The notes beneath the pieces are model-generated. The model had not been told where the DNA came from. It saw nothing but the letters and a program-made list of their open reading frames with translations, and ran no database searches. The position numbers were made by a program, and so were the translations under genes. DNA of 40,720 nucleotides from an uncultured Nitrospiraceae bacterium (GTDB lineage: Bacteria > Nitrospirota > Thermodesulfovibrionia > Thermodesulfovibrionales > Dissulfurispiraceae). Shown piece by piece: positions 1 to 40,720 of the stretch. The stretch covers positions 1 to 40,720 of the forward strand of contig CAMTVO010000028.1 in assembly GCA_947085205.1 (NCBI GenBank), in the 5' to 3' direction. The stretch's first letter is position 1. Every line of letters begins with the position of its first letter.

Positions 1-258
1 CTTTTACCACTAACATCCCAGTTCGTGGTCTCATGCGGTATTAGCCCAAGTTTCCCTGGGTTGTCCCCCGCTTAAGGGTAGGTTGTCTACGTGTTACTCA
101 CCCGTCCGCCACTAACCGATGCGAAGCACTAAAAAGAATAAATCCTATAAGACTTATAAGACCTATTCCTCTTGGTGCTCCGCACCGGCCCGTTCGACTT
201 GCATGTGTTAAGCACGCCGCCAGCGTTCGTTCTGAGCCAGGATCAAACTCTCAATAGT
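1..258 (-). rRNA. rrs: 16S rRNA gene, 5' portion (runs off the window start)
   Basis: 232-251 is the reverse complement of AGAGTTTGATCCTGGCTCAG (27F site). It is followed by GAACGCTGGCGGCGTGCTTAACACATGCAAGTCGAAC and GTGGCGGACGGGTGAGTAA. The exact mature 5' end is approximate. Confidence 0.98.
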
Positions 259-321
259 TTTCCTGAATTTTGATTTTGGTTAAAACTTGTTATTAAAGTT
301 CACCACGCACGCTTTTAGCAA

Positions 322-333
322 TTTTCAAAGAAC
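322..333 (-). promoter_or_regulatory. rRNA leader boxA antitermination element
   Basis: Minus strand GTTCTTTGAAAA just downstream of the predicted rrn promoter. Confidence 0.75.
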
Positions 334-342
334 GAGATAATT

Positions 343-372
343 ACCTTACACAAATCTCAAAACTTTTGTCAA
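343..372 (-). promoter_or_regulatory. sigma70-type rRNA promoter
   Basis: Minus strand TTGACA (367-372), 18-nt spacer, TAAGGT (343-348), between the ispF stop and boxA. Confidence 0.7.
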
Positions 373-378
373 GGCCTT

Positions 379-855
379 TCAGCTTTGTGCCTGCCTCAAC
401 AAACATACAGCTTGTACTGCAATACCTTCTCCTCTGCCGACAAATCCCATCCCCTCATTAGTCTTTGCCTTAATGTTAATGAACTCCGGGGGAATCCCTG
501 CTTGAGAAATGGCGGATTTCATGGCATCAATATGGGGCGCAATCTTCGGTATTTCTGTTATGATAATCGAATCTATCCAGAGAATTTCAAAGCCCTTTGA
601 TTTTGAGAGTTCGACAATATGCTTTAAAAACATGATGCTTGAGGCATCTTTACACCTATTGTCACTATCCGGGAAATGCTTTCCGATATCTCCTTCGCCC
701 ATTGCGCCTATAATCGCATCAATGATTGCATGACAGAGGACATCTCCGTCTGAATGGCCGAGAAGGCCCTTCTCGAAAGGAATATCCACTCCTCCGATAA
801 TAAGTCTTTTACCTTCAACGAGCCTATGAGAGTCATATCCAATACCTATTCTCAT
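379..855 (-). CDS. ispF: 2-C-methyl-D-erythritol 2,4-cyclodiphosphate synthase
   Basis: MRIGIGYDSH, GHSDGDVLCHAIIDA, GDIGKHFPD, NIKAKTNEGMGFVGRGEGI motifs; adjacent to ispD. Confidence 0.97.
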   Translation of the reverse strand: MRIGIGYDSHRLVEGKRLIIGGVDIPFEKGLLGHSDGDVLCHAIIDAIIGAMGEGDIGKHFPDSDNRCKDASSIMFLKHIVELSKSKGFEILWIDSIIITEIPKIAPHIDAMKSAISQAGIPPEFINIKAKTNEGMGFVGRGEGIAVQAVCLLRQAQS

Positions 856-1562
856 GCCTTCAGCAAAGCCTCAGCTATTATTATATCTTCCGGCATTGTT
901 ATTTTAATATTAGTGTATGAGCCCATGATAATCTTGATTTTTCCTCCGTATCCCTCTATCAAGGCTGCATCATCTGTGGCATAATATTTATCGGCCATCG
1001 CCTTTCCATACGCATCTTTAATCTTCTCATAACAAAACACCTGCGGCGTTTGGATTGCCCATAGAGCATTACGGTTTAAAGTTTTTTCGACAATGATATC
1101 TTCTTCCGGCTTCCGGCTTCCAGCCTCCTTTATTGTATCTTTCACAGGCACACCGGCAACAACCCCGTCATAATTCTTTAACCCCGCAATGCTTCTTCTG
1201 ATTAAACCTCCTTCAACCAGAGGCCTTACCCCATCGTGTATCAAAACTACATCTGTCTTATTGTCAAGTATCTTAATGGCATTATAAACAGAGTTCTGCC
1301 TCTCTTGTCCACCCGGAACAATACGCTTGACCTTAGTAATATTATACTTTTCTATCAGTTCGCCGCATGTTATCAGATCATCTTCTTTCAATACAGGAAT
1401 GATTTCAGCTATTTCCTCAACACCCTGCAATGTCTCAAGGCTCCAGATAAGAAGGGGTTTTTCCATAAGCGGATAGAAGGGCTTGTTCTTTTCTTCGCCG
1501 AACCTCTTACCGAGCCCGGCAGCAGGGACTATGGCAACGACTTTGTCTTTTTTCCCTTTCAT
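852..1562 (-). CDS. ispD: 2-C-methyl-D-erythritol 4-phosphate cytidylyltransferase
   Basis: PAAGLGKRF, GGQERQNSV, LIHDGVRP, IQTPQVF, TDDA, NIKIT motifs. Confidence 0.97.
   Translation of the reverse strand: MKGKKDKVVAIVPAAGLGKRFGEEKNKPFYPLMEKPLLIWSLETLQGVEEIAEIIPVLKEDDLITCGELIEKYNITKVKRIVPGGQERQNSVYNAIKILDNKTDVVLIHDGVRPLVEGGLIRRSIAGLKNYDGVVAGVPVKDTIKEAGSRKPEEDIIVEKTLNRNALWAIQTPQVFCYEKIKDAYGKAMADKYYATDDAALIEGYGGKIKIIMGSYTNIKITMPEDIIIAEALLKA
1103..1128. repeat. Heptamer tandem repeat (CTTCCGG)n inside ispD
   Basis: CTTCCGG CTTCCGG CTTCCAG CCTCC; encodes EAGSRKPEE in a loop after DTIK. Confidence 0.6.
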
Positions 1563-1580
1563 ATTCTACCTCATAGCACC

Positions 1581-2561
1581 TCACTCATCTTCTTTCGGCT
1601 TTGCGAATATCATCCTTCCTGCTGTTGTCTGCAAGACGCTCGTTACAACTACTTCTACATTCCTGCCTATGAGCCTTCTTGCATTTTCTATAACAACCAT
1701 GGTGCCGTCGTCAAGGTATGCAACACCCTGATTGTATTCTTTGCCTTCTTTTACAATAAACAGATTAAGAGTCTCTCCGGGCAATACAACCGGCTTAAGG
1801 ACATTGGACAGTTCATTGATATTAAGAACAGCAACACCCTGAAGCTGTGCGACCTTGTTCAGATTAAAGTCATTAGTGATTATCTTTGCATTTAAAAGCC
1901 TTGCGAGGGCTATAAGCTTTGCATCGACCTCTTTTATCTTCGGAAAGTCTTCTTCCACTATCTTCACCTTGATGTTTGACATCTTCTGTATTCGGTGCAG
2001 GATATCGAGCCCCCTTCTCCCCTTTGTCCTTCTCAGAGGGTCAGGAGAATCCGCTATATACTGGAGTTCCTGAAGGATAAACTGCGGCAAAATAAACGCA
2101 CCTTCGAGGAATCCGGCCTCGATTATATCTGCTATGCGGCCGTCAATTATTACGCTCGTGTCAAGGATTTTTATATCTTCTTCCAGTTCCTGCCCTTTGA
2201 ATAAACGCATTATAGCCGGGATTGTGAGATTTCTGCCCTTGTTAAGTCCGACAAAGAGACCTCCGTATCCTAAAATTGCATTCAGTATAAATGAAGACAG
2301 GATACGGCTTTCATCGGTGATTACATAACGCAAAGGCAATAAAATAAGATTGGCGAATATAAGTCCGATGCTTAGACCTAAGAGACCTCCAAGGATGGAG
2401 CCGAAAGACACCTTTCTAAGCCTTGATTCTATTACTATCGATATTATACCGAAGAAAAAGCCTGTAACAATGCCTTGAGCTACAAACCCATATTTAAGGC
2501 CGTATAGATAACCGGCAAAAACAAAGACCGAAGCTATAGCTATTCTTGCGAAAATATTCAA
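1581..2561 (-). CDS. PIN/TRAM-domain membrane protein (YacL family)
   Basis: N-terminal TM helices, PIN motif [12 protein letters not shown]...[12 protein letters not shown] motif [12 protein letters not shown]; canonical position before ispD; TTG start with AAGGAGG RBS. Confidence 0.93.
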
Positions 2562-2581
2562 AGTTTCTCACCTCCTTCTTT

Positions 2582-2663
2582 ATTAGTCGTTAGTGAATAA
2601 TATTTAGTGAACAGCAGAAAACTTACTTTTAAGACTCCCTCTATTCACTATTCACTATTCACT
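2582..2663. repeat. Intergenic heptamer repeat with inverted partner (TAGTGAA.../CTATTCA x3)
   Basis: CTATTCA x3 at 2641-2661 (contains the protease stop codon); complementary TAGTGAA copies near 2591 and 2605. Confidence 0.7.
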
Positions 2664-4113
2664 GCGGCGGCAGCGCTACATAAAATTTTCTGCCGCTCCG
2701 GTTTATAAATAATAAGACCGTATCGTCAGACCCTATCTTAGAGACCAATTTATTAAAGTCGTTAATACTATTGATCCTCTGTCTGTCCATCTCCTGTATG
2801 ACATCGCCTTTCCTGATTCCGACCTCCTCTGCGGATGAGCCGTGTTCGACCTTGACAATAACAACTCCCTTTTCATCCCTGTCTATGCCGAGTTGTTTTG
2901 CAATGGCAGTATTAAGGTCCATAACTGTTATGCCCGAAATCGCATTATCGCCCATATCCGTGCCGCGGGAAGAGCTCGGCACTATATCTCCAACCTCTGC
3001 CGGCAGTTCCATTATAGTAGCCTTTAGGGTAATCTCCTTGTCCCGTCTTAAAACCTTTATATCCACCTGCGAACCGATCTTGCTCTGGGCAACCATATTT
3101 CTCAATGTTGCCACATCCCTGATCCTTTTGCCGTTAAACTCAAGGATTATATCTCCCCTCATCATCCCTGCCCTGTGCGCCGGACTGCCCTTGGCAACAT
3201 CGCTCACAAGCGCTCCGTCCGACTGCCTAAGTCCGAACTTATGGGCAATCTCCGGAGTAATCTCCTGAATCGTAATGCCGAGCCAACCCCTCGTAACCTT
3301 CCCATGTTTGATCAATTGGTCCATAACAACACGCACCATATTGCTCGGCACAGTAAAGCCTATTCCCTGATAGCCTCCTGTCTTTGAGAATATTGCTGTA
3401 TTTATGCCTATCAATTCGCCTTTGATATTTACCAACGGCCCGCCTGAATTGCCGGGATTTATGGCCGCATCGGTCTGAATAAAGTTCTCATAATCGGTGA
3501 TTCCAACGTCAGCCCTTCCGACAGCGCTGATTATTCCCATTGTGACCGTATGACTCAATCCGAAAGGATTACCGATGGCAAGGACAAATTCTCCAACCTG
3601 CAGTTTCTCTGAATCCCCCCAAGGTAGCATAGGAAGCCCCTTTGCATCTATTTTTATGATTGCGATGTCGGTTTTAGGGTCAGAGCCTACAACTTTTGCC
3701 TTAAAGCTCTTCTTGTCGATAAGTATTACCTTTATCTCATCAGCCTGCTCCACTACATGGTTGTTTGTAACTATATACCCGTCTGAAGAAACAACAACAC
3801 CGGAGCCGAGGCTTTGCTCCTTCCATCTTTTTCCCCTGCCGTCGGGAAACGGATAGAGGAAATCAAAGAATTCATCAAAAGGTGTAGGCTGTCTTTTTAT
3901 TACTTTTGTGCTTGAAATGTTGACAACAGCGGGAGATACCGCCTTTACAATCTCCGAGAATGCCCTTGATGTCTCCTCTATCTGCTTAGGCACTCGCGGC
4001 GCAAAAGGAGTGTATGAGGACACGGTTGTCTTGCTGAGAAAGTAGTATGTGATTCCGCCTAATAAAAAGCCTATGAGCAGAATTATGGGTATCCAGAAAA
4101 AACGTCTTCGCAT
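2659..4113 (-). CDS. DegP/DegQ (HtrA, Do) serine protease with two PDZ domains
   Basis: TNNHVV, TDIAII, FIQTDAAINPGNSGGPL catalytic triad motifs; two PDZ repeats; N-terminal membrane anchor. Confidence 0.95.
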   Translation of the reverse strand: MRRRFFWIPIILLIGFLLGGITYYFLSKTTVSSYTPFAPRVPKQIEETSRAFSEIVKAVSPAVVNISSTKVIKRQPTPFDEFFDFLYPFPDGRGKRWKEQSLGSGVVVSSDGYIVTNNHVVEQADEIKVILIDKKSFKAKVVGSDPKTDIAIIKIDAKGLPMLPWGDSEKLQVGEFVLAIGNPFGLSHTVTMGIISAVGRADVGITDYENFIQTDAAINPGNSGGPLVNIKGELIGINTAIFSKTGGYQGIGFTVPSNMVRVVMDQLIKHGKVTRGWLGITIQEITPEIAHKFGLRQSDGALVSDVAKGSPAHRAGMMRGDIILEFNGKRIRDVATLRNMVAQSKIGSQVDIKVLRRDKEITLKATIMELPAEVGDIVPSSSRGTDMGDNAISGITVMDLNTAIAKQLGIDRDEKGVVIVKVEHGSSAEEVGIRKGDVIQEMDRQRINSINDFNKLVSKIGSDDTVLLFINRSGRKFYVALPPQ

Positions 4114-4116
4114 ATT

Positions 4117-6000
4117 TTATTTTAACATGAATTTCCGAATATCCCCAACCCTCAGCGTAATCCTGCTGGAATCGAGGTGTTCAAGGAATGGAAGGGCGTA
4201 TTTACGGCTTGTGCCGAGGACATCCCTGAACTCGGCCACTGTCATCTCTTTCTTTTTAGAATAGAAATCTCTGAGCAGGTCAATCATTTTATTATACTGT
4301 TCTTTTGTTATATACATGGAGTCATTAATCCTCACGGTTGCGCCTTCCTTTGCAAGCAGCTTGAAAAGGTCTGTAAGCTCTTTTTCGGAAATGGATAATT
4401 TCTGAGCAAGCTCCGACTTCATTGGGGGCTGGAAACCGTCTTTGTTCAGAGCGGAAATTATCCTGCCCTTAATGCCTTCATCCGCCTGAGAGAAGGATGC
4501 CTTGAAATCCTTGAGCCTCAATATATCCTTCTCTGTGACAATGTCATCCATCATGGTAATGAGATTAAAAAAACGGGCAGTCGGAAACGGCATCTTTGCC
4601 TTCAACTCCTCCTTTGAGATGCCCGATTTCAGGGGATTCTCCTTGTGAAAACGGCTGAGGGTTGATTTGGCTATATCTCTGAAGGAATTGAAGCTGTCGC
4701 GATGAAAAAGAACATCCTGACTCTTAATCAATTTACCTTCTTTAGCAAGCTGCTCTATGGCTGACCTTATTTCAGGAATATCTCCCTGCATCCATCTTTC
4801 TATTTCAGAGACCGCGCAGCCGTTAAAGTTCATTTTTTTAACCTTTATCTCAATCTTATCCTTAAGACTTCCTTTTTCAATGGTTATGAGGTCTTCTATT
4901 CCCTCTTTCTTCTTTCTCTTTACTGGATAAGGGTCGAGGATTTCGCCTCCGCCGATTGTTTCTAATGGGGAGAACCTTCTGATTATGTATCTGTCTCCTG
5001 AAAGTACTATAACAGGCTCTTGCAGCCTGAACTGGCAGTAGCATGATTCTCTTGCCTTTATCTCATCTTTGTCATAGATTATAATTCTGGCAATTGTCTC
5101 GGCAGTGCTTGAATAAAAATGTACAAGGCTTCTGCTCTTTACAGCAGGAGCATCTCCAAGCATATTTAGCTTTGCATCTATTACTCTTGTAGGAATAAAG
5201 CGGTCTGGAGTAACAACAACATCTCCCCTTTTAAGCAATTCCTTGTCGACACCCTGAAGATTAATGCCTATCCTCTGTCCTGCAAAGGCCTTTTCAACAC
5301 TCTTTCCGTGGCTCTGCAAGCCTCTTACTTTTGATGCAATCTTTGATGGAAGTATCTCTACAGGCGCATCAAGAGTTATAGTCCCTGATAAAGCTGTTCC
5401 TGTTACTACTGTGCCGAATCCTTTCAATGTGAAGACCCTGTCTATGGGAAGTCTGAATAAACCTTCTGTAAGTTTAGGTTTTACTTTTCCGGCAACCTCT
5501 CTTATCTTTTCCTTGAGTTCATCTATATTCATTCCTGTTTTGGCAGACACAGGAACTATCTCTGCATTTTCAAGGAATGTGCCTTTTACAAAATCCCTTG
5601 CCTCATCGGTTACAAGGCTGAGCCAATCAGCATCCACGAGGTCTGCTTTTGTCAGTGCAACGATTCCAGCCTTAATCTTCAGCAATTCACATATGGCAAG
5701 ATGCTCCCTGCTCTGCGGCATTATCCCTTCATCAGCAGCAATAACCATTACAACAATATCAATGCCGCCCGCTCCTGCAAGCATGTTCTTGATGAGCCTC
5801 TCATGTCCCGGAACATCGACAATGCCTACTGTGAGGCCGTCTGGATAAGAGAGATTGGCAAAACCGAGGTCTATAGTTATGCCTCGCTCCTTCTCTTCCT
5901 TTAATCTGTCAGGGTCTATACCGGTGAGCGCTTTTACGAGTGAGCTTTTGCCGTGGTCGATATGGCCTGCAGTGCCGAGGATTACGCTTTTGATGTTCAT
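4117..6000 (-). CDS. selB: Selenocysteine-specific elongation factor SelB
   Basis: [31 protein letters not shown] GTPase motifs; 627 aa with C-terminal winged-helix [13 protein letters not shown]. Confidence 0.97.
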
Positions 6001-6707
6001 TGGTTTATTGCAAACTCTTTAAACCCATTAAGTATTTTCAATCCTAATTCCTGGCTCTTCTCAGGATGAAACTGTGTTGCGAATACATTGTCCTTCCATA
6101 CCATTGAAACAAACTCAATGCCGTATTCCGTTGTCCCTGCAATAATTCCTTTATCTTCAGGCACGACATAAAAAGAGTGGACAAAGTAAAAATAGGAATT
6201 ATCAGAAATGCCGTCAAATATGGGTGGTTTCTTGGACAGCTTAACCGTATTCCATCCCATGTGCGGGATCTTTAAATCAGAGGACAGAGAACAGTGAGCA
6301 GTGAACAGTGAACAGTTTTCGGCTGACTGCTTACTGTTTACTGTCTGTGTTCTGTCTTCTGTTTTCTGAAACTTAAATTTGACGACCTTCCCTTTAAACA
6401 CATCCAGCCCTTTGCAGACGCCGAATTCCTCTGACTCTGTAAACAACAACTGCAATCCGAGGCACATGCCTAAATATGGTTTGCCTTTCTGAATTTCTTT
6501 CACGATGGAATCGAGGAGATTAAGATTATCAAGGTTTTTCATGCAGTCCTTGAATGCGCCTACTCCCGGAAGGACTATGCCTTTGGCATCTGCAATCACC
6601 TTAGGGTCAGATGTAACCTTTACATCAGCGCCGACTTTTAGAAAGCCCTTCTCAACGCTCCTTATATTCCCCATTCCATAATCAACAATCGCAATCATTG
6701 ACTTCAT
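5997..6707 (-). CDS. hisH: Imidazole glycerol phosphate synthase, glutamine amidotransferase subunit (with ~31-aa repeat-derived insert)
   Basis: DYGMGN, LPGVGAF, GMCLGLQ, IPHMGWN, YFVHSF, QFHPEKS motifs. Confidence 0.97.
6277..6369. repeat. Palindromic heptamer-repeat element inserted in frame in hisH
   Basis: Left arm CAGAGGA CAGAGAA CAGTGAG CAGTGAA CAGTGAA CAGT; right arm ACTGCTTACTGTTTACTG...TTCTGTCTTCTGTTTTCTG; encodes [30 protein letters not shown]. Confidence 0.85.
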
Positions 6708-6708
6708 T

Positions 6709-9174
6709 TTACCACACCCAAAAAAGTTTTTTAAAATTCATCCACTCCTCTTTTAATGTCTTTGCCTCTGAGAACTGAAAATCTCTCCATGTCTTGATTT
6801 TAAGCCTTCCGTCAGGCAGTTCTTCTATGCCAATCGCTCCGTCAATATCTGTTCTGAGTATTTTTGCACTATTAAGCATATCCAATGTTTCATCATGCGG
6901 ATGATTGTATAAGTTTTTTCTCCCAGCGCTTATTACAGCTATTTCAGGCGATACGGAACTAAAGAACATCTCTAATACAGACGTGCGGCTTCCGTGATGT
7001 GGAACTTTCAAGACATTGCTTTTAAGATGTTCTCCGAGATGCAAAAGATTTTCTTCTGCCTCTTCTTCTATATCTCCTGTAAAAAGAAAACCATTCTTCC
7101 TGCTGTGAATCTTCAATACAATTGAGTCATTGTTTTCAACATTGTCGTCCGAATGCAGCGTGTAAAACTCATCATAAGGATGCAGAACCGTAATCCTGTA
7201 TCCTTTGCCCTTAATAACATCGCCCCTCTGAAGCCCTCTGCGCCTGAGTTCAGGGAATCCATCCGGATATACCAACCGACCATTATCCCAGATTTCATGA
7301 ACTTCAAAATTTTTTAAAAGATATTCCAATCCGCCGGCGTGGTCTGATGAGCCGTGAGACAAAATAAGTGCATCAATCTCTTTAATTCCCCTGTATTTCA
7401 AAAACTCGCCGACCTGAAAGCCCTTTTTTCCTGTATCCACCACAATTGTTTTACCATCAGGAAATTCAACAACCGCAGAATCTCCTTGCCCTACATCGAG
7501 ATGAGTTATTTTTAGTTTCTCAGGTTCAAAAAATTTGATGCCTGCATAGAAAAATATCGGAATTATGGCAACAGCAACCGGAATGGTTATAGGCGATAGA
7601 CGATAGGCAATAGACAATTTTTTAACCTCCTCTTGCCTATCGTCTATCGCCCCTTGCCCCTTTTGCATTTTGATAATTACATAAGCCAAAACGCCGGTAT
7701 AAAATATAACAAGTAGTATGGATGAAAATGCCGGGATTTTTATATCCACAAAGCTCCATTGTGAGATATGTTTTATCACATCAAGGACAAAAACAGTAAT
7801 CGCATCGACTAAAGAATGCAGAGGAAAAATATCAAAAGCAAGAAAAACAAAGGATGATACAAGGGCTATAGGGAGAATAACAAATCCGATAATCGGCGTG
7901 ATGATGAGATTTGTAATCGGCGATAGCAGAGAAAAATAATGGAAATGATAAGCCACAAGCGGAGCAGTTCCAATAGTTGCAGCGAGGGAAATCAGCACGG
8001 AAGTTCGGAAGACCTGAATCGCGGAAGAAAAAACTGATTTATTAGAATGTCCGTTCTTCCGCACTTCCGTGCTTCCGTGCTTATATGCCGCTACCATTCC
8101 TATGCACAAGACAGCGACAAATGAAAGCTGAAACGAAAGTTCGAGAATGGAATCAGGCTGGATTAAAATAATAATAACTGCCGCAAGCAGCAACGTATTC
8201 AGCCAGAACCCCTTTCTGTGTATTAAAAGGCCGAAGAGGAACAGGGTTATCATGATAAACGCCCTGATTGAAGGGATGCTCATATCTGAGATGCCGAGAT
8301 AAGCTATCATAAAGGGAATACACATGGATGCAGCAATCTGTGAAGGGGTGAGATAAAGGGTTAGCCTGACAAGAATATTGTGAGGCAATACCTTAACCAG
8401 AAGCCTGAACAGTCTGAAAAGAATAAAAAGCAGCAGTCCAAAATGAGTCCCTGATATGCTCAGTATGTGTGCGAGTCCTGTTACATTAAATGCATCTCTC
8501 GTCTCCTTTGTTAGCAGGCTTCTATCTCCTGTTATTATGGACATTATAAACGGAGCAGATTCGCCGGAGAAGTTATTTTTTATGAAGCGATTGAGCCTTG
8601 ACCTTAGCGGGCCGAAGAAGCTTCCTGTTAACTCACGGATTTCTTTTGCCTCCAATGCATACCCTGAAACAAGGTTCCTATTACTGCCCGGATTTAAAAA
8701 ATATGCATCTCTTGGAATGCGAACCTTAATGAGATATTCCTTATTGGACTCTAAAGCAATGCCGGTAAAAACCCTCAATTCCCTTAGATGCAGCATGTTG
8801 TTGTCTTTATCCGCCGCTTTTCTGACTTCTATAGTTTGATAGAAAGCGTCTCCCTGAGAACTTAACGAGACCGCTTCTGACTTCGCTGCTCCTTGAACTT
8901 CTATGGTTTTTCCGGCAATATCCGAGAGGGTGGGTGGCGGCAGATACAAAATCTTTGCATAATAAAATCCAGCGACTGCAATAATTGCAATAGCAATGAC
9001 AGCGAGCTTCTCTTTTTTGTAATACAAAAGTCGGGGTCCCCAAAAAATCGTAAGATTTTTTGGGGTGACAGTCAGGCTTAATAAAATCAGAGCAATCAGG
9101 AGGCTTGTATAAGGGAAAAAACTATGACTATAAAAAAGTGATGTGCCGCAGATGAACGAGATAAAGTAAATCAT
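6709..9174 (-). CDS. comEC: DNA internalization competence protein ComEC/Rec2
   Basis: Competence domain GLAHILSISGTH, SFQLSF; C-terminal MBL fold LDVGQGD, SHGSSDH, TGDI, KVPHHGS. Confidence 0.95.
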   Translation of the reverse strand: MIYFISFICGTSLFYSHSFFPYTSLLIALILLSLTVTPKNLTIFWGPRLLYYKKEKLAVIAIAIIAVAGFYYAKILYLPPPTLSDIAGKTIEVQGAAKSEAVSLSSQGDAFYQTIEVRKAADKDNNMLHLRELRVFTGIALESNKEYLIKVRIPRDAYFLNPGSNRNLVSGYALEAKEIRELTGSFFGPLRSRLNRFIKNNFSGESAPFIMSIITGDRSLLTKETRDAFNVTGLAHILSISGTHFGLLLFILFRLFRLLVKVLPHNILVRLTLYLTPSQIAASMCIPFMIAYLGISDMSIPSIRAFIMITLFLFGLLIHRKGFWLNTLLLAAVIIILIQPDSILELSFQLSFVAVLCIGMVAAYKHGSTEVRKNGHSNKSVFSSAIQVFRTSVLISLAATIGTAPLVAYHFHYFSLLSPITNLIITPIIGFVILPIALVSSFVFLAFDIFPLHSLVDAITVFVLDVIKHISQWSFVDIKIPAFSSILLVIFYTGVLAYVIIKMQKGQGAIDDRQEEVKKLSIAYRLSPITIPVAVAIIPIFFYAGIKFFEPEKLKITHLDVGQGDSAVVEFPDGKTIVVDTGKKGFQVGEFLKYRGIKEIDALILSHGSSDHAGGLEYLLKNFEVHEIWDNGRLVYPDGFPELRRRGLQRGDVIKGKGYRITVLHPYDEFYTLHSDDNVENNDSIVLKIHSRKNGFLFTGDIEEEAEENLLHLGEHLKSNVLKVPHHGSRTSVLEMFFSSVSPEIAVISAGRKNLYNHPHDETLDMLNSAKILRTDIDGAIGIEELPDGRLKIKTWRDFQFSEAKTLKEEWMNFKKLFWVW
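7589..7660. repeat. In-frame inverted heptamer repeat in comEC
   Basis: GGCGATAGACGATAGGCAA (7592-7610) and TTGCCTATCGTCTATCGCC (7633-7651) form a perfect 19-bp inverted repeat with 7-nt periodicity. Confidence 0.85.
7994..8081. repeat. In-frame inverted octamer repeat in comEC
   Basis: GCACGGAA GTTCGGAA (from 7995) versus TTCCGCAC TTCCGTGC TTCCGTGC (8057-8080). Confidence 0.75.
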
Positions 9175-9180
9175 TAGTTA

Positions 9181-9218
9181 TGGAGTATTGGAATAATGGA
9201 GTGTTGGCGTATTACTCC
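9181..9218. repeat. Octamer tandem repeat at the glmM-comEC junction
   Basis: TGGAGTAT TGGAATAA TGGAGTGT TGGCGTAT then complementary TACTCC. Confidence 0.7.
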
Positions 9219-10591
9219 GTATCACAGAGTTTCTTTTTAATTACATTTGCAATATCTTCAGCCGCTGTCTTTGCCATCTTTTCGTCCTCTGCCTCCACCA
9301 TAACCCTTATCTTTGGCTCTGTGCCTGATGGCCTGACAAGTATCCTTCCTTTATTGCCCAGATTTTCTTTTGATTTATCGATAACACTCGTTATTTCCGG
9401 AATCTCTTTAAAATCTTTCTTTCCAGAAACTGCAACATTGAGAAGCATTTGCGGATAAAGCTCTATATCCGCAGTAAGTTCAGAGATAAGCCTGTTCTTT
9501 TTTCTCATAAGATACGCAACCTGCAGGGCAGTGATAGGGCCGTCGCCTGTGGTGTTGTAATCAAAAAATATTATATGCCCGGACTGCTCTCCGCCGAGAT
9601 TGTACCCGCCCTTCTTCATCTCTTCCATAACATACCTGTCTCCAACTTTTGTCCTAACGAGCTTTATCCCCTGTCTTTCAAGATATTTCTCAAGACCTAA
9701 ATTAGACATAACTGTTGCAACAACACCATTGCCGCTAAGTTTACCTTCCCGTTTCAGCTCCGAAGCCCATATGCCTAATATAATATCTCCGTCCACTATG
9801 TTGCCATTCTCATCAACAAAGAGCGTCCTGTCAGCATCGCCGTCGTGCGCTATGCCGATATGTGCATTGTGCTTTTTAACTTCAGCCGCAAGACACTCCA
9901 GATGCAATGAGCCGCAGTTGTCGTTTATATTGATACCATCGGGCCTGTCATTGATTGATATTACCTCTGCGCCGAGCTCCCTCAAGAGCCACGGAGTAAC
10001 CTTATAAGCAGCTCCGTTGGCTGAATCTACAACTACCTTTAAACCTTCGAGGTCTATGCCTTTTGGTATTGTTGATTTTATATATTCTATGTATCTACCC
10101 GTGGCATCATCGAGCCTGTATGCCTTGCCGATTTTATCATCCGCAGGTTTTTTTGCCGGAAATTTTTCATCCGCCACAAGTCTCTCGATCTCCTTTTCGA
10201 GCCTACTAGACAACTTAAAACCATCGGATGCGAATATCTTTATGCCGTTATCTCCAAAGGGGTTGTGAGAGGCTGAGATAACTATCCCTGCATCGAGCCT
10301 CAGTGTTCGCGTAAGAAAGGCGATTCCGGGTGTTGGGATTGGTCCAACAAGGGTCACATCCATTCCCATCGAACATATGCCTGAAGTAAGGGCGCTCTCT
10401 ATCATGTAGCCTGAAAGCCGTGTGTCCTTGCCGATCAGGATCATATGCCTTCCGTGGTCATTTATCATTCTGTTCTTCAAAATATGGGCAACAGCCATGC
10501 CTACTCTCAGAACATTTTCAGGCGTCATAGGAGACCTGTTAACCTTGCCCCTTATACCGTCAGTGCCAAATAATTTTATATTTTGGCTCAT
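9212..10591 (-). CDS. glmM: Phosphoglucosamine mutase
   Basis: FGTDGIRG, GKDTRLSG, SASHNP phosphoserine motif, DGDADR, GGEQSGH, RPSGTEP. Confidence 0.97.
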   Translation of the reverse strand: MSQNIKLFGTDGIRGKVNRSPMTPENVLRVGMAVAHILKNRMINDHGRHMILIGKDTRLSGYMIESALTSGICSMGMDVTLVGPIPTPGIAFLTRTLRLDAGIVISASHNPFGDNGIKIFASDGFKLSSRLEKEIERLVADEKFPAKKPADDKIGKAYRLDDATGRYIEYIKSTIPKGIDLEGLKVVVDSANGAAYKVTPWLLRELGAEVISINDRPDGININDNCGSLHLECLAAEVKKHNAHIGIAHDGDADRTLFVDENGNIVDGDIILGIWASELKREGKLSGNGVVATVMSNLGLEKYLERQGIKLVRTKVGDRYVMEEMKKGGYNLGGEQSGHIIFFDYNTTGDGPITALQVAYLMRKKNRLISELTADIELYPQMLLNVAVSGKKDFKEIPEITSVIDKSKENLGNKGRILVRPSGTEPKIRVMVEAEDEKMAKTAAEDIANVIKKKLCDTE

Positions 10592-11253
10592 TTCCGAATC
10601 CTTTCTATAGTAATCTTTACAGTCGCTTCCGATGCCTTTAGTCTTATATTCCTGCCGTTAGTATTAATTCTTACGCTCTGTGTTATATCCGAGTCGATAC
10701 CAGTTATATCTATAAGCTCTGTCCTCAACAGAGCGACTCTTGCAACTTCTGTCTTTGCGCCTTCTATTTCTATAGACAAAGGCCTTACATCTATAGACCT
10801 TACCTTATAGCCGTTTTCAGGGCTGCCGATGATATGCGCCCTAACAGGCACAACCTTTGATGTGGATTCGTCGAGGGTCACCTTTACGCTTGTGGGTTCA
10901 ATCCTGAGGACTTTTATAGTTCTTGGGATTACTATATTGCCCTTATCTAAGTAATATACAGCCTCTCCTTTTTTTGCATTTGAAAGATCAACACCAACCA
11001 TCGCATCCATCGGCCTCAATCCCTTTAGAAGCCTTTCGTGTCCGCTTATATTAAGACTCACCCTTTTTACATTTTGGCGCAGGATTTCCAGACCCTTAGG
11101 AATATTCTTAAACTCAATCGGTACATCTATAACTATCTCCGACTGCCCCCTGTATGTGACAAAGAACCAGAGAGACATGGCCAGTGCTACTGATAGTATC
11201 TTCACCCCGATATCGCTGCCTATATTGCTGATTATTCCTTTTTTCTTCATCAT
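10588..11253 (-). CDS. cdaR: YbbR/CdaR-family regulator of diadenylate cyclase
   Basis: N-terminal TM (KILSVALAMSLW) plus two beta-rich YbbR-like repeats; cdaA-cdaR-glmM synteny. Confidence 0.88.
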   Translation of the reverse strand: MMKKKGIISNIGSDIGVKILSVALAMSLWFFVTYRGQSEIVIDVPIEFKNIPKGLEILRQNVKRVSLNISGHERLLKGLRPMDAMVGVDLSNAKKGEAVYYLDKGNIVIPRTIKVLRIEPTSVKVTLDESTSKVVPVRAHIIGSPENGYKVRSIDVRPLSIEIEGAKTEVARVALLRTELIDITGIDSDITQSVRINTNGRNIRLKASEATVKITIERIRK

Positions 11254-12032
11254 CTGTTTTTAGGACCCTTTTCCTTTTTGGACTCTGTAAACAGGTCTGT
11301 GAGCATATCCCTTAATGTTCCCATATCAATGCTGGTCTCCAATGTCCCATGGATCGCCACAGAGATAGTTCCAGTCTCCTCGGAAACTATAATTGCAACT
11401 GCATCCGTCTCCTCTGTAATGCCAATACCTGCTCTATGCCGGGTGCCAAGGGCCTTGCTGACTTCAGTGCCGAGGGTAATGGGCAAAAAACACCCGGCAG
11501 CAACAACCCTATTGCCGCGAATTACAACCGCGCCGTCGTGGATTGGTGATGTAGGATGAAATATGCTCAAAAGCAATTCCTTTGAGACCTTTGCATCAAG
11601 GGATGTTCCGATTTCGATATAATCTTTAAGACTGACATCCCTCTCAATAACAATCAAGGCGCCGACTTTCCTGTTTGCAAGAGCCACCGCAGCCCTTAGT
11701 ATCTCCTCAAGGGATTTCAGCTCTTCCGCAGAAGTCAACCCCTGAAGGAATGAAGACTCTCCCATCTGGGCAAGCGCCCTTCTTATTTCCGGCTGAAAAA
11801 GGACTATAAGAACTATGACCACCTGAGCCCAGAAGCTCTGGATAATCCAGTCCATCGTATAAAGCTGGAGATACCTTGAAAAGAAGGATGCAATCAAGAG
11901 AATGCCAAGGCCTGCAAGCATCTGTGCAGCCTTTGTGCCCTTGATGATGAGAAGCACTCTATAAAGGATTATTGAGACGATTATTATATCAAGCAAATCC
12001 TGCCATCTGATCTGTCTCAATAAGTCTAACAA
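11250..12032 (-). CDS. cdaA: Diadenylate cyclase CdaA (DacA)
   Basis: Three TM helices, FQPEIRRAL, HDGA and GTRHRA catalytic motifs. Confidence 0.96.
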   Translation of the reverse strand: MLDLLRQIRWQDLLDIIIVSIILYRVLLIIKGTKAAQMLAGLGILLIASFFSRYLQLYTMDWIIQSFWAQVVIVLIVLFQPEIRRALAQMGESSFLQGLTSAEELKSLEEILRAAVALANRKVGALIVIERDVSLKDYIEIGTSLDAKVSKELLLSIFHPTSPIHDGAVVIRGNRVVAAGCFLPITLGTEVSKALGTRHRAGIGITEETDAVAIIVSEETGTISVAIHGTLETSIDMGTLRDMLTDLFTESKKEKGPKNR

Positions 12033-12063
12033 GGGTTCTCCTCGCTTTAGATTTTAATGCGTA

Positions 12064-12072
12064 ATTATAACA
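12064..12072 (-). promoter_or_regulatory. Extended -10 element upstream of cdaA
   Basis: Minus strand TGTTATAAT about 30 nt upstream of the TTG start. Confidence 0.45.
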
Positions 12073-12087
12073 TAAGAGAGATGGTTG

Positions 12088-13476
12088 CTATAAATTTAGA
12101 AAGGGTGAAGGCATAATGCCGATGATAAAGACCATTAGCACAGTTATCAGTATTGCAAGGCCTAATGACGGTGATGGGGTTATTGCTGCCTCCTCTTTCA
12201 TCTCTTTCATGTACATGTTCATTACTACCCTCAGATAGTAGTAAGCGGAGATGGCGCTGAATATTACGGCTATCACAACAAGCCATGTGTATCCTGCATT
12301 TATAACTGCCATAAAGAGGTTGAACTTGCCTATAAATCCTGCTGTGGGAGGTATTCCTGCGAGGGAAAACATAAATACGAGCATTGCCGCCGATATAAAC
12401 GGATGTTTTCTTGTAATACCCTCATAAGACTTTATCTCCTCCTTTTCCAGAAGTATTACCACTGCAAACGCCCCCATGTTCATAAATGCATATATGAGCA
12501 TGTACACCATCATGGCATCCATTCCTTCTTTTGTGCCCGGTATTATTCCCAGCAGCATATACCCTGCATGGGCTATGGATGAATATGCGAGCATTCTCTT
12601 TATGTTTGTCTGCGCCAATGCAAGCATGTTCCCCACCACAATAGTGATTATCGCTATGGCAATGAGTATTGTTCCCCAGTCCATTCTTGCCGAACCCAAT
12701 GCATCAAAAAAGACCCTGCCGAAAGCCGCAAAAGCCGCCGCCTTTGGGCCTATAGACATGAAGGCGGTTATCGGTGTGGGCGCTCCTTCGTACGCATCAG
12801 GGGCCCACATGTGGAATGGAGCCGCTGCTATTTTGAATGAAAAGGCCACTGCCATAGAGATAACGGCAAGCAGCATAACCGGATTTGCAGCAAGGCCGGT
12901 TTTTGCAATGTAATCGGCCACTGCTTTAAGGTTTGTGGTGCCGGTGAGGCCGTATATCATCGCTATGCCATAGAGCAGGATCGCAGTTGCAAATGTCCCT
13001 AAAAGAAAATATTTCAAGGAGGCTTCATTTGATTTCAGGTTGTGCCGCAGAAAACCGGTAAGGACATAAGTGCTCAATGACATGAGTTCGAGTCCAAGAT
13101 ATAGGACTATCAGGTCTCCGGCAGATGCCATGAGCATCATACCGATGGATGCAAGAAGAACAAGGCTGTAATATTCGCCGGAATGCCTCTCATCTACGGC
13201 GCTATAATTTATAGACATCAGGGCAGTCAGGGAAATATTCAGCATGAAAATATACTTGAAAAACATGCCATAGCCGTCGGATATGAACATGCCGTTAAAG
13301 GCGGTTCCTGCGGAGATCGGAATTACATAAGCTGCCGCAGCAGCGCTGAGTATGCTCAAAAAAGCCATAATGCTTTTCTTCTTAACCGCCAATCCTGCCA
13401 AAAAAACAGAGAGTGTAAGAACAGTCATTAGTATTTCAGGGAATAACGGCCCCAGTTCTCTCATCAGTTCAATCAT
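12088..13476 (-). CDS. nuoN: Complex I-like antiporter subunit N
   Basis: LELMSL, EASLKYFLLG, FKIAAAPFHMWAPDAYEGAP, KRMLAYSSIAH, SLAGIPPTAGFIGK. Confidence 0.95.
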   Translation of the reverse strand: MIELMRELGPLFPEILMTVLTLSVFLAGLAVKKKSIMAFLSILSAAAAAYVIPISAGTAFNGMFISDGYGMFFKYIFMLNISLTALMSINYSAVDERHSGEYYSLVLLASIGMMLMASAGDLIVLYLGLELMSLSTYVLTGFLRHNLKSNEASLKYFLLGTFATAILLYGIAMIYGLTGTTNLKAVADYIAKTGLAANPVMLLAVISMAVAFSFKIAAAPFHMWAPDAYEGAPTPITAFMSIGPKAAAFAAFGRVFFDALGSARMDWGTILIAIAIITIVVGNMLALAQTNIKRMLAYSSIAHAGYMLLGIIPGTKEGMDAMMVYMLIYAFMNMGAFAVVILLEKEEIKSYEGITRKHPFISAAMLVFMFSLAGIPPTAGFIGKFNLFMAVINAGYTWLVVIAVIFSAISAYYYLRVVMNMYMKEMKEEAAITPSPSLGLAILITVLMVFIIGIMPSPFLNL

Positions 13477-15005
13477 TTCAGCACCTCGATAATGCCTTTT
13501 ACAGCAGTGATTTCCTGACCGCCTGCACCGAACCTCTCGAGGAGATGCTGAACAGATGCCTGCGTGTAGCTTATAAGCACTGACGGTTGCAATCCCAGAT
13601 AAAAAACAAGGAAAACAAGGGGAACAAGCATTAATACCTCCCTCATGCCCATATCGTGAAGGTGTTCCTTTACCTTCGGATTAACATCAAACAAGAAAAT
13701 CCTGTAATAGAGCCACACCATGTACGCTACACCCAGTATAACCCCTGCGATAGAAACGGCACCCAGAGTCATTCTTACCTTAAACGCGCCGCTCAGGATA
13801 AGAAACTCGCCTATAAAAGAACTCATTCCAGGGAACCCGCTTCCTGCAAGCGCGAAAATGGTAAAAAAGACTGTGAATATCGGCATAGCGCGGGCAAGCC
13901 CTCCGTAGTCTTCAATCCTTCTCGTATGCGTCCTTTCGTATATAACCCCGATGCACATAAAAAGCGCACCTGTGACAATGCCATGACTTATCATCTGGAA
14001 TATCCCGCCCTCCATTCCTGTCCGGTTCAGTGAGAATAAGCCGAGGGTAACAAAGCCCATGTGGCTGACGCTTGAATATGCAATGAGCCTCTTAATATCC
14101 TTCTGCATCAGTGTAACAAAGGCGCCGTATACAATCGCTACGACAGAGAGCACGAGCATCGGCATGAAAAATATCTTTACCGCATCGGGGAACATCGGCA
14201 TCGAAAACCTGAGAAAGCCGTATGCGCCCATCTTAAGAAGTATTCCTGCAAGGATGACGCTTCCTGCCGTGGGCGCCTCTGTATGGGCATCCGGAAGCCA
14301 TGTATGCAGGGGGAACATCGGCACCTTGACTGCAAATGCCATGAAGAATGCCAGGAAAAGCCATATCTGAAGATTCACCGGGTAATGCGTCTTTGCAAGC
14401 GCAAGAATGTCGAATGTCCCGCCTCCGGCATAATAGAGCGCGATTATTCCGACCAGCATCAGGACGCTTCCGGCTAATGTAAAGAGGACAAATTTTATTG
14501 CTGCATATACCCTGTTCGACCCGCCCCAGATGCCTATAAGGAGGAACATCGGTATGAGCATTGCTTCCCATAGGATATAGAAGAGAACCAGATCCATGGC
14601 GGCAAAAACACCGGTCATGGCCATTTCCATTAAAAGGATTGCCGAATAAAACAACTTTATCTTTTCCTGCACAGCCTTCCATGAGACCAAAACGCAGAGC
14701 ACGCCGATTATTGTTGAAAGGAGCACAAATAGAATGCTTATCCCGTCTACACCGACCGCATAATTTAAATTCCATGCCGGTATCCATGGATAACTCTCGA
14801 CAAACTGCATCTTATATGTGGTCTTATCGAAATGTATATAGAGGGGCAATGAAACAACCAATGTTGCAAAGGTGGTTAAAAGGGCAGTCCACCGGATTGC
14901 ATAGGCATTCCTCAGAAGGGATATCAATAATGCCCCCGCCAAAGGAAGGAAAATAGTTATTGAAAGTATAGGGTAGCCGAGCCTGTTAAGTATTATGTCT
15001 TCCAT
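13473..15005 (-). CDS. nuoM: Complex I-like antiporter subunit M
   Basis: VGVDGIS, WEAMLIPM, AVKVPMFPLHTWLPDAHTEAPT, KRLIAYSSVSHMG, FIGEF. Confidence 0.95.
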   Translation of the reverse strand: MEDIILNRLGYPILSITIFLPLAGALLISLLRNAYAIRWTALLTTFATLVVSLPLYIHFDKTTYKMQFVESYPWIPAWNLNYAVGVDGISILFVLLSTIIGVLCVLVSWKAVQEKIKLFYSAILLMEMAMTGVFAAMDLVLFYILWEAMLIPMFLLIGIWGGSNRVYAAIKFVLFTLAGSVLMLVGIIALYYAGGGTFDILALAKTHYPVNLQIWLFLAFFMAFAVKVPMFPLHTWLPDAHTEAPTAGSVILAGILLKMGAYGFLRFSMPMFPDAVKIFFMPMLVLSVVAIVYGAFVTLMQKDIKRLIAYSSVSHMGFVTLGLFSLNRTGMEGGIFQMISHGIVTGALFMCIGVIYERTHTRRIEDYGGLARAMPIFTVFFTIFALAGSGFPGMSSFIGEFLILSGAFKVRMTLGAVSIAGVILGVAYMVWLYYRIFLFDVNPKVKEHLHDMGMREVLMLVPLVFLVFYLGLQPSVLISYTQASVQHLLERFGAGGQEITAVKGIIEVLK

Positions 15006-15014
15006 GTTTTATCC

Positions 15015-16778
15015 TCATAACAGTAGAATCAGTATTACAACTGCACATATCCCCCCACTCATTATAAAGGCGTAGTCGTGAACCTTACCGCTTTGTACAA
15101 TGCGCATGACCGCACTCCATGCGACCGTCAACCTTCCTATACCGTTGACTGCCCCGTCAACTACCTTTATATCAAAGGATCGCAAAATACCTGCAATCTT
15201 CATCACAGGTTTTATCACCATAAATTCGTATGCCTCTCCTACGACATTGTATTCAAATCTTACAATGGGCTTATTTACAAGCCATAAAAATGCCTTTGCC
15301 CCTTTTCTGTAGAACCAGTCCGTGTCGAGGTTGATCGCCCTGATTTCAGCAGGGTATATGCCGGAGAGCATAAGGAGACTAAAGGCCAGCGCTGAAAAGA
15401 ATAAAAGCTGAAGCTGGTCGATAACATGGGCTGCCGTATACGGCACATAATCTACGGGATAGGGGAGAATGGAATAAAGAAACCCTGGAAATACCCCGAT
15501 GAAAATGCACAAAAATGCGGCAATGCCCATGGCGAGAAGCATGTTGATGGGAGGCTCCTTTGTCCTTATACCCGAGTCGTGGGAGAAAAATGCAAAGAAT
15601 GGGATTTTTATTCCTGAATGGTGAAAAACGCCTGCCGAGGCAAACACCAGCGCAAACCATACGGGTATCAGTCCTTCAACACCCGATGCGCTGACGATCA
15701 TCGATTTACTCACAAACCCGTTCGTCAGCGGAAATCCTGAAATGGATGCAGCGCCCACTATGCAGAAAATTGTCGTTAAGGGCATAGTCTTGTATAATCC
15801 GCCCAGATCCGTGGCGTTAATCTTGCCTGTCTGGTGCAGCACTGCGCCCATGGACATAAACAGCAGCGCCTTATATAGGATATGACAGAAGGCATGAGCG
15901 ACCGTACCGTTCAGCGAAAGGGTTGTGCCTATTCCGACTCCCACCACCATAAATCCGACCTGGTTGATAAGGCTATAGGAAAGAACCCTCCTCAGATTGT
16001 TTTCTATGACGGCATAAAAGATGGGAAATGCCGTCATCGTAGCCCCGATCCAGATTAACATCTCTGTGCCCGGGAATCCCCTTGCCAGGACATAAACAGC
16101 CGATTTGGTGGTAAAGGCGCTTAAAAATACCGTGCCTGAAAAAGTCGATTCCGGGTAGGCATCAGGGAGCCATGAATGAAGAATGGGGAAGGCGGCATTT
16201 ATCCCGAATCCTAAAAGTATAAGATATGATGCCGGACCGTCCAGTCCTATGAATGAGAATACAAGGGAGCCTGTATCATGGTAGTGCAAGGTTATTCCTG
16301 CAAGGAGGCAAAGACCTCCGGCAATATGAACCAGCAGATAACGCAGTCCTGCACCCCGGGACGCCTCTGTTTTACTTGCCCATATAAGATAGGCAGCGGA
16401 AAAGGCCATTATCTCCCAGAATAAAAATAGAGTCAAGAAATCCCCTGAAAAGACAACACCCTGGGCGCTTCCGGCATAGATAAAGCCGGCAATGTGCTGC
16501 CCGTCGTCTTTTACCCGAAGGGAGTAAAGAACAGATATGAATGAGACAAGGGCAAAGATATATCCGAATGCCAGGCTGAGCTTATCGACCCTTCCGAAAA
16601 TGAGTTCATACCCCAAAAAATTCACAATCCAATATGTGCCCTCATGCATACTGAGCAGGCTTATGGAGGCAAGGACAGGCAGCAGCAATAAATAGACGGA
16701 TTTCAACCTCCCTCTTAAAAAGAAAATGATAGGCGCGCCGATGATAAAGATTGCGGCAGGCGCAACGGCATTAATCAT
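15015..16778 (-). CDS. MrpD-like antiporter subunit with NuoL-type C-terminal lateral helix (functional NuoL substitute)
   Basis: FWEIM, HSWLPDAYPE, RRVLSYSLINQVG antiporter core. C-terminus DIKVVDGAVNG...VQSGKVHDYA plus a final TM resembles the NuoL tail. Confidence 0.8.
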   Translation of the reverse strand: MINAVAPAAIFIIGAPIIFFLRGRLKSVYLLLLPVLASISLLSMHEGTYWIVNFLGYELIFGRVDKLSLAFGYIFALVSFISVLYSLRVKDDGQHIAGFIYAGSAQGVVFSGDFLTLFLFWEIMAFSAAYLIWASKTEASRGAGLRYLLVHIAGGLCLLAGITLHYHDTGSLVFSFIGLDGPASYLILLGFGINAAFPILHSWLPDAYPESTFSGTVFLSAFTTKSAVYVLARGFPGTEMLIWIGATMTAFPIFYAVIENNLRRVLSYSLINQVGFMVVGVGIGTTLSLNGTVAHAFCHILYKALLFMSMGAVLHQTGKINATDLGGLYKTMPLTTIFCIVGAASISGFPLTNGFVSKSMIVSASGVEGLIPVWFALVFASAGVFHHSGIKIPFFAFFSHDSGIRTKEPPINMLLAMGIAAFLCIFIGVFPGFLYSILPYPVDYVPYTAAHVIDQLQLLFFSALAFSLLMLSGIYPAEIRAINLDTDWFYRKGAKAFLWLVNKPIVRFEYNVVGEAYEFMVIKPVMKIAGILRSFDIKVVDGAVNGIGRLTVAWSAVMRIVQSGKVHDYAFIMSGGICAVVILILLL

Positions 16779-17013
16779 AGTATCCCTCCTTCCTTTTTAT
16801 CAGAGGCCGTAATATGTATTTTGCTGCAAGGACAAGCACTACGCAGGCAACGAATCCAAAGGCGGCATAAAAGGACGGATAACCCTCGAATGCAAAATAT
16901 GGGTGTTTGTGGACAAAAAGGTCGATGACTATAAGCGCTATTAGCGAAGCAAAGAACACCTTCAGAAATTTCTTCAGATTTCCCGGCTTGTCGAAAAAAT
17001 GTTTCTTTTCCAT
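16771..17013 (-). CDS. Small 2-TM membrane protein (80 aa) associated with Mrp-like subunits
   Basis: Two hydrophobic segments, GAGG RBS, overlaps the next start; C-terminal RKEGYYD. Confidence 0.8.
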   Translation of the reverse strand: MEKKHFFDKPGNLKKFLKVFFASLIALIVIDLFVHKHPYFAFEGYPSFYAAFGFVACVVLVLAAKYILRPLIKRKEGYYD

Positions 17014-17023
17014 ATTATTTTCC

Positions 17024-17161
17024 TCAAAGACTTTTTAGAAAAATTACTGCAAGATACAGGATGCCCACTAAAAAGACTATGTAAAACGCTGTTCTGTAAC
17101 CCGAAACAGGCTCATGGCTTAGTTCCATGATCTCCTTTTTTTCTTCCTGTTGTCCAGACAT
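17024..17161 (-). CDS. Unannotated 45-aa single-TM protein
   Basis: Translated by hand: MSGQQEEKKEIMELSHEPVSGYRTAFYIVFLVGILYLAVIFLKSL*; GGAG RBS; fills the operon gap exactly; below the ORF-track length cutoff. Confidence 0.75.
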   Translation of the reverse strand: MSGQQEEKKEIMELSHEPVSGYRTAFYIVFLVGILYLAVIFLKSL

Positions 17162-17173
17162 CTTAAAATCTCC

Positions 17174-18652
17174 TCATTTAACTATCAGATTCGCAAAATT
17201 TATTATAAGATCAGGGTAAAAGCCCAAAATCACGCTTATTACGGCACATAAAAACAAAGGCGCTACCAGCATCGGATTTTCCTTGATCTCTTCGTGATGA
17301 TGATGGTCATCTTCTGCTTTTTCAAAAAATGCCTTATAAACTATCGGCACAAAATAAGAAGCATTGAGCAAGGTGCTTGTAAGCAGCACCATGAGAACCG
17401 TTAGACTCTCCCTTTCCATAGCCCCCACCAGTAGATACCACTTTGTAATAAAACCTCCCGCCGACGGCACGCCGATCATGCCCATAGCGCCGATGGCAAA
17501 GGCAGCCATCGTCCAAGGCATCTTCCTGCCGATACCGCTCAACTGGCTTATTTCGGTCTTATGCGCCGATACATAAAGGGAGCCTGCGCAGAAAAATAGG
17601 GTAATCTTTGCAAAGGCATGGTTGGTTATGTGTATTATCCCGCCGATCATTCCGCTTGTCGTTAAAAGCGCTCCGCCGAGGACAATGTAAGACAATTGAC
17701 TGATTGTAGAGTATGCCAGCCGTGCCTTCAGGTTGTCTCTACTGATGGCAATCACGGATGCCATGACTATGGTGAATGATGCAAAGAAGATCGCATAGTT
17801 ATCGGCGCCGATGTTTTTCAAGAGATCTGTTCCGAAGACAAAAAATATCACCCGCAATACTGAAAAGACGCCGGTCTTCACAACAGCCACTGCATGAAGA
17901 AGGGCGCTGACAGGCGTGGGAGCAACCATTGCTGCAGGGAGCCAGCCGTGCAAAGGCATAACTGCACACTTTGCAAAACCAAAGAGATAAAGAAGAAACA
18001 GCACGCTGATCAGCACAGGATGGGCCGCCTTTACCGCATCAGGGAATAAGCCTCCTTTTGTAAATTCGAGGGTCCCCGCGAGGTTGTAAGTCAAAATAAT
18101 GGCTGCCACAAGAAATGCCTTTGCAGCGCCGAGCAGGTAAATAGCGTATTTCCTCGCTCCCACCTTCGATTCAGGAAGCTTCTTATGGGAAACAAGGGGA
18201 TATGTGATTATTGTCAAACCCTCGTAGAATAAAAACAGCGTAAAGAGATTTGCTGAAAACGCCACCCCCATTGTAGTGGAAAGGGCAATGGCAAAGCATG
18301 AGAAGTATCGTGTCTGGGAGTGTTCGTTAAGGGGCCTCATGTAGCCGATAGAATAAAAGGTCGTCACGATCCAGAGGAAGGAAGCGCCTAATGCAAAGAG
18401 TATTCCAAAGGCATCTGCCCTGAACTTTATATCGATACCCGGCATCAAGTGAAAAAGAGTATACTCTATGGTCTTTCCATCGAGCACAGCAGGAACCATA
18501 GAGGCCACGAGAAGAAATTTCACTACCCCCGCAGCAACGGACCAGAACTCCCTGAGGTTCTGCCTCTTCTGTCCTGTCAGGATAATAAGAAATGTAGCTG
18601 CAACAGAAACCAGTACAGTAAGCAGAGGAATTATAGATGTAATTTTTTCCAT
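17174..18652 (-). CDS. MrpD-family (extra M-like) antiporter subunit
   Basis: FYEGL, AKCAVMPLHGWLPAAMVAPTPVSALLHAVAVVK, KARLAYSTISQL, GFITKW. Confidence 0.88.
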   Translation of the reverse strand: MEKITSIIPLLTVLVSVAATFLIILTGQKRQNLREFWSVAAGVVKFLLVASMVPAVLDGKTIEYTLFHLMPGIDIKFRADAFGILFALGASFLWIVTTFYSIGYMRPLNEHSQTRYFSCFAIALSTTMGVAFSANLFTLFLFYEGLTIITYPLVSHKKLPESKVGARKYAIYLLGAAKAFLVAAIILTYNLAGTLEFTKGGLFPDAVKAAHPVLISVLFLLYLFGFAKCAVMPLHGWLPAAMVAPTPVSALLHAVAVVKTGVFSVLRVIFFVFGTDLLKNIGADNYAIFFASFTIVMASVIAISRDNLKARLAYSTISQLSYIVLGGALLTTSGMIGGIIHITNHAFAKITLFFCAGSLYVSAHKTEISQLSGIGRKMPWTMAAFAIGAMGMIGVPSAGGFITKWYLLVGAMERESLTVLMVLLTSTLLNASYFVPIVYKAFFEKAEDDHHHHEEIKENPMLVAPLFLCAVISVILGFYPDLIINFANLIVK

Positions 18653-18671
18653 TCTTTATCCTTTTGGTCCC

Positions 18672-18980
18672 TTACCCCTTCAAGATATCCATCTCATCCA
18701 TGTGCGGCGTGGGTTTGTTCCTGAAGGCCGCTATCACCAAAGCAAGTCCCACCGCAACACCGGCTCCGGCGCATGCGATTACAAAAAAAACAAGCACCTG
18801 TCCACGCATATCCTGCATATAATGGCTCAGGGCTAACAGGCTTATATTGACGCCGTTGAGCATAAGCTCGATGGACATGAACATCATGATGATGTTTCTC
18901 CTTATGAGAAAGCCGAATACGCCGATTATGAATACGACAGCGCCGAGCATAAGGTACCATGTGAGAGGGACGGGGTTCAT
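18672..18980 (-). CDS. nuoK: Complex I subunit K
   Basis: 102 aa, 3 TM, RRNII...SIELMLNGVN. Confidence 0.93.
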   Translation of the reverse strand: MNPVPLTWYLMLGAVVFIIGVFGFLIRRNIIMMFMSIELMLNGVNISLLALSHYMQDMRGQVLVFFVIACAGAGVAVGLALVIAAFRNKPTPHMDEMDILKG

Positions 18981-19495
18981 GCCTTCCTCCCTTTAACGGC
19001 CAAAACCACCGCAGCAATCATGGGAACAAAGAGCACGAGGGCCAGGATCATAAAGGGGAATACGTATTCGTTAAATAATACCGTTCCCAAAACCTTTGTG
19101 TGGGTTTCGCTCTGTATATATTCGATGGAATATTTTCCATGCGGCGCGATCACGGCATACTGTAAGACAAGCATTATTCCAAGCAGTAATGCTGCTGCTA
19201 CGAAACCCCTCCCCTGCCATGAACTTATAAACCGCCGCCCTTTAAACTCCTCCTTAACATTAAGGAGCAGGACAACAAAAAGGAAAAGCACTAAAATGGC
19301 GCCTGCATAAACTATTATCTGTATAGCTGCGATAAATTCGGCATTCAAAAACAGATAAAGGCCTCCGATATGGACAAAGAGGAGGAGCATCCACATAATG
19401 CCGTGCACCAGGTTTTTCCGCGTTATCGCCAGCAAGGACAGTATGGTTATCATTGCGGCAAAGTACCCAAAAAATAATTTCGGCAGCATATCCAC
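18977..19495 (-). CDS. nuoJ: Complex I subunit J
   Basis: LNAEFIAAIQIIVYAGAILVLFLFVVLLL motif. Confidence 0.93.
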   Translation of the reverse strand: MDMLPKLFFGYFAAMITILSLLAITRKNLVHGIMWMLLLFVHIGGLYLFLNAEFIAAIQIIVYAGAILVLFLFVVLLLNVKEEFKGRRFISSWQGRGFVAAALLLGIMLVLQYAVIAPHGKYSIEYIQSETHTKVLGTVLFNEYVFPFMILALVLFVPMIAAVVLAVKGRKA

Positions 19496-19510
19496 TCCGT
19501 AATATTTACT

Positions 19511-20512
19511 TTACAGCCATCTCTTCACAAAGGCTGTTATTAAAACATTCACGAATGCCAGGGGCATCAGCACCTTCCATCCGATTGCCATGAGCTGATC
19601 ATACCTGTATCTCGGCAATGTCGCCCTTATCCAGTAATAAAAGAACATGAATGCATACACCTTCACGAGAAACCATATAATCCCCGGCACGTATGACAGG
19701 AACGGCATTGCATTTGTCATAAACATGGGAATCGTCCAGCCTCCCAGAAAACAAAGCGCGGCAACGGCGGACATTGTGAGCATCGCGACATACTCGCCGA
19801 GAAAGAAAAATGCGAACCTGAAACCGCTGTATTCGGTGAAATAACCGGCAACCAGTTCCGACTCAGCCTCGGGAAGGTCAAAGGGCGCCCTGTTTGTCTC
19901 GGCAAAGGCGGCAACGACAAATACAAAGAAACCCAGAAACTGGGGGAATGCGAACATGCCCAGAGGATGCTGGTGTTGTGCTCTTACAATATCGGAAAGG
20001 TTCAACGAACCTGCCATAAGCATCACTCCTACCAGGCTAAGTCCCATGGCTATCTCGTAGCTTATTAACTGGGCGGCAGACCTCAATCCCCCCAAGAAAG
20101 AATATTTCGAATTTGACGACCATCCTGCAATCACAATACCGTAAACGCTGAGTGAGGTTATAACGAGCAAAAAAAGTAGTCCGATGTTGATATCCGCAAT
20201 TACAAACCCGTCGAAAAAGGGCAGAACGGAAAGCGCTGTCATTGCCGATATTACGACTATGGCAGGGGCGATATAAAACAATGGCCTGTCTGCACTCGCA
20301 GGGATTATATCCTCCTTAAAAAACAATTTGATCATGTCGGCAACGGGTTGAAGGAGTCCGTGCGGCCCCACCTCCATAGGGCCGTACCGGGCCTGCATCC
20401 GTCCTATTATCTTGCGCTCAAAATAAGTAGCGTATGCCACATGAAAAAGCACGATGCCGAAGACGACAGTTATCTTTATTGCTATTATTGCCAGTGTCAT
20501 TACAAAGTCCAT
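19511..20512 (-). CDS. nuoH: Complex I subunit H
   Basis: ERK...QARYGP, GLLQPVAD, AETNRAPFDLPEAESELVAG, PRYRYDQLM. Confidence 0.96.
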   Translation of the reverse strand: MDFVMTLAIIAIKITVVFGIVLFHVAYATYFERKIIGRMQARYGPMEVGPHGLLQPVADMIKLFFKEDIIPASADRPLFYIAPAIVVISAMTALSVLPFFDGFVIADINIGLLFLLVITSLSVYGIVIAGWSSNSKYSFLGGLRSAAQLISYEIAMGLSLVGVMLMAGSLNLSDIVRAQHQHPLGMFAFPQFLGFFVFVVAAFAETNRAPFDLPEAESELVAGYFTEYSGFRFAFFFLGEYVAMLTMSAVAALCFLGGWTIPMFMTNAMPFLSYVPGIIWFLVKVYAFMFFYYWIRATLPRYRYDQLMAIGWKVLMPLAFVNVLITAFVKRWL

Positions 20513-20515
20513 TTT

Positions 20516-21049
20516 TTATCCCTTCCACTCAAACTGCTTAAAGCGTTCCGCCTTATCGAGGACTTCGACAAATCCCCTCCATTTTTTCTCCGGCCCCTCT
20601 ACGGGGTAGTCTTTTCTGAGCGGGTAACCTTCCCAGTCCTCCGGCATAAGTATCCTTCTTAAATCAGGATGACCGTTGAAAACTATGCCGAACATATCAA
20701 GACATTCCCTTTCATGCCAGTTTGCGCCTTCCCATATGTCCACCACGCTGTCGACAGCGCAGTCCTCTTCAGGCACTTCCGCCTTTATCCTTATCCTATG
20801 TCTGTGATCCATCGAATAGAGGTGATAAACCACTTCGAATCTCGGCTCTTTCCTGCCGAGATAATCCATGCCGCAGAGATCTTCGAGATAGTCGAAGGAC
20901 AGTTCAGGCGTATCGTGGAGGAACTGCATAATCTCAACTATTTTGTCTTTCCTGACAGTTACCGAAACCTGCCCGCGGAATTCGGTTATCCCTTTTACTT
21001 CCAGTGAAAATCTCTCTTTAATAAACTCCGCTATTGCTGTCGGCACCAT
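20516..21049 (-). CDS. nuoC: Complex I subunit C
   Basis: RFEVVYHLYS, ANWHERECLDMFGI, GHPDLRRILMP, PLRKDYP. Confidence 0.95.
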   Translation of the reverse strand: MVPTAIAEFIKERFSLEVKGITEFRGQVSVTVRKDKIVEIMQFLHDTPELSFDYLEDLCGMDYLGRKEPRFEVVYHLYSMDHRHRIRIKAEVPEEDCAVDSVVDIWEGANWHERECLDMFGIVFNGHPDLRRILMPEDWEGYPLRKDYPVEGPEKKWRGFVEVLDKAERFKQFEWKG

Positions 21050-21439
21050 TTATTCCTTTCCTTTATCTTTCCAATCCAATGCGCCCATCTTCCAATCATA
21101 GGCATATCCGATGAAGATGATGAGTATAAATATCACCATTCCCCAAAATCCATAGAGTCCTATATTGCCAAATGCCACGGCCCACGGATACAAAAATGCA
21201 GCCTCGACATCGAAAACAACGAAAAGCATTGCAACGACATAAAACTTTATGGAAAACCTCTCCCGCGGCTCTCCCACAGGAGGATTGCCGGACTCATAGG
21301 ACAAGAGTTTCTCTGAATAAGGCCTTCTCAATTTGAAGATTGCGCCGAGAAGCAGACCTCCCGCTACAAAGGCGGTTGCAGCCATCAGCGTAATAAGAAT
21401 CGGCAGATATGCGGATGGGATATAAGCCCCGGGCATCAT
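21050..21439 (-). CDS. nuoA: Complex I subunit A
   Basis: YESG, KFYVVAMLFVVFDVE, LYPWA, GALDW. Confidence 0.95.
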   Translation of the reverse strand: MMPGAYIPSAYLPILITLMAATAFVAGGLLLGAIFKLRRPYSEKLLSYESGNPPVGEPRERFSIKFYVVAMLFVVFDVEAAFLYPWAVAFGNIGLYGFWGMVIFILIIFIGYAYDWKMGALDWKDKGKE

Positions 21440-22008
21440 AAGGTTACCTTCTCCTCGTGTTTGATAGGAATCGGCTCCTGAAGTCTCTTGCCGACCGGCA
21501 TTCTTTTTATGTCTATGCCTTCGAGTCTCCAGAATTTGTTGAAATATGTATCGGTCTTAAGTCCGGAGGAAAAATCATCCCAATTCTTCAATAACATCTC
21601 CCGGTCGAAAAGAAAGTGCTCGCGGGAGTAATCAGCGTATTCGTACACCTCTGTAAGCACGAGAGCGCACACAGGACACACCTCGGCGCAATACCCGCAG
21701 AAGACACATCTGAGCGCCTCGATCTCATATCTTTCGAGAATCCTTTCTCCCTCTGTTTCTTTATATTCGACCCGTATGCACCGGGATGGACATACTATGG
21801 AACATTTTAAACACGCAACACATTTCTCCCGTCCGGTTTCAGGATCTCTCACAAAGGCATGCCTTCCTCTGAAGCCGGGAAAGGGATCTCTCTTTACTTT
21901 CGGATATCTCCGCGTGACCGGATGGTTTATCATTGTCCTGAAGGTCAAAGCCAATCCCTTCAGGATTTCGAGGAAAAATATTTTCTTAGCAATATCCCTC
22001 AATGTCAT
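21436..22008 (-). CDS. nuoI: Complex I subunit I (2x[4Fe-4S]), C-terminally extended
   Basis: FRGRH, CVACLKCSIVCP and CVFCGYCAEVCP. Start moved to ATG 22008 (GAGGAG RBS, avoids overlap with nuoD). Confidence 0.93.
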   Translation of the reverse strand: MTLRDIAKKIFFLEILKGLALTFRTMINHPVTRRYPKVKRDPFPGFRGRHAFVRDPETGREKCVACLKCSIVCPSRCIRVEYKETEGERILERYEIEALRCVFCGYCAEVCPVCALVLTEVYEYADYSREHFLFDREMLLKNWDDFSSGLKTDTYFNKFWRLEGIDIKRMPVGKRLQEPIPIKHEEKVTL

Positions 22009-22018
22009 GCGGCTCTCC

Positions 22019-23227
22019 TCATCGGTCGCATTCTCCGAGAACAATATCTATGGTTCCTATAAGCGCTATTACATCAGCCACCATATGCCCCTTGCACAAC
22101 CTGGGCAAGGCAGCGGCATGCACAAAGGACGGCGACCTGAACCTCATGCGGTAGGGCATCCCGCTGCCGTCGCTGACTATGTAGAAGCCTAACTCGCCTT
22201 TTGGAACTTCTGTCGGCGAGTAAAATTCACCGGCCGGCGTTATATGTTCGCACTCATCGGATAAAGATATGCATGCGTGGCTGAGAGACATGTCGGGAAT
22301 TAATCTTTTGCGGCCCTCCGGCGGCATATCGAGGTCGGGCGCATCGTCGGCAAGAATAGGTCCATCAGGCATCTTCTCAATGCACTGCCTGATAATACGG
22401 TTTGACTGCCTCAATTCCTCCATCCTGCATCTATACCTGTCGTATACGTCCCCGTTTTCACCTACAGGAACTTCAAAGTCCACAAAAGGATACGCATCAT
22501 AAGGCTCATGCTTTCTGACATCATAAGAAACGCCCGACCCCCTAAGAGTCGGTCCGGTCAATCCGCAATGTACGGCGTCCCTTGCGCTTATCACCCCTAT
22601 CCCTTTTGTCCTCTGAAGCCATATCCTGTTCTGGTCTATAAGCGTTTCGTATTCTTCTATCCTCTTCGGAAATTCCTCTGTGAATTTATATAAACTGTCT
22701 AAAAATTCCCGACTCACATCGCATCTTACTCCGCCTATCCTCGGATAACTCACGGTGAGTCTTGCTCCACAGGTCATTTCGAATAAATCAATCAGCCATT
22801 CCCTTTCTCTGAACGAATAAAGAAATACCGTCATTGCTCCTATATCCAGCGCATGGGTAGCGAGCCATATGATGTGGCTGCTTATTCTCGTCATCTCGGA
22901 CATTATCGTTCTTATGTATTTCGCCCTCTCCGGAGCTTCTATGCCGAATAGCTTTTCCACCGCAACGCAATATCCTACATCGTTGGACATGCTGGATATG
23001 TAATCGAGCCTGTCCATCAAGGGCAGCGCGGAAATGTATGTCCTGTTCTCAGCAAGTTTCTCGGTTCCCCTGTGCAGATAGCCTACATAAGGCGTACACT
23101 TGACTACCGTCTCGCCGTCCAGTTGCAGCACAAGTCTCAACACCCCGTGCGTGGCCGGATGCTGAGGACCCATGTTCAGGGTCAACTCCCTTGTCTGTAG
23201 ATCCTTTTCTATCTCCATCTGCTCCAC
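22019..23227 (-). CDS. nuoD: Complex I subunit D (no NiFe-binding CxxC motifs)
   Basis: [49 protein letters not shown]. Start probably GTG 23227 (or ATG 23218). Confidence 0.94.
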
Positions 23228-23730
23228 TTGAAATATTCTCCCTGTATCTTTTCCTGCAGCTTCATCATGCCGTACATCAATGCCTCCGGTCTCGGCGGGC
23301 AACCGGGGATATAAACATCCACAGGCAGGAAACTATCACACCCCTGTACAACACTGTAGGTGTTATAAATATTCCCGGAACATGCGCAGCTTCCCATAGA
23401 TATTACATACCTCGGTTCAGGCATCTGGTCATAGACTCTACGCACAATGGGCGCCATTTTCATGGTTACTGTCCCGGCAACTATCATAAAGTCTGCCTGC
23501 CTGGGCGAGCCTCTGAAGATTACCCCCAGCCTGTCCAAATCATAATGTGACGATCCCGTCGTCATCATCTCTATGGCGCATCAGGCCAATCCAAAGGTCA
23601 GGGGCCACATTGAAGACTTCCTTCCCCACTTCACTATCCTGTCAATGTTGGTTATGATGGTATTCGCGCCGGGAATTATCTTCAAACCTTCTTCGACTTC
23701 CACAACAGATGTGGTGCCGTCTATGATCAT
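23209..23730 (-). CDS. nuoB: Complex I subunit B, predicted selenoprotein (U50)
   Basis: ATG 23730 with AAGGAGG RBS reads ...[24 protein letters not shown], continuing in frame into the 119-aa ORF ([26 protein letters not shown]); 173 aa total. Confidence 0.92.
23542..23574 (-). promoter_or_regulatory. Putative bacterial SECIS hairpin in nuoB
   Basis: After the UGA: ...ATG-A-TGACGA-CGGGA-TCGTCA-CAT; 6-bp perfect upper stem starting 17 nt after the UGA, G-rich 5-nt loop. Confidence 0.7.
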
Positions 23731-23816
23731 CTGCCCTCACCTCCTTTTCGTTATAGCATCTATTGCGTTATTGGGTTTATAGCACTAAACGCTCAACGCC
23801 ATATCCTTATAACGCT

Positions 23817-24329
23817 TTAGTACAATGCCCCGAATTCAGCAATCTCTTTTGCGAATTTCTCACGCTTCAGCAGAGATGCCTCTGCTGCCGAAACCCATTT
23901 AAGGGAATGGGCTGTGCATTTAGTAACGCACGCAGGCTTCAGTCCCTTATCAACCCTGTCTTTACAGTAGTCGCATTTAATGACCTTTCCTGTCTCGGAA
24001 TTCCATTGCGGGACGCCCCACGGGCATGCTGTAATGCATGACTTGCAACCGACGCACAGAGATTGTTCGACAAAGACGATACCGTCCTTTGACCTTTTCT
24101 GCATTGCGCCTGTAGGACATGCCGATACGCACCACGGCTTTTCGCAGTGAAAGCAGGGCATGAAAATAAACTGCGCCCTCGGGACACCGCCTATCATCTT
24201 CGGTCCGACAGGCATAATCCTGCAAAACCTCGGCCCGACAGGCACATTGTTCTTCGTTTTACAGTGAACCTCGCACGCATAACAACCTATGCATCTTTTT
24301 TGATCCTGATAGATGTAATATATGCTCAT
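23817..24329 (-). CDS. 4x[4Fe-4S] electron-transfer subunit (PsrB/DmsB/NrfC family)
   Basis: CIGCYACEVHC, CFHCEKPWCVSACP, CVGCKSCITACP, KCDYC...PACVTKC. Confidence 0.93.
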   Translation of the reverse strand: MSIYYIYQDQKRCIGCYACEVHCKTKNNVPVGPRFCRIMPVGPKMIGGVPRAQFIFMPCFHCEKPWCVSACPTGAMQKRSKDGIVFVEQSLCVGCKSCITACPWGVPQWNSETGKVIKCDYCKDRVDKGLKPACVTKCTAHSLKWVSAAEASLLKREKFAKEIAEFGALY

Positions 24330-24360
24330 TTATCTCCTCCAAACTATTGATTTTTGTTTA

Positions 24361-26439
24361 TCAGGTCTTCTTAACGCCTACCATACATTCAAGATACGCA
24401 ACACCGCCGCCGACAGGGTCAACCGTTTCGAGCAATCCTATTTCAAGCTTCGTATCGCTTAGCCCCTTTTTATATGACCTTGTCTTAAGTGGTATTTCAC
24501 TGCCGAATCCATGCACCATAAAAATGGCCTCCGGATGTATAAAAGGCGTGACTTTAGCCTTGATCTTTCCGCTGTATCCATTGGAAGATACTTCTACGGT
24601 ATCACCATCCTTTATTCCCAATTCCTTAGCCTCATCCTCGTTTATCCACAGGACATTCTCAGGCATGAGTTCATTCAGATATATATTGTTCTGCGACTGC
24701 GCATGGGCATGGATGGCGCTCCTGCCGAAAGTGAGCCTAAAGGCGCCTTTTTCTGGTTTCTTAGGAGTTGCGTATGATTTAAAAGATTCAAATCCATCTT
24801 TTGCGAGCTCCTGGGAGATAAATTCGATCTTCCCTGAAGGGGTATTGAACTTCAAGTCATTCCTATCCTTAAATATCGGATCCTTTGCAAGGCCTACAGA
24901 ACCTTTGGCGCTGAAATCTTCAATCTTAACGCCTGTGCCTTCAAGCTGATAGTTCCAGATATCCTCAATGCTTTTATACGGGAAATATTCGCCTGCGCCC
25001 ATCTTCTGGGCGAAAAGAGTGAAAATCTCCCATGCAGGTTTGCTGTCATACCTCGGCGGAATGGCCTGCTTTCTCATGATGAAAGAGGGTTTCGGCCCTT
25101 TTGCCGTGCCTATGATATTTGACCTCTCAAGATAAGTGGATTCAGGAAGTATAACATCGGAATACCAGCCTGTCTGGCTGTAGTTCACATCTATGGAAAC
25201 CAACAGATCTAAATTGTCCAGAACCTTTTTCTGAGCTTCCGGGTCGGGGAGCGCGGCTATCGGATCAAAGCGATAGGCGAAGAATGCCTTTATGGGATAA
25301 GGCTCTCCTGTTTTTATCGCCTTATATAAATTTACGAGATGTCCTGTTCCGAATGATCTATCGGGCATGGCCGCATCCACTATCTTATCCTTGACGGCCG
25401 GCATATTTGCACCGAGGGATTTTAGCGGTTTCTTTCCCGCGTCACCCGGTCCTTTTGCGATGATCAAACCGCCCTTTGTTTCAATGTTTCCCATTAAGAC
25501 ATTAAGAATATAGAGGGTTCTGCTGTGATAAAAAGAATCGACGTATCGTGCGAGCATCCATCCGGGATGGAATATTACTTTGGGCTTATCATTGCTTACA
25601 TCACGGGCAAGATTGATAATTTCCTGCGCTGCAATGCCTGTCTCTTTCTCCGCCCACTCCGGTGTATAAGGAATGACAAAGCTCTCAAGCTCTGTCAGAC
25701 CTGTTACATATTTATTCACAAAGTCCACATCGTAGAGCCTTTCTTTCAATATTACATTAATAATGGCCAGGTTGAGCGCATAATCCGTTCCCGGTCTTAT
25801 CATAAGGAATCTGTCGGCCTTCGACGCAGTAACATTTGCCCTGATATCTATATACGTAAGCTTCGCTCCCTTATCCAGGGCATCCAGCATGTTATTCACT
25901 TCCTTAACCTGAAGCGACTCGAGAATATTCCGTCCATAGAGCACTATATGTCTTGCATTCGCAAGGTCATAAATAAACTCGCCACGACCGGCAAATCCAA
26001 AAAGGCTCTTGCATGCCATATCCACATTTTTGCCGCATGTATCGTCATGGCTGAAGTAATTGGGCGAACCCACTGCCTTCAAAAAACTCGTTGTCAGGTC
26101 GGTAAAAGGGCCGCTTCTATCGGAAAGGGCTATGGCCTTGCCGCCGTGTTTCTCGGTTATAGCCTTGAGCTTCCCTGTTATATAATCAAGAGCTTCGTCC
26201 CATGTCGTCTTCTTCCATTTCCCCGAGCCCCTTTCACCATCCCTTATCATCGGATATTGAGGACGCTCCGTGTCGTATTCAAAGGCAAGACCTGCAGACC
26301 CCTTTGCGCAGAGGCTTCCTTCCAGCCCTGGCTCGTGGGGATTGCCCTCAATCCACTTAACAACGCCGTCCTCTACCTCTACTTTTATAGAGCAGCGGAC
26401 AGCGCACATGCCGCACATGCTATATACAATTTCTCCCAT
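24361..26439 (-). CDS. Mo/W-bisPGD oxidoreductase catalytic subunit, PsrA/PhsA (polysulfide/thiosulfate reductase)-like, no Tat signal
   Basis: FS0 motif CGMCAVRC...LCAKG begins at residue 9 with no twin-Arg leader; HDDTC Cys ligand region; PGTDYA, DVILPESTYLER, TPSGKIE, C-terminal molydop-binding domain. Confidence 0.88.
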   Translation of the reverse strand: MGEIVYSMCGMCAVRCSIKVEVEDGVVKWIEGNPHEPGLEGSLCAKGSAGLAFEYDTERPQYPMIRDGERGSGKWKKTTWDEALDYITGKLKAITEKHGGKAIALSDRSGPFTDLTTSFLKAVGSPNYFSHDDTCGKNVDMACKSLFGFAGRGEFIYDLANARHIVLYGRNILESLQVKEVNNMLDALDKGAKLTYIDIRANVTASKADRFLMIRPGTDYALNLAIINVILKERLYDVDFVNKYVTGLTELESFVIPYTPEWAEKETGIAAQEIINLARDVSNDKPKVIFHPGWMLARYVDSFYHSRTLYILNVLMGNIETKGGLIIAKGPGDAGKKPLKSLGANMPAVKDKIVDAAMPDRSFGTGHLVNLYKAIKTGEPYPIKAFFAYRFDPIAALPDPEAQKKVLDNLDLLVSIDVNYSQTGWYSDVILPESTYLERSNIIGTAKGPKPSFIMRKQAIPPRYDSKPAWEIFTLFAQKMGAGEYFPYKSIEDIWNYQLEGTGVKIEDFSAKGSVGLAKDPIFKDRNDLKFNTPSGKIEFISQELAKDGFESFKSYATPKKPEKGAFRLTFGRSAIHAHAQSQNNIYLNELMPENVLWINEDEAKELGIKDGDTVEVSSNGYSGKIKAKVTPFIHPEAIFMVHGFGSEIPLKTRSYKKGLSDTKLEIGLLETVDPVGGGVAYLECMVGVKKT

Positions 26440-26494
26440 TTTATTTCCTCCCGAATTTAAGGTTTTTTATTCCGCATAGGACAAGATTAGATTT

Positions 26495-26525
26495 AATAAA
26501 AGGGTGAGGAGATTACTCCTCACCC
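26495..26525 (-). terminator. Intrinsic terminator-like hairpin between the PhnD-type gene and the molybdoenzyme gene
   Basis: GGGTGAGGAG-ATTA-CTCCTCACCC 10-bp perfect stem (26502-26525) followed on the minus strand by TTTTATT. Confidence 0.65.
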
Positions 26526-26555
26526 CATGGCTTTGGCTTGAAAATCAAGTGTGTA

Positions 26556-27395
26556 TTACCATGTCCCTATTGCCTTAGCTGCTTCTCTCATTATGTCATA
26601 TTCCTTATCCACGACCGGAACAAATCCCTCTATCCTTGCAGGTCCTAATATTGAGATGGCCTTAAGGTCGCCTTTTTTGAGTTTTAATAATGTGTCCTTT
26701 AGTTTTTTAGCGATTGCAGGGTCCATCTTCTTTGATATGGCTATTGGCCAGTTAGGTATCGGGTCGCTGACTGCTACCTTGCGAAACTTTTCGCCGCCTG
26801 CCTTTAATTTCTCTACATCGTCATCCCTTACAAACCCTGCCTCTGCCTTTCCAGCGAGCATAGCATCAGCAACAGGGTCGCGCTTTTTCTCAAAAATGAC
26901 CTTCACATCGCCTTTCTTCAACCCTGCCTTGCTTAGCATCTTCATCTGGACAAGGTAGGCGCCTGCAGAGCCGGGGTCGGTAGCAGCAATTGTCTTGCCT
27001 TTGAGTTCGGTTATGCTTTTGATAGGGCTGTCTTTTTTAACTATTATCGTTCCCTTTATATCATCGCCAATCTCAGGCTCTGAGGCTATGACGAGAGGCT
27101 CTGTTTCTGGAACAGCTTTCTTCAGTAAAACATAGAGGTAGGGATTTGTGTAGACAAAATCATAGGCCTTTGCCTCTGCCTCTTTCCTCCATGTGTCAAA
27201 GTCCTTTGGTATCACGAGAACAACCTTTACTCCCAGTTCTTTACTAAGGTGCTCAGCAAGTGGTGTAAAGCCATCCCTCATCTCCTTTTCTGAAAGCCTC
27301 GGGAGAACCCCGAACTTCAACTCCGCTGCAATAGCGCCAAAAGGCAGCGCCAATAATGCAATCAAAACAACCAACAACATCTTCTTCTTACCCAT
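26556..27395 (-). CDS. PhnD/phosphonate-binding-family periplasmic binding protein (no cognate ABC permease nearby)
   Basis: Signal peptide, LKFGVLP, DFVYTNPYLYV, SITELKGKTIAATDPGSAGAYL, PIPNWPI. Confidence 0.85.
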   Translation of the reverse strand: MGKKKMLLVVLIALLALPFGAIAAELKFGVLPRLSEKEMRDGFTPLAEHLSKELGVKVVLVIPKDFDTWRKEAEAKAYDFVYTNPYLYVLLKKAVPETEPLVIASEPEIGDDIKGTIIVKKDSPIKSITELKGKTIAATDPGSAGAYLVQMKMLSKAGLKKGDVKVIFEKKRDPVADAMLAGKAEAGFVRDDDVEKLKAGGEKFRKVAVSDPIPNWPIAISKKMDPAIAKKLKDTLLKLKKGDLKAISILGPARIEGFVPVVDKEYDIMREAAKAIGTW

Positions 27396-27423
27396 AGCTT
27401 CCCTCCTTTTTATTTTTATTTGT

Positions 27424-27825
27424 TTATTTTGGCGTGGGTATTACGCCGAGGAGCATCAGCCCCAATATTGCAAGCCCTGTTACAGCTACCCTTTTTACCC
27501 ATTGAGGGTTTAACCTCTTTGATATCTGTGGACCAAGATAACCTCCAATTATTGCTCCAACAGCCATAAATCCAAAGAGGAGAAAATCCACATTGCCAAA
27601 GCCAACCACTCTGGAGGTTGCCATCGCTGTATTAAAGAATATGGCCAAAAGGGAGCTTCCCACAACAACATACATTGGAAGACCCATTAAAACGGTCATT
27701 AAAGGCACCATAAAAGGGCCGCCTCCAAAACCGAACATACTGGACATTATGGCTATCAAAAAGCCGCCTGTGCAACCAACGATCATATTTGCCTTGAATT
27801 CTTGACCCCAAAATTCTATCTTCAT
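27424..27825 (-). CDS. TauE/SafE sulfite-exporter family, half-size (133 aa)
   Basis: SSMFGFGGGPFMVP, VVGSSL, GGYLGP motifs. Start at ATG 27825 (MKIEFWG) with GGAGG RBS. Confidence 0.85.
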   Translation of the reverse strand: MKIEFWGQEFKANMIVGCTGGFLIAIMSSMFGFGGGPFMVPLMTVLMGLPMYVVVGSSLLAIFFNTAMATSRVVGFGNVDFLLFGFMAVGAIIGGYLGPQISKRLNPQWVKRVAVTGLAILGLMLLGVIPTPK

Positions 27826-27847
27826 AATATTCCTCCTTCTTATTATT

Positions 27848-29038
27848 CTACTTTTCTGCCTTCTTTGCGGCTGCCTCTTCAGCCCTCTTCTTAAATTCCT
27901 TAAGAATGGCCTGTTCTTTCTTGTTTTTCGAAATATATCCAGGAGTCGTCTGCCACAGCATGATAGCAGCAAGGATTAACAGTACCCAGCCAAAAAGGAA
28001 TTTATACTGGTCAAGGGTTATCATTTCTGTTAGTTTAGGACCGATAAAGCCGCCAACTAACATTGCCAGGCCAACCCCCACACCCAATTTCCAGTTAATG
28101 AACTTTATCTTGCTGTAATTATATATCCCAGAGCCCTGGCTGAAAAGCACGCTCGGAAGGACAGAGCCTGCGACAACAGCATGGGGTATTCCATAGATAA
28201 ATATCAGAAGCGGGTTAAGAATAAAGCCCCCGCCTGCACCCATAGTAACGCCAAATGTGCATACGGCTACAGCGAGGAAAAAAGGCCCTAGTATATTCAG
28301 GCTCTGGCCTGCCCTATCAAAATACAGTTTCCCAAAAGACAGGTCGTGCTTAAATGTTGTAGGCGCACTTTTTAGATCCTTATCTACAACAGCAGTAATC
28401 ATATAAGATCCGCTCGGGGCGTTATCAGGCAACTTGTATTCGGCTTCGAATCTTCCATCCTCATTTATTTTTATTGTTGGGCTGAACATCCTTTCGGGCC
28501 ACCTGTACCTCGCCTTCATAAGAGGCATTGACTGCCTCCTGTTGCCTTTTTCATCCATTGCCTCGAGTTGATCACCCCTCGAACCCAATATAGTGGCTAA
28601 AATGGATGCCTGCCACCTGTCCACCATGGCTTTTGCAGGAGTTAGGTAAGCAGCATCCGCGCCGGTTGTTGTGAGCATTCTGCTTACGCTCCAGTCTTTG
28701 CCTTTTGCCTTTTCTATCTTGTATGCCTCCTCAACCTCTTTCGGCATAAGCATCATATAGAGTGCAGGAATATTTTTGCTTAAATAGAATATATACGGTA
28801 TCTTCCCTGTATCAGGGTCCCGCTTGCTATCGAGTCTCGCAACCTGCACTGTTTTCTCAGAGACTATTTCAATATAAACAGGCCTTCCGGCAGGGGCTGT
28901 TCCATTTATCTTAATGATCTCTCCTCCTTTGTATTCAGGCTTATCCAGCGACAACATTACCTGTTCAGCAGGCTGTGCCGCAAAGGCCATCCCTGAGGCA
29001 ATGATGATAAAAGCAAATACTAAAATATAGTTTTTCAT
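27848..29038 (-). CDS. Secreted N-terminal domain fused to a half TauE/SafE domain
   Basis: Signal peptide, ~225-aa soluble region, then MGAGGGFILNP...GSVL...GGFIGP TauE half. Confidence 0.82.
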   Translation of the reverse strand: MKNYILVFAFIIIASGMAFAAQPAEQVMLSLDKPEYKGGEIIKINGTAPAGRPVYIEIVSEKTVQVARLDSKRDPDTGKIPYIFYLSKNIPALYMMLMPKEVEEAYKIEKAKGKDWSVSRMLTTTGADAAYLTPAKAMVDRWQASILATILGSRGDQLEAMDEKGNRRQSMPLMKARYRWPERMFSPTIKINEDGRFEAEYKLPDNAPSGSYMITAVVDKDLKSAPTTFKHDLSFGKLYFDRAGQSLNILGPFFLAVAVCTFGVTMGAGGGFILNPLLIFIYGIPHAVVAGSVLPSVLFSQGSGIYNYSKIKFINWKLGVGVGLAMLVGGFIGPKLTEMITLDQYKFLFGWVLLILAAIMLWQTTPGYISKNKKEQAILKEFKKRAEEAAAKKAEK

Positions 29039-29054
29039 ATCCTCTCCTCCCTCC

Positions 29055-29471
29055 TTATCTTACGACCAGCACCGAGCATGGTGCATTGGCAGCAACCCTT
29101 GAGGACACGCTTCCAAGCACTGTCCTTTCTGTTGCGTGTTTTCCTGTTGAACCGACCACTACTAAATCCATACCCATACCCTTTGCATGGTCAACGATAA
29201 CATCCACAGGATTTCCTTCAAGGATAATTGTTTCCGCCTCTATCCCCTTTTCCCCAAGCATCTCTTTGACGCCCTCCATTGCGCCCTCGATTTCGGCCCT
29301 ATAAAGTTTTGTTATCGTATCGCAGTCAGCGCCTATCTCTGAAAAACAGAGGTTGGGAACCACGGATACAACGGTCAGCTTCGACCCGAACTTCTGGGCT
29401 ATGGATGCTGCCTCCAATATGGCCTTGTCGGCAGCGTCAGACCCGTCGTGTGCCACTAAAATCTTCTTCAT
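29055..29471 (-). CDS. Universal stress protein (UspA family)
   Basis: KKILVAHDGS, DLVVVGSTG, LGSVSSRVAANAPCSVLVVR. Confidence 0.95.
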   Translation of the reverse strand: MKKILVAHDGSDAADKAILEAASIAQKFGSKLTVVSVVPNLCFSEIGADCDTITKLYRAEIEGAMEGVKEMLGEKGIEAETIILEGNPVDVIVDHAKGMGMDLVVVGSTGKHATERTVLGSVSSRVAANAPCSVLVVR

Positions 29472-29537
29472 GCTGCACCCCCTTTTTAACTGTGAATCTA
29501 AAACAACAATATTACAAAAAAGCCCATTGTCAATATA

Positions 29538-29553
29538 TGCAATAGTTATACCA
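29538..29553 (-). promoter_or_regulatory. sigma54 (-24/-12) promoter
   Basis: Minus strand TGGTATAACTATTGCA = GG-N10-GC, ~65 nt upstream of usp; sigma54 activator encoded immediately upstream. Confidence 0.8.
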
Positions 29554-29641
29554 TATAAGGCCGATAAGATATAAAACAGCCTATCATCTTATAAATAAAC
29601 GCTTTGGACGGGAACAAAACGGGGCGGGGAAAACATGCGCT

Positions 29642-29688
29642 TGTCCCTAAAAGGACAAAATATCAAAAAAGCTGTCCCAAACAGGACA
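29642..29688. promoter_or_regulatory. Tandem upstream activator sequences (TGTCC-N6-GGACA x2)
   Basis: TGTCCctaaaaGGACA (29642-29657) and TGTCCcaaacaGGACA (29673-29688), 31 bp apart, about 90-135 bp upstream of the -24 element. Confidence 0.78.
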
Positions 29689-29713
29689 ACTTAAACATGC
29701 TATAGGCTTTTTA

Positions 29714-31072
29714 TTATTCAGGGAGTAAACCGTGGTGCTTCATCTTTGTCCTGAGCTGCTTTCTCGATATTCCGAGGATTTCTGCGGCCTTTGTCTGATT
29801 CCACGACGTCTTTTCGAGTACGCCGAGGATTAGTTTTCTTTCAGTATCCATAAGACTAAACCCCTCGACTGCTAAGATATCGCCGGTGTGCATTTCACGT
29901 ATGGACATCGGCAAATATTTCATAGTAATAGTATCCGTGGGACATAAAACAACAGCGCGCTCTATAACATTCTCAAGCTCTCTCACATTGCCAGACCAGT
30001 CATATTCCATAAACGCCCTCATCACATCGCTCTCAAGAGTAATTATTGCTTTGTTGTTGGCCTTGTTGAACTTATTGAGAAAATGGGCTGCAAGCAGCGG
30101 GATGTCCTCCTTTCTTTCCCTCAAGGGCGGAATATGTACAGTGACAACATTGAGCCTGTAAAAAAGGTCTTCCCTGAAGCTTCCCTTCTTCGCCTCTGAC
30201 TCAAGGTCCCTGTTTGTTGCTGCAATAATCCTCACATCCACTTTCATCCTGTTCTTTCCGCCAATCCTCAGTATCTCTCTCTCCTGAAAGAATCTTAAAA
30301 ACTTCTTCTGGATGTTTGGAGAAAGCTCGCCAATTTCATCAAGAAAGATTGTGCCGCCTTTGGCAAGCTCAACTTGGCCTATTTTTTGTTCATACGCACC
30401 CGTGAATGAGCCTCTTTCATGTCCAAATAGTTCACTCTCAAGTAACTCCTCTGGAAGCGCAGCGCAGTCTATAGGGATAAAAGGACCGTTTGCCCGTGCG
30501 GATTCATAATGGATAGCCCGTGCAACAAGCTCCTTTCCTGTTCCGCTTTCACCCATCACCAGTACATTAGAATTACTCTTCGAGACCGTGTCTATAAGAT
30601 TAAATATGTCCTGCATTACATGGCTCTTCCCGATAATGTTCTTGTAGCTGTTGCGCTCCCTCAATTGCGACTTCAGCGTTATGTTTTCGATCAGAAGACG
30701 ATGCTTTTCAACCGCCTCCCTTGTTACTGTTAGAAGCTCGTCTGGATTTACAGGCTTGGTAAGATAATTAAATGCTCCCTTCCTCATCGCCTCCACAGCC
30801 TTCTCTATGGTGCCGTATGCAGTAAGCATTATAACTGGAATGCGACAGCCCCTTTCCTTAAGCGCATTCAGAAGCTCTGCGCCGGTCATCCCGGGAAGCT
30901 TGTAGTCTGTAATGACAGTATCGGGTTGAAGTTTCGCTATTTTGTCCAAGGCCTCTTCGGCGGTCCGTGCAGTATAGACATCATAGCCGTTTTTCTTGAG
31001 AATTGCGGATAACACCTTCAATGTGTTAATCTCGTCGTCGACAAACAGTATTTTACCTTTGTTATTGTTCAT
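29714..31072 (-). CDS. sigma54-dependent response regulator (NtrC/AtoC family)
   Basis: Receiver (VDDE, TDYKLP, KP), [42 protein letters not shown], Fis-type HTH. Likely start ATG 31072. Confidence 0.95.
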
Positions 31073-31073
31073 A

Positions 31074-32699
31074 TCAATTCCATATCGGCAGGGCAATTCT
31101 GAATTCAGTGCCTCTGCCTGCTTCGCTCTTTACGGAAATTTCGCCTTTGTGGTCTTTTACGATCCTCTCAACACAGGCAAGTCCAAGGCCGGAACCTCTG
31201 GTCTTTGTGGTGAAAAAGGGTTTAAATATTTCGGAGATTATCTCGTTACTGATACCCATACCTGTATCTTTTACCATGATAAACACTCGCGAGTCAAAAA
31301 CCTCTGTGTTGATTTTTATGGTATCGCCAGCCTTTGTTGCGTCAAGAGAATTGACAAGAATATTCAGCAGCGCCTGCTTAAACTGCTGTGTATCGAACTT
31401 AAAAGGATGTATTCTTTCATCGAGCGACATTATTACTTCCACGTTGTTCTCTGTAGCTTCTTGCCTTATTAGATTCACAGTCTCCCTCACTATCCGGTTC
31501 ATATCCGAAAGCTGCAGGCGAAGAGGAGAAGGTCTGGAGAATCTGAGAAAGCTCGTCACTATCTCGTTAAGCCTCCTTGTCTCTTCTTCTATTATAGAAA
31601 GGAATTCCTTCAACACCTCGCCCTTAAAATTATTCTGAAGGTATGAGACTGCCCCGCGGATTGCATTAAGCGGGTTTTTAATCTCATGGGCGACAGTCAT
31701 GGACATCTCGCCGAGGGCCGAGAGTTTTTCGAGGCGTGTCTTTTCTTTGTTCGTCTCCTCCAATTCTCTTATGCTCTCTTTAAGTCTCTTTATCATCTGA
31801 TTAAAGACTTCGATAAGCTCGCCTATCTCGTCTCCGCACGACTCCTTATAGACTATGCAGTTCTTGCAGTCGCACAACTTCTCGAAAGCATCGCCCTGCA
31901 CCTCTCCGAAGCACATGGTGTCTCGTATGGTCCAGCACCTGCTCTTGCCGTATGCAGGGCATTCCTTTGTATCGCAGCCGAGCAAATCACGGCAGTTCTT
32001 CAAATAATCGTTAGGCACTTCCGCATCGAGATTTCCTGTCTGCACCAGCTCCATCTTATCCTTAAGTTTTTTTATAGGGGTTGTCAAAAGCCTTGCAATG
32101 CCGAAGGCGACCAACACTCCGACGAGCATCACAAGGCCTGATATTAGGAGAACATGATTTTTAAGCCCCTCTAAATTATCCTCAATAACCCCTTCGATGC
32201 TCTCTTTCGAAAAACCTGCAATCACCATCCCTACAACTTCGTATCCGGCCTTCACAGGTATTATTATCTCTTTTGTATCTTCACCTGCAATATCGCGTAT
32301 ATATTCCTTTCCTCTGTTTATTACAAGATCTGTGTATTTCTGCAAGCCTCCTGGAAGCGGCTGACCGAGGAGTTTTCTGTTTGTATGTCCGACAATACGG
32401 CCGTTATAGTCGACTATGCCTGCATACATACATGCCGGAGCATTGGCAGCAGTCCTGACCATTTCATCGAGCCTGAGCGGGTCTTTAAATATCAATGGCT
32501 CAACCGCATCCTTTGCAAGATTCCTCACTACGAGGAGGTGGCTGTTGTCCATCTCGGATTTCAATGCGCTTCTCTGGTGGGTGATTATGAGGGCGTTTAC
32601 TATAATCATTATGATAAAAATAAGAAAAATAACAGCTACGGAGAACTTCTGAGCAAGGCTCAGCCTCCTTAATATGCCTTTAAGAACATTTGCCTTCAT
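31074..32699 (-). CDS. Sensor histidine kinase with Cys-rich insert in the HAMP domain
   Basis: 2 TM, periplasmic domain, HAMP, AHEIKNPL H-box, N-box NILVNS, DTGMGI, FKPFFTTK, GSGLGL. Confidence 0.95.
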   Translation of the reverse strand: MKANVLKGILRRLSLAQKFSVAVIFLIFIIMIIVNALIITHQRSALKSEMDNSHLLVVRNLAKDAVEPLIFKDPLRLDEMVRTAANAPACMYAGIVDYNGRIVGHTNRKLLGQPLPGGLQKYTDLVINRGKEYIRDIAGEDTKEIIIPVKAGYEVVGMVIAGFSKESIEGVIEDNLEGLKNHVLLISGLVMLVGVLVAFGIARLLTTPIKKLKDKMELVQTGNLDAEVPNDYLKNCRDLLGCDTKECPAYGKSRCWTIRDTMCFGEVQGDAFEKLCDCKNCIVYKESCGDEIGELIEVFNQMIKRLKESIRELEETNKEKTRLEKLSALGEMSMTVAHEIKNPLNAIRGAVSYLQNNFKGEVLKEFLSIIEEETRRLNEIVTSFLRFSRPSPLRLQLSDMNRIVRETVNLIRQEATENNVEVIMSLDERIHPFKFDTQQFKQALLNILVNSLDATKAGDTIKINTEVFDSRVFIMVKDTGMGISNEIISEIFKPFFTTKTRGSGLGLACVERIVKDHKGEISVKSEAGRGTEFRIALPIWN

Positions 32700-32702
32700 A
32701 TA

Positions 32703-34400
32703 TCAGTATTGCTTAAGCTCCTCAAACTCAGCATCGCTGGCTGCCCTAAAGCCTCTTATCTTTGCCGCCTTGAGTATCTCTTTATCCTTCAATCCGATCA
32801 GAAGGCGCCTGACCTCATTCACAAGGGATGGATTGGTATTTCTACATACAGCAAATGGCCAATTTGGAAGAGATGTCGTTTTTGTTAATATCCTTATCTT
32901 ATTCATATCCACCGCATCTTTCCATACGACAAGAGCCGATTCCCTGACAAAGCCTGCATCCGCCTCACCCCTGTAAACGCCAAAAATTACATTCTCCTGT
33001 CTTTTTGCATCTATAATCTTCATATCTTTTTCCGTGTCTATTCCGGCATTCATCAAAAAAAGCCTCTGGGAGAGATAGCCGCCTGCAGACTTGGGTGAAG
33101 TGATTAAGATCTTTTTGTTCCTCAAGTCGCTTATGTTCTTAATAGCGCTGTCCTGTCTCGTTATAATTACTCCCCTGAACCTGTCTCCTCCCCCCATCAA
33201 GTCGTCCGACGGACTGTCTTCTCCTATGGTAGTAACTAATGGCTTTATATCGACCTCCCTGTCTATCAGCGCAAAGATATAAGGGTTCTGATACGAAAAA
33301 TCCACCTCAGCATTTCTTATTACCTTCACAAAATCCTCAAAATCCTTTGGTATGACCAGCTTAAACTCATAGCCTGTTTTTTGCGAAAGGTATCTCATCA
33401 AAGGCTCGTATCTGTCATAAAGGGTTATGGCTGAATAAAGGGGCAGGATTGCAACCTTTACAGTCTTAGTCCCGTATTCTATGTAATCCCTTCCGGTAAG
33501 GTTTTTTATCATCACCCTGATAACATCAAAATCCCTGTCTTCAGCCTGAGCAAAGCCTGCTATATCCTTATCTATGGATGAAAGAATCGCCGCATCCTGT
33601 AACTCACTAAGCCTTCTTATAACCTCCCTCCGAATTTCATGAGGCAGGGTATCAGATGCACAAAGCACAAAAGATGGAATTGCCTCTGATTTTTTTATTA
33701 TCTTAAGACCATCTCCTGTATATTTCCTTGCAACTGATTCGCTCAATGCACCTACATCGTGGTCTCCTATGAGTACAGAAAGCGCTACTCTGTCTTCCTG
33801 CTCCAGAAAATCGACACTCGCAAAATCATTGACCTTCAGATTCACATCATTCAGCATAGCAAGCGGTATCAGGTAGCTGAATGACGACTGCTTGCTTCCG
33901 AGGGCGAGCCTTTTGCCTTTCACATCCGCCGCCTTAGCTATGCCGCTTTTATCCTTTACAGCCAGCACGCTTCTGGATGTCGCTCCTCCCTCACCTACAG
34001 GCCTGACGAGCGGGACTACTTTATTTCTATATCTCGCCCTGACCTCACAATACGCAGCAGGGTCGAGAAATGCCATATGCACTTTGCCGCTTCCTATCTC
34101 ATGGATGGCGTCTTCATAATCTTTTGCAACCTTGATGGTTACAGGCCTTCTCAATATATTCTCAAGATAATACTTAAGCGGCACAAACCTCTCGTACATT
34201 GCACCCGCACGCTCTACAGGAAGAAGCGATACGATTATTGGGGATGCGTTTAGAATGTGTGGATTATAGCGCTGCTTTTCTGATTTTTGTTCCGGCGGGC
34301 CGCTCTGTGATGAGCAGGCAAGAAGACTCAGAAGGCAGAAAACAGATGACAGATAACAGATGACAGAATTTCTTTTTTTATCCGACTTCCGGCTTTTCAT
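32703..34400 (-). CDS. Tandem (two-domain) PhnD-family binding lipoprotein, probable accessory sensor
   Basis: Lipobox LLAC; two PhnD-like repeats (DVKGKRLALGSKQSSFSYL and DLRNKKILITSPKSAGGYL); directly upstream of the kinase. Confidence 0.85.
   Translation of the reverse strand: MKSRKSDKKRNSVICYLSSVFCLLSLLACSSQSGPPEQKSEKQRYNPHILNASPIIVSLLPVERAGAMYERFVPLKYYLENILRRPVTIKVAKDYEDAIHEIGSGKVHMAFLDPAAYCEVRARYRNKVVPLVRPVGEGGATSRSVLAVKDKSGIAKAADVKGKRLALGSKQSSFSYLIPLAMLNDVNLKVNDFASVDFLEQEDRVALSVLIGDHDVGALSESVARKYTGDGLKIIKKSEAIPSFVLCASDTLPHEIRREVIRRLSELQDAAILSSIDKDIAGFAQAEDRDFDVIRVMIKNLTGRDYIEYGTKTVKVAILPLYSAITLYDRYEPLMRYLSQKTGYEFKLVIPKDFEDFVKVIRNAEVDFSYQNPYIFALIDREVDIKPLVTTIGEDSPSDDLMGGGDRFRGVIITRQDSAIKNISDLRNKKILITSPKSAGGYLSQRLFLMNAGIDTEKDMKIIDAKRQENVIFGVYRGEADAGFVRESALVVWKDAVDMNKIRILTKTTSLPNWPFAVCRNTNPSLVNEVRRLLIGLKDKEILKAAKIRGFRAASDAEFEELKQY
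34329..34395. repeat. Heptamer tandem repeat (CAGAnnn)x6 in the signal-peptide coding region
   Basis: CAGAAGG CAGAAAA CAGATGA CAGATAA CAGATGA CAGAATT (34329-34370), with TCCGACT TCCGGCT at 34381-34394. Confidence 0.8.
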
Positions 34401-35026
34401 AGCATCAGTTCTTCTGAAAAGATGTTTTCCATTTTCTCACGGCTTATTGTCGTTTCGGGCCCGTGTCCCGGCAATACCTTTGTATTTTCAGGAAGCGACA
34501 TCAATCTCTTAAAAGATTCCTTCAGTTTATTAATGTCTCCCCCATAAAAATCGGTTCTTCCGACAGAGCCCGCGAAAACAGTATCTCCGGTAATAATAAT
34601 TTCTTCTCCGTAAATGCACATGCCGCCCGGGCTGTGACCTGGCGTGTGGAGAACCTTAAACCTCAAGTTCCCGACAGCAATATCAGCTCCATCTTTGAGC
34701 AGAACGTCAGGCTCAGGCAGAGGGTCGAGGTCGTATCCCCAGAAAGCCGCCATATCCTTTGCGCCGTTGTATATCTCAAGCTCTTCCTTATGGATTAAGA
34801 CCTTTGCTCCTGTCTCTTGTTTTAATTCGGTCACCGCGCCCACATGGTCAAAGTGTCCATGCGTGCAGATAACATACTCGACAAACAAGTTGTTTTCTTT
34901 GATAACATCCGTTATTCTATCCGGTTCATCCCCGGGATCAACCACAATGGCCTTCTTAGAGGACTCATCAGCAATAATGAAACAGTTGACCTGAAGAGGG
35001 CCGACTACAATGCTTTTTATAAGCAT
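34397..35026 (-). CDS. MBL-fold metallo-hydrolase (YcbL/glyoxalase II-like)
   Basis: THGHFDH, HTPGHSPG, TGD, GRTD, PGHG. Confidence 0.93.
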   Translation of the reverse strand: MLIKSIVVGPLQVNCFIIADESSKKAIVVDPGDEPDRITDVIKENNLFVEYVICTHGHFDHVGAVTELKQETGAKVLIHKEELEIYNGAKDMAAFWGYDLDPLPEPDVLLKDGADIAVGNLRFKVLHTPGHSPGGMCIYGEEIIITGDTVFAGSVGRTDFYGGDINKLKESFKRLMSLPENTKVLPGHGPETTISREKMENIFSEELML

Positions 35027-35043
35027 AAATTCATCTCCTTAAG

Positions 35044-35067
35044 CAGTGAGCAGTAAACTGCTCACTG
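35044..35067. repeat. Heptamer palindrome overlapping the murJ stop codon
   Basis: CAGTGAGCAG-TAAA-CTGCTCACTG; same CAGTGAG unit as the hisH insert. Confidence 0.7.
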
Positions 35068-36654
35068 TATTTCCTGGTTCTGTTTTCTGAGCTTATTTAT
35101 AATATAACCCATCTCCTCACTCTTTAGTAAATGGCATACTGCCAAATATACGCAGACGCATACTATTATTGCGCCGCCGAGATGCGCTGCTTTTTGAAAG
35201 CCATACCCACTAAGTTTCCATATTTCTCCTCTGGCAATAAACCATCCAGCCGCTCCCATTATTACAGATGCGCTTAATATCTTTACAAAAGAATTTAATA
35301 TCGTTTTTGTTCCTATGCTGCCAAGCTTTTTCCTCAAAAAATAAAAGAGCAACATGAAATTACAACAAGATGCAATAGCATTGGCAAAGGCAAGCCCGTT
35401 ATGCTTCATGGGACCCATAAGAAGCAGGCTCAGTATGATATTGATTAACATCGCAGCGGCTGCTATTTTTACCGGAGTCTTTGTATCCTGCATGGAGTAA
35501 AATGTTGAAGTAACTACCCTTACTCCTACAATAGCCCATATGCCAAGGGAATAAAACATGAGGGCGTCAGATGTCCCGATGGTTGCAAGATAATCAAACT
35601 TCCCCCTCTGAAAAAGCGTGCTTACAATCTGGACATTCAATGCAATGAGACCTATCATTGCAGGCACTGTAATAAAAAACAGAAGGCGCAAGGCAAAGGA
35701 AAAGTCCTCTTTTACCTTTTCGATTTCGCCTTTAACCGAATGTTCAGAAAGGGCAGGAAGCACCGCCATGGCCATTGCGACTCCGAATATGCCGATTGGA
35801 AATTGAATCAATCTCATGGAATAGTAAAGATACGTTATGCTTCCTTCAGGCAGATATGATGCAAGGATTGTGCTTATGAATATATTAATCTGGGCAACTG
35901 CCATTCCTGCCGTAGCTGGAAGAATAAGCATTCCTATCCGTTTCACCCCGGGATGCCGAAACTCTTTAGTCGTGAGCCGTGAGCCGTGAGCCGTGAACAG
36001 ACCGTATCCTTTCTTAAAAAACGAGGGCATTTGAATCAAAAACTGCACAAGTCCGCCAACTGTTACTCCTATTGCAACAGCGACAATAGGATCAGCAAAC
36101 TGCATTGACAGCGTCACGACACAGATTATAATCACAATATTAAGAAATGCCGGAGCCAGAGCCGGAACAAAGAAAACACCCCTTGCATTGAGCGCTCCCA
36201 TTGTCAATGCAGCAAGACTGATGAACAAAAGAAAAGGAAACATTATCCTTGTAAGCAAAACGGTATTAGAAAACTTTTCAGGGTCTTTCAAAAATCCCGG
36301 CGCTATTGCGGAGACAATTACCGGAGCAAATATAATTCCCAAAACACATATTATTCCAACAAATACAAGGATAAAGATAAATGTAGCCCTGACAAGCCTG
36401 TTTGCCTCATCCTTTCCATGCTTTGTCTGATATTCTGTGACAACAGGGACAAATGCAGAAGACATGGATCCCTCGGCAAACAATTCCCTAAGAAGGTTTG
36501 GTATTCTAAAGGCAACAAAAAAAACGTCTGCAGTCCCGGTTGCCCCAAAATATCTTGCGAGGATCATGTCCTTCACATAGCCTAAAATACGGCTGATGAA
36601 GGTTGCGATAGACATCAGCCCCGCAGCCCTTGCAATTTTACCCTTAGCGCTCAT
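35062..36654 (-). CDS. murJ: Lipid II flippase MurJ (MviN)
   Basis: SRILGYVKD, AFRIPNLLRELFAEG, RLIQFPIG, LFQRGKF, DTKTP. Confidence 0.96.
   Translation of the reverse strand: MSAKGKIARAAGLMSIATFISRILGYVKDMILARYFGATGTADVFFVAFRIPNLLRELFAEGSMSSAFVPVVTEYQTKHGKDEANRLVRATFIFILVFVGIICVLGIIFAPVIVSAIAPGFLKDPEKFSNTVLLTRIMFPFLLFISLAALTMGALNARGVFFVPALAPAFLNIVIIICVVTLSMQFADPIVAVAIGVTVGGLVQFLIQMPSFFKKGYGLFTAHGSRLTTKEFRHPGVKRIGMLILPATAGMAVAQINIFISTILASYLPEGSITYLYYSMRLIQFPIGIFGVAMAMAVLPALSEHSVKGEIEKVKEDFSFALRLLFFITVPAMIGLIALNVQIVSTLFQRGKFDYLATIGTSDALMFYSLGIWAIVGVRVVTSTFYSMQDTKTPVKIAAAAMLINIILSLLLMGPMKHNGLAFANAIASCCNFMLLFYFLRKKLGSIGTKTILNSFVKILSASVIMGAAGWFIARGEIWKLSGYGFQKAAHLGGAIIVCVCVYLAVCHLLKSEEMGYIINKLRKQNQEIQ
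35971..35998. repeat. Heptamer tandem repeat (CGTGAGC)n inside murJ
   Basis: CGTGAGC x3 + CGTGAAC; encodes LFTAHGSRLT. Confidence 0.8.
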
Positions 36655-36707
36655 CGCTTACTATTATACCCAAAAATGCAATTAATGGCTGGATATATAC
36701 AAACAGA

Positions 36708-37349
36708 TTATGAAGTCTGCCTGCGATGGCGTATGATTTCTACAACACCCGGCATTACGGATATGATGATAATGGCGAGGATGACAAGGCTGAAGTTCTG
36801 CTTGACGATGGGAATATTACCGAAGAAGTATCCTGCAAAAACACAGACAGCAATCCATAAAATACCGCCTATGATGTTATAGCTAAGGAAACGACCGTAA
36901 GTCATGCTCCCGACGCCTGCTACAAATGGAGCAAAGGTGCGTATAATAGGGACAAACCGACCTATGATTATGGTCTTTCCACCGTACTTTTCATAAAACC
37001 GGTGGGTGCGTTCCAGATGCTTCTTATTAAAAAAGCGGACATCTTCTTTATGGAATATCTTGGGCCCTGCAAAATTCCCTATCCAGTAATTCACCGTATC
37101 TCCGGCTATAGCAGCTATCGGCAAAAGCACTAAAATAACCGTTAAATCAAGATCTCCCATTGCCGCAAATGCGCCGACTGCAAAAAGGAGTGAATCCCCG
37201 GGGAGAAACGGCGTCACGACAATGCCTGTCTCACAAAAGATAATCAAAAAAAGAATTACATAAATCAGTGTCCCATAGTCCTGAATAATAGCACCCAGAT
37301 ACTTATCAAAATGTATGAAAAGATCTATGAAGTTAGCAATAATATCCAC
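36708..37349 (-). CDS. dedA: DedA family membrane protein
   Basis: [42 protein letters not shown]. Confidence 0.95.
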
Positions 37350-37360
37350 TGTTTCTCCTT

Positions 37361-38287
37361 TTACCCAAATAATGCATTTGACGCTAATTGCATTTTTCGG
37401 GTTAATATCTCACCCTTAAGCCTTCCTGCAAGTATTCTGTCAATTCCAGCATAATCCTTTACAATGCTAACATCTCTGAAGCCGGCACTTTCAGCTATTA
37501 GCTTTACATCGCCGGATTGACCGTAACCAATCTCAATAATTATTATGCCATTTTCTTTGAGAAATTTGGGAGCTTTTTCAAATATCCTTCTGTAAAAATC
37601 AACGCCGTCCTCGCCTCCGTCAAGGGCTTTTATCGGCTCGTAATCCCTTATCTCCCTCTGGAGATTTTTGATGTCGCTGCTTTTTATATACGGAGGATTG
37701 GAGACTATACAGTCAAAACAGTGAACAGTAATAGATTCAAATAAATTACCTTTTACGAAATGGACATTCTTTATATTGTTCTCCGCGGCATTCCGGATTG
37801 CATACTGAATAGCAGTGCCTGATTTGTCGATGCCGTAGACAATGGCATCCGGGAAATGTTTCGCAAGGGCTATAGCAATACATCCGCTTCCTGTGCAGAG
37901 GTCAAGAATGCTCAACCCCCCTTTGCCCCCCCTTAGTAAGGGGGGGATGGGGGGTTGCTTTCCACTAAGCAATTTTATTGTTTCTTCCACAAGCAATTCG
38001 GTCTCATGCCTTGGAATAAGGACTCCTCTGCCGACATTTATTTTCAATCCGTAAAAATCGACATGCCCTGCAAGGTATTGTATCGGCTCTCCGGCAGCAC
38101 GCCTTTTAACAAGGGAATCTATAAGACTCGATTCATCCGGCGATATTTCCAAACCGCCTGAATACAGCCTTGACTTGCCTATGCAAAGCGCTTCCGTTAT
38201 AAGAATTTCAGCCTCTTTTGGGGCATAGTCTATGCCACTGCTTTTAAGAACAGCAGCAATATCTTTCAGTTTGTCAATGGCCTTCAT
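37361..38287 (-). CDS. prmC: Release factor glutamine methyltransferase
   Basis: [42 protein letters not shown]. Confidence 0.95.
37913..37957. repeat. G/C-run palindrome inserted in frame in prmC
   Basis: CAACCCCC...CCCCCCTT-AGT-AAGGGGGG...GGGGGTTG; encodes [15 protein letters not shown] just before the SAM-binding motif. Confidence 0.8.
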
Positions 38288-38289
38288 AG

Positions 38290-38350
38290 TTACTTATCCA
38301 GCGGACTCCTCACTCCTAATATGTTTTTTGAGGCCATATGACTATAAAAT
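38290..38350 (-). pseudogene. Relic 3' end of a second integron-type integrase
   Basis: Reads ...IFYSHMASKNILGVRSPLDK*, paralleling the IntI C-terminus (YTHV...SPLD), downstream of the intact intI stop. Confidence 0.6.
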
Positions 38351-38383
38351 ATTGACAGATGGAAAGCGTAAAAACCTGCCTTA

Positions 38384-39682
38384 TCACAGCCGGTTCCCAT
38401 AGAGCGCATCAAGCGGACTCTGCGGGGCATTAGACATATCGCGCAAAACATGGGTATACACCATAGTCGTCTCAACATGCTTATGTCCGAGAAGACTCTG
38501 CACCTCCCTGATGTTGACGCCGGTCTGAAGTAAATGGGTAGCAAAGCTATGGCGTAATGTATGGACAGTAGCATGCTTCAATATGCCAGACTTCTGCACG
38601 GCATTTTTAAGCGCACTTTGTATTGCGGTATCGCTGATATGATGCCTTCTGACAATTCCGCTTAGAGGGTCAACAGACAGGGTTGCCGCAGGAAAAACAT
38701 ACTGCCAGCCCCATTTTTTAGCGGCGTTAGGATATTTGCGTCCAAGTGCATCCGGCAGGAAAACGGCTCCATGACCGGCGGCAAGGTCTTTGTCATGCAA
38801 AGCTTTAACGCTTATCAGATGCTCCTTTAAACGCTCCCTTACCGCTGACGGGAGCATTGTAGAACGGTCTTTATCGCCTTTGCCGCTGCGTACAAAAACA
38901 GTGTCCATATCAAAATCTATGTCTTGCACCCTAAGCCGGGCAAGCTCCATGAGGCGCAACCCCGCTCCGTAAAGCAATTCGGCAATCAGACGGCTTGTGT
39001 CGCTCATCTGTTCAAAAAGCCGCCTTACCTCATCCACCGAGAGCACCACCGGCAGCTTCTGCCCCCGTTTTGCCCTTACCGTGGTATCAAGCTCGCCCAC
39101 TTCCTTATTGAGCACATTCCTGAACAAAAATAAAATAGCATTAAACGCCTGATTCTGCGTTGAGGCTGAAACATGCCTGTTAATAGCAAGATGTGAAAGA
39201 AAATTCCTGAAATCCTCTGCAGTTACGGCATCTATCTGCTTTCCAGCGGTTTCGGTTACATAGGCGAAAAAGCGGTTAACCCATTGCAGATATGTTCGCT
39301 CTGTGCTATAAGAGTAATGTTTAAGCCTGATAATGCGGCTCACCTCCTCAAGCGCCGCCTGAACATCTTTCAGCGCAGGGGTAATCGCCGCAGGCTTGGA
39401 CTTGCCGAGGTAATGAAAGTAATAAAGCCTCAGGGCGTCGTCCGCCTGTCGGGGCTGCCACTCCTTAATGCGTTCGTCGGCTCGAAGCTCATCCATAAAG
39501 GCCATGACAACCGGCTCCTGATACTCCGCTGCCGGTGCCCCCTGCTTCTGTGCGTAAGATAAAAAACGGCTCACCCAGTAAGCGTAAAATGTCGTTTTGT
39601 TCTCTGCGACAAGTTTTTTGTCAATCAGGTACTTTTGGAACTCCGGAAGCCTTTCGCCTCCCTTCTTAGCAAAATTTATCAT
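38384..39682 (-). CDS. intI: Integron integrase (long form, extra N-terminal SAM-like domain)
   Basis: Tyrosine recombinase motifs GLRLME, GKGDKDR, HTLRHSFATHLL, LGH, VYTH, plus the IntI-specific insert (LPDALGRKYPNA...WQYVFPA...RRHH). Confidence 0.96.
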   Translation of the reverse strand: MINFAKKGGERLPEFQKYLIDKKLVAENKTTFYAYWVSRFLSYAQKQGAPAAEYQEPVVMAFMDELRADERIKEWQPRQADDALRLYYFHYLGKSKPAAITPALKDVQAALEEVSRIIRLKHYSYSTERTYLQWVNRFFAYVTETAGKQIDAVTAEDFRNFLSHLAINRHVSASTQNQAFNAILFLFRNVLNKEVGELDTTVRAKRGQKLPVVLSVDEVRRLFEQMSDTSRLIAELLYGAGLRLMELARLRVQDIDFDMDTVFVRSGKGDKDRSTMLPSAVRERLKEHLISVKALHDKDLAAGHGAVFLPDALGRKYPNAAKKWGWQYVFPAATLSVDPLSGIVRRHHISDTAIQSALKNAVQKSGILKHATVHTLRHSFATHLLQTGVNIREVQSLLGHKHVETTMVYTHVLRDMSNAPQSPLDALYGNRL

Positions 39683-39707
39683 GCTTTATAAATATCCTTT
39701 TTAGCCT

Positions 39708-39735
39708 ATAATACCATATTATACGAACTTGTCAA
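39708..39735 (-). promoter_or_regulatory. Putative intI promoter
   Basis: Minus strand TTGACA-16 nt-TATTAT with an extended TG, about 25 nt upstream of the intI start. Confidence 0.55.
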
Positions 39736-39744
39736 AAACAGGCC

Positions 39745-39846
39745 TGCTGTTATGCTGGAGTTTTATGTTGTAATGATTTAGTTGTTATGATAAGATTTTA
39801 ACCAAGATTGCCAAAACAGGCAACTTGGTAGATTAATCGTTCGATC
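39745..39846 (+). other. attI: attI region; crossover G|TTCGAT at 39839/39840
   Basis: GTTCGATC (39839-39846) is the exact complement of GATCGAAC (40633-40640) at the attC left end; upstream TGTTATG copies at 39748 and 39783. Confidence 0.7.
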
Positions 39847-40717
39847 TTATAAAAATAAATAAATGCATATACTTCCTAAATACTTAATCCTCAATAGAAG
39901 AAGAATTCGTTCTCTGCCCCCACAGGCGTTGCCTCAATGGAGCAATAACTACAATGGTTACACAGAAAGTGTGATGAGCCGTCTTTATGATAAATTCCCG
40001 AGCAAAGTTATACAGCGAGACGATCTCGTCAGTCTTTATAGGGACTGGAAAGACCCCTGTCTTTGCTTTATTGCAACGATGGTGTGGGGTGGCATTGATA
40101 CAACAAAAAAGAAACGTCTACAAAACCTCCTGACTCAGCCGGAAAGCGAAATTACAGAACGAATGGAAAAAACAAGGAGGCTTATCAAAAGAGGCTTGTA
40201 TCCGCTTGCTTTTATCTCATGGTGCAAGGGGGGCGAAAACAATATAGAAGGGATTGGTTATAGCTTTTTTTCCAAGATATTTTTCTTTATGGGCCAATCA
40301 ATTCAATCATTACAACAAAAACCACTGATTCTTGACAAATGGACTTGCAACGCATTTTTTGCACTTTTCACTCAGACTGTTGGCATTGATGTATCAAGGG
40401 AATTATTTTATATTCCGTCAAGAGAGGCATTTGAGAAGAACCGATTGATATACCCAAAAACTGCTGACAGCGCATTTGTTTACACGTTATACGTAACGCA
40501 CATGAATTACTGGGCCAATGCACTTAAAGTTCTTCCAAATCAATTGGAGCAGTTTCTTTTTGGAGTAAATTTACGGAGAGATAACGGACCAAACAACCCG
40601 AGAAATGAAATTACTAAAATGATATTAGAAATGATCGAACACTTAAATCAAGGCGACGGGGAGTAACGCTTTTTCGTTTTTCATTCAAGGCTCTTGCCCC
40701 GCGCCTTATTTTTCTCG
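39840..40717 (+). mobile_element. First integron gene cassette
   Basis: Bounded by the G|TT crossover at attI and the G|TTA of attC; single AT-rich ORF oriented away from intI. Confidence 0.85.
39863..40666 (+). CDS. Cassette protein, HhH/OGG-fold DNA glycosylase-like
   Basis: ATMVWGG, HhH-like IEGIGYSFFSKIFFF, PLILDKW (catalytic Lys/Asp-like spacing), C-terminal QLEQFLF. Family assigned by motif recognition only. Confidence 0.65.
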   Translation: MHILPKYLILNRRRIRSLPPQALPQWSNNYNGYTESVMSRLYDKFPSKVIQRDDLVSLYRDWKDPCLCFIATMVWGGIDTTKKKRLQNLLTQPESEITERMEKTRRLIKRGLYPLAFISWCKGGENNIEGIGYSFFSKIFFFMGQSIQSLQQKPLILDKWTCNAFFALFTQTVGIDVSRELFYIPSREAFEKNRLIYPKTADSAFVYTLYVTHMNYWANALKVLPNQLEQFLFGVNLRRDNGPNNPRNEITKMILEMIEHLNQGDGE

Positions 40718-40720
40718 TTA
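40634..40720 (+). other. attC: attC site (R' box truncated by window end)
   Basis: R'' ATCGAAC, 5-nt spacer, AAT[C]AAGGCG[A]CGGGG pairing with CCCCGCGCCTTATT, 6-nt spacer, R' GTTA. The unpaired C and A give the canonical extrahelical G and T on the bottom strand. Confidence 0.88.

Follow-up and report, generated by a model that had tools for sequence, protein, structure and literature searches.

Which partner serves a complex I that is encoded without its NADH module, and can a molybdenum enzyme of sulfur chemistry take that place? The question is raised by a gene run in DNA of an uncultured Nitrospiraceae bacterium (Dissulfurispiraceae; GCA_947085205.1, contig CAMTVO010000028.1, positions 1 to 40,720, the whole stretch analysed and hereafter the window). 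The run (12088..26439) lies entirely on the minus strand. Intergenic gaps are -10 to +19 nt from nuoB to nuoN, 31 nt between the Mo and FeS genes and 86 nt between the FeS gene and nuoB. Its genes are:

24361..26439, minus strand: Tat-less PsrA/PhsA-like Mo-bisPGD subunit (692 aa; FS0 ligands C9, C12, C16, C44; Mo ligand C135; clade-specific R108, H131, W294)
23817..24329, minus strand: 4x[4Fe-4S] subunit of the PsrB/DmsB/HycB type, four 4-Cys sets
23209..23730, minus strand: nuoB, 173 codons with a TGA read through; N2 ligand positions 50 (TGA), C51, C115, C144
22019..23218, minus strand: nuoD, 399 aa; retains the His and Tyr motifs of the quinone site
21436..22008, minus strand: nuoI, two 4Fe-4S motifs
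21050..21439, minus strand: nuoA, by family match
20516..21049, minus strand: nuoC, by family match
19511..20512, minus strand: nuoH, by family match
18977..19495, minus strand: nuoJ, by family match
18672..18980, minus strand: nuoK, by family match
17174..18652, minus strand: MrpD-type antiporter-like subunit 1, which adds a fourth subunit of the pumping type; keeps TM5 Glu and the Lys of TM7, TM8 and TM12
17024..17161, minus strand: unnamed membrane microprotein, 45 aa, 1 predicted helix
16771..17013, minus strand: unnamed conserved microprotein, 80 aa, 2 helices; 187 unnamed homologs
15015..16778, minus strand: MrpD-type subunit 2, lateral helix and last helix as in NuoL; Asn in place of the TM7 Lys
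13473..15005, minus strand: nuoM, by family match
12088..13476, minus strand: nuoN, by family match

This content and order agree with the preliminary description, including the two microproteins. NuoE, NuoF, NuoG and the NrfD/PsrC family matched nothing in the run, as had been stated, and the Mo subunit indeed lacks a Tat leader: the protein opens with the FS0 motif. The "four antiporter-like genes" are present and can now be named as an MrpD-type subunit (PRK08375), an MrpD-type subunit with a NuoL-like C-terminal tail (PRK12668), NuoM and NuoN. The nuoB call had to be revised. It had been given 119 codons from 23568, and the in-frame TGA was overlooked; the true start is 23730. Apart from this TGA, every gene of the run is intact.

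The best NCBIfam model for the Mo subunit is PhsA (529.6 bits, below the equivalog cut-off of 694), and its nearest solved relative is Thermus thermophilus PsrA (2vpw_A; E 5e-122). It belongs to a distinct Tat-less clade with a Cys ligand to Mo. C135 is kept in 94/94 aligned clade rows, some genomes being counted twice, and one doubtful Tat motif was seen in these rows versus 8/11 in the outgroup. The protein has no hydrophobic helix. Aligned to 2vpw, the active site carries R108 for His145 and W294 for Arg332, so the substrate of PsrA cannot simply be transferred. All four 4-Cys sets of the FeS subunit are invariant (30 aligned sequences). An NrfD query gave no match in 108 ortholog loci (controls L017-L019 were positive), nor did one TorD query in the same loci. 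A cytochrome b-type PhsC was not seen within the window (the 108-locus search used NrfD as query). Elsewhere in the genome, Tat-type or NrfD-anchored Psr-like enzymes are found on contigs C38, C39 and C46.

The complex I genes retain a quinone module, with NuoB, C, D and I, the N2 ligands (the first only if the TGA is decoded) and the NuoD His and Tyr motifs. NuoD has no CxxC [NiFe] motif. The two MrpD-type genes stand in for NuoL, whose model they match at 150.8 and 184.7 bits (cut-off 407.5). It is not certain that all four units pump, because the second MrpD-type subunit lacks the TM7 Lys (14/14 copies with a readable motif, 18 copies in all) and the long helix insertion.

NuoEFG is absent from the gene cluster of the run and occurs in the genome only in a separate, complete nuoA-N operon on contig C59, whose NuoD is 76% identical to that of the window. 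Both facts would suit a headless complex that borrows NuoEFG from C59, the Mo genes being mere neighbours. We consider this very improbable: the C59 operon has its own full set, and in Thermodesulfovibrio sp. N1, as far as the available text of its genome description goes, a Mo-linked cluster exists and nuoEFG is in neither cluster (PMC5165239).

How constant is the link between the Mo+FeS pair and complex I? A Mo-subunit ortholog at no less than 53% identity was found in 15/40 relatives. Four of these 15 loci show the same B-D-I-A-C-H order, one reaches nuoA before its contig ends and three have nuoD-nuoI alone beside the pair. Among 20 regions around nuoB, 16 have the window order behind the Mo pair and 1 has an A-B-C-D order. 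A second order (Mo, FeS, nuoA-B-C-D-H-I...) is present in Desulfobacterota, in 10 of the best 80 loci, including Thermodesulfatator autotrophicus. The adjacency thus recurs in Nitrospirota and Desulfobacterota, as the synteny comparison proposed earlier would have it. In the pooled 108 loci, 17 of which were chosen for nuoB adjacency, the pair is accompanied by complex I genes in 35, by a soluble flavoprotein module in 44 and by neither in 8. The alternative partners (NuoE, HydB-like NuoF, 2Fe-2S, NfnB-like) are all of the NAD(P)H/ferredoxin type, which would fit a couple near -400 mV. Since many relatives have the pair without complex I, it is a portable module for which complex I is not required. 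The earlier claim that the pair heads complex I therefore holds in part: adjacency in two phyla, the distinct Tat-less clade, sulfur context and the structural precedent of formate hydrogenlyase (FHL) support it, whereas the same pair occurs without complex I in many relatives. The analogy to NuoG offered with it is the weaker one; in the available part of PMC9474812, FdhF docks unlike Nqo3/NuoG.

These data bear on whether the two halves touch at all. They could be co-regulated and undocked, a soluble PhsAB working beside a headless complex that, in the manner of cyanobacterial NDH-1, acts as ferredoxin:menaquinone oxidoreductase and feeds or empties a pool of diffusible carrier. The several different modules found with the pair, and a headless complex I without Mo neighbour that is common in both phyla, are consistent with this. 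So are two published cases: in Dissulfuribacter the pair is unlinked from nuo, and even in FHL FdhF is bound only loosely (PMC9474812). The pair nevertheless stands directly before the nuo genes in two independent gene orders, the run contains no ferredoxin gene, and nuoD-nuoI remnants stay beside the pair. We regard the undocked arrangement as somewhat improbable. What survives in the remnant loci is precisely nuoD-nuoI, and it is subunits of these two types that touch HycB in FHL as described in the portion of PMC9474812 available. From its genes, the system is likely a complex I without NADH module, in which the place of the missing head is taken by a PhsA/PsrA-like Mo enzyme of the cytoplasm together with its 4x[4Fe-4S] partner.

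The TGA of nuoB concerns the quinone-reacting cluster itself:

23581..23583, minus strand: TGA in frame, where the tandem-Cys motif has its first Cys; likely selenocysteine
23548..23564, minus strand: SECIS-like hairpin with a 6-pair stem, a 5-nt loop and G at loop position 2; loop 22 nt past the UGA

nuoB matches the canonical model over its full length (PF01058, TIGR01957; 244 bits, cut-off 142.7). It shares the other three N2 ligands with canonical NuoB/Nqo6/PSST and differs by the TGA at the first tandem Cys codon and by the hairpin. The TGA occurs at the same position in 57/702 genomes scanned (34/401 Nitrospirota and 23/301 Desulfobacterota), with 0 hits in a backward-pattern control. 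At class level 33/134 genomes carry it; the remaining matches are Cys or open, with one TAA. Only TGA genes have a stem whose synonymous sites are frozen (20/20 vs 2/22). A SECIS geometry was defined as a 3-9 nt loop with G within its first two positions, 16-37 nt from the UGA, with fold thresholds set in this analysis (5 pairs, -5 kcal/mol, suboptimal folds allowed). It is satisfied by 61/61 TGA genes, where synonymous resampling predicts 19.2, and by 21/67 Cys genes, where 25.5 are expected. Mean hairpin energies are -7.5 and -4.2 kcal/mol, respectively. The window hairpin has -6.5 to -7.4 kcal/mol on a 30-nt piece, not reaching the published limit of -7.5, and, taken singly, is not unusual against shuffles. 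The genome encodes selA, selB, selD and tRNA-Sec (selC). selA is present in 33/33 TGA genomes, yet this correlation is weak because 129/134 genomes have it anyway.

Could the TGA be a nonsense change or an assembly error in a decaying operon? Sec and Cys nuoB interleave on the tree (12 changes, weakly resolved) and three relatives hold nuoD-I remnants only, as decay would produce. The shared position of the codon, the clean control, the frozen stem and the intact remainder of the run speak against it. Moreover, both nuoB copies of the genome carry the TGA, and contigs from two other runs, one of another study, agree with the window across the site. Decay is thus extremely improbable. On this comparative pattern the UGA is very likely read as selenocysteine, whatever becomes of the other mechanistic steps, and NuoB very likely binds cluster N2 through it. 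The TGA is not specific to the Mo-linked complex. Selenocysteine is also dispensable there, since 23/32 Mo-linked nuoB genes have Cys. Read-through accounts for an annotation error in the databases: one cluster contains 13 records, 109-119 aa long, in which NuoB was called from a start behind the TGA or is comparably short. NuoB is absent from the 119 selenoprotein families in Table 1 of PMC13188914. If confirmed, a selenolate-ligated N2 would be a form of quinone-reacting cluster missing from that catalogue, and a natural ligand swap usable as a tool for complex I mechanism.

Upstream of the Mo gene lie the following:

32703..34400, minus strand: periplasmic binding protein, tandem PhnD-like, with a weak likeness to the TtrS sensor domain
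31074..32699, minus strand: sensor histidine kinase (sCache, HAMP, HisKA, HATPase)
29714..31096, minus strand: sigma-54-dependent NtrC/AtoC-type response regulator, by family match
29673-29688 and 29642-29657, no strand assigned: two TGTCC-N6-GGACA palindromes, likely activator sites
29539..29553, minus strand: sigma-54-like -24/-12 site, one mismatch
29055..29471, minus strand: universal stress protein (usp), which opens the run, by family match
27848..29038, minus strand: TauE/SafE half with an N-terminal periplasmic domain, by family match
27424..27825, minus strand: second TauE/SafE half, 133 aa; adjoins the Mo gene in 15/15 ortholog loci
26556..27395, minus strand: PhnD-like periplasmic binding protein, by family match
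26501..26526, minus strand: 11-pair hairpin with a T run, terminator-like or stabiliser, between binding protein and Mo gene

The palindrome also lies upstream of usp in 5/16 related loci examined, and a sigma-54-like match in 9/16; by itself the latter is at chance level (6 matches in the window vs 6.1 expected). The sulfur context that the preliminary description had read from the TauE genes is borne out by the TauE pair, the TtrS-like binding proteins, dsrAB and aprA. MqnA/D-family genes are also in the genome.

What the sequences show directly is the gene content and order, the lack of both a Tat leader and a C subunit, cofactor motifs that are intact, conservation across two phyla, a TGA and hairpin under selection and the Sec genes. 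Our best reading goes beyond this, to FHL-like docking on NuoI with thiosulfate reduction driven by the motive force. With all steps taken jointly, this sequence-based reading has a probability of about 0.35. The binding protein and kinase would sense thiosulfate or a related oxyanion, the run would then be switched on from a sigma-54 promoter, and TauE would move the anion. The FeS subunit would dock on NuoI, as HycB does on HycF in FHL, giving a wire MKH2 - N2 - N6b/N6a - four clusters - FS0 - Mo; by analogy, this docking is probable. Thiosulfate is somewhat favoured as substrate over polysulfide or sulfite. If it is the substrate, there is a good chance that flow is mainly reverse, from quinol to Mo, the cost being met by ions that enter through as many as four antiporter-like subunits. 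The sulfite product would pass on to Dsr or Apr. With potentials from general knowledge, reducing thiosulfate with menaquinol costs 63 kJ/mol under standard conditions, equal to 4.4 H+ at 150 mV, and 35 kJ/mol, or 2.4 H+, with sulfite at 10 uM.

The same anatomy could work forward, the Mo site oxidising either sulfite by itself, with sulfate as product (Soe-like), or sulfite together with sulfide, giving thiosulfate, with electrons passing to menaquinone and ions pumped out. The extra pumping subunit fits either direction, the TauE family is named as sulfite exporter, and sulfate/sulfite to menaquinone releases ~85 kJ/mol, enough for 5 H+ at 180 mV (again general-knowledge potentials). However, the nearest families and the solved relative are Phs/Psr reductases, and the genome has AprA for sulfite chemistry; we judge forward flow unlikely. 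A docked, reductive complex acting on polysulfide, tetrathionate or another oxyanion is quite unlikely. In its favour, PsrA is the closest solved relative, the funnel residues are clade-specific and unlike those of PsrA, and weak scores of the binding proteins extend to tetrathionate-sensor and selenate/phosphonate models. Against it, polysulfide would need only ~2.5 H+, and NADH would reduce it directly (same source of potentials), and proteomes tie Tat-less PhsAB to thiosulfate growth.

In Desulfolithobacter, consecutive loci encode PhsA-1 (GF1_30490, 701 aa), PhsB-1 (30500, 168 aa) and NuoA-D (30510-30540), according to the published supplement; orthology to the window genes was inferred from gene order and lengths. 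NSAF values in thiosulfate disproportionation and sulfate reduction are 0.124/0.087 for PhsA-1, 0.068/0.046 for PhsB-1, 0.098/0.047 for NuoC, 0.082/0.026 for NuoD and 0.069/0.031 for NuoJ, with spectral counts as low as 1-7 for most subunits. Of the two conditions, NuoA and NuoB were detected in disproportionation only; NuoI runs opposite, in sulfate reduction only. The authors, in the part of their report at hand, doubt a major role for Phs. In Dissulfuribacter, part of the published account has Tat-less PhsAB up 2.5-3.5 log2 in thiosulfate disproportionation, and the unlinked nuo genes fell as PhsAB rose.

The disproportionation literature, as far as covered here, leaves open where anaerobes without a C subunit find the energy to reduce thiosulfate (about -400 mV) with menaquinol. 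The operon names a candidate, and cultured carriers, for this step. If the preferred reading of energised thiosulfate reduction is true, motive force would pay for bridging a gap of 300 mV, and the energy-coupled first step so far missing from thiosulfate respiration and disproportionation would be supplied. The complex would also be the first in which a Mo-sulfur enzyme is connected directly to a complex I of the quinone type, and a sulfur-oxyanion module would join the list of complex I heads. That these genes define a stand-alone respiratory class, a complex I-built menaquinol:thiosulfate oxidoreductase with a four-antiporter arm and selenolate-ligated N2, is a doubtful proposal.

Among known systems, PsrABC/PhsABC (PDB 2vpw) share the A and B families, FS0 and the Cys ligand to Mo; here a Tat leader and C subunit are lacking, funnel residues are changed and the genes accompany complex I. 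Cytoplasmic PhsAB of sulfur disproportionators are likewise Tat-less and C-less in the available portions of PMC13490349 and PMC9751629. Their MOLY cluster, there and in PMC12998232 described as exported MolyAB with a TorD/DmsD chaperone, differs from the present locus, and the SoeABC anchor was not found (NrfD query, 108 ortholog loci). Canonical 14-subunit NDH-1 has the same quinone module, and differs by NuoEFG and the NuoL, M, N set. The membrane arm corresponds to green-type complex I as defined in PMC9040806, and was set beside the rhizobial forms by description. In the accessible text of that paper, green complex I of rhizobia and Manganitrophaceae Complex_I_3 have two MrpD-like subunits for NuoL and four pumping-type subunits, reverse electron transport is proposed and no Mo enzyme is described; in Complex_I_3 such subunits number five, and it carries a helix insertion of 26 residues that the present genes lack. 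E. coli FHL (FdhF-HycBCDEFG) likewise sets a Mo-bisPGD enzyme and a 4x[4Fe-4S] subunit on NuoI-, NuoB- and NuoCD-type subunits, a likeness that here is one of genes alone; in the description available it terminates at a [NiFe] site and contains a single antiporter-like subunit (PMC9474812). Unlike FHL, the run encodes a quinone-type NuoD, four antiporter-like subunits and a Psr/Phs-like Mo enzyme, and its NuoD lacks the two CxxC [NiFe] motifs of group 4 enzymes (FHL/Ech/Mbh).

The closest precedent is Thermodesulfovibrio sp. N1 THER_0567-0582, where Psr/Phs-type A and B are linked to an EFG-less nuo cluster and sulfur redox-proton transfer coupling was proposed in 2016 (PMC5165239, partial text). 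The Mo-complex I link and the coupling hypothesis are thus already in print. The 14 locus tags after that pair probably correspond to the 14 genes here. That paper is a genome description, whose available part does not mention MrpD-for-NuoL, module swapping or Sec. New here are the TGA/SECIS-like nuoB, the modularity of the Mo+FeS pair and the Desulfolithobacter phsA-phsB-nuoABCD proteome link.

The Mo-linked complex I lacking NuoEFG is a real, conserved complex I variant. Its gene content and order, as read in the preliminary description, were confirmed by ORF listing and family scans, which place the genes on the minus strand. The operon opens with two genes, hereafter the Mo pair:

24361-26439, minus strand: Mo-bisPGD subunit
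23817-24329, minus strand: 4x[4Fe-4S] (FeS) subunit

The FeS gene is followed by nuoB, D, I, A, C, H, J and K, a MrpD-type gene (MrpD1), two microprotein genes, a second MrpD-type gene (MrpD2), nuoM and nuoN. Intergenic gaps are small and clear ribosome-binding sites precede most operon genes. Upstream of the Mo gene are genes for a PhnD-like binding protein, two TauE halves and usp, and farther upstream, before usp, a tandem binding protein, a kinase and a sigma-54 regulator. Atlas searches with the microproteins returned hypothetical proteins only, and an Rfam search gave no match within the operon. A sigma-70 promoter scan, run with a terminator scan, stayed near chance (41 vs 32.6). The TIGR00423 profile gave no match and was uninformative. 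From a metatranscriptome relative (about 8% difference), one contig covers the binding protein to Mo gene stretch and none covers FeS-nuoB; such contigs cannot show transcripts. At the window's ends, the 5' end of a 16S rRNA gene (1-258, minus strand) lies at the contig end, and an integron integrase gene occupies 38384-40666 together with a divergent OGG-like gene that may be a first cassette.

The window corresponds to contig C28 of a genome of 1.89 Mb (89.7% complete) whose nearest named relatives are Nitrospirota, Thermodesulfovibrionales. This genome also encodes dsrAB, aprA, [NiFe] hydrogenase genes and futalosine-type menaquinone genes, a second, complete nuoA-N set including nuoEFG, and further Psr-like enzymes that carry Tat leaders or an NrfD anchor. 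On its contig C15 (282-8853), a paralog of the binding protein is found with a DASS symporter, a CRP regulator, an AprAB-like pair that scores too low for the AprA cut-off, and a gene resembling HdrA/QmoA.

The synteny check proposed earlier found the Mo pair beside nuo genes in both Nitrospirota and Desulfobacterota. A Mo ortholog was found in 15 of 40 relatives, and a TauE gene adjoins it in all 15. Downstream of the pair, these relatives carry this operon (4), nuoA at a contig end (1), nuoD-nuoI only (3), a NuoEF-/NfnB-type flavoprotein module (5), only a 2Fe-2S protein (1) or a contig end (1). Among the best 80 loci from species genomes, 10, in Desulfobacterota, have the pair before canonical nuoA-B-C-D, and many have flavoprotein modules beside it. 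Carriers available in culture include Thermodesulfatator autotrophicus S606, Desulfolithobacter dissulfuricans GF1 and Thermodesulfovibrio N1. The pair is also present in 17 of 20 further regions picked by nuoB. Pooled counts over 108 loci, biased by these 17 regions selected through nuoB, are 35 complex I, 4 nuoD(I), 44 flavoprotein/2Fe-2S, 8 other and 17 contig end; L264 is a B-D-I-A-C-H locus. Since partner modules are mixed across loci and interleave on the Mo tree, the Mo pair is, on genomic grounds, a portable catalytic unit whose partners can be exchanged. These partners all handle low-potential electrons, and complex I is one of them, in two gene orders.

Several loci depart from these arrangements. 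After the Mo pair, L032, L033, L034 and L056 keep only nuoD and nuoI, both intact, without nuoB or membrane genes; the exception is L056, where nuoI is damaged or absent. Such loci are either decay remnants or sources of swap-in subunits for canonical complex I. In L039, L050, L054, L068, L070, L072, L101 and others, the pair is followed by genes for NuoE, a HydB-like NuoF and 2Fe-2S proteins, a candidate electron-confurcating thiosulfate reductase for which we found no named precedent in the literature. In Thermodesulfobacteria (L094, L104, L107, L109), an additional 4x[4Fe-4S] gene sits between FeS and nuoA and would provide a longer wire. In one relative, an insert of about 4 kb with transposase pieces separates the FeS gene from nuoB (L041, 8800-13100).

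The top family of the Mo subunit is PhsA, under the cut-off; among solved structures, T. thermophilus PsrA is the nearest. Across 94 aligned clade rows, in which some genomes occur twice, R108, H131 and C135 are invariant, and C135 lines up with the Mo ligand of PsrA. By alignment with T. thermophilus PsrA, R108 replaces His145 and W294 replaces Arg332, two positions that we take to be substrate funnel residues. The lack of a Tat leader, first noted for the window, holds clade-wide in the 94 aligned rows, one doubtful motif aside, and 108 ortholog loci have no NrfD gene and, with one query, no TorD gene. The suggested phylogeny (FastTree; three loci with short Mo matches excluded) places the clade on a long branch apart from Tat PsrA, with support 0.785. 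Taken together, the Tat-less clade, the missing NrfD and TorD genes and the changed residues indicate a subunit that probably works like PhsAB/PsrAB without being a PsrABC/PhsABC member; sequence does not give its substrate. Identity with the MOLY cluster was rejected on the Tat-less and TorD-less character of the clade.

Beyond the called 119-aa ORF, the nuoB frame continues upstream as far as an ATG at 23730, preceded by a strong ribosome-binding site. In this frame, a TGA (23583-23581, minus strand) stands for the first Cys of the NuoB tandem pair. It is found in 34 of 401 Nitrospirota genomes (34/135 in the window's class, 0/266 outside) and in 23 of 301 from Desulfobacterota; a backward-pattern control gave 0. 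A protein search of 134 class genomes recovered the same 33 carriers. Assembly error was rejected because contigs from other runs agree with the window across the site. The TGA is present in both nuoB copies of the window's genome, which has selA, selB, selD and tRNA-Sec, and whose formate dehydrogenase gene also bears a TGA. The selB gene, for the Sec elongation factor, lies in the window itself (4117-6000, minus strand), 6 kb from the operon. The second, complete nuo set of this genome, a 14-gene operon at locus L125 (contig C59, 19000-38619), has a nuoB with TGA and the same hairpin type; an HdrB/SdhE-like gene precedes the operon. On contig C16 (L129, 5324-9631), a very long gene for a Tat-type Mo enzyme is followed by a TorD-like gene. 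The Mo enzyme gene has an in-frame TGA (5984-5986) three codons ahead of a Cys and, judged by eye, a hairpin of 7 pairs some 20 nt further downstream, making it a second candidate selenoprotein of this genome.

Compared with dinucleotide shuffles, the hairpins scored weakly (z from -0.06 to -1.62), so synonymous-site tests were used instead. Where the heptapeptide encoded after the site is identical, the exact hairpin codons occur in 20/20 TGA genes vs 2/22 Cys genes. The four stem codons have a synonymous identity of 1.0, vs 0.36 at 68 other degenerate codons, in kin that are not independent, the same genes serving as internal control. None of these 68 is fixed, and the sole variable hairpin base sits in the loop. 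Other clades have different hairpins of the same geometry. A bacterial SECIS model from PMC13188914, relaxed, fits 61/61 TGA genes (19.2 expected) and 21/67 Cys genes (25.5 expected). These patterns argue that Sec is very probably read at the nuoB TGA.

Among the 32 nuoB genes that are Mo-linked, the TGA occurs in only 9, and most TGA genes are in ordinary nuoABCD order. The TGA is thus a lineage trait outside Mo coupling, and Sec as a special mark of the Mo-linked complex was rejected. The NuoB tree was a quick search over 131 columns, with 13 of 121 branches well supported. We found no publication on Sec in NuoB: NuoB is missing from the 119-family Table 1 of PMC13188914, and a term look-up did not find 'nuo' in PMC13188914, PMC13326102 or PMC12013277; the BSepDB database and supplements could list it. 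Sec in NuoB is the part without precedent found in print; the Mo-complex I gene link is already known.

In the window as in the relatives compared, NuoD retains the His and Tyr motifs of the quinone site and lacks those for [NiFe]; hydrogenase identity was rejected on the latter ground. Central-axis charged residues are retained in NuoM, NuoN and MrpD1. MrpD2 has a NuoL-like tail without the long insertion and misses the TM7 Lys. With assumed potentials, moving electrons from quinol onto thiosulfate would cost 63 kJ/mol at standard state; with 10 uM sulfite the cost falls to 35 kJ/mol, a step within reach of 3-5 ions. By analogy, the most likely mechanism for the whole chain, at roughly one chance in three, is that the Mo pair docks as in E. 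coli formate hydrogenlyase (FHL) and that motive force drives thiosulfate reduction. Running forward, the same enzyme would oxidize sulfite, a main alternative that we consider unlikely.

A Mo pair that does not dock and works in a ferredoxin-linked form is the other main alternative, a somewhat doubtful one. In the available parts of PMC13490349, a Tat-less PhsAB without C subunit is up during thiosulfate disproportionation; the nuo genes there are unlinked to it and go down. In those of PMC9751629, PhsA-1, PhsB-1 and NuoA-D stand at consecutive loci and are mostly higher in disproportionation; NuoI goes in the opposite direction, counts are low, and the authors do not unite these proteins as one complex. 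The available text of PMC10553843 holds nothing on a Mo-linked complex.

The closest known system by gene content is the Mo-linked, EFG-less nuo cluster of Thermodesulfovibrio N1, for which the accessible part of PMC5165239 already offers the hypothesis of the preliminary description. PMC4911364, PMC12142623 and PMC12998232, also available in part, give context for complex I without a head and for the MOLY cluster. The Mo pair would correspond to the start of the FdhF-HycB-HycF wire, as outlined in the portion of PMC9474812 at hand, and the membrane arm, likened by description, fits the 'green' complex I as described in the available sections of PMC9040806.

Follow-up and report, generated by a model that had tools for sequence, protein, structure and literature searches.

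The DNA analysed here, referred to as the window, is a stretch of 40,720 nucleotides (contig CAMTVO010000028.1) from an uncultured Nitrospiraceae bacterium whose genome is designated G000. On its minus strand lies nuoB (23209..23730), which encodes a 173-aa protein when an in-frame TGA (23581..23583, minus strand) is read through as a predicted selenocysteine (Sec). In agreement with the original prediction, this TGA was the only one in the 522-nt open reading frame 23730-23209, where it forms codon 50 at the first Cys position of the tandem pair and gives the product FGLA-U-CAIEMM. The strong ribosome binding site proposed upstream of ATG 23730 was likewise located, as the RBS-like sequence AAAAGGAGGTGA (23735..23746, minus strand) just upstream of the start codon, recognised from its sequence. 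The remainder of the gene was as intact as had been claimed. Three of the four ligands of the Fe-S cluster N2 are kept as cysteines (C51, C115 and C144), the set being complete only if Sec is inserted at the TGA (U50), and the read-through protein passed the NCBIfam NuoB cut-offs, scoring 244 bits against TIGR01957 (cut-off 142.7) and 252 bits against PRK06411 (cut-off 116) in profile searches computed with C substituted for U. It resembles the NuoB/Nqo6/NDUFS7 (PSST) family (PF01058, TIGR01957) in its full-length match and in its neighbours nuoD, nuoI, nuoC and nuoH, and most of its length can be aligned with PSST/NDUFS7/Nqo6 chains of known structure, Yarrowia C85, C86, C150 and C180 corresponding to U50, C51, C115 and C144 of the window protein. 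It differs from these relatives in that two solved-structure alignments have Cys-Cys, whereas the window gene has a TGA and a predicted SECIS element. As was also foreseen, gene callers shorten the gene: each of the 13 proteins in its 90% cluster has a length of 109-119 aa and starts 3′ of the TGA, and two of the four N2 ligands are lost from these public calls. Extra cysteines are present near the third ligand (residues 115-117, GSCAC) and at Cys131; Cys117 was found in 60/88 Sec rows and 42/44 Cys rows of the NuoB alignment. The column that best separates Sec from Cys rows is Arg98 (86/88 versus 26/44, uncorrected for kinship).

Downstream of nuoB on the same strand are nuoD (22019..23218, minus strand; above the TIGR01962 cut-off), whose likely ATG at 23218 lies inside the end of nuoB, so that the two genes share 10 nt, then nuoI, nuoA, nuoC, nuoH, nuoJ and nuoK (18672..22044, minus strand), giving the gene order B-D-I-A-C-H-J-K, and an antiporter-like set (12088..18652, minus strand) made up of an MrpD-like gene of 492 aa, an 80-aa ORF, a second MrpD-like gene of 587 aa, nuoM and nuoN. 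The partner subunits of NuoB in the operon are NuoD and the membrane subunits A, H, J, K, M and N. Upstream are a DmsB/PhsB-like subunit with four Fe-S clusters (23817..24329, minus strand), predicted to act as an electron wire replacing NuoEFG, a molybdopterin oxidoreductase (24361..26439, minus strand), and genes for a substrate-binding protein, a split TauE/SafE exporter and a universal stress protein (26556..29471, minus strand) that accompany the Mo module in related loci; the operon reads usp, split tauE, binding protein, Mo-oxidoreductase, Fe-S subunit and nuoB onward. The genes nuoL, nuoE, nuoF and nuoG were not found in this operon, which thus does not encode a canonical 14-subunit NADH:quinone oxidoreductase. 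The best match of the Mo enzyme is PhsA (E 1e-158), although the score of 529.6 bits against the PhsA profile is below the cut-off of 694. With this sub-cut-off score, no twin-arginine (Tat) motif in the enzyme and no membrane-anchor (PhsC) gene in the operon, its identification as the periplasmic thiosulfate reductase PhsABC is not supported. As it lacks a twin-arginine signal, the Mo enzyme is likely cytoplasmic, and we infer that it and the Fe-S subunit form a cytoplasmic sulfur-oxyanion module standing in for NuoEFG. A layout with a PhsAB-like Mo module, the order B-D-I-A-C and four antiporter-like subunits but no NuoL was seen at about ten loci, with either Cys or Sec NuoB. Like the window operon, the complex I of Thermosulfurimonas dismutans comprises NuoA-D and H-N without an NADH module (excerpts of PMC4911364); the window operon is unlike it in the PhsAB-like Mo module upstream, the B-D-I-A-C order and the two MrpD-like genes in place of nuoL.

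In the window NuoD, the His, the Tyr and both Arg residues of the quinone site are conserved, the C-terminus is GECDR and no NiFe ligands are present. Its redox-Bohr His, a neighbour of N2 (mouse H223, mature H190), is replaced by Thr (GARLTVSY), a residue that occupies this position in 77/78 Sec-linked and 40/40 Cys-linked NuoD proteins (117/118); through this replacement, the pH-dependent potential of N2 may have been lost clade-wide. Further upstream of the Mo module, the region 29714-34400 encodes a sigma-54 response regulator, a histidine kinase and a tandem substrate-binding protein, the binding domains of which show weak similarity to the tetrathionate sensor TtrS, and this system is possibly a sulfur-oxyanion sensor for the operon. 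At two other loci (L250 and L255), a histidine kinase and several response regulators split the nuo operons between nuoD/E and nuoF. Near the right window end lies a gene (38384-39682) which, from its translation, we take to encode an integron-type tyrosine integrase.

Bacterial SECIS elements lie just 3′ of the UGA and carry a G early in the apical loop. A SECIS-like hairpin had been predicted to begin 17 nt 3′ of the TGA, and it is found there on the minus strand, at 23564-23548 (feature 23548..23564; TGACGA-CGGGA-TCGTCA), with a 6-bp stem and a loop, CGGGA, that starts 22 nt after the UGA. The G-bearing loop 22 nt downstream of the UGA and the locked synonymous sites described below agree with the consensus. 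An Rfam scan of the window returned no RNA element except a 16S rRNA fragment, the 5′ part of the gene at the left window end (1-258). The folding energy of the hairpin is not unusual (z = -0.5, with 52/200 shuffles of the 48-nt region as stable), and support for it therefore comes from conservation. In a comparison of 65 close nuoB genes, all six pairs of the stem are present in 19/23 genes with TGA versus 2/42 with Cys, and among those encoding the identical peptide TTGSS in 17/17 versus 2/17, counts which come from related rather than independent sequences, so that Fisher p-values overstate them. In a larger set, the third codon positions of T-T-G-S-S have an entropy of 0-0.5 bits where the gene has TGA (46 genes) and of 1.2-1.9 bits where it has Cys (17 genes), and codons upstream in the same 46 TGA genes vary by up to 2.0 bits. 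As these synonymous sites are locked in the TGA genes only, they point to a UGA-linked selection that acts on the RNA. The best-conserved 30-nt block between the two nuoB paralogues of the genome (28/30) coincides with the first half of the hairpin. Other clades have different hairpins at the same position after the TGA, and a G at loop position 1 or 2 of the best hairpin was present in 101/114 TGA sequences versus 12/40 Cys sequences. A minority of TGA genes, on the scale of 24 loci, had weak or different hairpins; in 12 AVYASHN genes the fold reaches only -4.9 kcal/mol, yet the codons are almost fully locked. Two Cys-coding nuoB genes (L142 in G005 and L149 in G036) have kept the complete hairpin, which suggests a recent Sec-to-Cys reversion.

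The original prediction had called for homologues in which TGA alternates with TGY at this codon, and this was what was observed: the 65 close NuoB genes, drawn from 61 genomes that belong to the family and order of G000, comprised 23 with TGA (in 21 genomes, G000 included) and 42 with TGC or TGT. When 185,579 species genomes were scanned for the exact pattern, 114 matches were obtained, of which 112 were NuoB with TGA at the first Cys, a lower bound owing to the strict pattern and one to which a few genomes contribute two loci. By NCBI phylum label, these belong to Nitrospirota (74), Thermodesulfobacteriota (17), Myxococcota (9, titled Deltaproteobacteria), Planctomycetota (4), Chloroflexota (3) and three singletons, with two carrying no label. 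As a control, the pattern was rerun with the TGA moved to the second Cys and gave 6 matches, only 3 of them NuoB. One Nitrospirae nuoB (L290; JAPLLK010000064.1, 3001-3027, minus strand) has the order Cys-TGA and the same hairpin, 14 nt after the UGA, in a genome with both selA and selB, and Sec may here have shifted to the second tandem ligand. A Tectomicrobia locus (L293) is also Cys-TGA, with an open frame and selB present. When 1/64 of the collection was scanned, no TGA was found at codon 50 (the NuoB-like genes having 81 TGY and 1 GGA), so the trait is rare overall, and a loose pattern applied to 6/64 parts of the collection gave no NuoB with TGA at the fourth ligand in 120 loci. Among the 120 best full-length homologues in the database, U does not occur and 118 have CC, and one database protein with Cys-Cys is 94% identical to the window NuoB. 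Cys orthologues close to Sec-NuoB occur in genomes with Sec machinery. The nearest named NuoB (L209, 99%) belongs to a Nitrospirae MAG, and the genome has dsrA. For a small subunit of the hydrogenase type with about 40% identity to NuoB (L137; G008:C1:608642-608980), one TGA was reported inside its match.

The genome also encodes the machinery for Sec. The gene selB, for the Sec-specific elongation factor, lies within the same window, as had been reported (4117..6000, minus strand; above the TIGR00475 cut-off), and the search for the remaining genes was equally positive, with selA on contig C30, tRNA-Sec (selC) on C59 and selD on C19. The selD gene carries an in-frame TGA of its own. A loose scan of G000 gave 62 TGA candidates, mostly noise; those recognised by motif we take to be a DsbC-like UxxC protein, FdhA, YeeE, a multiheme cytochrome and a rhodanese (contigs C2, C22, C38, C46 and C19, SelD included). 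Similar G-rich loops about 17-23 nt after the UGA were seen in the other selenoprotein candidates of G000. Sec machinery is nearly universal in the order (selA in 59/61 genomes, selB in 60/61), and the co-occurrence of selA and selB there is therefore not discriminating; among the distant TGA genomes tested, selB was found in 21/22 and selA in 19/22.

The reading of the TGA as a genuine stop, whether through a nonsense mutation, a pseudogene or an assembly error, is effectively refuted. G000 (1.89 Mb, 89.7% complete) has two nuoB genes with a TGA in both, and no Cys-coding copy was found in the genome at this level of completeness. The second gene (G000:C59:36976-36458) has the same TGA codon and sits within an intact nuoA-N operon including NuoE, F, G and NuoL. 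The paralogues share 79.7% DNA identity, 61/146 same-residue codons differ synonymously, and both nuo operons are otherwise intact. A sequencing error, raised from the outset as a possible explanation, is contradicted by the identical TGA in this diverged paralogue and by a 248-nt contig from a different study that matches 23427-23674 without a difference; at 23581-23583, no alternative letter occurred among the matches listed in four more runs, this support for the TGA letters coming from assembled contigs (run X5 for the 248-nt match). A related contig from a single RNA run spans the TGA, although a contig cannot show transcription. Isolated cases of this kind do exist, such as an assembly of Ca. 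Udaeobacter (L225) without selA and selB, which may reflect a nonsense mutation or an assembly fault, and a nuoB (L291) with another stop 38 codons further on. The check for a pseudogene was negative for the gene studied here, and against a stop stands a codon common to two diverged paralogues and 112 loci, with open frames downstream of the TGA, conserved Cys ligands and locked synonymous sites. It is also highly improbable that the UGA is decoded as Trp or Cys by way of an altered code or a suppressor. Unusual tRNAs are known to read UGA as Cys; in the genome, no sign supporting such a reading was found. TGA terminates 229/797 ORFs of at least 300 codons in G000, the sole UCA-anticodon tRNA is called as tRNA-Sec, the homologues alternate with Cys codons only and never with Trp, and a SECIS-type constraint lies 3′ of the codon.

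The operons around Sec-NuoB were compared across 88 TGA rows, selected by pattern, and 44 Cys rows, mostly from one order. The former comprised 48 NuoEFG operons, 15 of the MoOR-FeS-nuoA-N type, 5 of the Mo/Mrp type seen in the window, 10 EFG-less operons and 10 without type; the latter were distributed over the same classes as 17, 0, 5, 19 and 3. As it occurs in NuoEFG, Mo-linked and EFG-less operons, Sec-NuoB is not tied to one electron donor or input module. A quick NuoB tree, from which 13 duplicate rows had been dropped, required at least 19 changes between U and C, 6 of them forced by strongly supported branches. In the NuoH tree, the ten Mo/Mrp operons form one clade (support 98). The window NuoB shares 81-87% of its residues with canonical NuoBs and 65-74% with those of seven other Mo/Mrp operons, its SECIS is of the canonical-operon type, and the window NuoC and NuoD are also closer to the canonical type by identity. 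Monophyly of the Mo/Mrp nuoB genes was rejected on DNA in AU tests excluding the Sec codon and SECIS (p = 0.017 and 0.020), with three rows of odd base composition and a hypothesis set after the first tree had been inspected, and was not rejected on protein (p = 0.115). The window nuoB was therefore likely acquired by replacement from a canonical operon.

The TGA of nuoB is very probably a programmed Sec codon, with a selenolate predicted to replace the first tandem thiolate at N2. SelB with Sec-tRNA would bind the hairpin 17-33 nt 3′ of the UGA and insert Sec at codon 50, an insertion that we regard as almost certain from the sequence evidence, and by analogy with the aligned Cys of solved structures, it is to be expected with high confidence that Sec50 ligates the [4Fe-4S] cluster N2, the terminal cluster, which is predicted to hand electrons to quinone. 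If selenium is lacking, translation would end at codon 50, leaving both complexes of the genome without NuoB, and, as the likely nuoD start overlaps the nuoB stop, an undecoded UGA would probably also lower the translation of nuoD. N2 is bound by four NuoB cysteines including a strained tandem pair, and in a destabilised Yarrowia mutant this pair detaches, the first Cys being the most mobile (excerpts of PMC8042128); a redox-linked change of ligation at N2 has been proposed but is unverified (excerpts of PMC4893023). Sec has a pKa of 5.2 compared with 8.3 for Cys, and once oxidised it is easier to recover by reduction (excerpts of PMC10779653). Given the lower pKa, the easier re-reduction and the strain in the tandem pair, the function that we tentatively prefer for the selenolate is to stabilise an N2 ligand: the one under the greatest strain, and also the most mobile, would be less prone to become protonated, come loose or be irreversibly oxidised, and the potential might shift slightly too. 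This role is ranked above tuning of the potential, and that in turn above a near-neutral exchange. Since Cys orthologues persist alongside, Sec at N2 would be an optional upgrade, and since no N2-neighbouring NuoD column separates Sec from Cys rows and the potential of N2 can be altered with little functional loss (excerpts of PMC8042128 and PMC4893023), its benefit may be small.

It is conceivable, if rather unlikely, that Sec binds N2 chiefly to retune its midpoint potential, so as to suit a quinone of low potential or electron flow in reverse. The N2 potential is species-dependent and may be adapted to menaquinone (excerpts of PMC4893023), the redox-Bohr His is missing throughout the clade, and all 15 MoOR-FeS-nuoA-N loci in the tree set have TGA, a uniformity that is a sampling effect, as these loci were gathered by the TGA pattern. 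Such tuning is at odds with the spread of Sec over three kinds of operon in the 88 TGA rows, namely the NADH type (48), the Mo-linked type (20) and the EFG-less type (10), and with Cys orthologues within each Nitrospirota architecture. With three input architectures and close Cys orthologues in genomes with Sec machinery, a link between Sec and the direction of electron flow, as was first envisaged, is weakened; the selenolate may still tune the N2 potential. We think it improbable that Sec is inserted but nearly neutral, with Cys and Sec interchanging in selenium-using anaerobes and the SECIS kept only for the UGA. Near-neutrality fits the number of U/C changes on the quick NuoB tree, including the forced ones, the two Cys genes that retain a full hairpin, as expected after recent reversion, and the Cys-Cys pair of the 94% identical database protein. 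It accords less well with the confinement of TGA to the first Cys (112 versus 3), with the several distinct hairpins that serve one site, and with a window operon that seemingly took its nuoB from the canonical Sec-bearing type (rejection on DNA, not on protein).

Sec is known to ligate an Fe-S cluster in HdrA and MvhD. Together with the Fe-S cluster and 2Fe-2S proteins that have UxxC, CU or GxUC motifs, the bacterial and archaeal selenoproteins HdrA (CxxU) and MvhD/VhuD (CxxU) share with Sec-NuoB a UGA at a Cys-homologous site in an anaerobe redox complex (excerpts of PMC13188914), but they have other folds, none is a subunit of the complex I quinone module, and the window NuoB instead has a U-C tandem pair. 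The catalogued selenoprotein 'NADH:ubiquinone oxidoreductase subunit E' points by its name to a respiratory NADH oxidoreductase, as does Sec-NuoB, but is given in the catalogue excerpts as PF02508, without motif or accession, a different family from PF01058 (PMC13188914). In [NiFeSe] hydrogenases, which belong to the hydrogenase/complex I superfamily, Sec likewise stands in for a Cys that binds metal, and resistance to oxidation has been proposed as its role (excerpts of PMC13188914); there, however, it binds Ni in the large subunit, the NuoD homologue, whereas here the small-subunit homologue and an Fe-S cluster are concerned. Within the accessible part of the 2026 catalogue (PMC13188914), NuoB/PF01058 is absent from the 119 prokaryotic selenoprotein families of Table 1. 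There was no Sec-specific model among the 12 NCBIfam matches and no mention of NADH, Nuo or quinone in the main texts of BSepDB, deep-Sep and SelCysML, and no Sec-NuoB or Sec-NDUFS7 was found in the literature searched, which comprised listings and the starts of abstracts, subscription papers lying outside it. Nuo proteins including NuoB have been detected in Dissulfuribacter (excerpts of PMC13490349), and neither selenium nor selenocysteine is mentioned in the accessible parts of this text or of that on Thermosulfurimonas (PMC4911364). Sec-NuoB is a real, widely conserved and apparently uncatalogued selenoprotein variant of complex I NuoB.

The ligands of N2 rank among the most conserved residues in bioenergetics, and the role in energy coupling of a redox-linked change in their binding has been described as unverified (excerpts of PMC4893023). 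Where the first tandem ligand is naturally Sec and orthologues 80-94% identical have Cys instead, N2 ligation can be studied directly; Se EXAFS, 77Se EPR and Sec/Cys swaps are suited approaches, and a cultured carrier of Sec-NuoB exists in Thermodesulfatator autotrophicus S606 (L241). If our reading is true, it would provide a built-in selenium probe for the detachment of an N2 ligand during catalysis. The finding also adds a selenoprotein family beyond the 2026 catalogue and corrects the annotation of public NuoB calls shortened at the TGA. In its widest form, to which we give an even chance, the interpretation is that the complex I of many sulfur-cycling anaerobes is a selenoenzyme with a selenolate at N2, gained or regained repeatedly with different SECIS elements, copied into a Mo-driven complex with four antiporters by nuoB replacement, and with its N2 chemistry changed enough for selection to act. 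For the groundwater and vent bacteria that carry it, respiration is likely selenium-dependent.
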